Part shown: positions 1 through 64,000 of the stretch, piece by piece
Layout: the number at the start of each line of letters is the position of its first letter
Numbering within the stretch: position 1 is the stretch's first letter
DNA from: Paracoccaceae bacterium
GTDB lineage: Bacteria > Pseudomonadota > Alphaproteobacteria > Rhodobacterales > Rhodobacteraceae
Assembly (NCBI GenBank): GCA_965221845.1
Contig: OZ244919.1
Span: 698,334 to 762,333, forward strand
Reading direction: 5' to 3'
DNA: 64,000 nucleotides
Made by a program: the position numbers and the translations under genes
The notes under the pieces: generated by a model
Told to the model about the DNA's origin: nothing
The model's database searches: none
What the model saw: only the letters and a program-made list of their open reading frames with translations

Positions 1-561
1 GCATTTGCCAATCGCCCCTGATCCCAGGCTTTTGTACCGGTTAACCCGGATGGTGGGGGTGTCGATCTCGACCCACAATTCATTTCTTCGGCCGTAACCT
101 ATCGGCTGCATCGCCTTGAACGTGCCCATGCCTGTAGTCGATGAGCTCGAGGTCCAGTAGACATTCCCGATATGGTCTTCGCCATCCGCAACGGTGACAC
201 CTCGGAATACGTTGGTGGGATTGCCATTGAAGTCCGTGTATCTTCGGCCTGGGTACCCACCGGCGTCTTTGGCGATGTTCCACGCGTTGATATTTTCTGT
301 TGTCGCTTGGCCCTCGCCGTCGGTGGCACCATACGCGACCGCCGCGACACCAGTCCCATCTGTGTTCAGGGTGGCAGTGATGCAGACGCGCTGCCCCCAA
401 TCCGCTATCGCCTGACTCTCGTTCTTGGCGACGGCGGCGGTGTCAATATTTGTGGAGAAATCAGTCTGCGCATGTGCCGGGTCCAGCCTCAGTGCGAGTG
501 TCGCGATCAGGAAAGCGGCAGCAAGACCTTTATAAGGGGGGGGGGGGGTCAGTCGGATCAT
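1..561 (-). CDS. hypothetical secreted protein, N-terminal 187 codons (3' end lies outside the window)
   Basis: My own minus-strand translation from ATG 559-561 has no stop down to position 1. It is absent from the ORF track because it runs off the edge. AGGGAG lies about 10 nt upstream. The N-terminus MIRLTPPPPYKGLAAAFLIATLALRLDPAHA looks like a signal peptide. The Asn/Thr/Ile-rich composition is unlike GC-driven shadow ORFs. No family recognised. Confidence 0.5.
   Translation of the reverse strand, partial: MIRLTPPPPYKGLAAAFLIATLALRLDPAHAQTDFSTNIDTAAVAKNESQAIADWGQRVCITATLNTDGTGVAAVAYGATDGEGQATTENINAWNIAKDAGGYPGRRYTDFNGNPTNVFRGVTVADGEDHIGNVYWTSSSSTTGMGTFKAMQPIGYGRRNELWVEIDTPTIRVNRYKSLGSGAIGKC
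536..548. repeat. G13 homopolymer (C13 on the coding strand) inside codons 5-9 of the secreted-protein gene
   Basis: Counted directly: tataa + 13 g + tcag. It encodes the PPPP stretch of the signal-peptide n-region. Confidence 0.9.
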
Positions 562-679
562 AGAGTGGATCTCCCTTGGATTGTGGCCGCCGGGCGCCAT
601 GTCCGCTACCCTGCAGCGCTGATCAGTGGACCAAGGGTGGCAGGACCGAGCGATGCTGTCAAGCCGGCGCGTTACGTGG

Positions 680-823
680 GGGTGTAGCCCAGATTGTTTG
701 ATCGAGCCCCAATGGTCCAGCTTGCCCGCTGTTCGAGAATGTCTGACAGCCTTGTTTTCTTGATGGAACGATGGTGCAGCAGCGCCAGCGAATCATGGCG
801 GTCAACAAATTTGGGATGCACCC
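680..823. mobile_element. 144-bp miniature ISKra4-type element (MITE-like)
   Basis: The left end gggtgtagcccagatt and right end aatttgggatgcaccc match the termini of the large ISKra4-type copies at 11231 and 53897. It is flanked by a perfect 9-bp direct repeat GTTACGTGG (671-679 and 824-832). It is too short to encode a transposase. Confidence 0.55.
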
Positions 824-824
824 G

Positions 825-2296
825 TTACGTGGGGGCCGGGTAGGAGGGGTCGTTGCCGAGCCCCTCCCCCCACAGAGCCGGACGTGCCCGCATCAGGGCA
901 TCCGGTTCCTCGCATGTCGGGTTCGCCCGGGAAGCGTGGATCGACCGCCTGACCCTGGCTTGCGGCAGGGGGAATCGGGCCAGGATGGCATTGAACCTCT
1001 CCCGGTTGATCGATCCGTTGCGGTGGCGTCGTCCGGGCCAGCGCCGCCGGCTTCCGGGCACGGCTGTCCGGAAGGCGGAGAGCCGTTTGCCGTTGCCCGT
1101 CAGGCCGTAGCAGGCGCAGTGTCCCCGGATCACGCCGGCGAGATGCCGGCATTGATCCCCGAGCGGCATGTGCCGATGCTCCCTGCACCGGTTCCACACC
1201 GTCTTGACGGCCCGCGCGAGACGCGCCTTGGCGGTGAACCGCCTCACGACCCGGCGTCCCCTCCGTGACTTCCCCCAGAGGTGGGTGAAGCCGGGAAAGC
1301 CGGACCGGTTCCGCGTGTCATGTCCACCGGCCGTTGGCCGGAAGTCCACGTACCGCGTCCTGGTCGGGTGGAGCGAAAGCCCGGACCTCGCAAGACGCGC
1401 ACCCGGCACGGCGAGCACGCGCTCGCCGTCCCTGCGGCTTCGAAAGGCGATGACAAAGTCATCCGCATGGCGCACGAGCCGGAAGGCCCCCACTCTGGGT
1501 CGCACCGTCTCCATCATCCATCCGTCCAGCACATGGTGCAGGAAAACGTTCGACAGAATCGGTGACACTGCCCCGCCCCGGGGCGTTCCGGTGTCCGGGC
1601 GCTGAAGGACGCCCGAATCCGGAACCCCCGCCTTCAGCCACCTGTCGATCATGCGGCGTGTCACGCCGTCCCTGGTCCGCAGGTCGGGAAGGTCCCGGAG
1701 GCGTCGGCGGTCGATCCTGTCAGGGCAGGACCCGACGTCGGCGCCGGTCACCCGTCGCAGACCCTCCACGGCCAGCCCCTCCCGCAGGTCGCCGGGTGCG
1801 TCGCGGGCCGGTCGGCCGGGCCGGAAGCCGTACGGGCAAGGCAGGAAGTCCGCCTCGTGGACCGGCTCCGGAACCGTCACGATGGCCCGCTGCGCCACCT
1901 TGTCTTCCAGTGTGGGAATGCCAAGCGGCCGCTGCCTCCCGTCCCCCTTGGGGATGAAACGGCGGCGAACCGGGGGCGCGCTGCAGCTGCCGGACCTGAT
2001 CCGGTCGGGAGGTCCGAAGGCCTGGCCTCAAGGTCCGTCCCGTATTCGGCTGCCGTCACGCCGTCCACGCCCGCCGCCCCGTCCCTGCGGGTGAGGTGCC
2101 AGGCCATGAGCATCCACTCAAGGTCGATGTGGTGATGCAGTGCGGTGAACACCAGTTCCGGGCAGGCTCTCGCCCGTTCGGCTGTCCGCTCGTGTTTCGC
2201 TGGCACGTTGGCAAGGCTCTGCGTCTTCACGCGTTTCCCTCCTTCGGTTCCGTCCATGCGACGCCCCGCTTCCCTCCGCCGGGTCCCGACGGACAC
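825..2296 (-). pseudogene. group II intron reverse transcriptase/maturase, split by one frameshift near 2000-2030
   Basis: ORFs 1877..2296 (FTALHHHIDLEWMLMAWHLTRRDGAAGVDGVTAAEY) and 825..1898 (IPKGDGRQRPLGIPTLEDKVAQRAIV upstream of its Met, GGAVSPILSNVFLHHVLD, RHADDFVIAF, maturase-like CACYGLTGN). The reading frame changes at DLEAR / PDRIRSGSCSAPPVRR. Confidence 0.85.
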
Positions 2297-2838
2297 GGTT
2301 CCCCGGCCTCGACGGCACTGTCAGGGCGCTGCGACTCCCGGCTCCGCCTCCCTTGGGCCTGTTGCTTCGCCGTCCGGCACCGTGCGTTCCCGCATCGTTC
2401 GTGCTGTCGCTCGCGCGCTCCCGGAGCGGGTACGGGTCCGCGCCGGGCCAGGGTCCTGATTGTTCACGCTGGCCAATCCCGCTCCAGCGATGCCCCGCAC
2501 GGACGGGGCCGGGCCTCCCGGGTTCCCCGGTGATCCGTCCCGTGGCTTTGCGACGTTCTCCGGCCCCGGTCGGCCCGGTCCGCCTCGCCGGTGGCGGCGT
2601 TCCCGGTGCCGCCCCCGCTGTCACGGTCACGAAGGCGCCGGCATCGGGAGTTTCGGGACCCGTCAGGTCGCTTCGCCACCCGCCGCCTGCGCTTCACGAC
2701 GCACGTTGCCATGCGCCATGCAGGGCTCGCTTCCGGCTGGCGGGCTGCGCCTTTGCCGGACGGGAGCCGGACCCGCTGGATCACGATGAAAGGTTTCAGG
2801 TCATCCTGTCCTCCTTTCCAGGGCTTGGCCTGGCGCAA
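840..2838 (-). mobile_element. group II intron, apparently decayed (boundaries provisional)
   Basis: It contains an RT/maturase ORF. About 540 nt lie upstream of the ORF, which suits domains I-III. A 34-nt domain V-like hairpin (875-908) and a GNRA-capped hairpin (843-867) are followed by UAC at 842-840. The 5' end reads UUGCGCC rather than GUGYG and abuts an IS terminal repeat. Confidence 0.6.
875..908 (-). ncRNA. group II intron domain V-like hairpin
   Basis: Minus-strand RNA is GAACCGGAUGCCCUGAUGCGGGCACGUCCGGCUC. It has the canonical 9-bp lower helix, a 2-nt AC bulge on the 3' strand and a 5-bp upper helix. The triad reads AAC (not AGC) and the loop GAUG is not GNRA. Confidence 0.45.
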
Positions 2839-2855
2839 TGTGGTTCTCGTATGGT

Positions 2856-3474
2856 TCACCATTTGAACCACTGATGCTCTGCCCGCGAATCACGCGGCGC
2901 GCGCGACCTGCGCCACCGGGCGGTTGTCGTTGGCGCATTCCGGGGGCTTCCAGCCGCCGTGGCGGCCCGTGCCCGGTACCGGCGCGGCCCAGGCCCGGTC
3001 GAGGCGTCCGGACCCGGGGACGACCGGAAGGCCGGGCGCCCTGACCGCCGTCGCGTCCCCGGCCCTGTCCCGGGCGCTTCATCCTCGCCGTCACCAGGAC
3101 CTTGCTGGCGGACTCCGCTGAACCCGAACCGGTCGGGTGGCCCGCTTCGGCGGCGTCCGCGCATTCCATGCGGCGGCGGTTGCTGCGCAGGAAGGCCGGC
3201 TCCCGCCGGACGTCGCCGGTTCCCTTCCCCTTCGGCGGCAGATGCCGCAGCGCGTCGACCGCCCTGCCGACGCCCCCGGGATCGTGGGGCGGGACGTGCC
3301 GCCACCTCCCGGACCAGGCCGTTCCCTCTGCCGTGTCCGGGCCGAAGGCGGCGTCGGCCGCGGCGCCCGGATGCCGGGCCGCGTGCCGGAAGTCCGTCAG
3401 GGTCACGTCGGGGACCGGCGATTCCAGGAAGGCCCGGTTGTCCTTCGCGCCGTCCGCGACCGCCGCAGGCTTCA
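2856..3474 (-). pseudogene. transposase C-terminal part of the 2839-5552 element (frameshifted)
   Basis: The FLRSNRRRMECADAAEAGHPTGSGSAESASKVLVTARMKRPGQG motif (GSG..ES..K...R.K) is in ORF 2801..3796. The tail continues in another frame (ORF 2856..3305, ...AEHQWFKW) and stops just inside the terminal repeat. Confidence 0.5.
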
Positions 3475-4436
3475 GAGCTTGACCTAAAATGTGGATGGCC
3501 TCCCCCAGATGTGGCAAATCCCTGTCAGTTTCCACCCAGACAAGGAGGACACAATGGCCTGGGATGAGACCACCCGCGAAGAGCATGACCGCAAGTCGGA
3601 GCGATATGAAACCGACCTGACCGACGAGGAATGGCTTCTGGTCGAGCCGCTGCTTCCGGCCCCGGCGAAGCTTGGCCGCCGCCGGACGACCGACCTGCGC
3701 GAGACGTTCAATGCGATCCAGTACATGCTGGCCACGGGATGCCAGTGGCGGGCGATTCCCAAGTGCTTTCCGCCCTCTGCGACCGTCCAGAACCACTCCT
3801 GCGCGTGGCGCGACAACGGCGTCCTGTGGAACGGATGCTGGACGTGCTGCGCACGCTGGGCCGTGCGCAGGCGGGGCGCGAGGCGCAGCCGACGGCGGCC
3901 GCGACCGGCAGCCAGTCGGTGAAGACGACGGAGGCGGGCGGGCCGGCGGGTTGCGACGCGGGCAAGAAGGTCAAGGGGCGCAAGCGGCACCTGACGGTGG
4001 ACGTCGAGGGGTTCCCGATCGCGCTCCGGGTGCACGAGGCGGACGTGCAGGACCGGGACGGGGCGCCGGCCGTCATCCTGGCGATGCTGGAGAAGGCGCC
4101 GCAGGTGACGAAGCTGTGGGCGGACGGCGGCTACGCGGGTCCGAAGCTCGAGGCCGCGCTGGCGGAGCACGGCCTGGGGCCGGTCATCGAGATCGTGCAG
4201 AGGCCCAGGGAAACAAGGGGATTCACGGTCCCGTGCCGCCGCTGGGTGGTGGAGCGGACGTTTGCGCGGATGTCGCGGTGCCGGCGCCCGGGCCGAAGGA
4301 CTCCGGGCGGACGCTGGAGAGCTCGCTGGCCTGGGCGCAGCTCGCGGCGTGCCGGTTCCTGATGCGCCGGGTGGCGCGGGGCCAGGCGGCTGGAATCTCT
4401 TAACATATTGATATTATTGAATTATGATTCAAGCTC
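3475..4436 (+). mobile_element. IS5-family (IS1031-group-like) element, copy 1
   Basis: Ends are gagcttgacctaaaat ... gattcaagctc. 3-bp direct repeat TCA (3472-3474 and 4437-4439). Near-identical to the copy at 23092-24049. Confidence 0.85.
3554..4403 (+). pseudogene. IS5-family transposase, frameshifted
   Basis: It has the same N-terminus as the intact copy (MAWDETTREE...). A 2-bp insertion near 3826 (cctgTGgaacgg versus cctggaacgg in copy 2) and further changes near 4290 break the frame. Confidence 0.85.
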
Positions 4437-4489
4437 TCAGGCCGGGGTTGCGTTCCAGCCAGCGGAGCGCCCCGGCCCCGGCCGCGGCT

Positions 4490-5311
4490 TCAGGCTCGTC
4501 CTTCCCCGCTCCGGGAGGCGCCCGAAGCATCGGCTCCCGGCATGCTGCCATCGGCGCCGGCCAGGGCCACGACGCCGCACGACGCCCCGCGCCAGCCGGC
4601 GTCAGTCGGCTTTCCGTCCGCCGTCCCGGCGTTCATGCGCATCATCACCCCGCCGGGCGGGACCGGCAGCGAGACCGCCCCCTCGGGCATGTCCTCCCGC
4701 TCACGGAGATCCGGCATGATCTCGCCGGAGCGTTCCTCCATGCGGCTCCCGGCCTCCCCGGACAGCCGGACCAGGGACGCCGTCGAGGGGCCGCTCCCGC
4801 ACAGCCGCCGCCACGCGTCCCCGCTCTCGCGGGCCGTCAGGCCGCCCGTCAGATGCATCGAGAGGCCCGCCGCCGCCGGCGCCGTCCCGCACGGCGTCAG
4901 GCCGAGGACGGCCTCGGCCGGAACCAGCGACGCGCCGGTCCCCGAGGGGCGATGCCGCGAACGGAGGAAGCCGGCCGGCCCGAACACCGTCATCGCGCGG
5001 CCCGGCGTGGCCCCGGCCCTCCGGCATGTCCGGCCGCTGGCCCCGGCCGAGTCGCCGCGGTCGCCAGGCGTCTCGAACGCGTCCGCCAGGACCGAACGGG
5101 CCATGCCGAAGACCATGTCGCGGAACGCGGCCTCGGCCCGCAGCGGGTCGTCCCGGCAAAGGGCCGCGACGTCCGCCGCCAGGCCGGCCTCGGCGGCCCG
5201 CCCGGCGAGGGCGGCACCCGCCTTCGCCAGGCGCTCCGCCGCCGCCGCGACGGATTCCCCGCCTCCGTCATCGATGTTGGCAACCGGTGTTTCAGGCTGC
5301 AGGCTTTCCAT
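4490..5311 (-). pseudogene. transposase N-terminal part of the 2839-5552 element
   Basis: ORF 4490..5374, start taken at MESLQPETP (ATG 5309-5311, AAGGAG upstream). The LVPAEAVLGLTPCGTAPAAAGL...STASLVRLSGEAG segment resembles the N-terminal half of ISKra4-type transposases. Confidence 0.5.
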
Positions 5312-5564
5312 CGGAGTGCTCCTTTCCGCCCCCGTCCAGGGGCGTTTGAGGTTTTGCCAGGAGCACCCTGCCACACCCCGGATACAGGGCCAGGAACGGC
5401 GGCCGACAGGGGCAGACGTGGAAAAATCCCGGTCCGCGCCGCGGATTTTCGCGGAATCGGCCAGATCAGGGGCGATCTCCGGATCCGGCTTGGGAAAAAT
5501 CGCTTGATTTCAGGATATTGTAAAAACGGTAGTCCGCCATACGAGAACCACACCCGTTACGTGG

Positions 5565-6186
5565 GGGTGTAGTTCAGATTTTTGACCCCGGCGGTCTGTT
5601 ACGCCATCCATGCGGCGTGCCGTGCAAGTGTCGGGCGAGCCGGCCGGCGGCGCGCGTCGAGGCAGATGCAGGAGTGCGCGTCATGACGAAGAGCGAAGGG
5701 AGCCGGGTGCACCGCCATCCGGACACGGTGGATTGTCTGGAGGGCCTTCCTGAGGACGAGGCACCGGCGCGGGCGGCGTTGCCGAAACCGGCGGCCGCGC
5801 CGTGCCCGCCCCTGCCGCCGCCGCGGCCCCATGGGCGGCGTCAGCGCGAAGAGCTGGCGCCGGCGGCGAACTTTCGCCGACAGGCGGCTGTCGTGCGCCC
5901 CCGCGGACCTCGGCGAGGTCGCGGCGGTTCCGGTCGCCGACGCCGAGAGGGGCCTGGCGCGGGCGATGATGGCCACGCACCACCCCGAGGGCGACGCCGC
6001 CTGTCCCGGCGGTCGCATCCGCTACTGGATCCGCTCACCGTCGCACGGCGGCGGCGTTCATGGACAGGCCGCAGGTCGACAGCGACGGGCTTCCCGTGAC
6101 GGAGGCCGGAACGGTGGAGGCAGGCCGATGGTTCCCGCCCGTTCGGGGCGGCGCGATGCCGTCCTTCGCGGGCGTGGACGGCAGAT
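5565..6186 (+). mobile_element. ISKra4-type left-end fragment joined to unrelated remnant sequence
   Basis: gggtgtagttcagattt and the first codons (SEGSRVHRHPDTVDCLEGLPEDEA) match the copies at 11231 and 55396 for about 200 bp. The sequence then diverges and ends at the stop of the neighbouring gene. Confidence 0.45.
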
Positions 6187-7407
6187 TCAGTGCCATTCAG
6201 AACCCTTTGCATGCAGCCGAACCATGAACCGCTCGTCCAGTTCGACCAGGTCGGGCTCAGTGCCGTTATGTTCCTTCATGCCCTTGACGATTTTCCGGGG
6301 AATCCCCATTCCCATGTGTTCCAGATATCGATAGTCGCGCATCACGTCCTTCAGCAGCTGGTTTCGCGCTGCCCGCGTCCCCGTCCGCATTCGATCCGGC
6401 GTTATGCCGTTGGGCGGCAAGCCCGGCGAAAGGATTTCCAGCCGGTCGCAGTACACCGCCAGCACGACATCCGTGCTCGTGAGCAGGTAGTCGCGGTGTA
6501 TGAGGGCGTTTACGATTCCTTCGCGAAGGGCATCACGGGGATAGGCAGGACGCTCCACGCGTCGTCCACCCAGCGCCTCGACGACCACGGGCGTGTTGCG
6601 CTGCACGAAATCCATGGCCTGTTCGACCAGGCCGTTTTCGACGATGCCGCCACCCTCGTCCAGCAAAGGTGCCATGGGACCGCGAAGAGCCGTGCGTTCC
6701 CGCGCATCGTAGTCCTTTTCCGTTCCGGGATAGGCGACGGCGTCCATCCCGGCATGTGGCAGGAACCGGTTCGGCGTCTTGCCAAACAGCAGCATGCCGC
6801 CGACGGATACGCCTTCCTCGGTCATGATCTCGGTGTTGACGAGAAGCGACTGCCACGCTTCCCCGTCTTCCTCGGCCGGCACGTCCTGCTGCCGGATGTC
6901 CCCGAAATAGTTTCGCAGCCGCCGGCGGTCCAGATCCGCGTGCGAGGCACCCGACACGGGCTGCAGTTCGGCGCGAACCGACCCTCTCCTTTGGAACAGG
7001 CGTGCGAGCTCTTCCCGACTTGCCTCCCGGCTTTGCGTCCCGACCCGCATCAGGTACCTGTTGGTGCTGTTGTGCCAGAGCGCATGCACGTCGTAGCCGG
7101 GCGTCACGCGGACGATGGCGATGTCGTTGCCGTCCCTGACATCGCGGACCACCTCGAAGAACGGAACGATTTCCGGCCTGATCTTGTCGCGGCAAACATT
7201 CATTGTCCATTCCTCGAGGTTGTCCCGGGTCAGGCCCGTGACCGATCCGTCGTCCTCGACTCCCAGAAGCACGATGCCGCCCGCGAGGTTCGAGAAGGCG
7301 ACCAGTTCCCTCGCGAGGTCCTGGGGGCTCAGATCGTCCCTCTTGAATTCCACGCCGGAGCTTTCGCCGTTCGCCAGGATTTCCAGCAATTCGTTGCGTG
7401 TCGTCAT
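6187..7407 (-). CDS. AlbA_2 (Schlafen-type) DNA-binding domain + HATPase_c_4 domain protein (RecG-C-terminal-like putative regulator/ATPase)
   Basis: 406-aa ORF. N-terminal ESSGVEFKRDDL...AFSNLAGGIVLLGVEDDGSVTGL is typical of AlbA_2. C-terminal REGIVNALIHRDY...DRLEILSPGLPPNGIT...RNQLL...EHMGMGI is typical of HATPase_c_4. It lies 3 nt downstream of the preceding gene on the same strand. Confidence 0.8.
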   Translation of the reverse strand: MTTRNELLEILANGESSGVEFKRDDLSPQDLARELVAFSNLAGGIVLLGVEDDGSVTGLTRDNLEEWTMNVCRDKIRPEIVPFFEVVRDVRDGNDIAIVRVTPGYDVHALWHNSTNRYLMRVGTQSREASREELARLFQRRGSVRAELQPVSGASHADLDRRRLRNYFGDIRQQDVPAEEDGEAWQSLLVNTEIMTEEGVSVGGMLLFGKTPNRFLPHAGMDAVAYPGTEKDYDARERTALRGPMAPLLDEGGGIVENGLVEQAMDFVQRNTPVVVEALGGRRVERPAYPRDALREGIVNALIHRDYLLTSTDVVLAVYCDRLEILSPGLPPNGITPDRMRTGTRAARNQLLKDVMRDYRYLEHMGMGIPRKIVKGMKEHNGTEPDLVELDERFMVRLHAKGSEWH

Positions 7408-7410
7408 GCC

Positions 7411-10101
7411 TCAGAACCCGTACTTGGAGCTGCGCGTCTCGAAGGCGGCCTTGCCGCCTTCAAGGATTTCCTCGACCAGTTCGCGCACCGGGCCGGAGTC
7501 GATGGAAGCCATGTGTTCCCGCGCGATCCGCGCCCGGCCCTCCTCGGCCGCGCCCGTTGCAGCCAGGCCGAGGATGAGCTCGGCATCGCCCAGGACCGGG
7601 ATGTTGGCGTTGTGCGTCGAGAAGATGAACTGGCGCCGGCGCTTTTCCTGCCGCATGATCGGCACCACGCCCTCCGCGATGAACCGGTTGTCGAGATCGT
7701 CTTCAGGCTGGTCGACTACCAGAGGGGCATCCGATTCCAGCAGCAGGAGCAACAGGACGGCCGTTGCCATCTGACCGGTCGAAAGCGCCTGAAGGGCCTG
7801 CCAGCTTGCCGGCTCTCCGTCGGGAGCCGTGTTCAACTCGATCTCCGTGGTTGCAGGCAGTTCCAGTTCCTCGATGCGCATGAACAGGTCCGGATCGGCA
7901 TGCGCGATCCGTTCCGCCGCACCGGACGGCAGCCTGTAGCGTGCCCTGAGCGCGTCCCTGCCCTCCCGGCACAGCTCGGCAAGTTCCCGAAGGGACAGCT
8001 GGTCAAGTCCCCGAAGGCGATCCAGGGCGGCTGCAAGATTGCCTCCGACCTCTCGCAGCAGCCGTTCAAGCGGCTCTCGGTCGCCGGCCATCGCGACCCT
8101 GACCTGAACCCTGTTGCGCAGTTTGCGGGACACGCGCCTGGAGGCTGTTTCGATCTGCCTGCGTTCTGCCGCCTTGACGTCCTCCCACTCCGCGAGCAGG
8201 TTGCGGCGCTGGGCCTCATGCGCTTCCAGATCGCGCTTGAGACGTTCCATCCTGTCGTTCAAGGGACGCAACTCCTCGATCTGCTGGCGCAGCTGGATGA
8301 ACTCCGCACCATCAATCTTCGATTTCTGGAGCTCGCGCAGGAGCCTTTCGTAGGTTTCCTCTGTTGCGGTCTTTCTCTCGTTCCAGCGTGATCTCGCATC
8401 CGCGATGGATTCATCGGCTTCGGCAAGAGCCGTGCCGAACCGATCGCTGAGTGTCTTCAGTTTCCCGCCGAGCGCTTCAAGCGCTGCCTCGATTTCGGAA
8501 AGGACTTCGGAGTTCGGCAGCCCTTCCAGTGCCTTGCTGGAAACGAATGCCGTATCGACGGGCAGTCCTTCGGCAAGTTCGTCGTAAAGGGTGCGGTAAT
8601 GGCCAATCCGCTCGCCCAGGGTCAGGAACAGCCGCTCCTCGCGAATGAGCTGGCTCCTTTCCTTCAGGCGCTCTTCGAGCCCGGCCTGCCGAAATCGCTC
8701 TTGCGTCTCTTCGAGACCCGGCAGCGCTGCAAGTCGCTCGTCGAGACGCGTCATTTCGCGGCGGACCTCCACGATGCGGCCGCGCGAGCGTTCGAGCTCC
8801 AGGCGCACCCTTGATTTCCGCCCCGAAAGAGCGGGATCACGTTCAATGAAACGTTCCAGCAAGAGCGTACGGTTCTTGGGACTCTTCGCAAGTTCGGATA
8901 TTTCGTGCTGTCCGAGGATCTCCACTCCCGGCATCACGTCACTTGGCGACAGGTTCAGGACTTCCCCCGCTTCATCCTTCACGACGGGTGGATTCGGTAC
9001 CGATCTTTCGATCGTGTAGAGCCGTTCGGACGGCTTGTGCGATCGCACGAGCAGCGAGACTTTCGTGCCTGATTGCAGGACATTCTTGATTACGCCCTCA
9101 TGGGCTTTCCGCGCATCCTCGCCAAGAGGGTCGAGGTCAAGGGCATAGCGCATGCTTTCGATCATCGTCGACTTGCCTGCGCCCCTCCCGCCTACCAGCA
9201 CGTTCAGGTTTTCGTTGAAGTGCACGGCCGTGTCGCGCAGGAACCCGCCCTCCCATGTCATCGCAATGAACTCGGCATGGGGATCGGGATCAGGGTCGCT
9301 GTGCAGGCGGATGCGGGAGACGGGGTCGAGAAAGGCCTGCCTGAACGCCTCGACCGAGACGGCGGACATCTTGATCAAGCAGGATGCCGCGCCGTCCTCG
9401 AGCATGTCCGGGTCGCTGACGTCCGAGGCGTTCAGAATCGCGAGCGGGCGGTCTCGCCGGTGCTCGGCGTCCTTGTTCTCGAGGATCGGCCTGATCCCGT
9501 CCGGCGCGGCAATGACCGGACCGGGCAGCGCACAGGCAAGCAGGTCGGGATTGGTCCAGGCATTGACTCTCGATTGTCCCGAGAGCTTCTTCAGCAACCC
9601 GCCGTCCGAGGCGACATGGGCTGCAATGCACACGGCGCCCCAGTTCCGGGCGCATTCAAGCAGCTCGATGGAATCCTTGCTCCCGGTCGGTGACGGTTGA
9701 TCTGTGCCGTAGATGCCGCATTCCCCGATGAATCGCTCCAGTGCGTCGTCCTTGTCCGGATCAAACAGGCACAGGAAATGAATGCCGTCTTTCGTGACGG
9801 CTTCGAAACCGTTGAAAGCATGGAGACCGGCATCGCGCGCTGCGTGCACGAGACCTGCCGAATGCTCGATGCGGTAGTGGTCCGTGACCGCGATGACTTC
9901 GATGCCGATTTCAGTGCATGCCTTGACCATCGCATTGTTGTATTCCTCTTCGGATCTGAACCTGGTCGGCTTTCTGTGTCTCTTGACATAGGCGAATGGA
10001 TTTACCTGCAAGGCACAGCGAAAGAATCGCGCTCCGCTTGGCAGGTCCAATGCGGCCTGCATGCGATCAGGGAGCCGATGCGCCAAACCGGTCGCGGTCA
10101 T
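7411..10101 (-). CDS. PHP-domain protein fused to an SMC/Rad50-like ABC ATPase (PplA-like)
   Basis: ORF 7411..10239. Start moved to ATG 10099-10101 (GGAGAA 7 nt upstream), because the longer 5' extension runs into a MITE. PHP-like IAVTDHY and AAHVASDGG. Walker A GGRGAGKST. Long coiled-coil middle. LSTGQ signature, VVDQPEDDLD Walker B/D-loop and FSTHNANI H-loop. Confidence 0.8.
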   Translation of the reverse strand: MTATGLAHRLPDRMQAALDLPSGARFFRCALQVNPFAYVKRHRKPTRFRSEEEYNNAMVKACTEIGIEVIAVTDHYRIEHSAGLVHAARDAGLHAFNGFEAVTKDGIHFLCLFDPDKDDALERFIGECGIYGTDQPSPTGSKDSIELLECARNWGAVCIAAHVASDGGLLKKLSGQSRVNAWTNPDLLACALPGPVIAAPDGIRPILENKDAEHRRDRPLAILNASDVSDPDMLEDGAASCLIKMSAVSVEAFRQAFLDPVSRIRLHSDPDPDPHAEFIAMTWEGGFLRDTAVHFNENLNVLVGGRGAGKSTMIESMRYALDLDPLGEDARKAHEGVIKNVLQSGTKVSLLVRSHKPSERLYTIERSVPNPPVVKDEAGEVLNLSPSDVMPGVEILGQHEISELAKSPKNRTLLLERFIERDPALSGRKSRVRLELERSRGRIVEVRREMTRLDERLAALPGLEETQERFRQAGLEERLKERSQLIREERLFLTLGERIGHYRTLYDELAEGLPVDTAFVSSKALEGLPNSEVLSEIEAALEALGGKLKTLSDRFGTALAEADESIADARSRWNERKTATEETYERLLRELQKSKIDGAEFIQLRQQIEELRPLNDRMERLKRDLEAHEAQRRNLLAEWEDVKAAERRQIETASRRVSRKLRNRVQVRVAMAGDREPLERLLREVGGNLAAALDRLRGLDQLSLRELAELCREGRDALRARYRLPSGAAERIAHADPDLFMRIEELELPATTEIELNTAPDGEPASWQALQALSTGQMATAVLLLLLLESDAPLVVDQPEDDLDNRFIAEGVVPIMRQEKRRRQFIFSTHNANIPVLGDAELILGLAATGAAEEGRARIAREHMASIDSGPVRELVEEILEGGKAAFETRSSKYGF

Positions 10102-10210
10102 CCGTGGTTCTCCGTCCGTTCCACTGTGTCGAACCTCATTCCCGCTCCGGTCGTTCTTGCTGTTCGGCGACGTATCGCTCAACCGCATCCCGTACAACCC
10201 ACGCCAGTGA

Positions 10211-10307
10211 GAGGCTGACCTAAAATTCATACCAAACACTATATGTTGTGCTAAAATCTCGTAAATAAGCCATTATAGTTCAATATATGGCATTTTAGGT
10301 CAAGCTC
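10211..10307. mobile_element. 97-bp MITE derived from the IS5/IS1031-like element (MITE-1)
   Basis: Both ends carry the IS5 left-end repeat (gaggctgacctaaaat ... attttaggtcaagctc). The core is AT-rich. 3-bp direct repeat TGA (10208-10210 and 10308-10310). Confidence 0.75.
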
Positions 10308-10515
10308 TGAGACCTTCTTCTGCCTGGCGAGCCTTTCCAGGGCCTCGTGGATTTCTGCTGGAAAGCTGATCGATGCACGCGCAGATGCCGTTCCTTGGGC
10401 TTTCATGACCTGCCTGCTTTCCTTGATGTGCCGGCCTGGCGCACTGTGGCCCGAACTCCAGTGTTCACCACATTACACCATGAAGGTGAAGTGATGAAAG
10501 TCCGAAACATCAGAC

Positions 10516-11110
10516 GGGGTGCGTTCCAGATTTCTTGTCAAGCTGCCGTGGCCCGATTCGCCCGCCAGCCGAGGCTGGTCGAGCAGCCGGAAGTTCATGG
10601 TGCAGCTTCTCAGCGCGAGCATGGCATTGGCGCCCCTCCGGGTCTTCGCACGCGTTTCCGACACCCTGTCCGAGGAGTCGGGCCTCGAATGCGCGCCCGG
10701 CGCAAGAAGGTCCTCCGGCCAGAGGACCGGACGCTCGAGAGGCGGCCCGACGCACAGGGCCGTGGCCGTCGTGGACGTGCCTGGATGTCTGGTCCGCTTC
10801 ACGACCCTCCCGGCCGGGCGCACGGCCCGAGGGGGTGCCGGACCTGCGCGACGGCCTTGCGTCGGGGACGCTGGCCGGGGACATGGCGTTCAGCGCGGAC
10901 CGGCTGCACGGGGACGCGGCGGAACCGGACGATGCAGCGGGCGCATGACCGGGACATGCGATTCTGGCGGCACCCGACGGAGAGCCTGTCCGCCAGGACC
11001 GGGAAGTTCCGGGCGATCGTGACACGCTGCGCCAGGATCGACGGGAGCTTCGCGGCGGGGATTCACCCCGTCGCCGGCGTGGTCGCCGCGACATGACTGT
11101 CAACGGGCCC
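10516..11110. mobile_element. mosaic of IS remnants: ISKra4-type right-end fragment plus a decayed IS427-like copy
   Basis: ggggtgcgttccagattt terminus at about 10516. A minus-strand RRGANAMLALRSCTMNFRLLD fragment lies at about 10580-10640. Plus-strand VSDTLSEESGLE ... FRAIVTRCARIDGSFAAGIHPVAGVVAAT ends at the terminal repeat tgtcaacgggccc (11098-11110). Confidence 0.5.
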
Positions 11111-11357
11111 TGACTCGAATCGTCTTCGACTTTTTCATTGAACGCGCTCTGGCCGAAAGGGGCGCAGAACAGCGGCTGACGCCCCCGACCTTGCTATCCG
11201 GCTTCGACCTCCCGGGCCTTTCAAAGAACCGGGTGTAGCCCAGACTGGTTGACGACCGCGATTCTCTTCTGCCACGCTTTCCCTGCGGCGCATCGTGCAA
11301 CGGCCGGACGAACCGGCCTGCGGCGCGCCGCATGAGGCAGATGCAGGAGTGCGTGTC

Positions 11358-12885
11358 ATGACTGACGAGAGCGAAGGGAGCCGGGTGCACCGCCATCCGG
11401 ACGCGGCGGACTGTCCGGAGGGCCTTCCCGAGGACGAGGCGGCGGCGCATCCGCCGCCGGTCCGCAGGCACGCAGGCGGCCACACGCGATGCTGGATCGA
11501 GGGGGGCGAGGTGCGGAGCCGCGACGTCGCGGGGGACGGCACGCCCGAGGCGCTGCCGGGGCGGTCCCGTCGGAGTTCGGTCCGCTGCCGCCGCGGCTGG
11601 CGGCGGACCCGGGCTCGGGGGTTCCGGACCTGGACGGCGTGGAGCGGGCGCTCCGGGACGCCTCGCCGGGCGGCGGCGCGGCGGCGCCGAGCTTCTGCCG
11701 GGCGGCTGGACGCGACGCTGCCGGCGCCGGAGTGCGCGGCCTGCGGCAGGCCGACGGCCCGGCATTCGGCGACGCCGAAGTCCTTGCCTCGAGCCGGCTG
11801 GGGCGGGTCGAGGCGGAGCGGTCGCGTTTCCGCTGCCGGTCCTGCGGCGGGGGATGCTTCCCGCCGGACCGGGCGCCGGGCCTTGAGGGCGAGACGGTGA
11901 CGCCGGGGATGGCGAGCGTCATCGCCGGGACCGTTCCGCTCATGGGCTTCGAGGCGGCGAGCCGGCATGTCGACAGCCTCGCCGGGGCGGACGCCTCGTC
12001 GAGCTCGCTGCAGCGCCGGGCGCCGGGCTCGGCGAGGCGGCGGCCCGCTTCGAGCGCGAGGAGGTGCCGGACGGCAGGCCGCCGGAACCGCGCATGCAGC
12101 TCTCCGTCGACGGCGCCGGCGTCCCGATGCGCAGGGAGGAGACCGAGGGCGTTCGCGGCAGGCAGGCCGACGGCACCTCGAGGACCCGAGAAGCCAGGCT
12201 TGCGGTCATCTGCACCGCCGAGGGCCGGGACCCCGGGACCGGCGCGGCGGCGAGGACCGGGGCGGCGAATCCGTCACCTGCCTGACCGGCGGCGCGGCGG
12301 CGCCGTCCGGAGGCCGGGAGGCCTCGGACTTCGCGGCGCGGCCCGACCGGGAGGCCCGGCGGCGGGGGCTGCACGACGCGGGCGGGCCCGTCGTCGTCTC
12401 CGACGGGGCGGACTGGATCCCCAACGCCTGCGAGGATCTCTTCGGGGGCCGGAAGGCCGCCTTCGTGCCCGGCCTCCTCCACTGCCCGGAACGCGCCTCC
12501 GACGCCGCGAGGCGGTCCTGCCGGCGGGGGCGGAGCGGGACCGGCGGTTCGCGGAGGCGAGGCGGACGTCAGGGCGGGCCGGGCGGCGAAGGCCGTCCGG
12601 GATCTCGCGCCGTCCGGGGACCGGCACGGGGAGGTGGAGGCGTGCCGCTATTTCGAGAGGAACCTCGGCCGGATGCGGCACGACGGGTTCCGGGAACGGG
12701 GCGTCCGGGCCGGAAGCGGCGTCGTGGAGGGCGGATGCAGGCAGTTCGGGCTGCGGACGGAGCGCTCCGGCGCCCGCTGGTCGAAGAGGGGCGCCAACGC
12801 CATGCTGGCGCTGAAGGGCTGCGCCATGAACCTCAGGGTGCCCGACTTCCTCGAATGGCGGACGAATCAGGCCATCGCCGCATGA
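11358..12885 (+). pseudogene. ISKra4-family transposase with several frameshifts
   Basis: The pieces lie in three frames: MTDESEGSRVHRHPD...; FRCRSCGGG...; VDGAGVPMRREETEGVRGRQADGTSRTREARLAV; VVVSDGADWIPNACEDLFGGRKAAF; YFERNLGRMRHDGFRERGVRAGSGVVEGGCRQF...RWSKRGANAMLALKGCAMN. Confidence 0.7.
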
Positions 12886-12892
12886 GCAACTA

Positions 12893-13763
12893 GGGCCCGT
12901 TGACACTCATGTCGCCGCGACCACGCCGGCGACGAGGTGGATCCCGGCGGCAAAGCTCGCGTCGGTCTTGTCGTACCGGGTCGCGATCGCACGGAACTCC
13001 CTGGTCTTCGCGAAGAGGCTCTCCACCAGGTGCCGCCACCCGTACACCTCCCGGTCATGCGCCCGCGGCACCGTCCGGCTCCGCTTCGACGGAATCACCG
13101 CCTCCGCCCCGCGTTCCGCCAGGTCCTCCAGCAGCCAGTCCGCGTCGAACGCCCTGTCGCCGACGAAGGCCCCGAACGCCAGGCCGTCGAGAAGCCCCGG
13201 CACCCCCTTGAGGTCGTGCGCCTGGCCGGGAAGGATCCTGAAGCGGACCAGATAGCCGAGCGCGTCCACGACGGCCACGGCCCTGCTCGTCAGGCCGCCT
13301 CTGGAACGACCGATCCCCTGGCTCGAGGTCCCCCTTTTGCGCCGGACGCCTTCTGATGCGCCTGGACGACCGTGCCGTCGACGAACACCCACTCGAGGCC
13401 GGACTCCTCGGACAAGGCGTCGGAAACGCGTTCGAAAACTCCCGAAAGCGCCCAGCGCCGGAACCGCTTGAAGACGCTGTTCCAGTTCCCGAACCGCGCG
13501 GGGAGGTCGCGCCACGGCGACCCCGTGCGGAACCGCCAGAGCACCGCCTCCATGAAAAGGCGGTTGTCCGCCGCCGTGCCGCCGGGATCGGACTTCTTGC
13601 CCGGCAGCATGTCCTCGATCCGCGCCCACATGGCGTCGGTCAGAACCGTCCTGTCTGCATTCATGATGTCACCTGTTTCCTGCCCGTGCCGCCGTTCCGG
13701 CGGTCATCGGGGAAGGAAATGGCATGGAAGCGGGCGATTCGCAAGGCAACTGTCAACGGGCCC
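12893..13763 (-). mobile_element. IS5-family, IS427-group-like element inserted into the right end of ISKra4 copy A
   Basis: Terminal inverted repeats gggcccgttgaca (12893-12905) and tgtcaacgggccc (13751-13763). TA on both sides. Removing it restores ...catgagcaacTAatctgggctacaccc, which matches the right end of copy C at 57381-57406. Confidence 0.8.
12907..13664 (-). CDS. IS5-family transposase, orfA/orfB joined by a probable -1 frameshift (appears intact)
   Basis: orfA is 13290..13664 (MNADRTVLTDAMWARIEDMLPGKKSDPGGTAADNRLFMEAVLWRFRTGSPWRDLP). orfB is 12907..13629 (IGRSRGGLTSRAVAVVDALGYLV...DRAFDADWL...FRAIATRYDK). GCAAAAGGGGG at 13330-13340 allows slipping from orfA into orfB. Confidence 0.75.
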
Positions 13764-14434
13764 TAATCTGGGCTACACCCCAAAGAACCATACTTGTACA
13801 GGCAACCGTTTTCCTGCATGCTCCGGGCATGCAGGTCGGTCTCCGCCATCTTGGTTCTCGCACGCCTGACCGGCTCGCCGGGGCCCTGCGCTCGGGCGGG
13901 GCCACCCGTCACGCCCTGGCCCGCGGGCTGTGCGAGCGGACCGGCTGGCTGAACGCCCGCGGCCGGCCGTGCATTCAGACGGCCGCCAAGGCGCTGCCCG
14001 TCCTGGCGGGACGGCCGGGGCTTGCGCTTCCGCCGCCGCGCGCCGCGCCGGAGGCGGCCGCCGCGCCCGCCGTGCCGGCCGGCGACGTGCCGGGCACGCC
14101 GACCCCGCTGCCCGTGCTCGCCGTCTCGGCCGCCGGGACGGAGCCTCCCGACGGCGCCGACGACCTGCGCAAGCTCCTCGCCTTCGACGCCGTCACCGCC
14201 CGGCCCGCGTCGCCGGCCTGACGGTCCTCGCCCGAGAGCGCCCGGAGACGCCCGCCACCGAGGCCTTCCCGGAGGAGGACGTCGACCTGCTTCACACGCT
14301 GCTGGAGAGCCAGGGCCACCGGAACGTCGAGAGGATGCCCGGCGGCTGCCGTTCCGGGCGCGACGTTCCCGTCCGCCGCCTGCCGGCAGCGGGCCGGCTT
14401 GAAACCGAGGGCGGAGCCGGGAGGCAGCCTGCTG

Positions 14435-14734
14435 TCACCTGTTCATTGGCAGCCGCTCCTGGAGGACGGCCTCGAGACGGGCCAGACCCTTCGCGAGATC
14501 CCCGATCGCGGCCCGGTTCTCGCGGATCTCCGCGCGGAGATCATCCCGCACCGACCCGATCTCGGCCCAAAGGATGCCGAATGCGGCGAGGCCCGCGGCG
14601 GCCAAGCCGCCGATGAGCCACATCTGCGTCGGCCGGTCGAAGCCCTGCGCGGACCGTCGCGAGAAGGTCTCCTGCAGGAAATCGATCTGCTCGCGCGTGA
14701 AGCCGTGCCTCGTCCCTTCCGTCGCCTCGGCCAT
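14435..14734 (-). CDS. small hypothetical membrane protein (99 aa)
   Basis: Internal start of ORF 14435..14893 at ATG 14732-14734, with GGGGAGGG 6 nt upstream. One hydrophobic helix (MWLIGGLAAAGLAAFGILWA) is followed by a heptad-like tail. No family recognised. Confidence 0.4.
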   Translation of the reverse strand: MAEATEGTRHGFTREQIDFLQETFSRRSAQGFDRPTQMWLIGGLAAAGLAAFGILWAEIGSVRDDLRAEIRENRAAIGDLAKGLARLEAVLQERLPMNR

Positions 14735-15003
14735 CAAGTGCCCTCCCCGCACCTGCGCATTGACATAAGCCGTTCCGCGTCCCGCCGCAAGACAGCGGCG
14801 CTTGCCGTGGCGATCCTGACCGGCGCCGTCGGCCTGCGCGGCGGACGCACCGCATCCCGCCACGGCGCGGACCGCCAGACGACCGGACGCCATGATCGAC
14901 GACCTGATGCCCCGCGTTGCGCCACGATGGCGATCCTTCGCCGCTCGCCGAGGTCCTGAATGAGGTCGATCGCCGCCACCCGGCCTTCCCGCGCGAACCC
15001 TGA

Positions 15004-15101
15004 GAGCTTGGCCTAAAATTCATGCCAAGAAACTATATATAGTGCTAAAATCTTGAAAATATGCCATTATATTTCAATATATGGTATTTTAGGTCAAGCT
15101 C
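15004..15101. mobile_element. 98-bp MITE derived from the IS5/IS1031-like element (MITE-2)
   Basis: gagcttggcctaaaat ... attttaggtcaagctc. 3-bp direct repeat TGA (15001-15003 and 15102-15104). Internal sequence is about the same as MITE-1. Confidence 0.75.
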
Positions 15102-15404
15102 TGAGAGCCTGGCCGGACGAATGTCCTGCCCGAGCTCCCGGCGGCAGCGAAAGCGCCCGGATGAACACCGGTCGGGCCAGGATGCCGTCCAGGCGGGCGA
15201 CGCTCTCTGCTTGCGGCCGCCTGCACAGCCATGCCGGCGTGACTGGCCAGGCCCGGGACCGTTCTGCAGCAGGTTTCCCATGGTCGCCCGCCGCGTCTCG
15301 CCGAGGCTGTTTTCGCGACGTCGGCAACAGACATTCTTCTCATGCGCCTCCAGGGTCCGCTCTCGCGATGCTGCCCGCAGCAGCCGCATCGCCGCCAGCC
15401 GGTT

Positions 15405-16304
15405 TCAGGGCCGTGACCTCGGCTGACGCCCGATCCCTGCAAGCCGCCGCTCGCGCCAGAAGGCGTACAGCCCCGAACCCACGATCAGCGTGACGCCGGC
15501 CCAGGTCATCAGGTCGGGAACTTCGCCGAAGACAAGGTATGCGATGACGAGAGCGAACAGGATCCGTGAATAGCGAAACGGCGCCAAGGACGAGACGTCC
15601 CCGCTCCGCATCGCCGTTGTCAGCGTCCACAGCGCCGCGGAGATCGCCAGGATCATGCCAAGGTACCAGACCGCCGTCTCGAGACTCACGGGCCGCCAGC
15701 CCCCCTGAAAGAGCATCATGACCGCCCCGGCGGGCGCCATGGGCACCATTGACCAGGCGACGGCGAACGGCGTCGAGACCCTTGCCGGCAAGCGACGGCT
15801 CGCGAGGTCGCGCGCCGCAAGGCCGAAGACATAGACAAGAACCCAGAGGAGCCCGGGGTCGAACGCGCTGAAGCCCGGGCGGAGAATCATCAGCACGCCG
15901 GCAAGGGCAAGCCCGACCGCAGCCCAGCGGCGCCATCCGATGTCCTCCTTCAGAAACAGGGCCGCGCCGACAACCACCGCCAGCGGCTGCGCCTGCGCAA
16001 GCGCGATCACCGAGGAAAGCGGCGCCAGGCCGAGCGCGATGACGATGCCGATGCCACCCGCGACCTCGCCCGCCGTCCGAACCAGAAGCGCAGGATCAAG
16101 GGCCTCCGGCGACCAGAGCCGCTCGCCGGACCGCCACATCGCGGCCCGGAACAGGCAGAACGTCGCGACCGAGCTGATGAAGACGACCTGCCCCGCGCCC
16201 TGGGATTCGCTGGCAAGCTTGACGAACGCGTCAACGGCCGCGAAGCACGCCATGGCGATGACGGTCAGCAGGATCGCCCGGGCGCCGGATGTGCCGTTCT
16301 GCAT
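15405..16304 (-). CDS. DMT-family (EamA-like) transporter
   Basis: 299-aa ORF with about ten hydrophobic segments and two EamA-like halves. Confidence 0.85.
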   Translation of the reverse strand: MQNGTSGARAILLTVIAMACFAAVDAFVKLASESQGAGQVVFISSVATFCLFRAAMWRSGERLWSPEALDPALLVRTAGEVAGGIGIVIALGLAPLSSVIALAQAQPLAVVVGAALFLKEDIGWRRWAAVGLALAGVLMILRPGFSAFDPGLLWVLVYVFGLAARDLASRRLPARVSTPFAVAWSMVPMAPAGAVMMLFQGGWRPVSLETAVWYLGMILAISAALWTLTTAMRSGDVSSLAPFRYSRILFALVIAYLVFGEVPDLMTWAGVTLIVGSGLYAFWRERRLAGIGRQPRSRP

Positions 16305-16378
16305 CTGCCGGCCGTCAGGGCGTGCGCCGCCGCGTCAGGGCGCGTGCCCGGTGGCGAGGCGCCGCCGCCCGCCAGCCG

Positions 16379-16942
16379 CTAGCGTTCGATCGATGCGTCA
16401 AGCATGACATCAGGGTCATCCGTCACGGCACCGTTCGCGCCCGTTCCGCGCTTGATGGCGTCAACCACGTCCATGCCCTCGATGACACTGCCGACGACCG
16501 TGTACCGTCCGTTCAGGAAATGGCCGTCCCGAAACATGATGAAGAACTGGCTGTTGGCCGAATCCGGGCTTCGGGCGCGCGCCATTCCGACGGTTCCGCG
16601 ATCGAACGGAATTTCGCTGAATTCGGCCGGAAGATCGGGCCTGCCGGAACCGCCGGTGCCGGCCCGGCGCAGGTCTCCGCCGGCCATCCCGAACTCGACG
16701 TCCCCGGTCTGCGCCATGAACCCCTCGATCACGCGGTGAAAGGCGACGCCGTCATAGGCGCCCTCTTCCGCGAGCGCCGCGATCCGCTCCGCATGCGCGG
16801 GCGCCACGTCCTCGAACAGGTCTATGACGATGCGTCCGCGCGCCTCGCCTTCAACCCGGATGACCAGATTGGGTCCGGACCCGTCATCCGCAGCGACGGC
16901 GGGAGAGGCCAGGACCGCGACTGCAAGCAGGACCCTAAGCAT
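16379..16942 (-). CDS. ppiA: peptidyl-prolyl cis-trans isomerase, cyclophilin type, with signal peptide
   Basis: [18 protein letters not shown] leader. [14 protein letters not shown] and SANSQFFIMF cyclophilin motifs. Confidence 0.9.
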   Translation of the reverse strand: MLRVLLAVAVLASPAVAADDGSGPNLVIRVEGEARGRIVIDLFEDVAPAHAERIAALAEEGAYDGVAFHRVIEGFMAQTGDVEFGMAGGDLRRAGTGGSGRPDLPAEFSEIPFDRGTVGMARARSPDSANSQFFIMFRDGHFLNGRYTVVGSVIEGMDVVDAIKRGTGANGAVTDDPDVMLDASIER

Positions 16943-17441
16943 CTGCCGCCACCCTCACGCTGATCATTCTTTCCGGGTTCGAGGGAGGCTCTCCGCGAGG
17001 GAGCGCGTCCACCAGTTCCATGCCCGAGGTCACGCGCCCGTAGACCGTGTACTCGCCGTCGAGAAAATGGTTGTCGCGGAGATTTACGAAGAACTGGCTG
17101 TTGGCCGAGTCCGGGCTCTGGCTCCGCGCCGCGCCGAACGTGCCCCGATCATGTGGAATGCGGCTGAATTCGGCCGGCAGGTCGGGAAGGCTCGATCCGC
17201 CCGTTCCCGCCTTCCGAAGGTCCAGCCCGGCGCCGTGGCATCCATGCTCGACGTCGCCGGCCTGGGCCATGAAGCCCTCGATCACCCTGTGAAAGATCAC
17301 GCCGTCGTAGGCGCCCCGGCGCGCCAGCTCCTTCATGCGCCCGGAATGCGCCGGCGCGACGTCCGGCATCAGCCGGACAACGACCGTGCCGCGCTTCAAG
17401 GCGATCAGGATCGTGTTTTCGGGATCCTCGCAATCAGCCAA
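16935..17441 (-). CDS. ppiB: peptidyl-prolyl cis-trans isomerase, cyclophilin type, cytoplasmic
   Basis: ORF 16935..17573. The likely true start is TTG 17439-17441, preceded by [20 protein letters not shown] and [10 protein letters not shown] motifs. Confidence 0.85.
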
Positions 17442-17844
17442 CGAGCCCTCCTTCCGCCCGGGAATCGCGCGGACACTAGCCCTCACGGGACGGAAGGGAA
17501 AGCCCGCGACGGACGGGGAAGGCGCCATCGGGCGGGAATGGCCCGCCGGCTGCCGCTTCGCGACGAGAGGCATCTGTCGAGCGGCGGCGGCCCGGGACAG
17601 GGACGGGCGCGCGGCAGGCCCGGCAATACCCGGACGAAGGCCCCTCCTCGCCGGCAGAGCGGCCCGGCATGATGCCCGTGAAACGCGGATTCCCGGATCG
17701 CCAGGCGCAGGAATTCCGGGCCTCGGGAGGGCCCGCGGCCTTCAGGGCGCAGGATGCAGCGGTTCCCCATGGCCGCGACAGGTCCGGTTGACCTCGCGGG
17801 ACGGGCGGTTACTCAGGGCGGCAGATGCATTCCGGAGACGCGTC

Positions 17845-19038
17845 ATGGCCTGGAGAACGCTGGATGACATGGACCTTGCCGGCAAGGTCGTCCTCACTCG
17901 CGTGGACCTGAACGTGCCCGTCGACAGCGGCATCGTGACCGACACGACCCGAATCGCCCGCATGGCTCCGACGGTTCATGACATCCTCGCCATGGGCGGC
18001 AGGCCGGTCCTGCTGTCACATTTTGCCAGGCCAGGGGGCAGGCGCGTGCCGGAAATGTCGCTGGAACCGATTCGCGATGACGTCGCACGGGCGCTGGGCG
18101 TGCCCGTGACGTTCGCGGAAGACTGCGTCGCGGGCGTCGCGGAGGCGGCGGTTGCGGGGCTGGCCGACGGCGAGGTCCTCATGCTGGAGAACACGCGCTT
18201 CCATCCGGGAGAGGAATCCAACGACCGGCTGTTCGCGGCCGCCGTTGCCTCGCTTGGCGACGCCTTCGTCAACGACGCCTTCTCGGCCTCCCACAGGGCC
18301 CATGCCTCGACCGAAGGCCTGGCCCGGCTCCTGCCATCCGCGGCCGGCCGGCTCATGGAAGCGGAGATCAACGCGCTGGAATCCGCCCTGATCCAGCCCG
18401 ATCGTCCGCTGGTTGCGGTCGTGGGAGGCGCGAAGGTCTCGACGAAGCTTGAACTGCTCGAGAACCTCGTCCGCAAGGTGAACACCGTCGTGGTCGGCGG
18501 CGGCATGGCCAACACGTTTCTCGCGGCAGGGGGCGCCGAAGTCGGCGGGTCCCTGGCCGAGCGCGAAATGGCCGCCACCGCGCGCGGGATCATGGCCAGG
18601 GCCGAGGAAGCCGCCTGCGAAATCGTCCTGCCGACGGACGTGGTCTGCGCCCCCGGGCTCGCTGCAGGCTCGGAAGCCGTCACCGTCGCCGCCGACGCCT
18701 GCCCGCCGGGATTCATGATCCTTGACGTCGGGCCGCGAACGGTCGCACAGGCCGGCGACGCGTTCGCGTCGGCAAGGACGGTCATCTGGAACGGACCGCT
18801 CGGCGCCTTCGAGACGGACCCGTTCGACGCAGCCACGGTCGCCGCCGCCCGCAAGGTCGCCGAGCTGACGCGGTCAGGCAGGCTGAGATCGGTGGCCGGT
18901 GGCGGCGACACGGTCGCGGCGCTGAACAGGGCCGGGGTCGCGGGCGACTTCTCCTACGTCTCGACCGCGGGCGGCGCGTTCCTGGAATGGATGGAAGGCA
19001 AGACGCTTCCGGCAGTGGCCGCCCTTGAGCAGGGCTGA
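17845..19038 (+). CDS. pgk: phosphoglycerate kinase
   Basis: Internal ATG of ORF 17335..19038. [26 protein letters not shown], 397 aa, typical Pgk N-terminus and length. Confidence 0.95.
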
Positions 19039-19122
19039 CGCGGGCCGCTTCCGGCGCGCGCCATTGACTCGCCGGGAGACGGCTCTAAGACATGCGAATG
19101 TCACGGGAACGGGAGGCGTTCG

Positions 19123-20007
19123 ATGCCTGAGACGACTCAGTCCGAGCAGATGCGGACCGGCAAGGGCTTCGTTGCCGCGCTTGACCAGTCCGGCGGATCG
19201 ACGCCCGGGGCGCTTCGCCTCTACGGGATCGGAGACGACCGGTACGATTCCGAAGGGGAAATGTTCGACCTGATCCACGAGATGCGGTCACGCATCGTGC
19301 GCGCACCGGCGTTTTCGGGCGACAAGGTCATCGGCGCGATACTGTTCGAGCAAACGATGGAGCGGGACTTCGACGGCATGCCCGCCCCCGCCTGCCTCTG
19401 GGAACGAAGGGGCGTCGTGCCCTTCCTCAAGTGTGACAAGGGCCTTCAGGACGAAGCGGACGGCGTTCAGCTCATGAAGGACATGGGCGACCTCGACGGA
19501 CTTCTCGCGCGCGCCGGGGCGAAGGGCGTCTTCGGCACGAAGATGCGCTCCGTGATCAACGCCGCAAGTCCCGACGGGATCGCGGGCGCCGCGGCGCAGC
19601 AGTTCGAGATCGCGCGCCGGATTCTCGGCCACGGGCTTGTCCCGATCATCGAGCCGGAAGTGAACATCACGATCGATGACAAGGCCGCCGCCGAGGAAAT
19701 CCTGCGCGACGAGATCATGAAGGGCCTTGACGCCCTGGACCAGGAGGTCATGCTCAAGCTGTCGCTGCCCAGCGAGAGCGACTTCTACGCCCCCTGCATC
19801 GCGCATCCGAACTGCATGCGCGTGGTCGCGCTGTCGGGCGGCCATTCCAGGGACGAAGCCAACCGACGCCTGGCGGAAAATCCGGGGATGATCGCGAGCT
19901 TCAGCCGCGCATTGACGGAAGGGCTGTCCGATTCACAGTCGGACGACGAATTCAACGCCGTGCTGGCAGAGACGATCGCGTCCATCTACGAGGCCTCGAT
20001 TTCCTGA
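19123..20007 (+). CDS. fba: class I fructose-bisphosphate aldolase
   Basis: 294 aa. GKGFVAALDQSGGSTPGALRLYGI is the typical bacterial class I FBA N-terminus. It lies adjacent to pgk. Confidence 0.9.
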   Translation: MPETTQSEQMRTGKGFVAALDQSGGSTPGALRLYGIGDDRYDSEGEMFDLIHEMRSRIVRAPAFSGDKVIGAILFEQTMERDFDGMPAPACLWERRGVVPFLKCDKGLQDEADGVQLMKDMGDLDGLLARAGAKGVFGTKMRSVINAASPDGIAGAAAQQFEIARRILGHGLVPIIEPEVNITIDDKAAAEEILRDEIMKGLDALDQEVMLKLSLPSESDFYAPCIAHPNCMRVVALSGGHSRDEANRRLAENPGMIASFSRALTEGLSDSQSDDEFNAVLAETIASIYEASIS

Positions 20008-20656
20008 GCCACGGGGCGCGCGGCGAGGGATAGCGCCGGCCCCGCGTCGGGAAGGCCCAGCCGGGGCGGGAGGAAACGGCCGGCGGCCTGCCGAGCGCAA
20101 GGGGGGGGCGTCGTCAATCCGCGCGAAGGCCCTTCGATTCCCTTCGTGCGCGGTCTCCGCCGCGATGACGTCCCCCGGGAACGACGGGAGTCATGGAGCT
20201 TGACCCTCCCCGGGGAGCGAACGGTCCCGAAGGGTGCTGAAGCATGACAGGCGCGCTGCCGGGATCGCGTCGAGGCGCGAGTCGGAAGCGCGCCCTGCAG
20301 CGAACGGGCAGAGACCCCCTCGGCTCGCCCACCTTACGGAGCGCGCCGCCCTGCCGCGCGGCGGACGTGCCGAACTTCCGGGCGAGAGCGTCCACCGCCT
20401 GCCGAGGCCGTCTGCCCGGCGAAGGCTGGCGCGACAGCCCCGGCGACGCAGGAGCCGGGAACCCGGCAAGGCGCCGCCAGGCCGAGATCCGGAGGGCAAG
20501 GAAATCCTGCTGCGGCGATCTTCGAAATCCGGGGCTTGTGGTGTACTTCACCCCTGTGCCGGCAGCCCGAGTCGCGCCGGCGAACGGGCATCCGCCCGGC
20601 CGGGAAGAGCCGGTCCCGCGGCCTTGCAGCGAGTCAGGAAGACAGGGAGAGCGCCC

Positions 20657-21265
20657 ATGAACGACAAGGCGACCCGCCATCGCGAAAAGATGAAGAGGAT
20701 AAAGGCGGCGCGCGACCGGATGATGGAAACGAAGACCGAGGAAAGGGGCCTGGTCATCGTCCACACGGGGCCTGGCAAGGGCAAGTCTTCCTCCGCTTTC
20801 GGCATGCTCGTCCGCTGCATTGCGCATGGCATGCCCGCTGCCGTGGTCCAGTTCGTCAAGGGCGCCTGGGGCACGGGAGAGCGGAGCTTCTTCACCGAGC
20901 ACTTCGCCGACAAGGTGACCTGGGTGGCCAGCGGGGAGGGCTTCACCTGGGAAACCCAGGACCGCGAGCGCGACATCGCCGCGGCGCAGGCGGGCTGGGC
21001 AAGGGCCAAGGCCCTGATCCGCGACCCGGAGATTCGCTTCGTGCTTCTGGACGAGATCAACATCGCGCTCCGTTACGGGCATCTCGACATCGACGAAGTC
21101 GTTGAATTCCTGCTCTCCGAAAGGCCGGAGATGACCCATGTCGTGCTCACTGGCCGCAACGCCCACGCCAAGCTCGTCGACCGCGCCGATCTCGTGACCA
21201 GCATGGAGCTCGTCAAGCACCCGTTCCGGGACGGCGTCAAGGCCCAGAAAGGCGTCGAGTTTTGA
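20657..21265 (+). CDS. cobO: cob(I)yrinic acid a,c-diamide adenosyltransferase
   Basis: Internal ATG of ORF 20234..21265. [16 protein letters not shown]-loop, 202 aa. Confidence 0.9.
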
Positions 21266-21389
21266 CCTTGCGGCATTGCACGGCGCGGCGACCGAACGCG
21301 AATCCGGCCCGCACGCGCCGCCGCGCGCCGCCGATCCGGCCGATGACCGACGCCATGCGCCGCAGGCCGTCGTCGCGGCCTCTCGGAAC

Positions 21390-22835
21390 ATGACCGCAGC
21401 CCTCATGCTGCAAGGCACCGGCTCCAATGTCGGAAAGTCCGTCCTCGTCGCGGGCCTGGCGCGCGCCGCACGGAACAGGGGCGTCTCCGTCGCGCCCTTC
21501 AAGCCGCAGAACATGTCGAACAATGCCGCGGTCACCGCAGATGGCGGCGAGATCGGCCGCGCCCAGGCGCTTCAGGCCCTCGCGGCCGGCCTGCAGCCTC
21601 ACACCGACATGAATCCCGTCCTGCTGAAGCCGGAATCCGGAACCGGCGCACAGGTCGTCGTCCAGGGAAGGCGGCACGCGACCGTCAGGGCCCGGGACTA
21701 CGGAGCGCTGAAGGCGGACCTCATGGCGCCGGTTCTCGAGAGCTACCGGAGGCTCCGGGCGGCGCACGATCTCGTCCTTGCCGAGGGCGCGGGATCTCCC
21801 GCGGAGGTGAACCTGCGCGAGAGGGACATCGCCAACATGGGCTTCGCGCAATCGGCCGATGTCCCGGTCGTTCTCGTCGGCGACATCGACCGCGGCGGGG
21901 TCATCGCGCAGCTTGTCGGCACGCGGTGCGTGCTTGATCCCGGCGACGCGGAACGGATCGAGGGCTTCGTCGTCAACAAGTTCAGGGGCGATCCGGCCCT
22001 CTTTGCGGACGGCTGCAGGATTGCGGAGGACCGGACCGGCTGGACCGGCTTCGGCATCCTGCCCTGGTTCCGGAACGCCTGGCGGCTGCCCGCCGAGGAC
22101 GCGCTCGACATCCAGGGCACCGAAGGGGGCGGATTCCACGTCGTCTGCCTGCGATTCGAGCGAATCGCGAATTTCGACGATCTGGACCCGCTCGCGCAGG
22201 AAGCGTCTGTGCGGATCACCATGCTGGGGCCGGGCCGGGCCATCCCCGGCGACGCCGATCTCGTGATCCTGCCCGGCAGCAAGTCCACACGCGACGATCT
22301 CGCGTTCCTCAGGGAGCAGGGCTGGGACATCGACCTCCGCGCGCATTCGCGGCGGGGCGGCCGGATCCTCGGGATCTGCGGCGGCTACCAGATGCTGGGC
22401 CGGACCATCGCCGACCCTGACGGGATCGAGGGCCGGCCAGGCTCGACCCGGGGCCTCGGCCTGCTGGATGTCGCGACCGAAATGACGGCGCAGAAGCGTC
22501 TCGCCGAGACGTCCGCGCGGCATGTGGCGACGGACGCGCCCTTCCTGGGCTACGAGATCCACAAGGGCCGCACCGTCGGCCCCGACACCGCCCGCCCGTT
22601 TGCCGTCGCTTCGGGCGGCCCCGAAGGCGCCACAAGCCCGGACGGAAGGGTGTCCGGGAGCTATCTCCACGGCATGTTCCGCGACGACGGCTTCCGCGCC
22701 GCCTTCCTCCGGAGTCTCGGGCAGGAACCATCGGGCCTCTCCCATGCAGCCACGGTGGACGGCACGCTCGACGATCTCGCCCGGCACATGGAGGCGCATC
22801 TCGACCTGGACGCCATTCTGGCGCTCGCCAGATAG
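21390..22835 (+). CDS. cobQ: cobyric acid synthase
   Basis: Internal ATG of ORF 21276..22835. [29 protein letters not shown] and a C-terminal glutamine-amidotransferase-like ICGGYQMLG. Confidence 0.9.
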
Positions 22836-23091
22836 GCTCTTCGCGCGCGCGGCGCGGCCATGCCTCCCGGAACGGCGAACGCCCTCGTCCCCCCGGACGT
22901 GCCCGAACGGGCAATGACCGGCCGTTCGCCCAACACCGGGGCCATGCGGATCCCGCCGGGCCCGCGGCGGACGCCCTGCCCGACCTGGGCGCGCAAGGTC
23001 CGGCCGGTTGTCGTCGACGTTCGGCGAACGCGCGCCGCCGGCTTCGCCGCGCAGCCCACCCCGCGCGCATGCGGTCAGGCGCCCGTCCTGA

Positions 23092-24049
23092 GAGCTTGAC
23101 CTAAAATGTGGATGGCCTCCCCCAGATGTGGTATTTCCCTGTCAGAGGCAAACCAGACAAGGAGGACACAATGGCCTGGGATGAGACCACCCGCGAAGAG
23201 TATAACCGCAAGTCGGAGCGATATGAAACCGACCTGACCGACGAGGAATGGCTTCTGGTCGAGCCGCTGCTTCCGGCCCCGGCGAAGCTTGGCCGCCGCC
23301 GGACGAACGACCTGCGCGAGACGTTCAATGCGATCCAGTACATGCTGGCCACGGGATGCCAGTGGCGGGCGATTCCCAAGTGCTTTCCGCCCTTTACGAC
23401 GGTACAGAACCACTTCTACGCGTGGCGCGACAACGGCGTCCTGGAACGGATGCTGGACGTGCTGCGCACGCTGGGCCGTGCGCAGGCGGGGCGCGAGGCG
23501 CAGCCGACGGCGGCCGCGATCGACAGCCAGTCGGTGAAGACGACGGAGGCGGGCGGGCCGGCGGGATACGACGCGGGCAAGAAGGTCAAGGGGCGCAAGC
23601 GGCACCTGACGGTGGACGTCGAGGGGTTCCCGATCGCGCTCCGGGTGCACGAGGCGGACGTGCAGGACCGGGACGGGGCGCCGGCCGTCATCCTGGCGAT
23701 GCTGGAGAAGGCGCCGCAGGTGACGAAGCTGTGGGCGGACGGCGGCTACGCGGGTCCGAAGCTCGAGGCCGCGCTGGCGGAGCACGGCCTGGGGTCGATC
23801 GTCGAGATCGTCCAGCGGCCCAGGGAAACAAGGGGCTTCACGGTCCTGTACCGCCGCTGGGTGGTGGAGCGGACGTTTGCGTGGATGTCGCGGTGCCGGC
23901 GTCTGGCGAAGGACTTCGAGCGGACGCTGGAGAGTTCGCTGGCCTGGGCGCAGCTCGCGGCGTGCCGGTTCCTGATGCGGCGGGTGGCGCGGGGCCAAGC
24001 GGCTGGAATCTCTTAACATATTGATATTATTGAATTATGATTCAAGCTC
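23092..24049 (+). mobile_element. IS5-family (IS1031-group-like) element, copy 2, apparently intact
   Basis: Same termini as copy 1. The flanking trinucleotides are TGA (23089-23091) and TCA (24050-24052), so they are not identical. Confidence 0.9.
23171..24016 (+). CDS. IS5-family DDE transposase (281 aa, uninterrupted)
   Basis: MAWDETTREEYNRKSERYETDLTDEEW...IDSQSVKTTEAGG...DVEGFPIALRVHEADVQDRDGA...LWADGGYAG...RRWVVERTFAWM. Confidence 0.9.
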   Translation: MAWDETTREEYNRKSERYETDLTDEEWLLVEPLLPAPAKLGRRRTNDLRETFNAIQYMLATGCQWRAIPKCFPPFTTVQNHFYAWRDNGVLERMLDVLRTLGRAQAGREAQPTAAAIDSQSVKTTEAGGPAGYDAGKKVKGRKRHLTVDVEGFPIALRVHEADVQDRDGAPAVILAMLEKAPQVTKLWADGGYAGPKLEAALAEHGLGSIVEIVQRPRETRGFTVLYRRWVVERTFAWMSRCRRLAKDFERTLESSLAWAQLAACRFLMRRVARGQAAGIS

Positions 24050-25006
24050 TCAGAGGAGCGCCGCCTCGACGCGCGGCCAGTGGTCCGGGCCGGGAACTCC
24101 CAGCCTCAGCCAGTCTTTCGCGTAGGGAAACGTCCTGCTCCAAACCCGTTTCGAGGCGAGCTTCGCCTTCGCGTCCTCGGCATCTTGCACCCGGTACAGC
24201 CGGAACAGCCCGCTTCCGCCGACGACCTCCCAGCCTCCCGTTCTGGCAAGGCCGTCAAGCCTTGCCGAATCCCTGGCAAGCCTCGCCGCCGCCGCCCTGC
24301 GCCATGCCGCGTCCGCAAGCGCTGCCTGCCCGACACGGACCGCGACCCCGGACACAGGCCAGGGGCCTGCCAGTTCGGCCAGAGCCGAAAGCCGGGCCTC
24401 GTGGCCGAGAACGAATCCCAGGCGGAGGCCGGCAAGCCCGTAGAACTTGCCGAAGGACCGCAGCACCAGCGCGTTTTCCGGCATTGCCCGCGCCAGGGAC
24501 ATGTCCGGGCGCGCGTCGGCGAAGCTCTCGTCGACGACGAGAAGCCCGACCCGCGTCGCGATGGCCCGCAACTGGCCTGGCGCCAGGATTCGCCCGTCCG
24601 GATTGTTCGGATTGACCACGACGGCAGCGTCCGCTCCCGCGAGCGCCGTCGGGCGCTCAACGGTCTCGACCGTCCACCCGCTTCGCGCGAAGCTCGCTTC
24701 ATGCTCGCTGTAGGTCGGGCCGAGCACGCGGGCCAGTCCGGGCCTGCCGGGCACCGGGATCACCTGGATCGCGGCCTGCGCGCCGGCGACCGGCAGCGCC
24801 CCTGCGGTGCAGCCGTAGGCCGCGCGCGCCGCTTCGGACAGCATTTCCAGGTCGGAACGCATCGGCAGGCCGGTCCAGTCCCGCTCATCGAAGCCCGGCA
24901 GCGGATAGGGGCACGGGTTGACGCCGGTGGAGAGGTCGATCCATTCGTCCGGCCCCCCGCCCCACCTGGCCATGGCCGTGTCGAGATCGCCCCCGTGATC
25001 GTGCAT
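24050..25006 (-). CDS. cobD: L-threonine-O-3-phosphate decarboxylase (CobD in Salmonella naming, CobC in P. denitrificans naming)
   Basis: 318 aa. HGGDLDTA...WIDLSTGVNPCPYP, VVVNPNNPDG and SFGKFYGLAGLRLG aminotransferase class I/II features. Confidence 0.85.
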   Translation of the reverse strand: MHDHGGDLDTAMARWGGGPDEWIDLSTGVNPCPYPLPGFDERDWTGLPMRSDLEMLSEAARAAYGCTAGALPVAGAQAAIQVIPVPGRPGLARVLGPTYSEHEASFARSGWTVETVERPTALAGADAAVVVNPNNPDGRILAPGQLRAIATRVGLLVVDESFADARPDMSLARAMPENALVLRSFGKFYGLAGLRLGFVLGHEARLSALAELAGPWPVSGVAVRVGQAALADAAWRRAAAARLARDSARLDGLARTGGWEVVGGSGLFRLYRVQDAEDAKAKLASKRVWSRTFPYAKDWLRLGVPGPDHWPRVEAALL

Positions 25007-25015
25007 GGACGCGCC

Positions 25016-25960
25016 CTACAGCACCGCAGCCAGGACAAGAAGCCCGGCCGTCAGGATCATCGCCCGGCGGCAGAGGCGAAGACCGGCCTCGATGTCGACG
25101 GGTCCCGGATCGCCGCCGCAGGGATTCAGGAAGGGGTCGCCGCTCGGGCCTGCATGGCCCGCATAGGTCCGCGGCCCAGAAAGCCGCACGCGAAGCGCGC
25201 CCGCCATGGCGGCCTCCGGCCATCCCGCGTTCGGCGAACGGTGACGGCGGGCGTCCCGGCGCACGATCCGCAGGACCCGGCGCGGCGCGCCTGACACGCA
25301 GGCAAGCAGCGCCGCGGTCAGCCGCGCCGGAACGAGATTGGCAAGGTCGTCGATCCGCGCGGAAGCCCATCCGAATGCCTCGTGCCGGGCCGTCCGGTAC
25401 CCGACCATGGAGTCGAGCGTGTTGGCCGCCTTGTAGGCCGCGATGCCCGGCAGCCCGAGCAAGGCCCCCCAGAGCAGCGGGGCGACGACCCCGTCGGAGG
25501 CGTTCTCGGCGAGGCTTTCCAGTGCGGCACGCGCCATGGCGGGCGGGTCCAGCGCCTCAGGGTCCCGGCCGACGATCCTGGAGACGGCCTGCCGCGCCCG
25601 GCAGGCGTCTCCCTCGGCGAGCGGCTCCATGACCGCGCGCACGTGGTCGTCGAGCGACCGCGCGGCCAGGAGCGGCCATGCCAGCACGCCGGCGAACACC
25701 GTGCCCGGCAACCCGCCCGGCGACGCCAGGGTGACGCACCACGCGGCGCCGCCCGCGACGGCAATCACGGCGAGCGCCGCCAGGATGCCGTTCCGCCTGC
25801 GCACGGCGTCCGCCAGCTCGCTCCGGTTGAAGCGGCGGTCCGCCGCGGCGACCAGCCGCCCGATCCAGCCCACGGGATGCCCGATCCTGCGGTGCAGCCA
25901 GTCCGGCCAGCCGATCGCGACGTCCAGCGCGAGCGCCACGAGCATCGCGTCGGCGTTCAT
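25016..25960 (-). CDS. cbiB: adenosylcobinamide-phosphate synthase
   Basis: Internal ATG (25958-25960) of ORF 25016..26734. HPVGWIGRL, AENASDGVVAPLLW, NTLDSMVGY. ATGA overlap with the upstream gene. Confidence 0.9.
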   Translation of the reverse strand: MNADAMLVALALDVAIGWPDWLHRRIGHPVGWIGRLVAAADRRFNRSELADAVRRRNGILAALAVIAVAGGAAWCVTLASPGGLPGTVFAGVLAWPLLAARSLDDHVRAVMEPLAEGDACRARQAVSRIVGRDPEALDPPAMARAALESLAENASDGVVAPLLWGALLGLPGIAAYKAANTLDSMVGYRTARHEAFGWASARIDDLANLVPARLTAALLACVSGAPRRVLRIVRRDARRHRSPNAGWPEAAMAGALRVRLSGPRTYAGHAGPSGDPFLNPCGGDPGPVDIEAGLRLCRRAMILTAGLLVLAAVL

Positions 25961-26772
25961 CCGGCGGCGCCGGCAAGGAAGCGGAGCACGTCGGCGTAGC
26001 CCTCGGCGCGCAGCCTGTCCTCCGTCCCCGCGGGCACGCGGCCGGGCGCGAACAGCAGGCCCCTGGCGGAGCCCGTGTGCGCCCGGCACCATCCGAGCGC
26101 TCCCAGGTCCCGTGCCAGTGCCGCCGTCCTGTCCTCCGCCGGGCCCCTGAGGGCGGTTGTCCGCTCGGCGGACATCGTGGCGATGCGGGCGATGCCGGCC
26201 CTGTCCCCCGCGCCCGCAGCCGCGATCCAGTCGGCGACGAGATCCGATATGTCGGCGAAGCGGGAGTCCCCGGGCGCCGTCCGGACCGGCGGCCCCGGAA
26301 ACCCGCCGACCACCGCGAACGCGGGCGGCTGCGGCATCGAGCGCAGCGTCCGCGCCTCCCGCGACGCCCAGAGAAGCGTCTCGGGGCGGTCCATCATCAG
26401 GGGATCCACGGCGCCCTCGGCCGTGCGGCACGCCCGCGCCAGGGCCGTCCGCGAGGCGCCGGTCCCGATCGCCCCTGCAAGCGCCAGGAGCGTGGCCGTC
26501 GACATCCCTGCGCCGGCGCCGGGCGTCGCGTCGACGGCCACCTCGATGTCCGCGGCCGGGCGCTCGGCGCCCAGGGCGTGCAGGAACCTGTCGACCACCG
26601 ACGGCGGCGGCAGCGCCCGGCAGCCCGGGCGCCTTCCGCCGGGACGCGCCAGGGAGACGGTCGCGCCGAGCGTCCCGCACGGCAGGGTCACGAGCACGAC
26701 GGGACCTTCCGGCCCGAGCCGGCCCTGGAGCCACTCCCCGAAATGCCCCGTGACGCGATGCGCCGCGCTCAC
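25957..26772 (-). CDS. GHMP-kinase-like protein, candidate L-threonine kinase (BluE-like)
   Basis: GTG start 26770-26772 in a GTGA overlap with the upstream phosphatase gene. HFGEWLQG and the GHMP motif-II-like DATPGAGAGMSTATLLALAG. It sits between cobC-like and cbiB. Confidence 0.6.
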   Translation of the reverse strand: MSAAHRVTGHFGEWLQGRLGPEGPVVLVTLPCGTLGATVSLARPGGRRPGCRALPPPSVVDRFLHALGAERPAADIEVAVDATPGAGAGMSTATLLALAGAIGTGASRTALARACRTAEGAVDPLMMDRPETLLWASREARTLRSMPQPPAFAVVGGFPGPPVRTAPGDSRFADISDLVADWIAAAGAGDRAGIARIATMSAERTTALRGPAEDRTAALARDLGALGWCRAHTGSARGLLFAPGRVPAGTEDRLRAEGYADVLRFLAGAAG

Positions 26773-27347
26773 GCCGGCCTCCAGTTCACCCCTGCCACCG
26801 AAGGCGGCGCGCCCCGCGCGCAGCGGAGGCGCGTGATCGAGAGGGTGCGGATCTCGAAGGCAAGCCCGGCGGCGGTCTCGCCGAGCGCCATCGACAGCGC
26901 GGCGCGCACCACGCCTGCATGCGTCACCGCGAAGACCGGCCCCGATCCGGTCATTTCGGCAAGGTCGCGCAGGGCGGGGCGGGCCCGCGCGCAGAGGTCG
27001 CCGAAGCTCTCGCCGCCTTCCGGGCGCAGGCCGGCGGTTTCCTCGCGCGAAAGGTCCCCCAGGTCGGGAACGTCCCCATGCGCCCGCCCCTCCCACGCCC
27101 CGAAGTCCTGCTCGAGCAGCCGCCCGTCCTGCCGCAGGCGCGCCCCGGGCCAAAGGCGCGACGCGGTCAGGCGGCAGCGCAGCGACGGGCTGGTCCAGAT
27201 CTCGCCGGCCGGAGGCAGCGACTGCGCAAGCCTGTCCATGGCGCCGGCCGCGGCATCCGCCAGCCCCACCTCCGTGCGGCCGCACAGGCGCCCCCCGGTG
27301 TCGGCTTCGGCGTGGCGGATCAGCACGAGGTCTGTGGAGGAGAACAC
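26769..27347 (-). CDS. cobC: histidine-phosphatase-family protein, probable alpha-ribazole phosphatase
   Basis: LVLIRHAEAD (RHG-type motif), FAVTHAGVVRA, 192 aa, within the cobalamin cluster. Confidence 0.75.
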   Translation of the reverse strand: MFSSTDLVLIRHAEADTGGRLCGRTEVGLADAAAGAMDRLAQSLPPAGEIWTSPSLRCRLTASRLWPGARLRQDGRLLEQDFGAWEGRAHGDVPDLGDLSREETAGLRPEGGESFGDLCARARPALRDLAEMTGSGPVFAVTHAGVVRAALSMALGETAAGLAFEIRTLSITRLRCARGAPPSVAGVNWRPA

Positions 27348-27397
27348 GCCGGCCGCTCGCTTTTCTTCACAACGGATTTCTGCAATGTCACGCGGCC

Positions 27398-27997
27398 ATG
27401 GGAATGTCGATACTCATTACCGGCGGCGCGCGCTCCGGGAAGAGCCGGCTTGCGGAGGGCTGGGCGGCGCGGGACGGCGCCGCCGTCTACATCGCCACGT
27501 GCCGCGCCGGGGACGCCGAGATGGCGGCCCGCATCGACGAGCACCGCGCCAGGCGCGGCCCGGAATGGACGACCCTGGAAGAGCCGACCGATCTCGCGGG
27601 CGCGCTTGACGGCACCGACGGCCGGGGCACGCGGGTCGTCGACTGCCTGACGCTCTGGGTGGCCAACCTGATGGAGGACGGGCACGACCGGCAGGGGGCG
27701 GCCGAGGGCCTCGTCGGGGCGCTGCGCCGCCAGGCTTCGCCCGTCATGCTCGTCACCAGCGAGGTCGGCTCGGGAATCGTGCCGGAGAGCCGCCTGGCCC
27801 GCGACTTCCGCGACGCCCTGGGCCTCGTGAACCAGGCCGTTGCCAATGCCGTCGACGAGGTCTATCTGGCCGTGGCAGGACATCCGTTGAAGGTGAAGCC
27901 CCATGCCGCTTTCCAGCATGACAGCGCTGAATCAGATCGTCGGCCTGGCGCCGGATCTCCCCGCGTTCGACAGCGACAGCGCCGAAGCGGCGCTTGA
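27398..27997 (+). CDS. cobU: bifunctional adenosylcobinamide kinase / adenosylcobinamide-phosphate guanylyltransferase
   Basis: ILITGGARSGKSRLAE P-loop, VDCLTLWVANL, LVTSEVGSGIVPE. The last 30 or so codons are low complexity and overlap cobT by 95 nt. Confidence 0.85.
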   Translation: MGMSILITGGARSGKSRLAEGWAARDGAAVYIATCRAGDAEMAARIDEHRARRGPEWTTLEEPTDLAGALDGTDGRGTRVVDCLTLWVANLMEDGHDRQGAAEGLVGALRRQASPVMLVTSEVGSGIVPESRLARDFRDALGLVNQAVANAVDEVYLAVAGHPLKVKPHAAFQHDSAESDRRPGAGSPRVRQRQRRSGA

Positions 27998-28916
27998 ACG
28001 GCAGAACCGGCTCACCAAGCCTCCCGGCTCGCTGGGAGCGCTCGAGGATCTCGCGGCGTTCATGGCGGGCTGGCAGGAATCCGCGCGGCCCGTGATCGGG
28101 ATCGCCCAGGCCCTCGTCTTCGCGGGCAACCACGGCATATGCGGCCGGGGGATAAGCCCGTACCCGCAGGCGGTGACCGCGCAGATGGTCGCCAACTTCG
28201 AGGCAGGCGGCGCGGCGATCAACCAGCTCTGCAAGGCGAACGGCGCGGAGCTTTCGGTCATCGCGCTTGACCTCGACCGGCCCACCGAGGACTTCACGAA
28301 AGGCCCCGCCATGACGGAGGCGGACTGCCTGGACGCCGTCAAGCGCGGCGGCGGCGCCGTGAACCGCGGCGCCAGCGTCGTGGTTCTCGGCGAAATGGGC
28401 ATCGGCAACTCGACGGTTGCCGCCGCGCTGTCCGCCGCGGTCTTCGGCGGCGACGCCCGGGAATGGGCCGGCCCGGGAACGGGGCTGGATGCGGACGGAA
28501 TCGCGCGCAAGGCGCGCGTGGTCGAGGAGGGCCTGGCCCTTCACGGCGGCAAGGCGCCCCTCGAACAGCTGGCCGCGCTGGGCGGCCGGGAGCAGGCGGC
28601 CATCTGCGGCGCGGTGCTTGCGGCCCGGGAAGCCAGGATCCCGGTCATCCTGGACGGCTACATCTGCACCGCAGCGACGGCGCCGCTCCACGCCGTCGAC
28701 CGGGAGCTGACGGCCCACTGCCTGATCGGGCATCGCAGCGCCGAGCCGGGACATCGCAGGCTCATCGAGGCCCTCGGCAAGGAGCCGGTGCTCGACCTCT
28801 CCATGAGGCTTGGAGAGGGAACGGGGGCGGCGCTGGCCCTGGGCGTGCTCAGAAGCGCGCTGGCGTGCCACAACGGAATGGCGACGTTCGCGGAGGCAGG
28901 GGTCGCCGAGGCGTGA
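27903..28916 (+). CDS. cobT: nicotinate-nucleotide--dimethylbenzimidazole phosphoribosyltransferase
   Basis: LTKPPGSLGALEDLA, VFAGNHGI, GEMGIGNST, LSMRLGEGTGAALA. Confidence 0.9.
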   Translation: MPLSSMTALNQIVGLAPDLPAFDSDSAEAALERQNRLTKPPGSLGALEDLAAFMAGWQESARPVIGIAQALVFAGNHGICGRGISPYPQAVTAQMVANFEAGGAAINQLCKANGAELSVIALDLDRPTEDFTKGPAMTEADCLDAVKRGGGAVNRGASVVVLGEMGIGNSTVAAALSAAVFGGDAREWAGPGTGLDADGIARKARVVEEGLALHGGKAPLEQLAALGGREQAAICGAVLAAREARIPVILDGYICTAATAPLHAVDRELTAHCLIGHRSAEPGHRRLIEALGKEPVLDLSMRLGEGTGAALALGVLRSALACHNGMATFAEAGVAEA

Positions 28917-29662
28917 GCGCGGTCCGTGCCAGATGGCTTGAGATCGTTCTTGCATTCGCCGTCCTGACCCGGCTGCCATGCGGCCGGGAGCCGTGGGAGC
29001 GCGCGAAGATCGGCGACGCGGCATGGGCCTTCCCGCTGGTCGGCGTCGCCGTCGGGCTCGTCTCCGGATCCGCCTATCTTGCCGCCGCCTCGGCGCTCCC
29101 CGCCCTGCCGTCGGCCGTTCTCGCCATGATTGCGGCGATGCTGGCGACCGGAGCGCTTCACGAGGACGGGCTTGCGGACGTGGCCGACGGGTTCGGCGGA
29201 GGCGCGTCGCGGGACGACAAGCTTCGCATCATGCGCGACAGCCGGGTCGGCAGCTTCGGCGTGGTCGCGCTGATCGCCGCATTCGGCGTCACGGCCGGCT
29301 CGATGGCGACCGCGCCGGCCGACATGCGCACCCTGGCCTGGTTTGCCGCCGTCGGCGCCTGCAGCCGTGCCGCGATGGTCCTTCCCATGGCGCTTCTGCG
29401 GCCCGCCCGGACGGACGGGCTCGGACATGCGGCCGTCCTGGCCCGGGGCTGGCGGTTCTGGACCGCGATCGCGCTTGGCGCCTGCGCCGCGCTCGGCGCC
29501 GCCCCCCTGCTCGTTCCCGCGACGGCACTGGCCGCGGCGACCGCGGTCCTGCTCGCGAGGCGCCAGGTCGGCGGCCAGACCGGCGACGTGCTCGGCGCGA
29601 CCCAGAAGGCCTGCGAATGCGCCTGCTGGCTGGCCCTGGCTGCGCAGGCGGGCGCCCGGTAG
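28913..29662 (+). CDS. cobS: adenosylcobinamide-GDP ribazoletransferase (cobalamin synthase)
   Basis: GTG start in a GTGA overlap with the cobT stop. FAVLTRLP, HEDGLADVADG and GGQTGDVLGA motifs. Multi-pass membrane protein. Confidence 0.9.
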   Translation: MSAVRARWLEIVLAFAVLTRLPCGREPWERAKIGDAAWAFPLVGVAVGLVSGSAYLAAASALPALPSAVLAMIAAMLATGALHEDGLADVADGFGGGASRDDKLRIMRDSRVGSFGVVALIAAFGVTAGSMATAPADMRTLAWFAAVGACSRAAMVLPMALLRPARTDGLGHAAVLARGWRFWTAIALGACAALGAAPLLVPATALAAATAVLLARRQVGGQTGDVLGATQKACECACWLALAAQAGAR

Positions 29663-29711
29663 CGAAGCGCCGTCCCCGGGGCGCCCGGTAGCGAAGCGCC
29701 GTCCCCGGGGC
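29652..29711. repeat. perfect tandem duplication of a 30-bp unit spanning the cobS stop codon
   Basis: gcgcccggtagcgaagcgccgtccccgggg occurs twice back to back (29652-29681 and 29682-29711). Confidence 0.8.
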
Positions 29712-29846
29712 GTCCGGTCGCGGACGGGATCGCGAGGAGCGGCGCGCGCCGCCGCCGGGACGCAGGCCGCCGATCGCGTCCGGCGATGGAATCTTGCGGG
29801 CCGCTCGGCTACGGCGTGCAATGACATCAGGATTCGGAGGAAACCC

Positions 29847-31547
29847 ATGCCCATCGAACCGGCAAGCGCCCCGAGCGGCGCGGAGGCCATGGTGCGGATG
29901 CTCGAAGCCCACGGCGTGCGGCACGTGTTCGGGCTCTGCGGGGACACGACGCTGCCCTTCTATGACGCGCTCCACCGCCTCGACCACGGGATATCGCACG
30001 TCCTCACCCGCGACGAGCGCTCGGCGGCCTACATGGCGGACGGCTACGCCCGGGTGACCGGACGGCCCGGCATCTGCGAAGGCCCTTCGGGCGGCGGCGC
30101 GACCTACATCCTGCCGGGGCTCGTGGAAGCGAACGAGAGCTCCATCCCGATCCTGTCCATCACGTCCGACGTCAGCACGCGCGCAAGGGGCCGCTACCCC
30201 CTGACCGAGCTGGACCAGGAAGGGCTCATGAGACCGCTGACCAAGTTCAGCCAGGTCATCCAGCATGCCGACCAGGTCCCTGCCGCGGTTCGCGCGGCCT
30301 TCCGGAAGATGACCACCGGACGCCCCGGCGCCGCGCATCTCGGCTTTCCCATCGACGTCCAGCGCGGACAGGCGGATCCGGGGGACATCTGGTCCGATCC
30401 GGCGCACGCGACGTTCCCCGCGTTTCCGGCCGGCCCCGACGCGGCGGCCGTCGAGGCCAGCCTCGACGCGCTGCTCTCCGCCCGCTTTCCGCTGATCATC
30501 TGCGGCGGAGGGGTCGTTCTCGCGCGCGGCGAGAGCGAGCTGAAGGCGTTCGTCGAGGCCCTCGACATCGCGGTCGCCACGACCGTCAGCGGCCAGGGCG
30601 CGCTGCCCGAGACCCATCCCAACTGCATCGGCGTGGTCGGCTCGAACGGCGGCGTTCCCGAAACCCGCGAGGTGGTCGAGATGGCCGACCTGGTGCTCTT
30701 CGCGGGATGCAGGGCCGGGTCGGTGACGACCGAGCTCTGGCGCCGTCCCGCAACGGGGACGCGGATCCTCCACGTCGACAGCGATCCCGAGGTGATCGGC
30801 GCCTCGTACAGGACGGAGGTCGCCGTGGTGTCCGACGCGCGCCTCGCGCTCGCGGCGCTGAACGCCGCCCGCGCCGCCCGCGACGTGACGCGAGGCTTCG
30901 GCGGCGCCGCCGCCATCGCGGATCCAAAGGCCCGCAAGTGGCGGAAGTTCCGCGCCCTGGCGGAGCGCGCGGACAGGCCGATCCTTCCGGAACGGACCGT
31001 GGCGGCGCTGCGCCGGGTTCTCGACGACGACGCCATCGTCGTCGGCGACCCCGGCACGCCCTGCCCCTACATCTCGGCGTACTACGAGCTGAACGCCTCC
31101 GGGCGCGGGCTCTTCTCCAACCGCGCGCACGGCGCTCTCGGCTACGCGCTCCCCGCCGCCGTCGGGGCCGCGGTCGGGGCGCCCGGCCGAAAGGTGGTGA
31201 GCCTGATGGGTGACGGCAGCTTCGGCTTCACCTGCGGCGAGCTCGAGACCGTCGCGCGCCTGGGACTGCCGGTGACCTTCATCGTGTTCTCGAACGCGTC
31301 GTACGGCTGGATCAAGGCCGGCCAGAAGTCCGCGTTCGGCGGACGCTACTATTCGGTCGACTTCGACCGCACCGACCACCGCGCGGTTGCGGAGGCGTTC
31401 GGGGTCCGGGCGTTCCGCGCCGATGACCCGGAAGCGCTTGAAGCCACGCTGCGCGAGGCGGCAGAGTGCCCGGAACCCACGCTCGTCGACGTGATCAGCC
31501 AGCCGCTGCAGGACGCCCGCGCGCCCGTCAGCGAATGGATAGCCTGA
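29847..31547 (+). CDS. thiamine-pyrophosphate-binding enzyme (acetolactate-synthase-like family)
   Basis: Internal ATG of ORF 29343..31547 with GGAGG upstream. GAEAMVRMLEAHGVRHVFGLCGDT, GPSGGGATY, LMGDGSFGF TPP motif. Confidence 0.85.
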   Translation: MPIEPASAPSGAEAMVRMLEAHGVRHVFGLCGDTTLPFYDALHRLDHGISHVLTRDERSAAYMADGYARVTGRPGICEGPSGGGATYILPGLVEANESSIPILSITSDVSTRARGRYPLTELDQEGLMRPLTKFSQVIQHADQVPAAVRAAFRKMTTGRPGAAHLGFPIDVQRGQADPGDIWSDPAHATFPAFPAGPDAAAVEASLDALLSARFPLIICGGGVVLARGESELKAFVEALDIAVATTVSGQGALPETHPNCIGVVGSNGGVPETREVVEMADLVLFAGCRAGSVTTELWRRPATGTRILHVDSDPEVIGASYRTEVAVVSDARLALAALNAARAARDVTRGFGGAAAIADPKARKWRKFRALAERADRPILPERTVAALRRVLDDDAIVVGDPGTPCPYISAYYELNASGRGLFSNRAHGALGYALPAAVGAAVGAPGRKVVSLMGDGSFGFTCGELETVARLGLPVTFIVFSNASYGWIKAGQKSAFGGRYYSVDFDRTDHRAVAEAFGVRAFRADDPEALEATLREAAECPEPTLVDVISQPLQDARAPVSEWIA

Positions 31548-32680
31548 TGGCCGGCACCGCGCACCGCATAGCCGGGTTCCGCGTCCATGTGGTGCGCGTG
31601 CCCGCCAGGGCGACGCACTCCCACGGCTCGGGCGACGTCTCGGGCATCGACGCCGCCCTCCTGGAGCTTTCCACCGACACCGGGCTGACCGGCTGGGGCG
31701 AGGCGTCTCCCTGGCCCGTCTTCACGGGCACGGTCGAGGCATCGGCGGCGGCGCTCCACACGCACCTGCGGCCGCACGTGGTGGGCGCGGACCCGGTGCA
31801 GGCCGAGCGGCTGATGCATGTCGCGGACTCCGTGCTCGCGGGGCATCCGGAGGCCAAGGCGGCGCTGGAATGCGCCCTGCTCGACCTCGCCGGCCAGATC
31901 GCGGGGCTTTCCGTCGCGGAGATGGCGGGCGGCGTCTCGCGCACGGAGATCGGCCTGAGCTTTTCCGTGGCGAACCCGGACTTCGGGGCCGATCTCGAGG
32001 ACGTCGCGCGCCTCTGGGAGGACGGCGTGCGCCTCTTCAAGCTGAAGACCGGGTTCAGGGACCACGCATTCGACCTGATGCGGCTCGAAAGGCTCCGCGC
32101 GCTCCACGGCGACGAGATCGGCCTTCGAATCGACTACAACCAGGGGCTTGCCGCCCATGACGCCATCCGCACCGTGCGCGACCTGGAATCCTTCCGTCCG
32201 GACTTCGTCGAGCAGCCTGTCAGGCGGCACGAGCGCGCGGCGCTTGCCGCGATCACCCGGGCCGTGGACGTCCCCGTCATGGCGGACGAGAGCGTGTTCG
32301 GCGTGGCCGACGCCCTGGAAGGCGCCCGCATGAGGATCGCCGACATCTTCTCCCTCAAGATCATGAAGGCCGGCGGCATCCGGCGCTGCCTGGAGGTGGC
32401 CGCCGTGGCGCGCGCCGCCGGAATCGGGGTCTATTGCGGCTGCATGTTCGAGACCTCGATAGCGCACGCCGCGGGAACGCACCTGGCGGCGGCGCTGCCC
32501 GAACTGACCCTTGGCTGCGAGTTCTACATGTCGCGCTATCTTGCCAGCGCCGACATCGCCGACCCCGGGCTGCCGGTGTCGGACGGCAAGGTCCGGCTGC
32601 CGCAGGGCGCCGGCCTGGGCGTCAGGCCGGACCCGCATGCGCTGGAGAGGCACCGGACCGAGCTGCTCGACAGGCGGTGA
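31547..32680 (+). CDS. enolase-superfamily enzyme (mandelate racemase / muconate lactonizing enzyme family)
   Basis: ATG overlaps the preceding stop (TGATG). LFKLKTG, LRIDYNQG, FVEQP, VMADESV, IFSLKIMKAGG. Confidence 0.85.
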   Translation: MAGTAHRIAGFRVHVVRVPARATHSHGSGDVSGIDAALLELSTDTGLTGWGEASPWPVFTGTVEASAAALHTHLRPHVVGADPVQAERLMHVADSVLAGHPEAKAALECALLDLAGQIAGLSVAEMAGGVSRTEIGLSFSVANPDFGADLEDVARLWEDGVRLFKLKTGFRDHAFDLMRLERLRALHGDEIGLRIDYNQGLAAHDAIRTVRDLESFRPDFVEQPVRRHERAALAAITRAVDVPVMADESVFGVADALEGARMRIADIFSLKIMKAGGIRRCLEVAAVARAAGIGVYCGCMFETSIAHAAGTHLAAALPELTLGCEFYMSRYLASADIADPGLPVSDGKVRLPQGAGLGVRPDPHALERHRTELLDRR

Positions 32681-32824
32681 GGCCGGCCATGCGGGACGGA
32701 CCTCCCCGTCCGGCCGAGGGCGGCGCCGCTCGCCGGCGAAGCGCCGTTCCCGCCCCAAACCGCCCTGCCGGCGTCGGTTCGAGGCGGTTCCGGCAGTGCG
32801 GGGCGCAGGATAAGGAGACGGCAA

Positions 32825-34051
32825 ATGCGCCTGCTGGTCACGTTTGCGGCCCTGCTCATGTCCGTCCTGCTGCTGCAGCTCGGATCGGGCGGCCTCGCGC
32901 CTCTCGACGCCATCTCGGGGATCCAGCTCGACTTCACGCGTTCCGAGGTCGGGCTCCTGGGCTCCGCGCACTTTGCCGGCTTCTTCGCCGGCTGCGTCTG
33001 GGCGCCGCGGATCCTCGGCGAGGTCGGGCACTCCCGGACCTTCGCGGCCTTCACCGCGGCAGGCACGATAGGCATTCTCGGCCACGTGCTGGTCGTCGAC
33101 GCAACGGCCTGGATGGTCATGCGGGTGCTTTCGGGGATGTGCATCGCGGGCTGCTACACGGTCGTTGAAAGCTGGCTCCAGGCGAAGGTCACCAACGCGA
33201 CAAGGGGCCGGGCCATGGGCGTCTACCGCGTCGTCGACATCAGCGGGGCGCTGGCCGCCCAGCTGATGATCTCGGTCCTCGAGCCCGCCAGCTACGTCTC
33301 GTACAACATCCTGGCGCTGATCTGCTGCGCGGCGCTCGTGCCGCTCGTCCTGACCAGGATCGAGCAGCCCCCGGTGCCGAAGGCCCGGCGGCTCCGGCCC
33401 GGGCTCGCGTGGAGGCGCTCCCCGCTGGCGGTCGCCGCCGTCGTTTCGGCGGGCCTGACCGCCGCCTCCTTCCGGATGGTCGGCCCGATCTACGGGATCG
33501 AGATCGGGCTCTCGACCGACGACATCGCGCTGTTCCTGGCCGCCTTCGTCCTGGGCGGGGCGCTGAGCCAGTATCCGGTCGGCTGGGCCGCCGACCGCCA
33601 CGACCGCCGCGTCGTGCTGATCGTGCTCTCGGCGCTCGCGGTCGTCTCCTGCATCGTGATGGCCGTCCTTTCCCCAAGCGGCACGGGCCCGGCGTTCGCC
33701 GCGGCAGGGCTGTTCGGCGTGATCACGTTTCCCATATATTCCGTCGCCACGGCCCATGCACACGACTTTGCCAGCCAGGACGAGCGCGTGGATCTCTCGG
33801 CGGCGTTCCTGTTCCACTACGCGGTCGGCGCCATCGCCTCGCCGTGGCTGGCGGCGTCGCTGATCGAGTGGTTCGGCCCCGCCGCCATGTTCTCGTTCGT
33901 GTCGCTGGCGCACGCGGTCCTGATCGCGTTCGGCCTTGTCCGGATGCGGAGCCGGAGCGCGCGGACCCGCACGCGCTACGTCTACGCGCCGAGAACCTCG
34001 TTCGTCATCGGGCGGCTTCTGGGGCGGATCCGCGAAGGAAGGGACGGATGA
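32825..34051 (+). CDS. MFS transporter
   Basis: 408 aa with about 12 hydrophobic segments. AAGGAGA upstream of the ATG. Confidence 0.85.
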   Translation: MRLLVTFAALLMSVLLLQLGSGGLAPLDAISGIQLDFTRSEVGLLGSAHFAGFFAGCVWAPRILGEVGHSRTFAAFTAAGTIGILGHVLVVDATAWMVMRVLSGMCIAGCYTVVESWLQAKVTNATRGRAMGVYRVVDISGALAAQLMISVLEPASYVSYNILALICCAALVPLVLTRIEQPPVPKARRLRPGLAWRRSPLAVAAVVSAGLTAASFRMVGPIYGIEIGLSTDDIALFLAAFVLGGALSQYPVGWAADRHDRRVVLIVLSALAVVSCIVMAVLSPSGTGPAFAAAGLFGVITFPIYSVATAHAHDFASQDERVDLSAAFLFHYAVGAIASPWLAASLIEWFGPAAMFSFVSLAHAVLIAFGLVRMRSRSARTRTRYVYAPRTSFVIGRLLGRIREGRDG

Positions 34052-34262
34052 GGCCGCCGGCGACCCGGCCAGGCAGCGGGTCACCCTGCCGGCAGCGCAA
34101 GCTGGAAACCGCCGCCGATGTCGGGCCGTCGCCAGGGCCGGTGCTGTTGAGGCAGGGCGCAGGACGGCGGTCGCGCACGGCCTCGCTTCTTTCCTTCAAA
34201 GTGACCCACGCCCGGGCCGCCGGGCGGCTTGCACGATCAGGAAGCCGCGCCTATGTTCGGGC

Positions 34263-34532
34263 ATGAGCGACGCGCCGGACACTCACGCACTCGCCCGGCA
34301 GGTCGCCGTCCTGGAGGAACGCATGAACACGATGGACGAACGTTACGACAAGGGCTGGGCCTTGCTGCGCGAAGACATGGCGAAGCGTGACGCGGAAGCC
34401 GCGAAGCGTGACGCGGCGCGCTCGGAGCGGGAGGCGACCGCGCGCTGGTGGCAGACGGCCATCCTGATCGCCGCCCTTGCGGCACTGATCACCTTCGCGC
34501 CCGACCTGCAGCGGCTGGCGGCCGGCCTCTAG
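34263..34532 (+). CDS. small hypothetical coiled-coil protein with a C-terminal transmembrane helix (89 aa), copy 1
   Basis: MSDAPDTHALARQVAVLEERMNTMDERYDKGW...AKRDAEAAKRDAARSEREATARWWQTAILIAALAALITF. Internal ATG of ORF 33936..34532. No family recognised. Confidence 0.45.
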   Translation: MSDAPDTHALARQVAVLEERMNTMDERYDKGWALLREDMAKRDAEAAKRDAARSEREATARWWQTAILIAALAALITFAPDLQRLAAGL

Positions 34533-34943
34533 CAGGAAGGCAGCGCCATGGCTCGCGGACGCGCGGCGCTGCGCGCTTGGCGCGTCCTGCGCGGAAGGCG
34601 CGGCGAACCGCGCCAGTGCCCGGTCCCTCGGCCTCAAGATGGCGCTCTGACCAGCTCGGGACGCGACACGGGGCGGCGAGGCAGCCCTTCATGTTCGCGG
34701 GCCCCGGCGAGCGTGATGCCCGTCAGGCGACTGGCCGCCGGCGACCCGGCCAGGCAGCGGGTCACCCTGCCGGCAGCGCAAGCTGGAAACCGCCGCCGAT
34801 GTCGGGCCGTCGCCAGGGCCGGTGCTGTTGAGGCAGGGCGCAGGACGGCGGTCGCGCACGGCCTCGCTTCTTTCCTTCAAAGTGACCCACGCCCGGGCCG
34901 CCGGGCGGCTTGCACGATCAGGAAGCCGCGCCTATGTTCGGGC

Positions 34944-35234
34944 ATGAGCGACGCGCCGGACACTCACGCACTCGCCCGGCAGGTCGCCGTCCTGGAGGAA
35001 CGCATGAACACGATGGACGAACGTTACGACAAGGGCTGGGCCTTGCTGCGCGAAGACATGGCGAAGCGTGACGCGGAAGCCGCGAAGCGTGACGCGGAAG
35101 CCGCGAAGCGTGACGCGGCGCGCTCGGAGCGGGAGGCGACCGCGCGCTGGTGGCAGACGGCCATCCTGATCGCCGCCCTTGCGGCACTGATCACCTTCGC
35201 GCCCGACCTGCAGCGGCTGGCGGCCGGCCTCTAG
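34944..35234 (+). CDS. paralogue of the small coiled-coil/TM protein (96 aa), copy 2 with one extra heptad
   Basis: Identical to copy 1 apart from an additional AKRDAEA repeat. Internal ATG of ORF 34548..35234. Confidence 0.45.
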   Translation: MSDAPDTHALARQVAVLEERMNTMDERYDKGWALLREDMAKRDAEAAKRDAEAAKRDAARSEREATARWWQTAILIAALAALITFAPDLQRLAAGL

Positions 35235-35405
35235 CAGGAAGGCAGCGCCATGGCTCGCGGACGCGCGGCGCTGCGCGGAAGGCGCAGCGAACCGCGCCAG
35301 TGCCCGGTCCCTCGGCCTCAAGATGGCGTTCTGACCAGCTCGGGACGCGACACGGGGCGGCGAGTCAGCCCTTCATGTTCGCGGGCCCGGCGAGCGTGAT
35401 GCCCG

Positions 35406-35669
35406 TCAGGCGACTGGCCGCCCGGGCGTGGCGTCCTGCAGTGCCAGCGCCTCGCGCAGCAGCGCGTCCGCCCGTGTCTGCCAGCCACGGCCATCGGCCT
35501 TCAGGCGCTCGACGATGTCGGGGTCGAGCCTCATCGTCACGCGCCGCTTGCGCAGGTCGGCGGGCATGGGAGAGCGGCCGAGGCGAACCGCATGCGTCAT
35601 GTCCGCCCTGGTGATTTCGCGCAGCTCGCCATCCCCGCCGACGAGAGGCTTTCGATCAGCTGCCTTCAT
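35406..35669 (-). CDS. brnA: BrnA-type (ribbon-helix-helix) antitoxin
   Basis: 87 aa. KRRVTMRLDPDIVERLKADGRGWQTRADALLREAL matches the BrnA/DUF4415-type C-terminal motif as I recall it. Confidence 0.7.
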   Translation of the reverse strand: MKAADRKPLVGGDGELREITRADMTHAVRLGRSPMPADLRKRRVTMRLDPDIVERLKADGRGWQTRADALLREALALQDATPGRPVA

Positions 35670-35826
35670 GGAGCTTCCTTTCCCGCCCGCTCGCCTTCCT
35701 CAGGGAGATCACGCGCATCGCGTCTCCCCGGAAAGTGAATGCCACGACCGCCACCTGGCCGTGCGGGCGGCCAAGGCACACCCGGCGCCCTTCCGGGAAT
35801 TCGCGCGCTTGCGGCAGGCCCGCGAT
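35656..35826 (-). pseudogene. brnT: 5'-truncated BrnT-type toxin remnant
   Basis: My own translation is EFPEGRRVCLGRPHGQVAVVAFTFRGDAMRVISLRKASGRERKLHEGS*. This resembles the C-terminal half of BrnT toxins (..RIISARKA...E...Y). It has no start codon, begins right after the suhB stop, and overlaps the brnA start. Confidence 0.5.
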
Positions 35827-36615
35827 TCACGGGCCGCGGACCGCCCTGGAGAAGGCCTCGTGGATTCCGGAGCTGGCTGCCAGCACGTCTCCGGTCACGA
35901 GCGGGTTGGTGTTCGCGACCATTCCGTCCACGAACCCTCCTGCCTCGCGCACGAGCAGAATGCCCGCCGCGATGTCCCAGGGACGGAGGTTTCGCTCCCA
36001 GAACCCCTCGTAGCGCCCCGCCGCGACGTATGCCAGTTCGAGTGCAGCGGCCCCGAGCCCCCGCACGCCGGCGGACATCGGCAGGAGGGCGGACAGATCC
36101 CGGACCGTTTCCGGAAGCTTCGGCCTGCTCGCGAACGGAAGGCCGGTCGCGAAGACCGACTCGATCATCCGGCGCCGGTCGCTCACCCGCAGGCGCTGCG
36201 CGTTCAGCCATGCTCCCTGGCCCTTCTCCGCGACGAACATCTCGTCCTTCGCGGCGTCGAAAACGACGGCCGCGGTGACGTCGCCCTTGTGCTCCAAGGC
36301 GATGGAAATCGCCCAGTGCGGCAGTCCGTGCAGGAAGTTCGTGGTGCCGTCCAGCGGGTCCACGATCCAGCGCCGCGTCGGATCCTTCCCCGCCTCCTCG
36401 CCGCTTTCCTCGCCAAGCCATCCGTAGTGCGGGCGGGCCTCGCCAAGCGTCTCTCGGATGATGCCCTCGGCCGCAATGTCCGCCCGGCTGACGAAGTCGC
36501 CCGCGCCCTTCGAGGAGACGTGCAGGCTCTCCACCTCGCGAAAGTCCTTCGCGAGGCCTCTTCCGGCACGCCTTGCGGCCTTGACCATGACGTTCAGGTT
36601 GGCGCTTCCCTGCAT
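35827..36615 (-). CDS. suhB: inositol monophosphatase family protein
   Basis: 262 aa. WIVDPLDGTTNFLHG and WDIAAG motifs. Confidence 0.9.
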   Translation of the reverse strand: MQGSANLNVMVKAARRAGRGLAKDFREVESLHVSSKGAGDFVSRADIAAEGIIRETLGEARPHYGWLGEESGEEAGKDPTRRWIVDPLDGTTNFLHGLPHWAISIALEHKGDVTAAVVFDAAKDEMFVAEKGQGAWLNAQRLRVSDRRRMIESVFATGLPFASRPKLPETVRDLSALLPMSAGVRGLGAAALELAYVAAGRYEGFWERNLRPWDIAAGILLVREAGGFVDGMVANTNPLVTGDVLAASSGIHEAFSRAVRGP

Positions 36616-36753
36616 CCGGCGGGTTTAGGCAGATCGCGCAGGCCCATCAACCGGAAAGCGGCGCCGGCCCGGCAGCGCCCGCCTGGTCCGCGAGGCGTCC
36701 CGGGCGACGGCGCCTCCGTCACGACGGCGCCCTCGCGCGGAATCGCGCGACGG

Positions 36754-39048
36754 TCAGGAGCGCGCCGCGCCGCCTCCTGCATTCAGCGCGTGCCAGACCT
36801 TGGCGGGCGTGTACGGCATGTCGACCATCTCCACGCCGCGGCATGCCATGGCGTCCGCGACCGCGTTGGCGACGGCGGCGAGAGCGCCCACCGTCCCGGC
36901 CTCTCCGCAGCCCTTCATGCCCATGGGGTTGTAAAGCGAGGGAACAGGCTCGGTGTCGAACGCGATCATCGGCACGTCCGCGGCCCGAGGCATCCCGTAG
37001 TCCATGAACGTCGCCGTCAGCACCTGGCCGTCCTCGTCATGCGCGACATGCTCGCAGATGGCCTGGCCGATGCCCTGGACGACCCCGCCGTGCACCTGGC
37101 CCTCGGCCAGCAGCGGATTGATCATGTTGCCGAGGTCGTCCGTCACGGAGTAGCGGTCGACGGCAACGGTTCCGGTTTCCGGATCTATCTCGACCTCCGC
37201 GACATGCGCGCCGTTCGGGAAGGACATGTTCTCGACGGACCAGCTTTCCCTGACGTCGAGGATGTCGGTCCTGCCGTCGGCCCGCGCCATTTCGGCGACC
37301 TCGAGCATCGTGGGCGTGTCGTTCGATCCCTCGATCCGGAAGCGCTCGTCGTCGAACGCCACGTCCTCGGAACCGAACCTTTCCGCGAGATACCCTGCGA
37401 ACTGCCTCGTGATCGTGGACACGGCGGCGAGCGTCGCGCCGGTCTGCATCGTGACGGAGCGCGAGCCGCCCGTGCCGCCGCCGCGCGGCACGAGGTCGCT
37501 GTCGCCCTGGACGACGCGGACGGCATCCGCCGGAATGCCGGCGTGGTCGGCCAGGAAGGTCGCAAAGACCGTCTCGTGCCCCTGCCCGTTCGACTGGGTG
37601 CCGACATAGAGGCTTACCGCTCCGTCCGCCTCGAAGACGACACGGGAATCCTCCGCCCGGTCGCCGAGAATCGACTCGATGTAGTAGCAGAGGCCCTGCC
37701 CCCGCAAGCGTCCCCGCGCCTCCGATTCCGCACGCCGCGCCGCGAAGCCCGCGCTGTCGGCATTCGCCTCGGCAGAGGTCAGGACCCGGTCGAACTCGCC
37801 AACGTCATAGGTCTCGGCGATCGCGGTCTTGTAGGGGAACCTTTCCGGCCGAATGAAGTTCTTCCGCCGCAGCTCACGGGAATCCACGCCGAGCGCGCGC
37901 GCGGCGTTGTCGATGGAGCGCTCGAGCGCAAGCATCGCCTCCGGCCTTCCCGCGCCGCGGTATGCATCGACCTGCACGGTGTTGGTGAAGAACCCCCTGC
38001 AGTTCACGACGACCGTCTGGACGTCGTAGACGCCCATGGCGACCTTGGCGAACAGCTCGGTCTGGATCTGCTGCGCGTATCCCGAGAGGTAGGCCCCGAG
38101 GTTGCAGGCCGTGTCGACCTTGTAGGCCACGATCCTGAACTCGGGGTCGAAGGCGAGCGTGGTGTCGGAGACCAGGTCCCGCCCGGCATTGTCGGACAGC
38201 ATCGCCTCGGTGCGCTCGGACATCCAGCGCACGGGCCGGCCCAGCGACCTGGCGCAGGCGGCGACCGCGAAATACTCGGGGTAGCCGAAGCCCTTCATGC
38301 CGAACCCGCCGCCGACATCGGGGGTGGTGACCCGGACCTGCTCCTTCCCGAGCCCGAGGCACGCGAGGAGATCCTCCTTCACGCCCCAGACGCCCTGGCC
38401 GCCGTAGCAGAAGTGCAGGCGCTCGCCATCCCATTCCGCAAAGCAGCCGCGCGGCTCCATCGCGTTGCAGATCACGCGGTTGTCAACGATGCGCGTCGTC
38501 ACCACGTGCGCGGCCCCGGCAATGGCGGCTTCCGCCGCGGCGGAATCGCCGGCCTGCCAGTCGAAGGCCACGTTGTCGGGAGCCTCCTCATGGATCGCGA
38601 CCCCGCCCGGGGCCAGGTCCAGCTTGACCCCGAGCTCCTCCACGTCCGCAAAGACGCTTTCGGCCGCGTCCTTCGCCTGCGCCCGGGTTTCGGCCACGAT
38701 CACGGCAACCGGATCTCCCACGAACCGGACCTTGCCTTCCGCCAGGACCGGCCGGCGCGGCTCGACCGCCGGCGAGCCGTCGCGGTTCGTGACGGCCGTC
38801 GTCCCGAGCGAGTAGTCCACGCCCATTGCCGCAAGATCCCCGGCGGCCATCGCGAGAACGACGCCCGGCATGCCGCGCGCCTCTTCGAGATCCACGGGGG
38901 CCAGCCGTCCGTGCGCCACCTGCGACCTCACGAAGACCGCATGCAGCGCGCCTTCCGGAACGATGTCGTCGACGTAGCGGCCTGCGCCGGTCAGGAACCG
39001 CCGGTCCTCCAGCCGCCGGACCGGCTGCGACTTGCCAAACTTGTCCAT
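36754..39048 (-). CDS. xanthine-dehydrogenase-family molybdopterin-binding subunit, form-II CoxL-like
   Basis: 764 aa. N-terminal GKSQPVRRLEDRRFLTGAGRYVDD. Contains VDAYRGAGRPE, the AYRGAGR signature of form-II CoxL homologues. Confidence 0.85.
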   Translation of the reverse strand: MDKFGKSQPVRRLEDRRFLTGAGRYVDDIVPEGALHAVFVRSQVAHGRLAPVDLEEARGMPGVVLAMAAGDLAAMGVDYSLGTTAVTNRDGSPAVEPRRPVLAEGKVRFVGDPVAVIVAETRAQAKDAAESVFADVEELGVKLDLAPGGVAIHEEAPDNVAFDWQAGDSAAAEAAIAGAAHVVTTRIVDNRVICNAMEPRGCFAEWDGERLHFCYGGQGVWGVKEDLLACLGLGKEQVRVTTPDVGGGFGMKGFGYPEYFAVAACARSLGRPVRWMSERTEAMLSDNAGRDLVSDTTLAFDPEFRIVAYKVDTACNLGAYLSGYAQQIQTELFAKVAMGVYDVQTVVVNCRGFFTNTVQVDAYRGAGRPEAMLALERSIDNAARALGVDSRELRRKNFIRPERFPYKTAIAETYDVGEFDRVLTSAEANADSAGFAARRAESEARGRLRGQGLCYYIESILGDRAEDSRVVFEADGAVSLYVGTQSNGQGHETVFATFLADHAGIPADAVRVVQGDSDLVPRGGGTGGSRSVTMQTGATLAAVSTITRQFAGYLAERFGSEDVAFDDERFRIEGSNDTPTMLEVAEMARADGRTDILDVRESWSVENMSFPNGAHVAEVEIDPETGTVAVDRYSVTDDLGNMINPLLAEGQVHGGVVQGIGQAICEHVAHDEDGQVLTATFMDYGMPRAADVPMIAFDTEPVPSLYNPMGMKGCGEAGTVGALAAVANAVADAMACRGVEMVDMPYTPAKVWHALNAGGGAARS

Positions 39049-39376
39049 GGGGATCTCCGAACTGCCGCTGCACGAGCCCCGGTCCTGAGGCAGGCGGGGT
39101 CCGGGACCCTATGCACCCGTTGCGCGTTGGTTGCAAGGACGTCCGGCGCGGGAACGGAGCCCGGCCCGGGCCGCCACGGGCCGGCTTCAAGCGGCCGTTC
39201 CCGGAAAGCGTGACGCGGCGCCGGAACGTTCCCTCCCCGGGATCCCGGGCGGTCCCCGGCTCCGGCCCGGAGGGCGGCGCCCGGTCCCGGGACCGCCGGG
39301 GAATCTCCGGCCCCCTCGGCCTTTTCCTCGCCGCCGGGCGGCGATAAACGGAGCGCCGAACGGAGGGGCCGACGCC

Positions 39377-42300
39377 ATGGACAAGACCTTTGCCGCCGAC
39401 GAGGCGGAACCCCGCATCTACGCGGCGTGGGAGCGCGCCGGCGCCTTCAGGGCAGGCGCCAACGCGCGGCCCGGAGCCGAAACGTTCTGCATCATGATCC
39501 CGCCCCCCAACGTGACCGGCGTCCTTCACATGGGTCACGCCTTCAACAACACCCTCCAGGACATTCTCGTCCGCTGGCACAGGATGCGGGGCTTCGACAC
39601 GCTCTGGCAGCCGGGACAGGACCACGCGGGCATCGCCACCCAGATGGTCGTCGAGCGCATGCTGGCCGAGACGGGCCAGCCGTCACGCCGCGAGATGGGC
39701 CGCGAGGCGTTCACCGCGAAGGTCTGGGAATGGAAGGAGGAATCCGGCGGAACGATCGTCGAGCAGCTCAGGCGGCTGGGCGCCAGCTGCGACTGGTCCC
39801 GCAACGCGTTCACCATGTCGGGCGCGCCGGACGCGCCTGCCGGCGAGGAGGGCAACTTCCACGACGCCGTGATCCGAGCCTTCGTCAAGATGCATGAGGA
39901 CGGCCTGATCTACCGCGGCAAGCGCCTGGTCAACTGGGATCCGCACTTCGAGACCGCGATCTCCGACCTGGAGGTCGAGAACATCGAGACCGAAGGCCAC
40001 ATGTGGCACTTCAAGTACCCGCTCGCGGGGGGCGCGACCTACGAGTACGTCGAAAGGGACGGGGACGGGAGCGTGACCCTTCGCGAAACCCGGGACTACA
40101 TCTCGATCGCGACCACGCGGCCCGAGACCATGCTGGGCGACGGCGCGGTCGCGGTTCACCCCTCGGACGGGCGATACGCGCCCATCGTCGGGAAGCTCTG
40201 CGAGATCCCGGTCGGCCCCGGGGAGCACCGCCGCCTGATCCCGATCATCACCGACACCTACCCGGATCCGGAATTCGGATCCGGCGCGGTCAAGATAACG
40301 GGCGCCCACGACTTCAACGACCACGTCGTCGCCAGGCGCGGCGGCATCCCCATGTACCGCCTCATGGACGCCAGGGGACACATGCGCAGCGACGGCGCCC
40401 CCTACGCCGAGGCCGCGGCGGTCGCCGGCGCCGTCGCCGAAGGCAGGCGCAGCCTGACCGAGGCCGGCGCCGACGCGATCAACCTCGTTCCGGACGACCT
40501 GCGCGGGCTTGACCGGTTCGAGGCCCGGAGGAGGGTCGTCGCGCAGGTCACCGCCGAGGGCCTCGCGGTCATGACCGTTGCGCGCGATCCGCGCCTTGGC
40601 AGTCCGCCGGCGGCGGAAGGCGAGAGCGGCGACTCTCCCGTCCCGCTTGTGGAGGCCAGGAAGATCGTGCAGCCGTTCGGCGACCGCTCCAAGGTCGTCA
40701 TCGAGCCGATGCTGACCGACCAGTGGTTCGTCGACACGGCGAGGATCGTCGGGCCTGCCCTGCAGGCGGTGCGCGACGGAACGACGGAAATCCTGCCCGA
40801 GCAGCACAGGAAGGTCTATTTCAACTGGCTGGCGGGCATCGAGCCCTGGTGCATCTCCCGCCAGCTGTGGTGGGGTCACCGGATCCCCGTCTGGTACGGC
40901 CCGAAGGTCAGGGACGGCACGCCGTGCGCGGACGAGCTCGAGACCTTCTGCGCGGCCGACGAGGCCAGCGCGGTCGCGCTGGCCGAGACGTTCTACCGGG
41001 CAGGCGCGAGAGTCGTCGCCGACTCGGCGGAGTTCGCCGAGGCGGTTTCGGGATGCGCAGCGAAGGCGGCTTCGGGAAAGGGATGGAAAGCGCCGCTCTA
41101 CCGCGATCCCGACGTGCTGGACACGTGGTTTTCCTCCGGGCTCTGGCCGATCGGCACTCTCGGCTGGCCGGAGCGGACTCCCGAGCTCGACAGGTACTTC
41201 CCGACCAGCGTCCTCGTCACCGGCTTTGACATCATATTCTTCTGGGTCGCCCGCATGATGATGATGCAGTACGCGATGGTCGGCGACCGCCCCTTCGACA
41301 CCGTCTACGTCCACGCTCTCGTGCGTGACGCGGCGGGAAACAAGATGTCGAAGTCGCTGGGCAATGTCATCGACCCGATCGAGATGGTCGACAGGTTCGG
41401 CGCGGACGCGGTCCGCTTCACGCTCGCCTCCATGGCCGCCATGGGCCGCGACCTCAGGCTTTCGGAGGGCCGCGTCGCCGGAAGCCGCAACTTCACGACC
41501 AAGCTGTGGAACGCGGCCCGGTTCGCGGAGATGAACGGGGCCTTCGACGTCGCGGCCGGGGAAAGGGCGCCACGCGCCGGGCAGACCGTCAACAGGTGGA
41601 TCGTCGGCGAGCTCGCGAAGGTCCGCATCGCCGTCGACGAGGCCCTGGACGGCTTTCGCTTCAACGATGCCGCGAACGCGCTCCACGCGTTCGTCCGGGG
41701 CACGTTCTGCGACTGGTACGTCGAGTTCTCCAAGCCGCTGTTCAAAACGGCGCATGCCGGGGAAACGCGAAGGACGATGGCATGGGTGCTGGACCAGGTC
41801 CTGATCCTGCTCCATCCGTTCATGCCGTTCGTCACCGAGGAGATCTGGGCGGCGTCGGCCCCGGCCCGGGAGAGGATGCTGGTCCACGCGGACTGGCCGG
41901 CGTGCGGGGGCGAGCTCGTCGACGCGGCGGCGGAGAGGGAAATCGGATGGGTCATCGACCTCATCGAGAAGGTCCGCTCGGTCCGGGGCGAGATGAACGT
42001 CCCGCCGGGCGCGAGGATCCCGCTGCTCAAGCTGTCTCTCGACGCGGCGGGCGAGGCGGCGTGGGCGAACAACGAATCCTTGATCATGCGCCAGGCGCGC
42101 ATCGAGACCCTGACCGACGCGGACGCCCCTCCCCGGGGATCCGCCACGATCGCGGCGCTTGGCGGCACGTTCGCGCTGCCGCTCGGGGGACTGATCGACG
42201 TTGCGGCCGAACGGGTGCGCCTCGAAAGGGCGGTTGGCAAGCTCGAAAGGGTTCTGGCGGGACTGAAGGGCCGTCTGGACAGCGGGAAGTTCCGGGAGAA

Positions 42301-42406
42301 CGCGGCCGAGGACGTTGTCGCCGGGACCGAGAAGGCGGCCGCGCTGAAGGCCGAGGAGCTCGGCCGGCTCAGGACCGCGCTCGGCCGGCTCGACGGGTTC
42401 GGCTGA
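39377..42406 (+). CDS. valS: valine--tRNA ligase
   Basis: Internal ATG of ORF 39131..42406. [16 protein letters not shown] (HIGH), [10 protein letters not shown] (KMSKS), C-terminal coiled coil. Confidence 0.95.
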
Positions 42407-43066
42407 CGGCCGGGGCCCGTCGGTTGCAGCTGCCGCAAGCCCGGCGGACGCGCCCCGGTTCCGTGCCCGGCCCGGTTGCGCGAGGGCGTGCCGAAGACGG
42501 GCCGGTCCCGGCAGCCTTCTGCCGCCCGCGCCCTCGGCGGCCCTGTCCGGGACCGCGGTCGGCGACGGCATCCACGCCGTTCCACGGACGACTCCGGCAG
42601 TCATGAAGGGCCCTCGGGCGGGATCCTGCGCGCCGCCGGTTCCGTCCTGCACCGCTGCGCTCGACGCGCAGGCCGGATCCGGCCCGAGGCAGGCAGGCGG
42701 GGACGGCAGGCGGGGACGGCGGCAGCGAGGCCGCCCGTGCCGGGCAGCGCTGCACGCAACCCGGATGCGGCATGATGTCACAGTTCCGGCCGGGACCGCG
42801 AGCCGGACGCCCGCCCGTCGCCGGCGGGCCGCCGGCCTTCAGGGCGCCCCGCCGCGCGCCGACTTGACGCGATGCCGGACGGGCGCGTATCGAGGCGGGT
42901 GAAGATGCGCGTCGTGCAGGCCTCCCTCCGAAACCGACCGTCCCTCGAACATGGGCCCTGGCCCGGACATTCGGCGGCCTTTCCCTGCAGGACGGCGGCG
43001 AGGGCGACGCGCCGGACGCGTCCGGACCGCGGCAGTCCCGGCACTTCGCCAGCCTGAGACGAGAAC

Positions 43067-43798
43067 GTGGCCTCGACAGACACCGACCTCCTGAACAAGA
43101 TCAACGCAACCGGCGGCCGGATTGCGCGGATCGAGCACGAGGGCCGGTTCATCTGGGTCAAGCGAAGGGAGCGGCTGGGCCTCAGGATGCGCCTGCAGAA
43201 GGGCGGAACGGCGCGCGCCTTCGAACGCGAGAGGCGGGCGCTGCACAAGCTCGCCGGCCTCTCCGTGCCCGTCCCCGACATCGTGGCGGAGGGCGCGGAC
43301 TTCATCGCCACGTCCGACAGCGGCGTCTCGCTTGACCGGATCCTGCATGACAGCGCCCTGCACGATGCCGATCACCGGACCGAGTTCATGGCGGCGGGCC
43401 GGGCCCTGGCCAACCTGCACGCCCGCCGCCTCACGCATGGCAATCCCCGCGTCAAGGACATCTGCTGGGGATGCTGGGGAGGGCGGGGCCGGATCACCTT
43501 CATCGACCTCGAGCGGTACAGGCCCGAGCTCGACACGCCGCGCGGGCACGCGCGGGACGTCGTGATATTTTTCTTCAGCGGCCTGGCCGTTGCCGGCCGC
43601 CGTCTGCCCGAGCTTGACGCTGCGCGCGACGCCTACCGGAGCCTCGACGCCGGCGGGATCTGGGAGGGCGCGCGCGCCATCTGCCGCCGCCTTCGCGCGC
43701 TGGACTGGCTGTCAAGGCCCCTCCAGCGCGCGCGCGAAGGCAAGGCGCGCGAGTTCAAGGCCATTCCCGTCACCCTTGACTTCTTCCAGGCCCGCTGA
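43067..43798 (+). CDS. small protein-kinase-fold protein (Kdo/WaaP/RIO-like lipopolysaccharide-kinase family)
   Basis: 243 aa. The order FIWVKRR ... RERRALHKL ... THGNPRVKDI ... ITFIDLER is that of a minimal kinase fold. GTG start in the ORF track. Confidence 0.6.
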   Translation: MASTDTDLLNKINATGGRIARIEHEGRFIWVKRRERLGLRMRLQKGGTARAFERERRALHKLAGLSVPVPDIVAEGADFIATSDSGVSLDRILHDSALHDADHRTEFMAAGRALANLHARRLTHGNPRVKDICWGCWGGRGRITFIDLERYRPELDTPRGHARDVVIFFFSGLAVAGRRLPELDAARDAYRSLDAGGIWEGARAICRRLRALDWLSRPLQRAREGKAREFKAIPVTLDFFQAR

Positions 43799-44129
43799 GC
43801 CCGCGAGCGGCAGGCCGCGAAGCGGATGCCTTCCTGGCCGCGTCGCGCCGGCGAGGCGCGCCATGGGGGCGGCGCGGTCAACGTGCGGGGCCGAAGGCGA
43901 ACGAGGACGGCACGCCGGCGCGGGACGGACGCGCCATGCCCGGCCGGGCGGGCGGCACCGGCGAGGCCTTCCCGAACGGTCCGGCAGGCGGACCGGGGCG
44001 CTGAAGCGGCCTTCGCCGGACGCCGTCGCATGCGCCGCCCCCCGAAGTCCGCCCTCGAACGCGCGTCCGCCGGCGGCGCGATCGTCCGGCTGCCGTAACA
44101 GGGCGCGCGGAGCCTCCGCGCGCCGCCAT

Positions 44130-44954
44130 TCACTTCCGGCTCATGACGATCAGCCGGTACTCGTGCGCCTGCGCGAACGTCTCCGACCGCCGGGTCCTGC
44201 GCGCCAGCTTGTCAATGGCCCGGCCAAGCACCAGCTCCAGGACCCGGGCGCGCATCGGATAGGCCTGTCTCAACGCGGCGCGGAGCCGCTGCACAAAGGG
44301 CGCGACCTTCTCGTTCTTGAGGTATTCATGGATCACGAAGGTCGGGATGATCGCGTCGGTCACGTCCTCGTCCCGCAGCATCTCGAACCGCCCCTGCCGC
44401 GCGACGGCGTCCAGGAAGGACGCATGCGTGCCCCGCGTGGCGTCCTCGTCGCCGGGCGCGTAGCCGCCGCGCCGGAAGTAGTCGAAAATCACGACGCCCC
44501 TGTCGGAATACCGGGCGGCCTGCGCCAGCGCCGGCTCCAGTTCGACATAGTGAAAGCTCTCCGCAAAGAGGCACAGGTCGAAGCGGTCGCCTGCCGCGAA
44601 GTCCTCGAACCTGGAATCGATCACCGGCGTGCCTCGGGGAAGCTTCGCGCGCGCCATGTCGTTCATGTGCGCCGAGGGAGAAACGCAGGTCACGTCGAAA
44701 CCCGCCTCGATCAGGTTCCTGGCGTTCGCCCCGGTTCCCGACCCGACATCGAGGATGCGGCGCACGTCTCCGGGCACGTCCCTGACCGTGTCGAGCAGCT
44801 TCTCGAAATAGGCATGCTGCGCCGCGCCCAGCGCGTGCGCCGACGGGACCTCGGGCGGCCCGTCCGGAAAATAGCCGTAATGCGCATAGCCATGGCCGAA
44901 CACCACTTCCGAGACCAGCGCCGCGCCTTCCAGTTCGACGGCCTTGGAAATCAT
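44130..44954 (-). CDS. class I SAM-dependent methyltransferase
   Basis: 274 aa. ILDVGSGTGANARNL (motif I) and DLCLFAESFHYV. Confidence 0.8.
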   Translation of the reverse strand: MISKAVELEGAALVSEVVFGHGYAHYGYFPDGPPEVPSAHALGAAQHAYFEKLLDTVRDVPGDVRRILDVGSGTGANARNLIEAGFDVTCVSPSAHMNDMARAKLPRGTPVIDSRFEDFAAGDRFDLCLFAESFHYVELEPALAQAARYSDRGVVIFDYFRRGGYAPGDEDATRGTHASFLDAVARQGRFEMLRDEDVTDAIIPTFVIHEYLKNEKVAPFVQRLRAALRQAYPMRARVLELVLGRAIDKLARRTRRSETFAQAHEYRLIVMSRK

Positions 44955-45461
44955 CGTGCCTCAGCCTTTCAGATCCTGTCGTCAGTCTCGCTTCCGGCCT
45001 GTTGCTGCCAGTTCCCTCCCGCGCGGTCAATTCGCATGTGACGGCGCCATGCGGTTCCCGCCAGCGTGCGAACGCGACAGAGCTGAACGTCATGCCGTCC
45101 CCGCCTTTCCGGGCGGTCATCGCCAAACGCAGGCAGACGGTTCCCGCACTTCCCTGGCGCCGCGCGCTCCCGGCAGCCCGTCAAGCGGAAAGCCGCAGGA
45201 CCGGCGTTGCCGGAGAGGCTCCCCTCCGGTTCAGGGCCGTGCGGCGCTCCGGAAGCCATCCACGTTGACGGTGACGCGGCCGGCGCGCCTCGCTTCCCGT
45301 CCGGTCACGCCGCCGCCAGGGTTCCGGAGGCCCGCCAAGCGGGGCGCGCGCCCCGGGCGGCCAGGCAATCCATGGTCAGGACGACAGGTCCGCACCGCCA
45401 TCGCCCGTGTCCGCGGGCGAAGCGTCGGGATCCGCATCCGGATCCAGCCCACCCTGGCGGA

Positions 45462-46755
45462 TCAGGTGCGTCCGGAATGACGGAAACGGGCAATGGAACG
45501 TCTTGTCTGCCGCCTTCTCGAGCGCGCCTGACGGGCCAGGTGATTCAGGAACGTGACCTTGTCCTCGCCTTCCGGCAGCCTCTCGGCGGAACGTTCAGTC
45601 TTGCCGCTTCTTTCCTCGATAAGATCCAGGATCTCGTCGCGAAGCCTGCCTGCGCCCAGCTCGCTAAGGACATGGGCCGTAAGGATCCGCGATTCCTCCA
45701 TCTGCGGACTTTGCCTGAGACCGTAGTGATCGTTGCGCAGAGCGCACGCCCGCGCCTGGATCCATCCCCAGTCGCAGGCGGCCAGAAGCCCGTCATTCTC
45801 CAGCACCTGCTCCGTGAGCGTCCGAAGGGCGTGATGAAGATGCCCGGGCCAGCCTTCGCAGGGATTCGCCAGCGCTCCCAGCGCGTCCCTCGCAGCCATG
45901 TGCGTCAAGGCCGAATGCGTCACAGAACCTCAGCACGAGATGAAGGGACTCGTCAGGAGACAGCCCGCCCAGAAGCCAGACATTGTCCGGGCGCGTGAGG
46001 CCCATGCCGATGGCAACGTCATGGGTGTCCCCAAGTCCGCCCAGGACCAGCGACAGCGGCAGGCGGGACATGCCGTCATGAATCGCCTGGAGAAACAGCG
46101 CATGCGGCGCGAACCCGTCCTGCGGCAGGCGCTGCGCCTCGTCGATGCAGACGATCACGGATCCGTGCCATCTCTCCGGCCCATGGACCTGCACCAGCTG
46201 CTGGATGCTCCGGGGGCGGCTCCTTTCGAAGCCTTCCAGGGAGATCCCTCCCTCTGCCCTGGAGGCGGCCACATCCACGCCAACTGAAAGGCCGGACGAG
46301 ATCCTGCGCCAGCGATCCGGCTGGATTCCGCCGGCCAGCGCCGTCATCTCGATCACGCCTCCGAGATCCGTCAGGAGGTCATGGCTGGACAGCAAGACCA
46401 CGCGCGACTGTCCGGGCGCGCCTGCGCGCTCCAGCTTCGAACGCTTCAGAAGTTCATCGAGAAGCGCGCTCTTGCCGGCGCCGGGCGCGCCCCGGACGAC
46501 CTGCGTCATCTTCGGCTGGCCATGGGATCCCTTTCGCCGGTCCTTCCACGCCTGGCCGGCACACCTCTCGGCGCGCTCCAGCAACGCCTCGCGCCCGACG
46601 AAGACGGGCGGCGGCGCGCCCCAGCCGCCGTCGAGGAAGTCCGACAGCCCTCCCCTGTCGATTTCGGCCCCCCCGTTCAGCAATGCCGTTGACGATAGAC
46701 GCTCCGCCTTCGTCCGGCAACGGCCGTCGCGAACCTGGAAAGAAGGCCTGATCAT
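45462..46755 (-). pseudogene. AAA_16/STAND-like P-loop ATPase, one frameshift near 45900
   Basis: ORF 45793..46755 (FVGREALLERAE..., Walker A GAPGAGKSALL, Walker B VIVCIDEAQ) continues in ORF 45462..45923 from AARDALGALANPCEGWPGH. Confidence 0.6.
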
Positions 46756-47140
46756 GAGACAGGCCGATGCTGTCCCGGGCCTGCAGCGCTGAACACGGCT
46801 GGGCAGTCGCGGTGCATCCAGCAGGGCCGCGATGCGCGCGGACTGGACCGCGTTCTCCGCCCGGAGCGCGGCTATGGTCGCGTCACGACCCTACAGCTTC
46901 CCCTCAAGGGCGGAGACCCGGCTGGCCAATTGTCCAGAAAGGCTTATCCCTTTGACTCCGGCGCCGCAAGATGTTGTGCCTGCGGCCGGTCGCGGGATCC
47001 CCGGATCCCCGGCGGAATCCACGCCTTCGCCGCTGCGCGGCGGCCCGGACGGTGCCGGAAAGCGGGGATTCGGGTGGTGTGCGGGTGCGCGGATGCGCCC
47101 GCCGGTGCCGTGGCGGAATCCGGGCGGGGTTTCCGGCGCC

Positions 47141-48067
47141 TCAGGCGCGTCCCTCGGCGAAGTCGCGGCAGGTGGCGGGCGGAAGTCCCAGCCCGATGCC
47201 GAGCAGGCTGTCGAAGGAGGCCCGTCGGTGGCGCCGGCGGTTCCAGCGGAACACGAACTCGTCGAGGCAGCGCTGGAAATGCTTCCTCCGCAGGCCGTGA
47301 TGCACGCCCATGGCCCAGCGCTTGAGGTTGGAGAACACCCGGTGGACCCACGCCAGGACCTCGTGGGCCCTTCGGCCGCCGACCACCCTTTCCTCCCGCG
47401 GGCTCTCCGGCAGGCCGGCGCAGCCGCTCCAGCCGTCGGTGACGACCCGCGCGCCCGGCGCGACGGACGCGGCGATGAAGCCGCGGAGCGCCCCGGATCC
47501 GTAGTCCCCGATGGTCCCGAGCCGGATGCGGCGCGGCGCCCCGTCCTCCGACAGCTCCACGGCGCCGGCCAGGAGGATCCTGCCGTCGGCGCCGCGGCCC
47601 CTGCCGGCCACGCCCTTCGCCCCGTCCGTTTCCGCGCCGCCGCCGTCGCGGCAGGGCACGGACGTCTCGTCCACCTCCGCGATCCCCTGCGAGCCGGGCT
47701 CCGGTCCGGGCCGGCCATGGCCCGGCGCAGCCTGTGCAGCAGCAGCCACGCTGACTTGCAGCTCCCGATCCCCGGCCGCGCCTGGAGCTGCAGCGCGGAG
47801 ATGCCGTTGGAATGCGTGGCGACGATGTGGGCCGCGAGGAACCAGGTCCCGGCGGCAGGTGGCTGCGGTGCGTCACCGTGCCCGCCGTCACCGACGTCTG
47901 GCGTCCGCACCCCGCGCACTCGTGGAGGCGGCGCTCCCCCTCGGCTGCCAGCCTTTCGTGCCGCCGCAGGCCGGACACCGGAAGCCGACGCCCCGGCGCA
48001 GCCTGGCCAGGTGCCCGGCGCAGGCGTCGTCGTCCGGGAAGAGCTCCTCGAACTCCTGGCGGGACAT
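47141..48067 (-). pseudogene. IS1595-family transposase, multiple frameshifts
   Basis: MSRQEFEELFPDDDACAGHLARLR..GFRCPACGG (zinc finger). RLHECAGCGRQTSVTAGTV and HIVATHSNGISALQLQ in other frames. DDE part in ORF 47141..47749 (EVDETSV...VVTDGWSG...RKHFQRCLDEFVFRWNRR). Confidence 0.7.
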
Positions 48068-48255
48068 GGGCCGGTCGTGTCTGCATCGCGATGCCATGGG
48101 AAGAACACAAGGCGAACGGAACGGATCGTCAGATGCCATGAGACGCGCCGGGGTTTGCCTCTGGGGGCGATTCGGTGCAAGGGAATGTGATGGTTTCAAC
48201 ATATGGTGGCAAGGGGGCCGACGGGCGGCACCCCTTGCCGATCGAAAGGAGAGAG

Positions 48256-49467
48256 ATGATCGACTCAAGCACCCCCTTCGGCGGGAAGGCTGCCACGGTG
48301 CATGCGGCGCCGGAAGCCGCCGGCACGAGCTGGATCCTCGCGGCGGGCGATCCGGCGGACGCGTCGCGGACGGGCCTGCACAGGCTGGCACCGCATGACG
48401 TCGCGGGCCTGCTCGCGAAGCTGGGGCAGGCACGGACGCGGGCCGCCGCCGTCTCCGGCGGCGACGTCCGCGTGATGCCGGTCTGCGAGGCAGGGCACGA
48501 GGGGTTCCGGCTGGCGCGCCGGCTCGAGGGCGAGGACCTGGAGGTCGTGGTCTGCGACCCGGCGAGCCTGGAGGTCGTGCGCAGGAAGAGACGTGCGAAG
48601 ACGGACAGGATCGACGCGCGGAAGACGGTGCGGGCGCCCGTGGCCCGGGACGGCGGCGACCGGGACGCGATGTCGCCGGCGCGGGTGCCGACGGTCGCGG
48701 AGGAGGACGCGAAGCGGCTGCCGGGGCGCCGGGAGCGGCTCGTGAAGGAGCGGCTGCGGCTGGCGAGCGCGGTCGCGGGGCTTTTGCGGCTGCACGGCGT
48801 GCCGCCCGGGGATCCGGCGAAGGCCGGGTTCCGGGACCGGCTCGGGGGCATGAGGACCGGCTGCGGCACGGCGCTGCCGCCGGGGCTCCTGGCGGAGATC
48901 GGGGGCATCCCCGGCCGGCTGGAGCCGGGCGTGGCCGAGCTGCGGACGGTGGAGGCGGAGAAGGCGGCGACGCTGAAGTCGGCGCGGGAGGCGGCGGCGC
49001 GGGAGGCGCGTCACGGCCCCGAGGAGGCCGGTGGCGCGGAGGCCGCCGCGCCGGCGCATGCCCGCCACGCTACGGTTCTGGTCCGGCTGCGCGGGATCGG
49101 CCCGAACGACGCGCTGCTGCCGGGCGCGGAGCTCCTCTGCCGCGACTTCCGCAACCGGCGCGAGCTGGCCAGTCTCGCCGGGCTGGCGCCGGTGCCGTGG
49201 GCGAGCGGCGCGGTGGACCATGACCAGGGCACCGGCAAGGCCGGCAGCCCGATGCTGCGAAAGCACCTCGTGCAGATGGCCTGGCGCTGGCTCCACCACC
49301 AGCCGGACAGCGCGCTGTCGAAGTGGTTCGAGCGCTACGTCAGCGCCCGCGACGGGCGTTCGAGGAAGCGCGGGATCGTGGCGCTGGCGCGCAAGCTGCT
49401 GGTGGCCCTGTGGCGGTTCGCCACGACCGGGCTGGTGCCCGAGGGCGCCGTCCTGTCGAAGGCCTGA
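48256..49467 (+). CDS. IS110-family transposase (apparently intact)
   Basis: ORF 48175..49467, start taken at ATG 48256 (AGGAGAG upstream). VCEAGHEGFRLARRL, KTDRIDA, LRGIGPNDA, LAGLAPVPWASG, GSPMLRKHLVQMAW. Confidence 0.85.
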   Translation: MIDSSTPFGGKAATVHAAPEAAGTSWILAAGDPADASRTGLHRLAPHDVAGLLAKLGQARTRAAAVSGGDVRVMPVCEAGHEGFRLARRLEGEDLEVVVCDPASLEVVRRKRRAKTDRIDARKTVRAPVARDGGDRDAMSPARVPTVAEEDAKRLPGRRERLVKERLRLASAVAGLLRLHGVPPGDPAKAGFRDRLGGMRTGCGTALPPGLLAEIGGIPGRLEPGVAELRTVEAEKAATLKSAREAAAREARHGPEEAGGAEAAAPAHARHATVLVRLRGIGPNDALLPGAELLCRDFRNRRELASLAGLAPVPWASGAVDHDQGTGKAGSPMLRKHLVQMAWRWLHHQPDSALSKWFERYVSARDGRSRKRGIVALARKLLVALWRFATTGLVPEGAVLSKA

Positions 49468-49998
49468 GAGGGGGAGACCGGAACACCTTGACACCCGGGC
49501 GGCCCGACGGGGCCTCCGGGGAACCCGGGAAGGGCGTGTGACCGTGCGGGGGTTTGGTTCGCCGCGGACCGCGGCACCGTTTGCTCAGATGGGTCCCGCC
49601 CCCCGGAACGTCGCGCCGCCCGAACGGGGCACCATGGTCACGGGGCCGGCGTCCGCCGGCCAACCGAACCGGACAGGAGCTTGGACGCGCCGTCGGGCGC
49701 TCCCTGGAAAGCGACGTTCCGCCTGGAGAATCCCCTAGCGGCGCCGAGCCGCCCCCGAGAGGAGACGGATCGATGTGACACGTCATGAAGAAAGCGCTTG
49801 ACGGGAGGGGGCTCATAAGAACCCCCGCCGGACACAAAATGTGGACATGCCTTGGTCAAAGGGATAAGCCTTTGTCCAGGATCGTCGATCGTCTTTGGCA
49901 CGGGAGGCCTGCCTGCCCTGTCTTCTGCTCTTCACCGCGGCTTCAGCCGTCCTGGTCGGCAGGCCTGTGAGACATGCAGCGCCGATTGCCAGGCATGA

Positions 49999-50976
49999 TC
50001 ACGATGGAAGCGCCGCCAGCCTTGAGAGAACCTGAACAGTTACCCCAGCGCCAGCCAGTCGAACAGCTCCCCCGGGGCCGGCCGGCCCGAACAGCCGGTC
50101 CAGGTGCGGCCCCTTCCCAAGCTCCGTCGCCATAGTCCTCTTCGCTCGTTCGGCAAGGCTACCCGGCTTCCGCGGACCATGCATGATCCGCCGATGGAAT
50201 CCAGGGCGCGATTCCTTCCAATCCAGCCTCAAATCGCCGGGCTGGCGGCATGAAGGCCTCAGCGTTTCCGCATCGGAACCTTGCGCGACGATATCGCGCC
50301 CTGACCCAAGGCGGGCCCGCCATTGACGCGGCCGGGCAAACGCGAGTCCCGCCGGAGACAGCGGCTCCTCGGCCAGGTTCCCCGTGTGATCAGACACCTC
50401 CTCGAGGATGGAGGATGGAGGATGGAGGATGGAGGCTTCTCGTCCCAGATGCGGTTATCGCAAAGGCGTTCGGAAAAGCGCGGCGCGACGATTACGGCAA
50501 GCTGGCCGAGATTGTCGACGGCGAGCGGCCCGAGTGTCGGCCTGCCAGACCGGGAGCCGTCAAGTTGCTCTCCTTTCATGCTCCGGGCTTCTCGCAGCGC
50601 TGCAGCGTCGATCAAACGGCCGTCGGCGCAGTCGTCGCGTGCCCGCAGGCACAAGCCAACCTGCTTCCGGGGAACGACCGCCTGCCGATGACGCCTGCCG
50701 GAAGCCGCACCATTCCGCCCAATGGCCGCCGGGCCTGATGCCAATGGCGATCGGGCCGAAATCGAGCAGGCTGGCGACACCAAGCGACTGCTGGCCGGAA
50801 CGAACTTCTCTGGCGCCGAAGGGTTCGATACCTCGGAGTCCGTCCAGCGACTTGGGGCGGCACCAGTGACCCGAAAGGACGGCCCGGAGAGCGTCGGGTA
50901 CGTTGCGCGCGCGGTCTGCGCCGAAATTCGTCAATTGTTCCAGAGGAAGCGAACAATCATTCAGATGACACGACAC
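49999..50976 (-). pseudogene. possible heavily decayed tyrosine-recombinase remnant
   Basis: There is only weak resemblance across three frames. The tail PHLDRLFGPAGPGGAVRLAGAGVTVQVLSRLAAL recalls the H.LRH....G......LGH region. No intact ORF. Confidence 0.25.
50404..50435. repeat. heptanucleotide microsatellite (GAGGATG) x 4.6
   Basis: gaggatg gaggatg gaggatg gaggatg gagg, read directly. Confidence 0.9.
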
Positions 50977-51315
50977 CCAAGTCGATGCAAGGCCCGCAGC
51001 CCGAATTCCCTTTCATGACGAGCGGGAAGGCGACTCGCTCACATGGCATGCATGCCACATGGTGCCGCCCCATGCCGTGGTGCGTCAGGACACTGAACGA
51101 GACCGTGGACAGGGAGCCAAATGCTCTGCCAGCGGACATGCGGGCACGGCTTGCGCGAACTGGCCAGCTGATCGCCACTGCCGGGCCGGAGCGTGCGGGC
51201 GCGCCGCATGTCAGGATGTCAGGCGTCCGACCGGCCAGCTGCGGGAAATGTTTGGGGATGTTGCACGGTCACATGGCGTCGTCAGGGCGCTTTCCCAATG
51301 CGCCCGCCCCAGCGA

Positions 51316-52200
51316 TCATCCCCAGGGACTGGCTCCCGTTTCCTCAACGGCCTTCCGAACCGTCTCATGGTATCTCATTTCGGTGTCGCGCGCGAATTTG
51401 GGACGGCTGGCATGCGTCTCCTCGCATCGCTGGACAAACCGTTCTTCCGACATTCCCTCAAGCGCCTCTTCGAGCAGGTGCACGAGCATGTTCTCGTCGT
51501 CCGGCATCGTGTTCCGTCCTTTCGTGACGGCGATATTGTTCATGAAGGCAAGACATGAATCCAGGACATCTTCCGCCTTTCGGGGGGACCAGCTTTCCGG
51601 AACGACGGCACCAAGCATCGCCTCGAGCGCCACGTCCGCCACCGGACGTCCCTCCTCTTTGGAGATCGTGCAGGTATGTCCGTAGAGGCCGCGAATGGTG
51701 ACAGGCGGTTCGGACTGTCCTCTTTTCGCAAAGTGCTCTTCGAGAACCTTCTGCAGGACAGTGCGACGGTTTCTCGACGCCAGGACGTCAATGCCATGCA
51801 GCATCGCCTGAGCATAGATCAGCCGATCATTTCCGTTCTCTTCGGTGAAGGCGCCCCCCGGCACCAGGGATGTCGCGTCATTGTATGCTTCCTGGCCCAT
51901 GTCAGCCAGGCGCATGTAGGCAGAGCTGTTCCTGGCGCCCTCGTCGCGCCACCATGCGCCGGCCGCCCGGGACGCCGCTCGTGCGGCGGCGTCAATCTCT
52001 TGCAAGCTCCCCTCTCCGTCCCTTTCGCAAAGCCGGCGGACATGTTCCGACGCCTGGGCAGGAAGCTGCCTGTCCAGTTCGTCCCTGACCATCGGAAGAA
52101 CCGCGATCCGACGGTTGCGAAACCCTTCCAGACAGGTGAGATAGCGGCGCGGCGTCGACTGGCGAATGATGTTCGTGTCTGCTGCAACGGTCCTGGTCAT
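51316..52200 (-). CDS. PIN-domain-like protein with a C-terminal extension of about 140 aa and unknown function
   Basis: ORF 51316..52290, start taken at ATG 52198-52200 (MTRTVAADTNIIRQ). Acidic PIN-type positions: DTN, RDELD, NDRLIYAQAMLHGIDVLASRN (compare the VapC pattern D.LIAA.A...G..LVTRN). No match recognised for residues from about 150 to 294. Confidence 0.55.
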   Translation of the reverse strand: MTRTVAADTNIIRQSTPRRYLTCLEGFRNRRIAVLPMVRDELDRQLPAQASEHVRRLCERDGEGSLQEIDAAARAASRAAGAWWRDEGARNSSAYMRLADMGQEAYNDATSLVPGGAFTEENGNDRLIYAQAMLHGIDVLASRNRRTVLQKVLEEHFAKRGQSEPPVTIRGLYGHTCTISKEEGRPVADVALEAMLGAVVPESWSPRKAEDVLDSCLAFMNNIAVTKGRNTMPDDENMLVHLLEEALEGMSEERFVQRCEETHASRPKFARDTEMRYHETVRKAVEETGASPWG

Positions 52201-52460
52201 GCCGACGCCCTTGGTTCTCCGGTCATCCTGCCGAGCCGCCTCTCGATGGCCAGCGCGCGATTGAACATCTTCCGGTTGCCGCGTTTCCATGCCTTCATGG
52301 CCGCCCCGAAAGGCGTCATCCCGTCAAGCTCGAACATGACGTCCAGTGAAGCGTTCACCCATGCCTTGCGTTCCGGTGTCGTGCCAAGGACGCCTTGCAC
52401 CGCATCCCGGATGGAGGTGCGGCAGCGTTCCTCGCTGGCGCGCGCGCTGTCCAACGACAT
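52197..52460 (-). CDS. small hypothetical protein (87 aa) translationally coupled to the PIN-like gene
   Basis: Start ATG 52458-52460 with GGAGAGAG upstream. Its TGA stop overlaps the downstream ATG (ATGA at 52197-52200). No family recognised. Confidence 0.45.
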   Translation of the reverse strand: MSLDSARASEERCRTSIRDAVQGVLGTTPERKAWVNASLDVMFELDGMTPFGAAMKAWKRGNRKMFNRALAIERRLGRMTGEPRASA

Positions 52461-52777
52461 GGTTCCTGTCTCTCTCCGACGCTTTCGTCCGGGGATCGCA
52501 CCGGAAGGCGCGGGAAACGGTCCTAGAGGGATGGCATGTCCCGGACAATGGCGCAAGGCGTGAATGACGCCCGACAGCAATTCCCGGCAGCCTTACCCTT
52601 ACCGTCGACCCCCGCAGCGGCCGTTCAGGACGACGCCATGGCCGCGCCGTTTCAGGCGCGCACGCCTGGCGGCCGGGCCAGCCAGCTGCCAAGGCTATAG
52701 GGAATTGCTGAGCCGCCACGTTGAAGACACGCTCCGGCTTGCCGACGGCAAGACCGGGCCGAGGACCGTGCATCTCA

Positions 52778-53799
52778 GAGCTTGAATCATAATTCAATAA
52801 TGTCAATATGTTAATAGATTCCAGCCGCCTGGCCACGCGCCACCCGGCGCATCAGGAACCGGCACGCCGCGAGCCGCGCCCAGGCCAGCGAGCTCTCCAG
52901 CGTCCGCCCGGAGTCCTTCGGCCCGGGCGCCGGCACCACGACATCCGCGCAAACGTCCGCTCCACCACCCGGCGGCGGCACGGGACCGTGAAGCCCCTTG
53001 CTTCCCTGGGCCGCTGCACGATCTCGACGAGGGATCCGAGGCCGCGCTCCGCCAGCGCCTCCCCGGGCTTCGGACCCGCGCAGCCGCCGTCCGCCCAGGG
53101 CTTCCGCACCTCGGGCGCCTTCCCGGCATCGCCAGGACCGCCTCCGGCGCCCCGTCCCTGTCCCGCACGTCCGCCCCCGCAGCACCCGCACCGCGACCGG
53201 GACCCCCGCGACGTCCACCGCCAGGTGCCGCTTCCGCCCCCTGGCCTTCCTGCCCGCGTCGCAACCCGCCGGCCCGCCCGTCTCGGTCGTCCTCGCCGAC
53301 CGGCTGCCGGTCGCGGCCGCCGTCGGCTGCGCGTCGCGCCACGCCTGCGCGCGGCCCGGCGTGCGCGGCGCGGCCGGAAGCAGCCAGTGCCGGCGCGCGC
53401 CGAGCTGGTCCCGGCCCGGCGTGCGCGGCGCGGCCGGAAGCCGTTCCAGGACGCCGCTGTCGCGGCCCGGGCGCAGGAGTGGTTCTGCACGGTCGCAGAG
53501 GGCGGAAGGCGCCTGGGAATCGCGCGCCGCCGGCATCCCGTCCCCGGCATGCACTGGATCGCGTCGGACGTCTCGCGCAGGTCGGCCGTCCGGCGGCGGC
53601 CCGGCTTCGAGGGAGCCGGAAGCGGCGGCGCGGCCGGAAGCCGTTCCTCGTCGGCCGGCCGGTTTCATGTCGCTCCGGCTTGCGGTCATGCTCCTCGCGG
53701 GCGGTCTCGTCCCAGGCCATCGTGTCCTCCCCGTCCGGGTTGTGCCTGACAGGGAAATGCCACGTCTGGGGGAGGCCATCCGCATTTTAGGTCAAGCTC
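52778..53799 (-). mobile_element. IS5-family (IS1031-group-like) element, copy 3, divergent and decayed
   Basis: Termini gagcttgaatcataattc ... attttaggtcaagctc. TCA direct repeat (52775-77 and 53800-02). An internal tandem duplication of about 59 bp sits around 53354-53470. Confidence 0.8.
52811..53720 (-). pseudogene. IS5-family transposase, decayed
   Basis: MAWDETAREEHDRKPERHET... then frame breaks. The pieces are spread over ORFs 52803..53720, 52811..53785 and 52852..53550. Confidence 0.75.
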
Positions 53800-53935
53800 T
53801 CAGGGGGAATCGGGGTTGAACGGGCACTTTCCGCGGCCCGCCGCCCTCGGTCGGGCCAATCCCTCCCTGCGTCCGGCGGGCCGCGGAAGCCGCTCGGGGT
53901 GTAGCCCAATTTTTTTGACTCTGGCGTTTTGGGGT

Positions 53936-55306
53936 CCCCCGTTCCACTCTGAAGTGCAACACCTGATGCAGTGTTCCTGGTCGTTCGGCGACACATGATG
54001 TTGCGAATCGGCCAGGCGGCGGCGACAGTTCCTTCGTTGCGAGAAGGAGACCGTCATGCCCGAGGGCCATCGCCACCGGCCTCATGCGGAACGCTGCCAG
54101 ATCCACGCCCTGAGGAAAAGCGGGCTTTCCGGCCCGGCGATCGCCCGCCAGCTCGGCCGCGACCGCACGACGGTCTGGCGCGAGGTGCGGCGCAACTCCG
54201 GCAGGCGCGGCTACCGCCACAAGCAGGCCCAGCGCAAGGCGGACAGGCGCCGCAGCGCGGCCTCGTCGGTGGCGCGCAAGATGACGCCGGAGCTGTGGCG
54301 CATGGCGGAGGAGCGGCTGGCCGAGGGCTGGAGCCCCGAGCAGGTCAGCGGGCGCCTCCGCAAGGAGGGCGAGCCGATGGCGGGGCGTCAGTGGATCTAC
54401 GAGCGCATCCACGCCGACCGGAAGGCCGGCGGCGGTCTCTGGCGGCATCTCCGCCGCCGCGGCAGGAAGCCGAACTGGAAGGGCGGGGCCCACGCGGGCC
54501 GCGGCCGCATCCCGGGCCGGGTGGACATCTCCGAGCGCCCGGACGTCGTGGAGGCGAAGGAACGGGTCGGCGACTGGGAGGCCGACACGAATCAACGGCA
54601 AGGGCACCGGCGGCGCGCTTGTCTCCCTGGTGGACAGGGCGTCCAAGTACACGCTGCTCGAAAGGGTCGAGAGGAAGACGGCGGACGCGGTCGGCTCGGC
54701 CATGACCGGCATGCTGGGCCCTCTCCCCGTGCACACGGTCACCGCGGTCGATGTCGATCACTTCGACATGGCGCTTGTGCCCTCTCCCCGTGCACACGGT
54801 CACCGCGGACAACGGCAAGGAGTTCGCGGGCCATGCCAGGGTGGCCGAGGCGCTGGGCGCGGGGTTCTTCTTCGCGCGCCCGTACCACTCCTGGGAGCGC
54901 GGCCTGAACGAGCACGTGAACGGGCTGGTGCGGGAGTGGTTCCCGAAGGGCACGGACTTCCGCAAGGTGACGGACGCAGAGGTGCAGGCCGTCCAGGACC
55001 GCCTCAACGCGCGGCCGCGCAAGGCGCTGGGCTACCTCACCCCGTCCGAGGCCTTCCACCAGGCGCAGCCGCCCTGAGGTGGCCTTCCGGGGCCGCCGGG
55101 GGCGGCTCCGAGGGGAGATGCGCGCTGTCCGCGGCCCGCCGTCCTCCGGTCGGGCTCCGCCCTCCCTGCGTCCGGCGGGCCGCGGACAGCGCCCGGCAGG
55201 GCTTGCACCGCCCCGGAAGACTGGCTACGCCTCCCGGTGAAGGGACCGCCGCCGCTCGGGCTTCGCCCCTCGCTGGCTGATGTTGCACTTCGGAGTGGAA
55301 GCGGCG
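53936..55306 (+). mobile_element. IS30-family element, copy 1
   Basis: Inverted repeats cccccgttccactctgaagtgcaaca ... tgttgcacttcggagtggaagcggcg. 3-bp direct repeat GGT (53933-35 and 55307-09). A non-coding 3' tail of about 220 bp carries a long hairpin. Confidence 0.85.
54056..55077 (+). pseudogene. IS30-family transposase, frameshifted, with a 61-bp internal insertion
   Basis: MPEGHRHRPHAERCQIHALRKSGLSGPAIARQLGRDRTTVWREVRRN (HTH) ... GDWEADT, then one extra A at 54590-91. It continues as INGKGTGGALVSLVDRASKYTLLE ... DNGKEFAGH ... NARPRKALGY. The 61-bp insertion has a 28-bp direct repeat at 54719-54808. Confidence 0.85.
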
Positions 55307-55395
55307 GGTCATTGTCCTGGCAGGCGTACCGGGGAGGTGTCGGGAGAATCGGCTGACGGCGCGCTGTCCGAGGCATTGGGCAGGGAGCGCGGGAA

Positions 55396-57385
55396 ATGAC
55401 GCGGAACGGCGGAACTCAACACCGGCATCCGGACGCAGTGGATTGTCTGGAGGGCTTGACGGAAGGCGAGGCGGCCGTGCATCCGCCGGTGGTGCGCGAG
55501 CACGAGGACGGGTTCACCCGGTACTGGCTGGAGGGCGGCGAGGTGCGGAGCCGCGACGTCAGGCGGGACGAGCTTCCGCTGGCAGGCGCCGGGTCGCCGG
55601 GGGCGGCACTGGCGGAGTTCGGTCCGCTGCTGCCGCGGCTGGCGGCGGACCCGGGCTCGGGGGTTCCGGACCTGGACGGCGTGGAGCGGGCGCTCCGGGA
55701 CGCCTCGCCGGGCGGCGGCGCGGCGGCGCAGCGCTTCGAGCGGGAGGAGGAGACCGAGGGCGTTCGCGGCAGGCAGGCCGACGGCACCTCGAGGACCAGG
55801 GAAGCGAAGCTCGCGGTGGCGTGCACCGCCGAGGGCCGGGACCCCGGGACCGGCGCGGCGGCGAGGACCGGGGCGGCGAATCCGTCACCTGCCTGACCGG
55901 CGGCGCGGCGGCGCCGTCCGGAGGCCGGGAGGCCTCGGACTTCGCGGCGCGGCCCGACCGGGAGGCCCGGCGGCGGGGGCTGCACGACGCGGGCGGGCCC
56001 GTGGTCGTCTCCGACGGAGCGGACTGGATCCCGAACGCCTGCGAGGGGCTCTTCGGGGGCCGGAAGGCCGCCTTCGTGCCTGGCCTCTTCCACTGCCCGG
56101 AACGCGCCTCCGACGCCGCGAGGCGGTCCTGCCGCCGGGGGCGGAGCGGGACCGGCGGTTCGCGGAGGCGAGGCGGACGTCAGGGCGGGCCGGGCGGCGA
56201 AGGCGGGCCGGGAGCTCGCGCCGTCCGGGGACCGGCACGAGGACGTGGAGGCCTGCTGCAGGCATTTCGAGAGCGGGCTCGGCGGGATGCGGTACGGCGA
56301 GTTCCGGGAGCGGGGCGTCCGGGCCGGAAGCGGCGTCGTGGAGCATCCATGTCTTGGGTCAAGCCCGGATCCGGCCCTTTCCGGGGGCCGGGACCGGGGT
56401 TTTCCACAGCCTGTCCACATCCCGGCGGCGGTCCGGGCAGGCGGAAGCGGCCGGACGGCTGGTTCCCTTCGGGCCCGTCCGGGCGTCAGGCGGCGGCGGC
56501 CGCCGACCTGTCCTCCCGTCTGCGCCGGTCGCGGAGAAGGACGTTCGCGGTGACGGCGAGCTTCCGCATGACCGCGGTCACCGCGACCTTGCGGGCCCTG
56601 CCCCCTTGGCCCGGGCCGGCCGTGCATCTCCTTCGTGTCGGGATCGGACATGCAGGCCGCCATCGCCGCCATGTAGAGGACGTCCCTGGGACGCCGCCGC
56701 CCGCCGGTGATGCGGCGCCCGCCCCTGAGGGTGCCGCTGTCGCGGGCGAAGGGGGCGACGCCGGCCAGGGCGGCCGGCACGCGCGCGCCGGCCCTGTCGG
56801 TCTTCGCCAGCTCGCCGCCGGCCCTGGGGAGGTCCCGGGACTGGCGCGGGCTGGCCACGCATGCGGCGAAGCCCCGGTCGTGCAGCGACTGCAGGAGGGC
56901 CCGGTGCATCCGCCCCGTGGCCTCCGGGACGGCCCGCGCCGCCTTCCCCTCCCGGAGGAGGCGGGCGACCTTGCGGAAGCCGTCCGTGTCGCTGGTCGCG
57001 GTCCCGTCCCGCCCGCCCAGGCGGATGTCCGGCGTCTTCCTGCTCACGTCGATTCCCGCGGCTGCGGTGGCCATGTCTCCCGCTCCTGTCCTCGCGACGG
57101 TCCGGCTCCCGGACCCGGCATCGACCGGGAGGGCGCCGGGAGGCAAGGGACGGCCTTTCCACAGGAAATCGCCTCCAGCCTGTCCACAGCCACCTCCCCT
57201 GGTCATTGCCGGTTCGCTGAACATGCGAGGGCGGATGCCGGCGGTTCGGGCTGCGGACGGAGCGCTCCGGAACGCGCCGGGCGAAGAGGGGCGCCAACGC
57301 CATGCTGGCGCTGAAGGCCCTGGTCATGAACCTCCGGCTGCCCGGCTTCCTGGAATGGCAGGCGAATCAGGCCGTCGCCGCATGA
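55396..57385 (+). pseudogene. ISKra4-family transposase of copy C, frameshifted and interrupted
   Basis: MTRNGGTQHRHPDAVDCLEGL...YWLEGGEVRSRDV; VVVSDGADWIPNACEGLFGGRKAAF; FESGLGGMRYGEFRERGVRAGSGVVE, then an insert, then ...FGLRTERSGTRRAKRGANAMLALKALVMN ... stop 57383-85. Confidence 0.65.
56344..57229 (-). mobile_element. internally deleted IS110-family remnant nested in ISKra4 copy C
   Basis: Delimited by alignment of copy C against copy A (gtcgtggag | insert | ggcggatgc). The minus strand encodes MATAAAGIDVSRKTPDI...EATGRMHRALLQSL...AGVAPFARDSGTLRGGRRITGGRRRPRDVLYMAAMAA. It is too short for a complete element. Confidence 0.6.
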
Positions 57386-57504
57386 GCAAAAAATCTGGGC
57401 ACACCCAGCCGCTCGGCGAGGCTTGCACCGTCCCGAAAGCTCGGCTACGCTTCCTCATGAAAAGATTTCCGCCTGGACTGACCGGTTTGGCGCACGGGGC
57501 CACC

Positions 57505-58305
57505 ATGAAGATATCCATCATCATCCCGACAAAGGACCGGCCGGAAGAGCTGCCCGGCGCCCTCGCATCCGCGAGGGCCGCGCTTCCTTCGGGGGGCGGC
57601 GGCGAGATCATCATCGTTGACGATGGCAGCAAGGTTCACCCCAAGGCCGTCCTGGGCGACTGCGGCGAAAGCGTGTCCGTCATCGACAACCCCGGCCCTG
57701 CCGGCCCTGCCGGGGCGCGCAACGCGGGCGTGGCCAGGGCGCGCTTTCCGGTCTGCCTCTTCCTCGATGACGACGACCGCCTGTTCCCGGACTGCTGCAC
57801 GCGGATACTGGCCGTCGCGGCCGACCACCCCGAAGTCCTGTATGGCACCTTCTCGCATGTCCTGCGGACCGAAAGCCCGGTGTCGGCGAAGCGGGACGAC
57901 GTAACGCCGGCCGGGTCGCGGATCGTGGGATCCTGCGGCCTGTGGGTTAGGCGCGAGACGTTCCTTGAGGTCGGCGGCTTCGACGCGGACCTGTGGATCA
58001 GCGAGGATCACGAGCTCTGCATCCGTCTGGTCCGCATGAAGGCGCCAATGTGGTTTGACGCGAAGCCTGGATTTGCCGTCACGAAAGGGAGGAAGGGCCA
58101 CGCCAACCTGGCCCGGCGGATCCCGCCCGGCGAGAGGGTCCGGTGCTATCGCAAGATACTGTCAAAGCACGGGCGCTTTCTTGCGGACAATGCGCCTTCA
58201 TGGCGCCGCAGGTTCGTGTTCCGGATCTGGAAATACCGAGCGAAGGCGCTTGTCGACCCCGGGGTGCGTTCAGGACCTTTCCTTTCCGGTGCAGCCTCGC
58301 TTTAG
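57505..58305 (+). CDS. family 2 glycosyltransferase
   Basis: Internal ATG of ORF 56707..58305. MKISIIIPTKDRPEEL, IIVDDGS, GARNAGV, LFLDDDD. Confidence 0.85.
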   Translation: MKISIIIPTKDRPEELPGALASARAALPSGGGGEIIIVDDGSKVHPKAVLGDCGESVSVIDNPGPAGPAGARNAGVARARFPVCLFLDDDDRLFPDCCTRILAVAADHPEVLYGTFSHVLRTESPVSAKRDDVTPAGSRIVGSCGLWVRRETFLEVGGFDADLWISEDHELCIRLVRMKAPMWFDAKPGFAVTKGRKGHANLARRIPPGERVRCYRKILSKHGRFLADNAPSWRRRFVFRIWKYRAKALVDPGVRSGPFLSGAASL

Positions 58306-58384
58306 AGCGAGGCCTAAAAGGCATTTCAGAAAATATATATTTTTTCATAATGTCCGTAATAATCAAATATATTACAATATTTTG

Positions 58385-59694
58385 CGCCGCTTCCACTCCG
58401 AAGTGCAACATCAGCCAGCGAGGGGCGAAGCCCGAGCGGCGGCGGTCCCTTCACCGGGAGGCGTAGCCAGTCTTCCGGGGCGGTGCAAGCCCTGCCGGGC
58501 GCTGTCCGCGGCCCGCCGGACGCAGGGAGGGCGGAGCCCGACCGGAGGACGGCGGGCCGCGGACAGCGCGCATCTCCCCTCGGAGCCGCCCCCGGCGGCC
58601 CCGGAAGGCCCCCTCAGGGCGGCTGCGCCTGGTGGAAGGCCTCGGACGGGGTGAGGTAGCCCAGCGCCTTGCGCGGCCGCGCGTTGAGGCGGTCCTGGAC
58701 GGCCTGCACCTCTGCGTCCGTCACCTTGCGGAAGTCCGTGCCCTTCGGGAACCACTCCCGCACCAGCCCGTTCACGTGCTCGTTCAGGCCGCGCTCCCAG
58801 GAGTGGCAATGCCGCGCGAAGAAGAACCCCGCGCCCAGCGCCTCGGCCACCCTGGCATGGCCCGCGAACTCCTTGCCGTTGTCCGCGGTGACCGTGTGCA
58901 CGGGGAGAGGGCCCAGCATGCCGGTCATGGCCGAGCCGACCGCGTCCGCCGTCTTCCTCTCGACCCTTTCGAGCAGCGTGTACTTGGACGCCCTGTCCAC
59001 CAGGGAGACAAGCGCGCCGCCGGTGCCCTTGCCGTTGATTCGTGTCGGCCTCCCGGTCGCCGACCCGTTCCTTCGCCTCCACGACGTCCGGGCGCTCGGA
59101 GATGTCCACCCGGCCCGGGATGCGGCCGCGGCCCGCGTGGGCCCCGCCCTTCCGGTTCGGCTTCCTGCCGCGGCGGCGGAGATGCCGCCAGAGACCGCCG
59201 CCGGCCTTCCGGTCGGCGTGGATGCGCTCGTAGATCCACTGACGCCCCGCCATCGGCGCGCCCTCCTTGCGGAGGCGCCCGCTGACCTGCTCGGGGCTCC
59301 AGCCCTCGGCCAGCCGCTCCTCCGCCATGCGCCACAGCTCCGGCGTCATCTTGCGCGCCACCGACGAGGCCGCGCTGCGGCGCCTGTCCGACTTGCGCTG
59401 GGCCTGCTTGTGGCGGTAGCCGCGCCTGCCGGCGTTGCGCCGCACCTCGCGCCAGACCGTCGTGCGGTCGCGGCCGGGCTGGCGGGCGATCGCCGGGCCG
59501 GAAAGCCCGCTTTTCCTCAGGGCGTGGATCTGGCAGCGTTCCGCATGAGGCCGGTGGCGATGGCCCTCGGGCATGACGGTCTCCTTCTCGCAACGAAGGA
59601 ACTGTCGCCGCCGCCTGGCCGATTCGCAACATCATGTGTCGCCGAACGACCAGGAACACTGCATCAGGTGTTGCACTTCAGAGTGGAACGGGGG
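58385..59694 (-). mobile_element. IS30-family element, copy 2
   Basis: Same inverted repeats as copy 1. 3-bp direct repeat TTG (58382-84 and 59695-97). It lacks the 61-bp insertion of copy 1. Confidence 0.85.
58614..59574 (-). pseudogene. IS30-family transposase with the same single-base frameshift as copy 1
   Basis: ORFs 58411..59574 and 58614..59000. The extra base is at 59039-40 (reverse complement reads gacacgAatcaacggcaaggg). Confidence 0.85.
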
Positions 59695-59717
59695 TTGTAT
59701 TTTAGGTCAAGATTTTA

Positions 59718-59975
59718 GAGAAAAGACAGGATCGCTCACAGGTGCCTGTAACCGGCCCTGCAAGGGCTATTGCGGTTGCAGAGCCATAGAGGCCGTCAGT
59801 CGGAAAGAGATAAGTCTTTGGCGGATCAATCCATCCCTGCGTCAGGCGGGCCGAGGATAGCGCCCGGCCAGGCTTGCAGTATCCCGGAATTCCGGCTGTG
59901 CCGCCTGGTGAAGGGACTTCCACAGCTCGGGTTCAGCACTCGCTGGTTGCCACTGCACTTCAGACTGGGACTGAC
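59718..59975 (+). mobile_element. solo 3'-tail/right-end fragment of an IS30-like element
   Basis: ccctgcgtcaggcgggccgagg...gcttgcag...ggtgaagggac...cgctggttgccactgcacttcagactggga parallels the last 180 bp or so of IS30 copy 1, including the inverted repeat. Confidence 0.45.
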
Positions 59976-60043
59976 GGATCAAAGATACCTGCTTGATACT
60001 GTCAAGTCTTGCAACGCGCAACCATTTGACTTATACTAATCCC

Positions 60044-61501
60044 ATGTCTATTCGCCTCGCGATAAGCGCCACAAGACACTCGGATCCGTTCGTTGAGCGA
60101 ATCCGCAAACTATCTGGCTCCGATCTTGACGTCGTTCTACACTTTGGAAACAGAACCAGCGATTTCAAAGCATCTGCAACTTCCCGCATGTCTCTACAAT
60201 ACGGGCAACGCGGCCACCTTTTCTCCGACCAGCGTTGGACAGGTGTGGCGCAAAGTTTGTTTGAAAGCCCAGATTATATAGATGGACTGAATCAGTTTAT
60301 TGAAGAGTTGAGCCGATTTGATGAAAGTTATACATATAAGAATCATAAAATTCAAACTATGAGTGACTATTCAAACTATTATCATATACTAACCGATGTT
60401 ATTGCAAATAAACTGATAGAAAAAAAAATAACTCACTGTCTTTTTTTCAATGTTCCACACTTATCCTATGATACTGTTCTTTATCAAACATGTAAATCTC
60501 TTAATATAAAAACAATAATTATCGCAGAATCATTCTTTCCAAATCATTTTTGGTCTATGGAAGATCCTAAAAAAATGGGATATTTTCCAAATACCAAAAA
60601 TTGTTACTTTTATAGAATACGAAAAGGAGATTGGCCTGAGTTGAATTATATGAGCGGCGTTAAGCAAGAATGGGAGAAATCCAGCACTTTAAGCGTTAGT
60701 GTGGTAGTGAAAATATTTCTATATTTCTTACTCAAAAAACCAAATGCATTCTTGCAACCTTCATATATATGCGAAAATTTAAAAAGAGTAAAAAATATAT
60801 ACTCATTGTTCCCAAAATGGCGGGATCCTTTTGCAGAATTTTTTCATGAAGATTCATTTTGGTATTTTGAAAAAATATCGAAATATGAAGATAATGAAAT
60901 TAATCTTTCCGATGAATATGTATATTTCCCACTCCAATTACAACCAGAGATGACAACTTCAGCTTTAGGTGGTAAATTTCGTGATCAAGCCCTGGCAATA
61001 GAAAAATTAGCGGGAATACTGCCAGATGGCGTTCGTATTTTAGTCAAAGAAAACCCAAAACAAGGAAGCTTCGCCAGAAGCCCAATTTTCTTTTACCGAC
61101 TCAACCGTATTTCTTCCGTCACTTTTCTACCAAGCTGGGCTGATACTCGCGCCCTGACTCTAAATGCAAATTTTGTTGCGACAATAACTGGTACGGTGGG
61201 ATGGGAGGCGATCTGTCAAGGCAAGCCTGCACTTGTTTTTGGAAATGCTTGGTACCGGAAGCTTCCAGGCGTGACTGAATGGAGCGATCAGTTGACCTAC
61301 CAAGAAATAGTTGCTACATATGTCGATCATGATGCCCTTCAGCGACAGGTGGGTACGCTGATGGCAGTGACGCACAGCGGAGTTGTCGGTCCACAATCCG
61401 AAAAAATTGTCCCGGATTTTGATCGAGCTTCGAATTATGATTTGGTTTCTCGAACGCTTTTGGACGTGATTATGGGACGCGCACAGACTAGCTTTCAATG
61501 A
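60044..61501 (+). CDS. capsule-polysaccharide-biosynthesis-like protein (KpsS/KpsC-type Capsule_synth-like), in strongly AT-rich DNA
   Basis: ORF 59993..61501, start taken at MSIRLAIS (60044). EYVYFPLQLQPEMTTS and VKENPKQG...TITGTVGWEAICQGKPALVFG resemble capsule-synthesis / glycosyltransferase-B-fold proteins. The family assignment is tentative. Confidence 0.6.
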   Translation: MSIRLAISATRHSDPFVERIRKLSGSDLDVVLHFGNRTSDFKASATSRMSLQYGQRGHLFSDQRWTGVAQSLFESPDYIDGLNQFIEELSRFDESYTYKNHKIQTMSDYSNYYHILTDVIANKLIEKKITHCLFFNVPHLSYDTVLYQTCKSLNIKTIIIAESFFPNHFWSMEDPKKMGYFPNTKNCYFYRIRKGDWPELNYMSGVKQEWEKSSTLSVSVVVKIFLYFLLKKPNAFLQPSYICENLKRVKNIYSLFPKWRDPFAEFFHEDSFWYFEKISKYEDNEINLSDEYVYFPLQLQPEMTTSALGGKFRDQALAIEKLAGILPDGVRILVKENPKQGSFARSPIFFYRLNRISSVTFLPSWADTRALTLNANFVATITGTVGWEAICQGKPALVFGNAWYRKLPGVTEWSDQLTYQEIVATYVDHDALQRQVGTLMAVTHSGVVGPQSEKIVPDFDRASNYDLVSRTLLDVIMGRAQTSFQ

Positions 61502-61542
61502 CCTGCAAACATGGCGAGGCTATCAGCGATTGCAATACCAAT

Positions 61543-62305
61543 CGCCGCTTCCAGTCTGAAGTGCAGCGGCAGCCAGCGAGAGCGAAGCCCGAGTGGCGGA
61601 GGCACCTTCACCAGGAGGCGCTGCCGGACTTCTCGGGACGGTGCAAGCCCCGCTGGGGCGCTATCCGCGGCCCGCCGGACGCACAGGGCGAAGGAGAACT
61701 TCGCGCCAGCGCCTCCGACACGCGGGCGTGACCCGCGAACTCCTTGCCATTGTCCTGAGGTCGGAGGTGACCGTGTGCACCGAAAGGGAGTCCAGCATGT
61801 CCAGCATGCGCGTCATGGCCGCGTCGACCCTTCCGAGCAGGGTGTACTTGGACGCCCTGTCCACGAGCAACACCAGCGCGCCGCCGTGGCCCTTGCCCAC
61901 GATCGTGTCGGCCTCCCGGTCGCTGACCCACGACTTTGCCTCAACCACCGCCGGACGCTCGGAGATGTCCACCCGGCCCGCCATCTGGCGACCCCTCCAG
62001 AGCGCATGCATCCGCTGGCCTGCTGCCGGCAGCCGCGCCTTTCGGAGTTGCGCCGGACCTCCCGGCAGACTGTCGTGCGGTCCGGCCCGGCCGGTGGGCA
62101 ATCGCCAGGTCGGAAAGCCCGCTTTTCCTCAGGGCGTGGATCTGGCAGCGTTCTGCATGAAGGCCGGTGGTAGCAGCCCTCGGGCATGACAGTCTCCTTG
62201 CTTAATCACAGGGACTGTCGTCGTCGCCTGGCCGATTTGCAACATCATGTGTCACATCGACCAGAACCCGCCTGCATCAGGTATTGCACTTCACTGTGGA
62301 ACGGG
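61543..62305 (-). mobile_element. IS30-family element, copy 3, divergent and internally deleted (763 bp)
   Basis: Inverted repeats cgccgcttccagtctgaagtgcagc ... gcacttcactgtggaacggg. The remnant ORF 61661..62101 reads DREADTIVGKGHGGALVLLVDRASKYTLLGRV in frame. Confidence 0.7.
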
Positions 62306-63308
62306 ATGTCAGGCGGACTTGGAAATACGGATTTATGGTCCCGCCGAAGCTCAATTTGAAGTAACCGCGCTTCGGGCTGTTGATACCTTCAAGGTCAACC
62401 TCGCAAACACCGTCACGCGAAAGGTACAGAAACGCCTCGAAGAGTGCCATCGTCCCGCAGTGTGTGTCCCGAAGATCCGGATCGTTGGCTCCATAAAGGA
62501 AGTACGCCCTCTTGTTGTCGATGCCGAAAGCTACGACAGAGCCGACCCGCTGGTCGCAGGTACGGGCAGTGAACATGCGGAGCCTTCCCGCATCGCCGAG
62601 CGAGCCAAGCAGACGGGAGAGTAATGACAACTCCCCATCGGCTACTGCAAGCCCCTGACGTTCGAAGGTACGGCGATAAAGACGCAGAAATGTCTCGGGG
62701 TTTCCTCCCTCCGACACCACGATGCCAGCCGCCACTCCGTACCGGATTTTCCGGCGTCGGCCCTTGTTGCAGGCAAGGTAGACTGGGTGACGATCGAAAG
62801 GCAGGTCCCCACCAGCGATGTTGAGGAAGGATGTATAACGCAGGGTCAGATCGAACTTACTTCCATTGGTCCCATAATTGTGCCAGAGAACCGGCCGCAG
62901 ATCCGAGACCGACGGCGCGCATGCGAACGCCACGTCGTTGTAGGTCGACGTAAGGTTTCGCAAGATGGCGATGAGAATCCGGAAATTCTCCGAGGCCACC
63001 TGCGGCCTGTTCCGTTCAGGCGGACCCTGAACGAAGAGTGGGCCACCATGGACCACGTACGGGTCGAGAATCGCGTTTCGTCCGTCCTCGGATTCGATTA
63101 ACGCCACGCCACCCACATGCTGTGTGCCCTTGCAGCAGTACCATAGGCCAAGCGGGCGACCCATGCCCAGCAGGAAGGATGATGTGCTGAAGACTGTCCC
63201 TTGCGGCGACGCCTCCACGAAATCGTCCCAGGCTGAATTAGGCTCCGTGCGGACTAGCCTGTAGGCAGAAAGGTCCATCAACCCGGGATCGTAGAATTTG
63301 CTTGACAT
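62277..63308 (-). CDS. FemAB/BioF2-like GNAT-fold acyl- or aminoacyl-transferase, 3' end replaced by IS30 sequence
   Basis: 343 aa with a two-lobed GNAT-like layout (tentative). The last nine codons or so (TSRSTVKCNT) and the stop lie inside the IS30 copy 3 terminal repeat (62277-62305). Confidence 0.6.
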   Translation of the reverse strand: MSSKFYDPGLMDLSAYRLVRTEPNSAWDDFVEASPQGTVFSTSSFLLGMGRPLGLWYCCKGTQHVGGVALIESEDGRNAILDPYVVHGGPLFVQGPPERNRPQVASENFRILIAILRNLTSTYNDVAFACAPSVSDLRPVLWHNYGTNGSKFDLTLRYTSFLNIAGGDLPFDRHPVYLACNKGRRRKIRYGVAAGIVVSEGGNPETFLRLYRRTFERQGLAVADGELSLLSRLLGSLGDAGRLRMFTARTCDQRVGSVVAFGIDNKRAYFLYGANDPDLRDTHCGTMALFEAFLYLSRDGVCEVDLEGINSPKRGYFKLSFGGTINPYFQVRLTSRSTVKCNT

Positions 63309-63367
63309 CTCGTTCTCGTTGAATTATTTGCGACAACAACATAAGCTGATCAGTCCGAGGCAACAAT

Positions 63368-64000
63368 ATGCAATCTTTCGATTCGATCTGGGAAAGGATA
63401 TATGGTTCGGGCCAGCAGCTCAACCGATACCCCTATTCATCCGTCGTTACCTTTCTCTTCCGGCACCACCCCCGGAAGAAGAAGCCTGCCCAAACTCGGG
63501 TTCTGGAAGTTGGCTGCGGCGCAGGCAACAACCTCTCACTCGTTGCGCAGGAGGGGTTTGATGCTACAGGGATTGACGCAAGCGAGTTGGCGATATCTCA
63601 TGCCAGAAAGTGGTTCGCAGAAAAAGGCTTGCGAGCCGATCTTCGAGTAGCCGACTTCGCGGCTCTGCCTTTTGAAGGCGCGAGTTTCGATTTGGTCATT
63701 GAACGTGCCGCCTTTTCCCAGGCGCCCAAGCCAGTTGTGCAGAAAGCCGTCCATGAGGTGACAAGGGTTCTAGTCCCCGGGGGAGTGCTACATTCGGAAA
63801 TCTACTCGGACCGTGCTACAGCCCGCGGGCCCGAAATTGATGGCGGTATGATTCTTACTGAAGAGGGGCCTTATGCCGGTGTCGGCCAGATGGCCTTCTA
63901 CTCCAGGAGCGAAATCGAAGCGCTGTTTGCGGGAATGCTTGAGATCGAGAAGCTGCATCATGTCGAGTCTATTGACATGAGTGCCAAGCCCTATGAAGTG
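63368..64000 (+). CDS. class I SAM-dependent methyltransferase (5' part, runs off the window)
   Basis: My own translation from ATG 63368 is MQSFDSIWERIYGSGQQLNRYPY...VLEVGCGAGNNLSLVAQEGFDATGIDASE...FDLVIERAAF...LVPGGVL. It is open to position 64000 and is not in the ORF track because no stop lies in the window. Confidence 0.7.
   Translation, partial: MQSFDSIWERIYGSGQQLNRYPYSSVVTFLFRHHPRKKKPAQTRVLEVGCGAGNNLSLVAQEGFDATGIDASELAISHARKWFAEKGLRADLRVADFAALPFEGASFDLVIERAAFSQAPKPVVQKAVHEVTRVLVPGGVLHSEIYSDRATARGPEIDGGMILTEEGPYAGVGQMAFYSRSEIEALFAGMLEIEKLHHVESIDMSAKPYEV

Follow-up and report, generated by a model that had tools for sequence, protein, structure and literature searches.

Organization of the locus

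Within the 64,000-nucleotide stretch of Paracoccaceae DNA that was analysed (the window), two genes read from the minus strand are separated by 3 nt. The first, trlF (7411-10101), encodes a protein of 896 aa and ends with TGA at 7413-7411, followed by GGC and then by the ATG at 7407 of the second gene, trlG (6187-7407; 406 aa), as stated in a preliminary description of this DNA. The longest ORF for the large protein extends from 7411 to the first GTG at 10239 on the minus strand. Initiation at the ATG at 10101 yields 896 aa, in agreement with homologues of 898 aa, and the extra upstream stretch is an artefact of reading through into a split regulator gene and a MITE. The features discussed below are as follows.

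5595-5770, no strand: ISKra4-like element fragment directly downstream of trlG, from identity to other copies in the window
6187-7407, minus: trlG, with Schlafen/AlbA_2 nuclease-like and GHKL-type (HATPase_c_4) domains (Pfam, AF2, Foldseek)
6214-6471, minus: HATPase_c_4/GHKL-like domain of TrlG (Pfam, aa 313-398), with N-box E296/N300 just upstream
7021-7365, minus: AlbA_2/Schlafen-like domain of TrlG, aa 15-129 (E15, S17, E20-F-K22, G49-V-E-D-D53), from profile alignment
7411-10101, minus: trlF, with a PHP-like N-domain and an ABC ATPase head of Rad50/SMC type that a coiled coil interrupts (NF045780, Pfam)
7414-7854, minus: C-terminal ATPase half of TrlF, aa ~750-896 (LSTGQ signature, Walker B DQPE, D-loop, H-loop H830), from sequence
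8119-8835, minus: coiled-coil insertion of TrlF, aa ~423-661 (AF2 helices)
9292-10044, minus: N-domain of TrlF, aa ~20-270, PHP-fold phosphoesterase-like, with motif I L-Q-V-N-P rather than H-x-H (profile, Pfam)
10136-10210, minus: 3' part of the split RHH gene, coding for helix 2 and the tail (stop 10138-10136), from reconstruction
10211-10307, no strand: 97-bp MITE that interrupts the RHH gene; its TGA target-site duplications occupy 10208-10210 and 10308-10310
10311-10406, minus: 5' part, 32 codons long, of a gene for a CopG/RHH regulator at the TrlR position, from alignment with the uninterrupted genes of loci L001 and L002
10347-11111, no strand: remnant of an IS5-family element that adjoins the module on its upstream side (inverted repeats, weak NCBIfam IS5 match)
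10407-10507, minus: candidate promoter/operator, a conserved region upstream of the module (DNA homology)

The two-gene architecture had been taken as undescribed, but it is that of trlF-trlG, the TRL operon ('temperature restriction locus') of Photorhabdus laumondii, in which TrlG is the AlbA_2/HATPase_c_4 partner of TrlF (Hapeshi et al., 2020; PMC7554251). The copy in the window has a GC content of 0.61-0.65, which is 8-10 points below that of its flanks (0.72-0.76), and is 87.5% identical at the nucleotide level to a Paracoccaceae MAG, and both observations indicate transfer. Values of dN/dS of 0.21 for trlF (against L001) and 0.14 for trlG indicate purifying selection. At this locus an already-named gene pair is present in intact form, having been acquired horizontally.

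The large protein belongs to the TrlF family

The NCBIfam model for TrlF (NF045780) matches the large protein from end to end with 486 bits (cutoff 350). The NCBIfam Ppl model yields 145 bits against a cutoff of 1000, and the PADLOC Ppl model 117 bits (E 1.7e-34). These scores establish homology to Ppl, but the Ppl-type identity initially proposed was rejected because curated criteria place the protein in the TrlF family, a name that the NCBI pipeline already applies on many genomes and plasmids. PADLOC v2.0.0 picks up TrlF through its Ppl model only, mostly through the C-terminal 120 residues.

The domain composition first proposed was confirmed for the ATPase portion. Pfam matches are to AAA_23, AAA_21 and SMC_N, Rad50 and SMC models match weakly, and all ABC ATPase motifs are present (Walker A GGRGAGKST, aa 304-312; LSTGQ, 773-777; DQPEDDLD, 797-804; STHN, 828-831) and kept in 78-79 of 79 homologues. 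Long helices are predicted at 423-459, 476-511, 531-591 and 598-661 (pLDDT 60-89), in an AF2 model whose overall pLDDT of 53 is too poor for structural use. The PHP assignment was less direct. Pfam PHP scores 17.8 bits, under the gathering score of 26.4, and thus this protein on its own does not establish the domain. At the family level, 19 of 22 diverse TrlF N-domains match Pfam PHP (best E 2.4e-8), and the N-domain profile matches the PHP phosphoesterase 3e0f (E 6e-6), 9etk, the PolC PHP domain and a 5'-3' exoribonuclease in the PDB. Residues H75, H108, H162, D227, R216 and K244 are invariant, and E100 is present in 78 of 79 sequences. Motif I reads QxN instead of HxH in 75 of the 79 homologues, and as Gln and Asn thereby stand in for both of its histidines, it is uncertain whether TrlF acts as a phosphoesterase.

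TrlG combines Schlafen-like and GHKL-like domains

Both domains previously assigned to the second gene product are detected by Pfam above cutoff (SLFN_AlbA_2, 62 bits; HATPase_c_4, 68 bits). Foldseek matches of the AF2 model (pLDDT 82) include DIP2311, SLFN11/12/13/14/5, the SAMD9 tRNase domain and GHKL kinases. In a profile alignment, the TrlG motif ExxxxEFK...GV(E/D)DD falls on 'ESASIEFK...GVDDES' of SLFN13 and 'ESTHVEFK...GVDD' of SLFN14, and its acidic residues are well conserved among 64 homologues (E15 in 63, E20 in 60, D52 in 54). The GHKL-like domain, whose fold matches are to BCKDK, PDHK and histidine-kinase ATP-binding domains, carries E296, N300, S327-P-G329, N333, N349 and G368 in all 64 homologues and G366 in 63. 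The predicted Schlafen-type E/E/D catalytic motif and the GHKL motifs are kept in the TrlG of the window. PADLOC v2.0.0 contains no model for TrlG.

A MITE splits a regulator gene

The MITE had been described as a boundary of the module. Its coordinates are exact, but it bounds nothing: it splits a third gene, encoding a CopG/RHH regulator, in front of trlF. When the MITE is taken out in silico together with one of the two TGA duplicates, an uninterrupted 56-aa ORF results, and its product scores above the Pfam cutoffs for RHH_1 (27.3 bits against 20.5) and RHH_5 (27 bits against 26). The 3' fragment lies 34 nt upstream of the trlF ATG, and loci L001 and L002 have no MITE at the corresponding site of the alignment. 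The element has terminal inverted repeats, GAG(G/C)(C/T)TGACCTAAAAT. Another complete copy, 91% identical, is present at about 15.0 kb, and the MITE end has seven matches in the window versus 0 expected by chance.

Upstream of the split gene, DNA homology with loci L001, L002 and L006 runs to 10507/10491 and ends there. The sequence TGGTGTAATGTGGTGAA at 10464-10480 is common to the window, L001 and L002, and by this conservation 10407-10507 is a candidate promoter/operator. The one sigma-70-like match in the region is inside the MITE and faces trlF; it is weak, with 0.6 expected by chance.

The module is surrounded by remnants of IS5 and ISKra4 elements and by a group II intron. The IS fragment assigned to 5565-6186 is demonstrably IS-like at 5595-5770 only, where it shares 84% identity with 11268-11448, which forms the left end of an ISKra4-like element, and 72.5% with 55323-55472. 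The ISKra4-like copy at 11.3-12.9 kb gives weak, sub-cutoff NCBIfam ISKra4 transposase matches in two frames, as expected of a frameshifted relic. On the other side, 10347-11111 forms inverted repeats with an IS5 transposase gene at 12786-13439, and DDE_Tnp_1 is found in 12907-13629.

Conservation and genomic context of the pair

Counting how often such a partner follows homologues of the large protein, a check proposed in the preliminary description, gave a strongly positive result. A TrlG-like gene lies directly downstream of trlF, co-directional and within 175 nt, in 65 of 77 informative loci, which span Pseudomonadota, Acidobacteriota, Chloroflexota, Actinomycetota, Nitrospirota, Planctomycetota and one ANME-1 archaeon. 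One additional locus has a TrlG split by an IS200/605-like insertion. In the remaining 11 loci, and on several plasmids, no TrlG accompanies TrlF, so that TrlF can work alone. In the reverse direction, a TrlF-family gene is directly upstream of TrlG in both of the contigs retrieved, and most TrlG-carrying plasmids have one co-annotated at the TrlG match. A Schlafen-like partner is not a peculiar recruitment at this locus; a large clade had TrlF with such a partner ancestrally.

The pair is widespread and often resides inside known phage-defence systems. It occurs within BREX-1 in Vibrio (BrxC-PglX-TrlF-TrlG-PglZ-BrxL), as HmaB-TrlF-TrlG-HmaC in three loci (L013, L028 and L075) and as DUF1156_MTase-TrlF-TrlG-PLD_helicase in L025. 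Roughly one-quarter of nearest neighbours match PADLOC models at E<1e-10, and many conjugative plasmids carry the pair. Counted against a defence role, many loci lie between housekeeping genes outside defence islands, as in Desulfobacca and Photorhabdus (PMC7554251). These contexts lend support from other genomes to the earlier reading of the locus as a candidate defence module. The literature that could be searched contains no assay of TrlFG for restriction of phages or plasmids, and for this reason we infer such a role rather than assert it.

Possible functions of TrlFG

The only experimental phenotype comes from Photorhabdus, where the operon is transcribed in response to temperature and growth arrests at 36 C. 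Arrest was lost through 16 distinct mutations or insertions in trlG and none in trlF, which is ~2.3 times larger (PMC7554251). Mutations map to S17, V36/A37, R127, P332, N349 and G368, residues conserved in the TrlG of the window, and both TrlG domains are therefore required for toxicity. TrlF is dispensable for toxicity, which fits the logic of a sensor or restrainer acting on an effector.

We consider it likely that TrlF-TrlG, here an intact transferred copy with a MITE-split RHH regulator, is a two-protein anti-phage or anti-plasmid system of the abortive-infection type. TrlF, in which a PHP-fold phosphoesterase domain is joined to an ABC ATPase of Rad50/SMC type with a coiled coil, would sense foreign nucleic acid or proteins in an ATP-driven manner and would probably restrain TrlG. 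TrlG, whose putative Schlafen-type nuclease domain (Glu/Glu/Asp motif) is linked to a nucleotide-binding domain of GHKL type, would act as the effector by cutting RNA (tRNA or rRNA) or DNA, and growth would stop. The RHH protein would be the normal repressor of the operon. Also counting against this proposal, the second catalytic Glu is Gln in Photorhabdus-type TrlG, and the regulator is destroyed in the window.

The split RHH gene, together with the surrounding IS debris and group II intron, raises the rather unlikely alternative that the locus is an inactive relic, decaying among insertion sequences after the MITE separated the native promoter from the genes. Both ORFs are intact, however, with every catalytic residue present, and the low dN/dS argues against decay, although this measure is blind to very recent silencing; the sigma-70-like match in the MITE, weak as it is, could drive the genes. 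We also regard as unlikely an addiction module that stabilizes plasmids or islands, with TrlG as toxin and TrlF as neutralizer and with no specific anti-phage sensing. The confinement of loss-of-function mutations to trlG, the frequency of the pair on plasmids, the tightly coupled or overlapping genes and an RHH autoregulator typical of TA operons all agree with such a module. Nevertheless, an SMC-like ATPase of 896 aa that also carries a PHP domain would be a very elaborate antitoxin, the operon is chromosomal in Photorhabdus and easily deleted as a whole (PMC7554251), and nesting in BREX and Hma favours defence; moreover, addiction overlaps with abortive infection and does not exclude it.

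The authors of the Photorhabdus study proposed a physiological regulator that senses temperature or stress and deliberately halts replication, for example for host synchrony or to limit IS activity (PMC7554251). The 36 C phenotype and the loci among housekeeping genes agree with this proposal. Such a regulator, with no anti-phage role, is nonetheless distinctly unlikely. The patchy spread of the pair over at least eight phyla and an archaeon, and its residence on conjugative plasmids and within BREX, Hma and DUF1156 systems, form a pattern that defence genes typically show and thermoregulators do not. Within Photorhabdus, just 21 of 46 genomes carry the pair (PMC7554251). Most improbable is a DNA-repair or end-processing machine like SbcCD or Mre11-Rad50, with TrlF as nuclease and ATPase in one chain and TrlG, formerly annotated as 'RecG-like', as DNA-binding accessory. 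The weak Rad50/SMC matches, the PGAP GO term 'double-strand break repair' on TrlF and the exonuclease function of PHP domains in PolX and PolC (10.1101/2025.09.30.679545) all match this idea. However, the distribution is sporadic and mobile rather than core, the pair is nested in defence systems, and the partner has a Schlafen nuclease motif and is not a helicase, the name 'RecG' being a known misannotation (PMC7554251).

Comparison with known systems

Cutting of tRNA or rRNA is a feature of Schlafen proteins, and is suggested for TrlG by likeness. The C-terminal ATPase region of TrlF is the part that it has in common with Ppl and AriA. Relative to the TrlF-TrlG pair of pYR3, the plasmid named in the TRL study, the proteins of the window align over their full length with 25% identity for TrlF (E 1e-46) and 31% for TrlG (E 8e-45), and relative to the Vibrio pair the values are 33% and 40%.

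Organization and limits of the module

The two genes considered here are transcribed from the minus strand and lie amid the remains of mobile elements. Together with other elements of the window, they are placed as follows.

6187-7407, minus strand: trlG, 406 aa
7411-10101, minus strand: trlF, 896 aa
~0.8-2.8 kb (825-2769), minus strand: group II intron, with an RVT_1 ORF at 825-1898 and a match to domains D1-D4 of Rfam RF02005 at 2554-2769
11268-12890 (frameshifted) and ~55323-57389: two copies of an ISKra4-like element, of which a left-end fragment is also found at 5595-5770
12907-13629: IS5-family transposase gene, with an inverted, degraded partial copy at 10578-11111
59993-61501: gene for a 502-aa protein carrying Capsule_synth (PF05159), with a local GC content of 35% where the genome has 70%

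The last of these has the look of a surface-polysaccharide gene acquired not long ago; IS30-like fragments (HTH_38, 58411-59574) flank it, and a GNAT-type gene (62277-63308) comes next.

Read as an ORF, the larger gene extends from a GTG at 10239 to 7411. Its homologues are 898 aa in length, and GGAGAA stands before the ATG at 10101; the true product is therefore the 896-aa protein. What extends upstream of 10101 results from reading through into a 97-bp mobile element of the MITE type and the regulator gene that it splits. The junction between trlF and trlG reads ...TTC TGA GGC ATG..., which bears out the 3-nt spacer noted in the preliminary description. The module has a GC content of 61-65% against a background of 72-76%, and DNA homology with two related loci, L001 (87.5% over 4 kb) and L002, sets its limits at 10507 and 6191; debris of IS5 and ISKra4-like elements lies outside. 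To judge from IS similarities, the window is DNA of a high-GC bacterium, probably an alphaproteobacterium. Both genes are intact and keep every conserved catalytic residue. The dN/dS values relative to L001, 0.21 for trlF and 0.14 for trlG, show that both are under purifying selection.

Family identity of the large protein

The 896-aa protein matches the NCBIfam model NF045780, 'TrlF family AAA-like ATPase', with 486.1 bits against a curated cutoff of 350, and the match runs from end to end (protein residues 23-895, profile positions 2-944 of 944). All TrlF proteins that we compared pass this cutoff, with reference-type members scoring 514-582 bits. The name derives from the 'temperature restriction locus' of Photorhabdus laumondii, an operon of the form trlR-trlF-trlG (Hapeshi et al., 2020; PMC7554251). 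[quoted passage not shown] The two-gene arrangement, which had been put forward as undescribed when the window was read from sequence, is thus already named in that work as the TrlF-TrlG of the TRL operon (PMC7554251).

The window pair shares with the TRL operon its two-gene core, the order and tight coupling of the genes, the PHP plus SMC-like ATPase composition of TrlF, the AlbA_2 plus HATPase_c_4 composition of TrlG, and a small regulator gene upstream. Full-length homology extends both to the pair on the Yersinia ruckeri plasmid pYR3, which the TRL paper cites (TrlF 25% identity, E 1e-46; TrlG 31%, E 8e-45) and to a Vibrio pair (TrlF 33%, TrlG 40% identity). The window pair nevertheless belongs to a clade distant from the pYR3 representatives, and its TrlG is ~25-35 aa longer than that of pYR3.

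The same protein had been assigned to a Ppl-type candidate defence module. Ppl is said to have been described by Gao and colleagues in 2020 as a single-gene anti-phage system. It is a proven defence gene that was still termed an uncharacterised single-gene system in a 2024 preprint (PMC11482910). The likeness is real, since the window TrlF, like Ppl, joins a PHP domain to an ABC/SMC-like ATPase in a protein of similar length and is clearly homologous, most strongly in the C-terminal ATPase half. The match is nevertheless far below the curated Ppl equivalog cutoff (NCBIfam NF042955, 144.8 bits against 1000; best stretch 765-891), and the cutoff of the Spaf_1101 model is also missed (154 against 475). 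The PADLOC Ppl model (PDLC02208) gives 117 bits, mainly from the last 120 residues (best stretch 770-891). Unlike single-gene Ppl, the window TrlF has a conserved, translationally coupled partner gene, and its clade is almost always paired with TrlG. The Ppl homology and the candidacy for defence stand, and the protein itself belongs to the TrlF family and not to Ppl proper.

Domain structure and predicted active sites of TrlF

Pfam assigns AAA_23, AAA_21 and SMC_N to the window TrlF. The motifs GGRGAGKST, LSTGQ, DQPEDDLD and STHN, picked out in the preliminary description, are all present in the 896-aa protein, and the complete set of Rad50/SMC-type ABC motifs is conserved in 78-79 of 79 homologues: K310 of Walker A, Q398 of the Q-loop, S774, G776 and Q777 of the signature, D797 and E800 of Walker B, D801 and D804 of the D-loop, and H830 of the H-loop. 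The two halves of the ATPase head are parted by ~240 residues of long helices (423-661), as in Rad50/SMC-type proteins. A PDB sequence search returned no solved structure of TrlF or TrlG. The AlphaFold2 model of TrlF, made with input homologues that were all 77-90% identical, reached a pLDDT of 53 and was not used for fold searches, and its fold was assigned by profile searches instead.

The N-terminal domain of the window protein scores 17.8-19 bits against Pfam PHP (PF02811), under the gathering score of 26.4. Among 22 diverse TrlF N-domains, 19 match this family at E<0.1 (best 2.4e-8), and a profile built from all 22 matches PHP phosphoesterases in the PDB, namely 3e0f (E 6e-6), 9etk and the PHP domain of PolC, as well as an RNase AM-type 5'-3' exoribonuclease. 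Residues H75, H108, H162, D227, R216, K244 and R263 are invariant in 79 homologues, and E100 is present in 78. We placed TrlF residues on the canonical PHP metal ligands by alignment to 3e0f and 9etk and by the usual order of the PHP motifs. On this basis motif I of the window protein carries Q32-V-N34 in place of the H-x-H ligands, and the other metal ligands (motifs DH, E, H, H, D) are all in place. Motif I is QxN in 75 of the 79 homologues and HxH in two distant ones.

The pYR3-type TrlF has the canonical motif I, DFHLHT, and in this respect differs from the window protein. Comparison of locus L091 (4383-4700) with window positions 9990-10044 places DFHLHT in the pYR3/Photorhabdus-type clade and Q-x-N among the window relatives. 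TrlF may also act as a nuclease.

TrlG joins a Schlafen-like domain to a GHKL-like domain

TrlG scores well above the gathering thresholds of SLFN_AlbA_2 (PF04326; 62.2 bits against 25.3) and HATPase_c_4 (68.3 bits against 26), and its AlphaFold2 model is usable (pLDDT 82). The top Foldseek match to the model, sharing its two-domain architecture, is DIP2311 of Corynebacterium diphtheriae (PDB 3lmm), also the best whole-architecture match by both methods (Foldseek E 5e-19, profile E 4e-18). The N-terminal half retrieves SLFN14, SLFN11, SLFN13, SLFN12 and SLFN5 together with the tRNase domain of SAMD9 (E 6e-6 to 1e-3), and the C-terminal half retrieves GHKL kinases, namely BCKDK, PDHK and the catalytic domains of histidine kinases.

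Profile alignment sets E15-x4-E20-F-K...G49-V-E-D-D53 of TrlG on ESASIEFK...GVDDES of SLFN13 and ESTHVEFK...GVDD of SLFN14. In the PDB, entry titles give SLFN11 E209A and SLFN14 E211A as mutants of the active site. With residue roles as in the Schlafens, E15, E20 and the E51-D52-D53 cluster make up the predicted Glu/Glu/Asp catalytic site. Among 64 TrlG proteins, E15 is conserved in 63, E20 in 60 and D52 in 54. The window protein thus keeps both catalytic glutamates, whereas pYR3 TrlG has Gln at the second position. Given this difference and that in motif I of TrlF, the catalytic work may be shared out in different ways in the two clades. In the C-terminal half, the GHKL-like motifs E296/N300, S327-P-G329, N349 and G366-x-G368 are invariant or nearly so in the same 64 proteins, as befits a GHKL (Bergerat-fold) domain, a predicted ATPase.

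A regulator gene interrupted by a mobile element

Directly upstream of trlF in the closest relatives, L001, L002 and six other loci, is a gene for a small protein of the form '...SISFPP(D/E)IY..LE.LA..KKVSLAWVVRDAVERYV'. The window copy of this gene begins at 10406, is broken after codon 32 by an AT-rich element of 97 bp (10211-10307), and resumes at 10210. The element has terminal inverted repeats and is flanked by a TGA duplication; its removal restores a 56-aa ORF whose product scores above the Pfam RHH_1 and RHH_5 cutoffs. In the truncated product the beta-strand and helix 1 remain, and residues encoded by the MITE stand in place of helix 2. The MITE therefore knocks out the regulator of the module. 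It had earlier been read as one boundary of the module; the element is real and its coordinates were exact, but it disrupts the regulator and does not mark a border.

3470-3490, 10211-10307, 14999-15106, 23087-23107, 53784-53804, 59699-59719: members of the MITE family (~97 bp), with inverted repeats GAGCTTGACCTAAAAT and TGA duplication

A second copy lies near 15.0 kb, with further ends elsewhere in the window; seven matches to the MITE ends occur in the 64 kb, where none is expected by chance. In its habits this family is IS5/IS1031-like.

Between 5900 and 10650 the sole sigma-70-like match is TTTACG-16-TATAGT (10265-10238, minus strand), a weak consensus of which 0.6 are expected by chance; it lies inside the MITE and faces trlF. 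This predicted promoter could replace the native one cut off by the insertion, which may derepress, re-drive or silence trlFG. The sequence TGGTGTAATGTGGTGAA at 10464-10480 (minus strand), ~60 nt upstream of the start of the RHH gene, is conserved in the window, L001 and L002; it may be an extended -10 element or the operator of the RHH protein.

We considered whether the RHH gene is the counterpart of trlR and rejected the equation. The disrupted 56-aa CopG/RHH protein bears no resemblance to the 79-aa TrlR of pYR3, and its type is found upstream in only ~8 of 80 TrlF loci. Evidently, the regulator slot is filled by different proteins in different clades.

The window module is, then, an ordinary, horizontally acquired member of the TrlF/TrlG family whose regulator has been knocked out by a MITE. 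Its QxN motif and RHH regulator are clade-level variants, and the split of the regulator gene is specific to this locus. The main open interest is at the level of the family, in a frequent Schlafen-containing pair that nests in BREX and Hma systems.

Conservation of the TrlF-TrlG pairing

Scanning GTDB with one genome for each species, we found more than 586 TrlF relatives and examined the best 80 (33-85% identical). Counting how often a TrlG-like gene follows, as the preliminary description had proposed, we found one on the same strand 3-175 nt after TrlF in 65 of the 77 loci with enough downstream sequence. TrlG is split by an IS200/605-like insertion in one more, and the 11 loci in which no TrlG lies downstream have TrlFs among the less similar of the set (33-55% identity). 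The reverse relation also holds, with a TrlF-family gene directly upstream in both cases (2/2) where contigs were retrieved for TrlG proteins, and with TrlF co-annotated at the match in most TrlG-carrying plasmids. TrlF is found alone on plasmids of, for example, Staphylococcus, E. coli and Xanthomonas.

The TrlF family comprises at least 1,209 clusters at 50% identity (E<=1e-30) in bacteria and archaea; at 90% identity there are several thousand clusters for TrlF and likewise for TrlG. Among phage records, only five carry relatives, all of them distant. An ANME-1 archaeon contig (L045, 1558-5508) holds a complete pair, with TrlF 48% and TrlG 49% identical to those of the window, which shows that the module has passed between domains.

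The split trlG belongs to a Candidatus Poriferisocius MAG (L057, 8595-10870). The insertion of ~2.2 kb encodes two ORFs, one of 201 aa and one of 545 aa; the latter gives a faint Cas12f1-like_TNB (TnpB-like) match. This agrees with disruption of a presumed toxic gene by an element of the IS200/605 type.

Genomic association with defence systems

In unrelated genomes, TrlF-TrlG recurs beside or inside known defence systems. In Vibrio, the pair lies within a complete BREX-1 system in the order BrxC-PglX-TrlF-TrlG-PglZ-BrxL, on 24 contigs and three plasmids. In three other loci (L013, L028 and L075) it lies between an Hma methylase and HmaC, and in a fourth (L025) between a DUF1156 methylase and a PLD-helicase. 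The ORFs adjoining 74 loci on both sides were compared with PADLOC models, and roughly a quarter of these nearest neighbours matched at E<1e-10, including Hma, mads, BREX, DISARM, type I and III restriction-modification, PDC-S11, SoFic and PbeA. Loci with TrlF only adjoin an AAA_21/DUF4276 pair or a type III restriction-modification system, and other TrlF-TrlG loci are isolated among housekeeping genes.

BREX was considered as the general context of the pair and set aside. Nesting in BREX is real and is confirmed mainly in Vibrio, but PADLOC identifies the long genes that flank the module in many loci mostly as Hma/DUF1156 methylases and HmaC/PLD-helicase, and not as PglX and PglZ.

The pair is also carried by many conjugative plasmids of 160-230 kb from Klebsiella, E. 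coli and Proteus. On pYR3 trlF and trlG overlap, and on most other plasmids both are annotated at the match.

Genetic evidence from the TRL operon

NCBI annotation already uses the name TrlF, yet the only published phenotype of the pair is an unexplained, temperature-dependent arrest of growth (PMC7554251). Spontaneous Photorhabdus mutants that grow at 36 C carry substitutions, stop codons or IS insertions in trlG; deletion of the trl operon likewise permits growth at 36 C, and complementation brings the arrest back (PMC7554251). The published table holds 16 distinct lesions in trlG and none in trlF, which is ~2.3 times larger (PMC7554251). If loss of TrlF also relieved the arrest, ~70% of lesions would be expected in trlF, and by our calculation the probability of 0/16 is ~0.3^16, or ~4e-9. 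Since all 16 lesions fall in trlG and none in the larger gene, TrlG is the toxic component, and TrlF is either dispensable for toxicity or harmful to lose.

Mapped by way of pYR3 TrlG numbering, and not on the P. laumondii TrlG sequence itself, the substitutions S16N, V35I/A36V and R126Q correspond to S17, V36/A37 and R127 of the window protein, and P318R/L, N335D and G354V in the C-terminal half to P332, N349 and G368. As a check on this mapping, four of four residue identities in the C-terminal half of pYR3 TrlG fit with an offset of +2, and S16 and A36 in the N-terminal half fit without offset. All mapped residues are conserved in window-type TrlG at 95% or more. Because the lesions map to both domains, both are needed for toxicity.

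Proposed function and comparison with known systems

From context, genetics and analogy, the best-supported reading is that TrlFG would be a system of the abortive-infection type. TrlF would act as an ATP-driven sensor controlling TrlG, a Schlafen-like nuclease that would stop growth. We would give an even chance to the full proposal that TrlFG is a widespread two-gene anti-phage abortive-infection system, in which an SMC/Rad50-like PHP-ATPase restrains a Schlafen-type RNase and releases it on infection, and in which the restriction of Photorhabdus represents heat-triggered autoimmunity. The TRL paper makes no mention of phage, toxin-antitoxin systems or abortive infection (PMC7554251). The papers found to cite it concern Photorhabdus biology only, and our literature searches for TrlF/TrlG, AlbA_2 with HATPase_c_4, Schlafen with PHP and Schlafen with Ppl found no defence study. 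Context and active-site evidence together make it a testable hypothesis that TrlFG is a Ppl-related defence system with a Schlafen-like nuclease as effector. If this holds, the catalogues of defence systems would gain a frequent member that present PADLOC models register only as a partial 'Ppl' match, and autoimmunity would account for the Photorhabdus phenotype.

Analogues in organization are PARIS (AriA/AriB), Lamassu (LmuB/LmuA), Gabija and OLD nucleases, which likewise couple an ABC ATPase bearing the motifs seen in TrlF with a distinct nuclease-type effector. ABC/SMC-like ATPases sense or restrain separate effectors in PARIS, Lamassu and Gabija, and in PARIS AriB is released from AriA, which the requirement of the effector alone for toxicity resembles. 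The window TrlF gives weak matches to the AriA, LmuB and GajA models and to AriA in PDB 8v46, and there is no sequence-level membership of TrlFG in the PARIS, Lamassu, Gabija or OLD families. Unlike these systems, TrlFG has no TOPRIM or Cap4 effector but a Schlafen-like one with a GHKL domain, and its ATPase itself carries a PHP domain.

On the effector side, DIP2311 differs from TrlG in its length of 583 aa and its extra domains, and is an uncharacterised structural-genomics protein. Prokaryotic Argonaute-associated Schlafen domains belong to the comparison too, and the PADLOC pAgo and Aga models match TrlG. With the eukaryotic Schlafens (SLFN11/12/13/14) and the SAMD9 tRNase, TrlG has in common the fold of the N-domain and the ExxxxEFK...GVDD motif, at a marginal sequence similarity (profile E 0.014-0.9). 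Unlike the Schlafens, it has one AlbA_2 lobe and not a two-lobed core, and the domain fused to it is GHKL-like and not a helicase. Schlafens restrict viruses by cleavage of tRNA or rRNA. If our reading of TrlFG is right, bacteria would have in it a direct equivalent, in function, of the Schlafen nucleases that act against viruses in animals, and the set of immune modules common to bacteria and animals would be enlarged.
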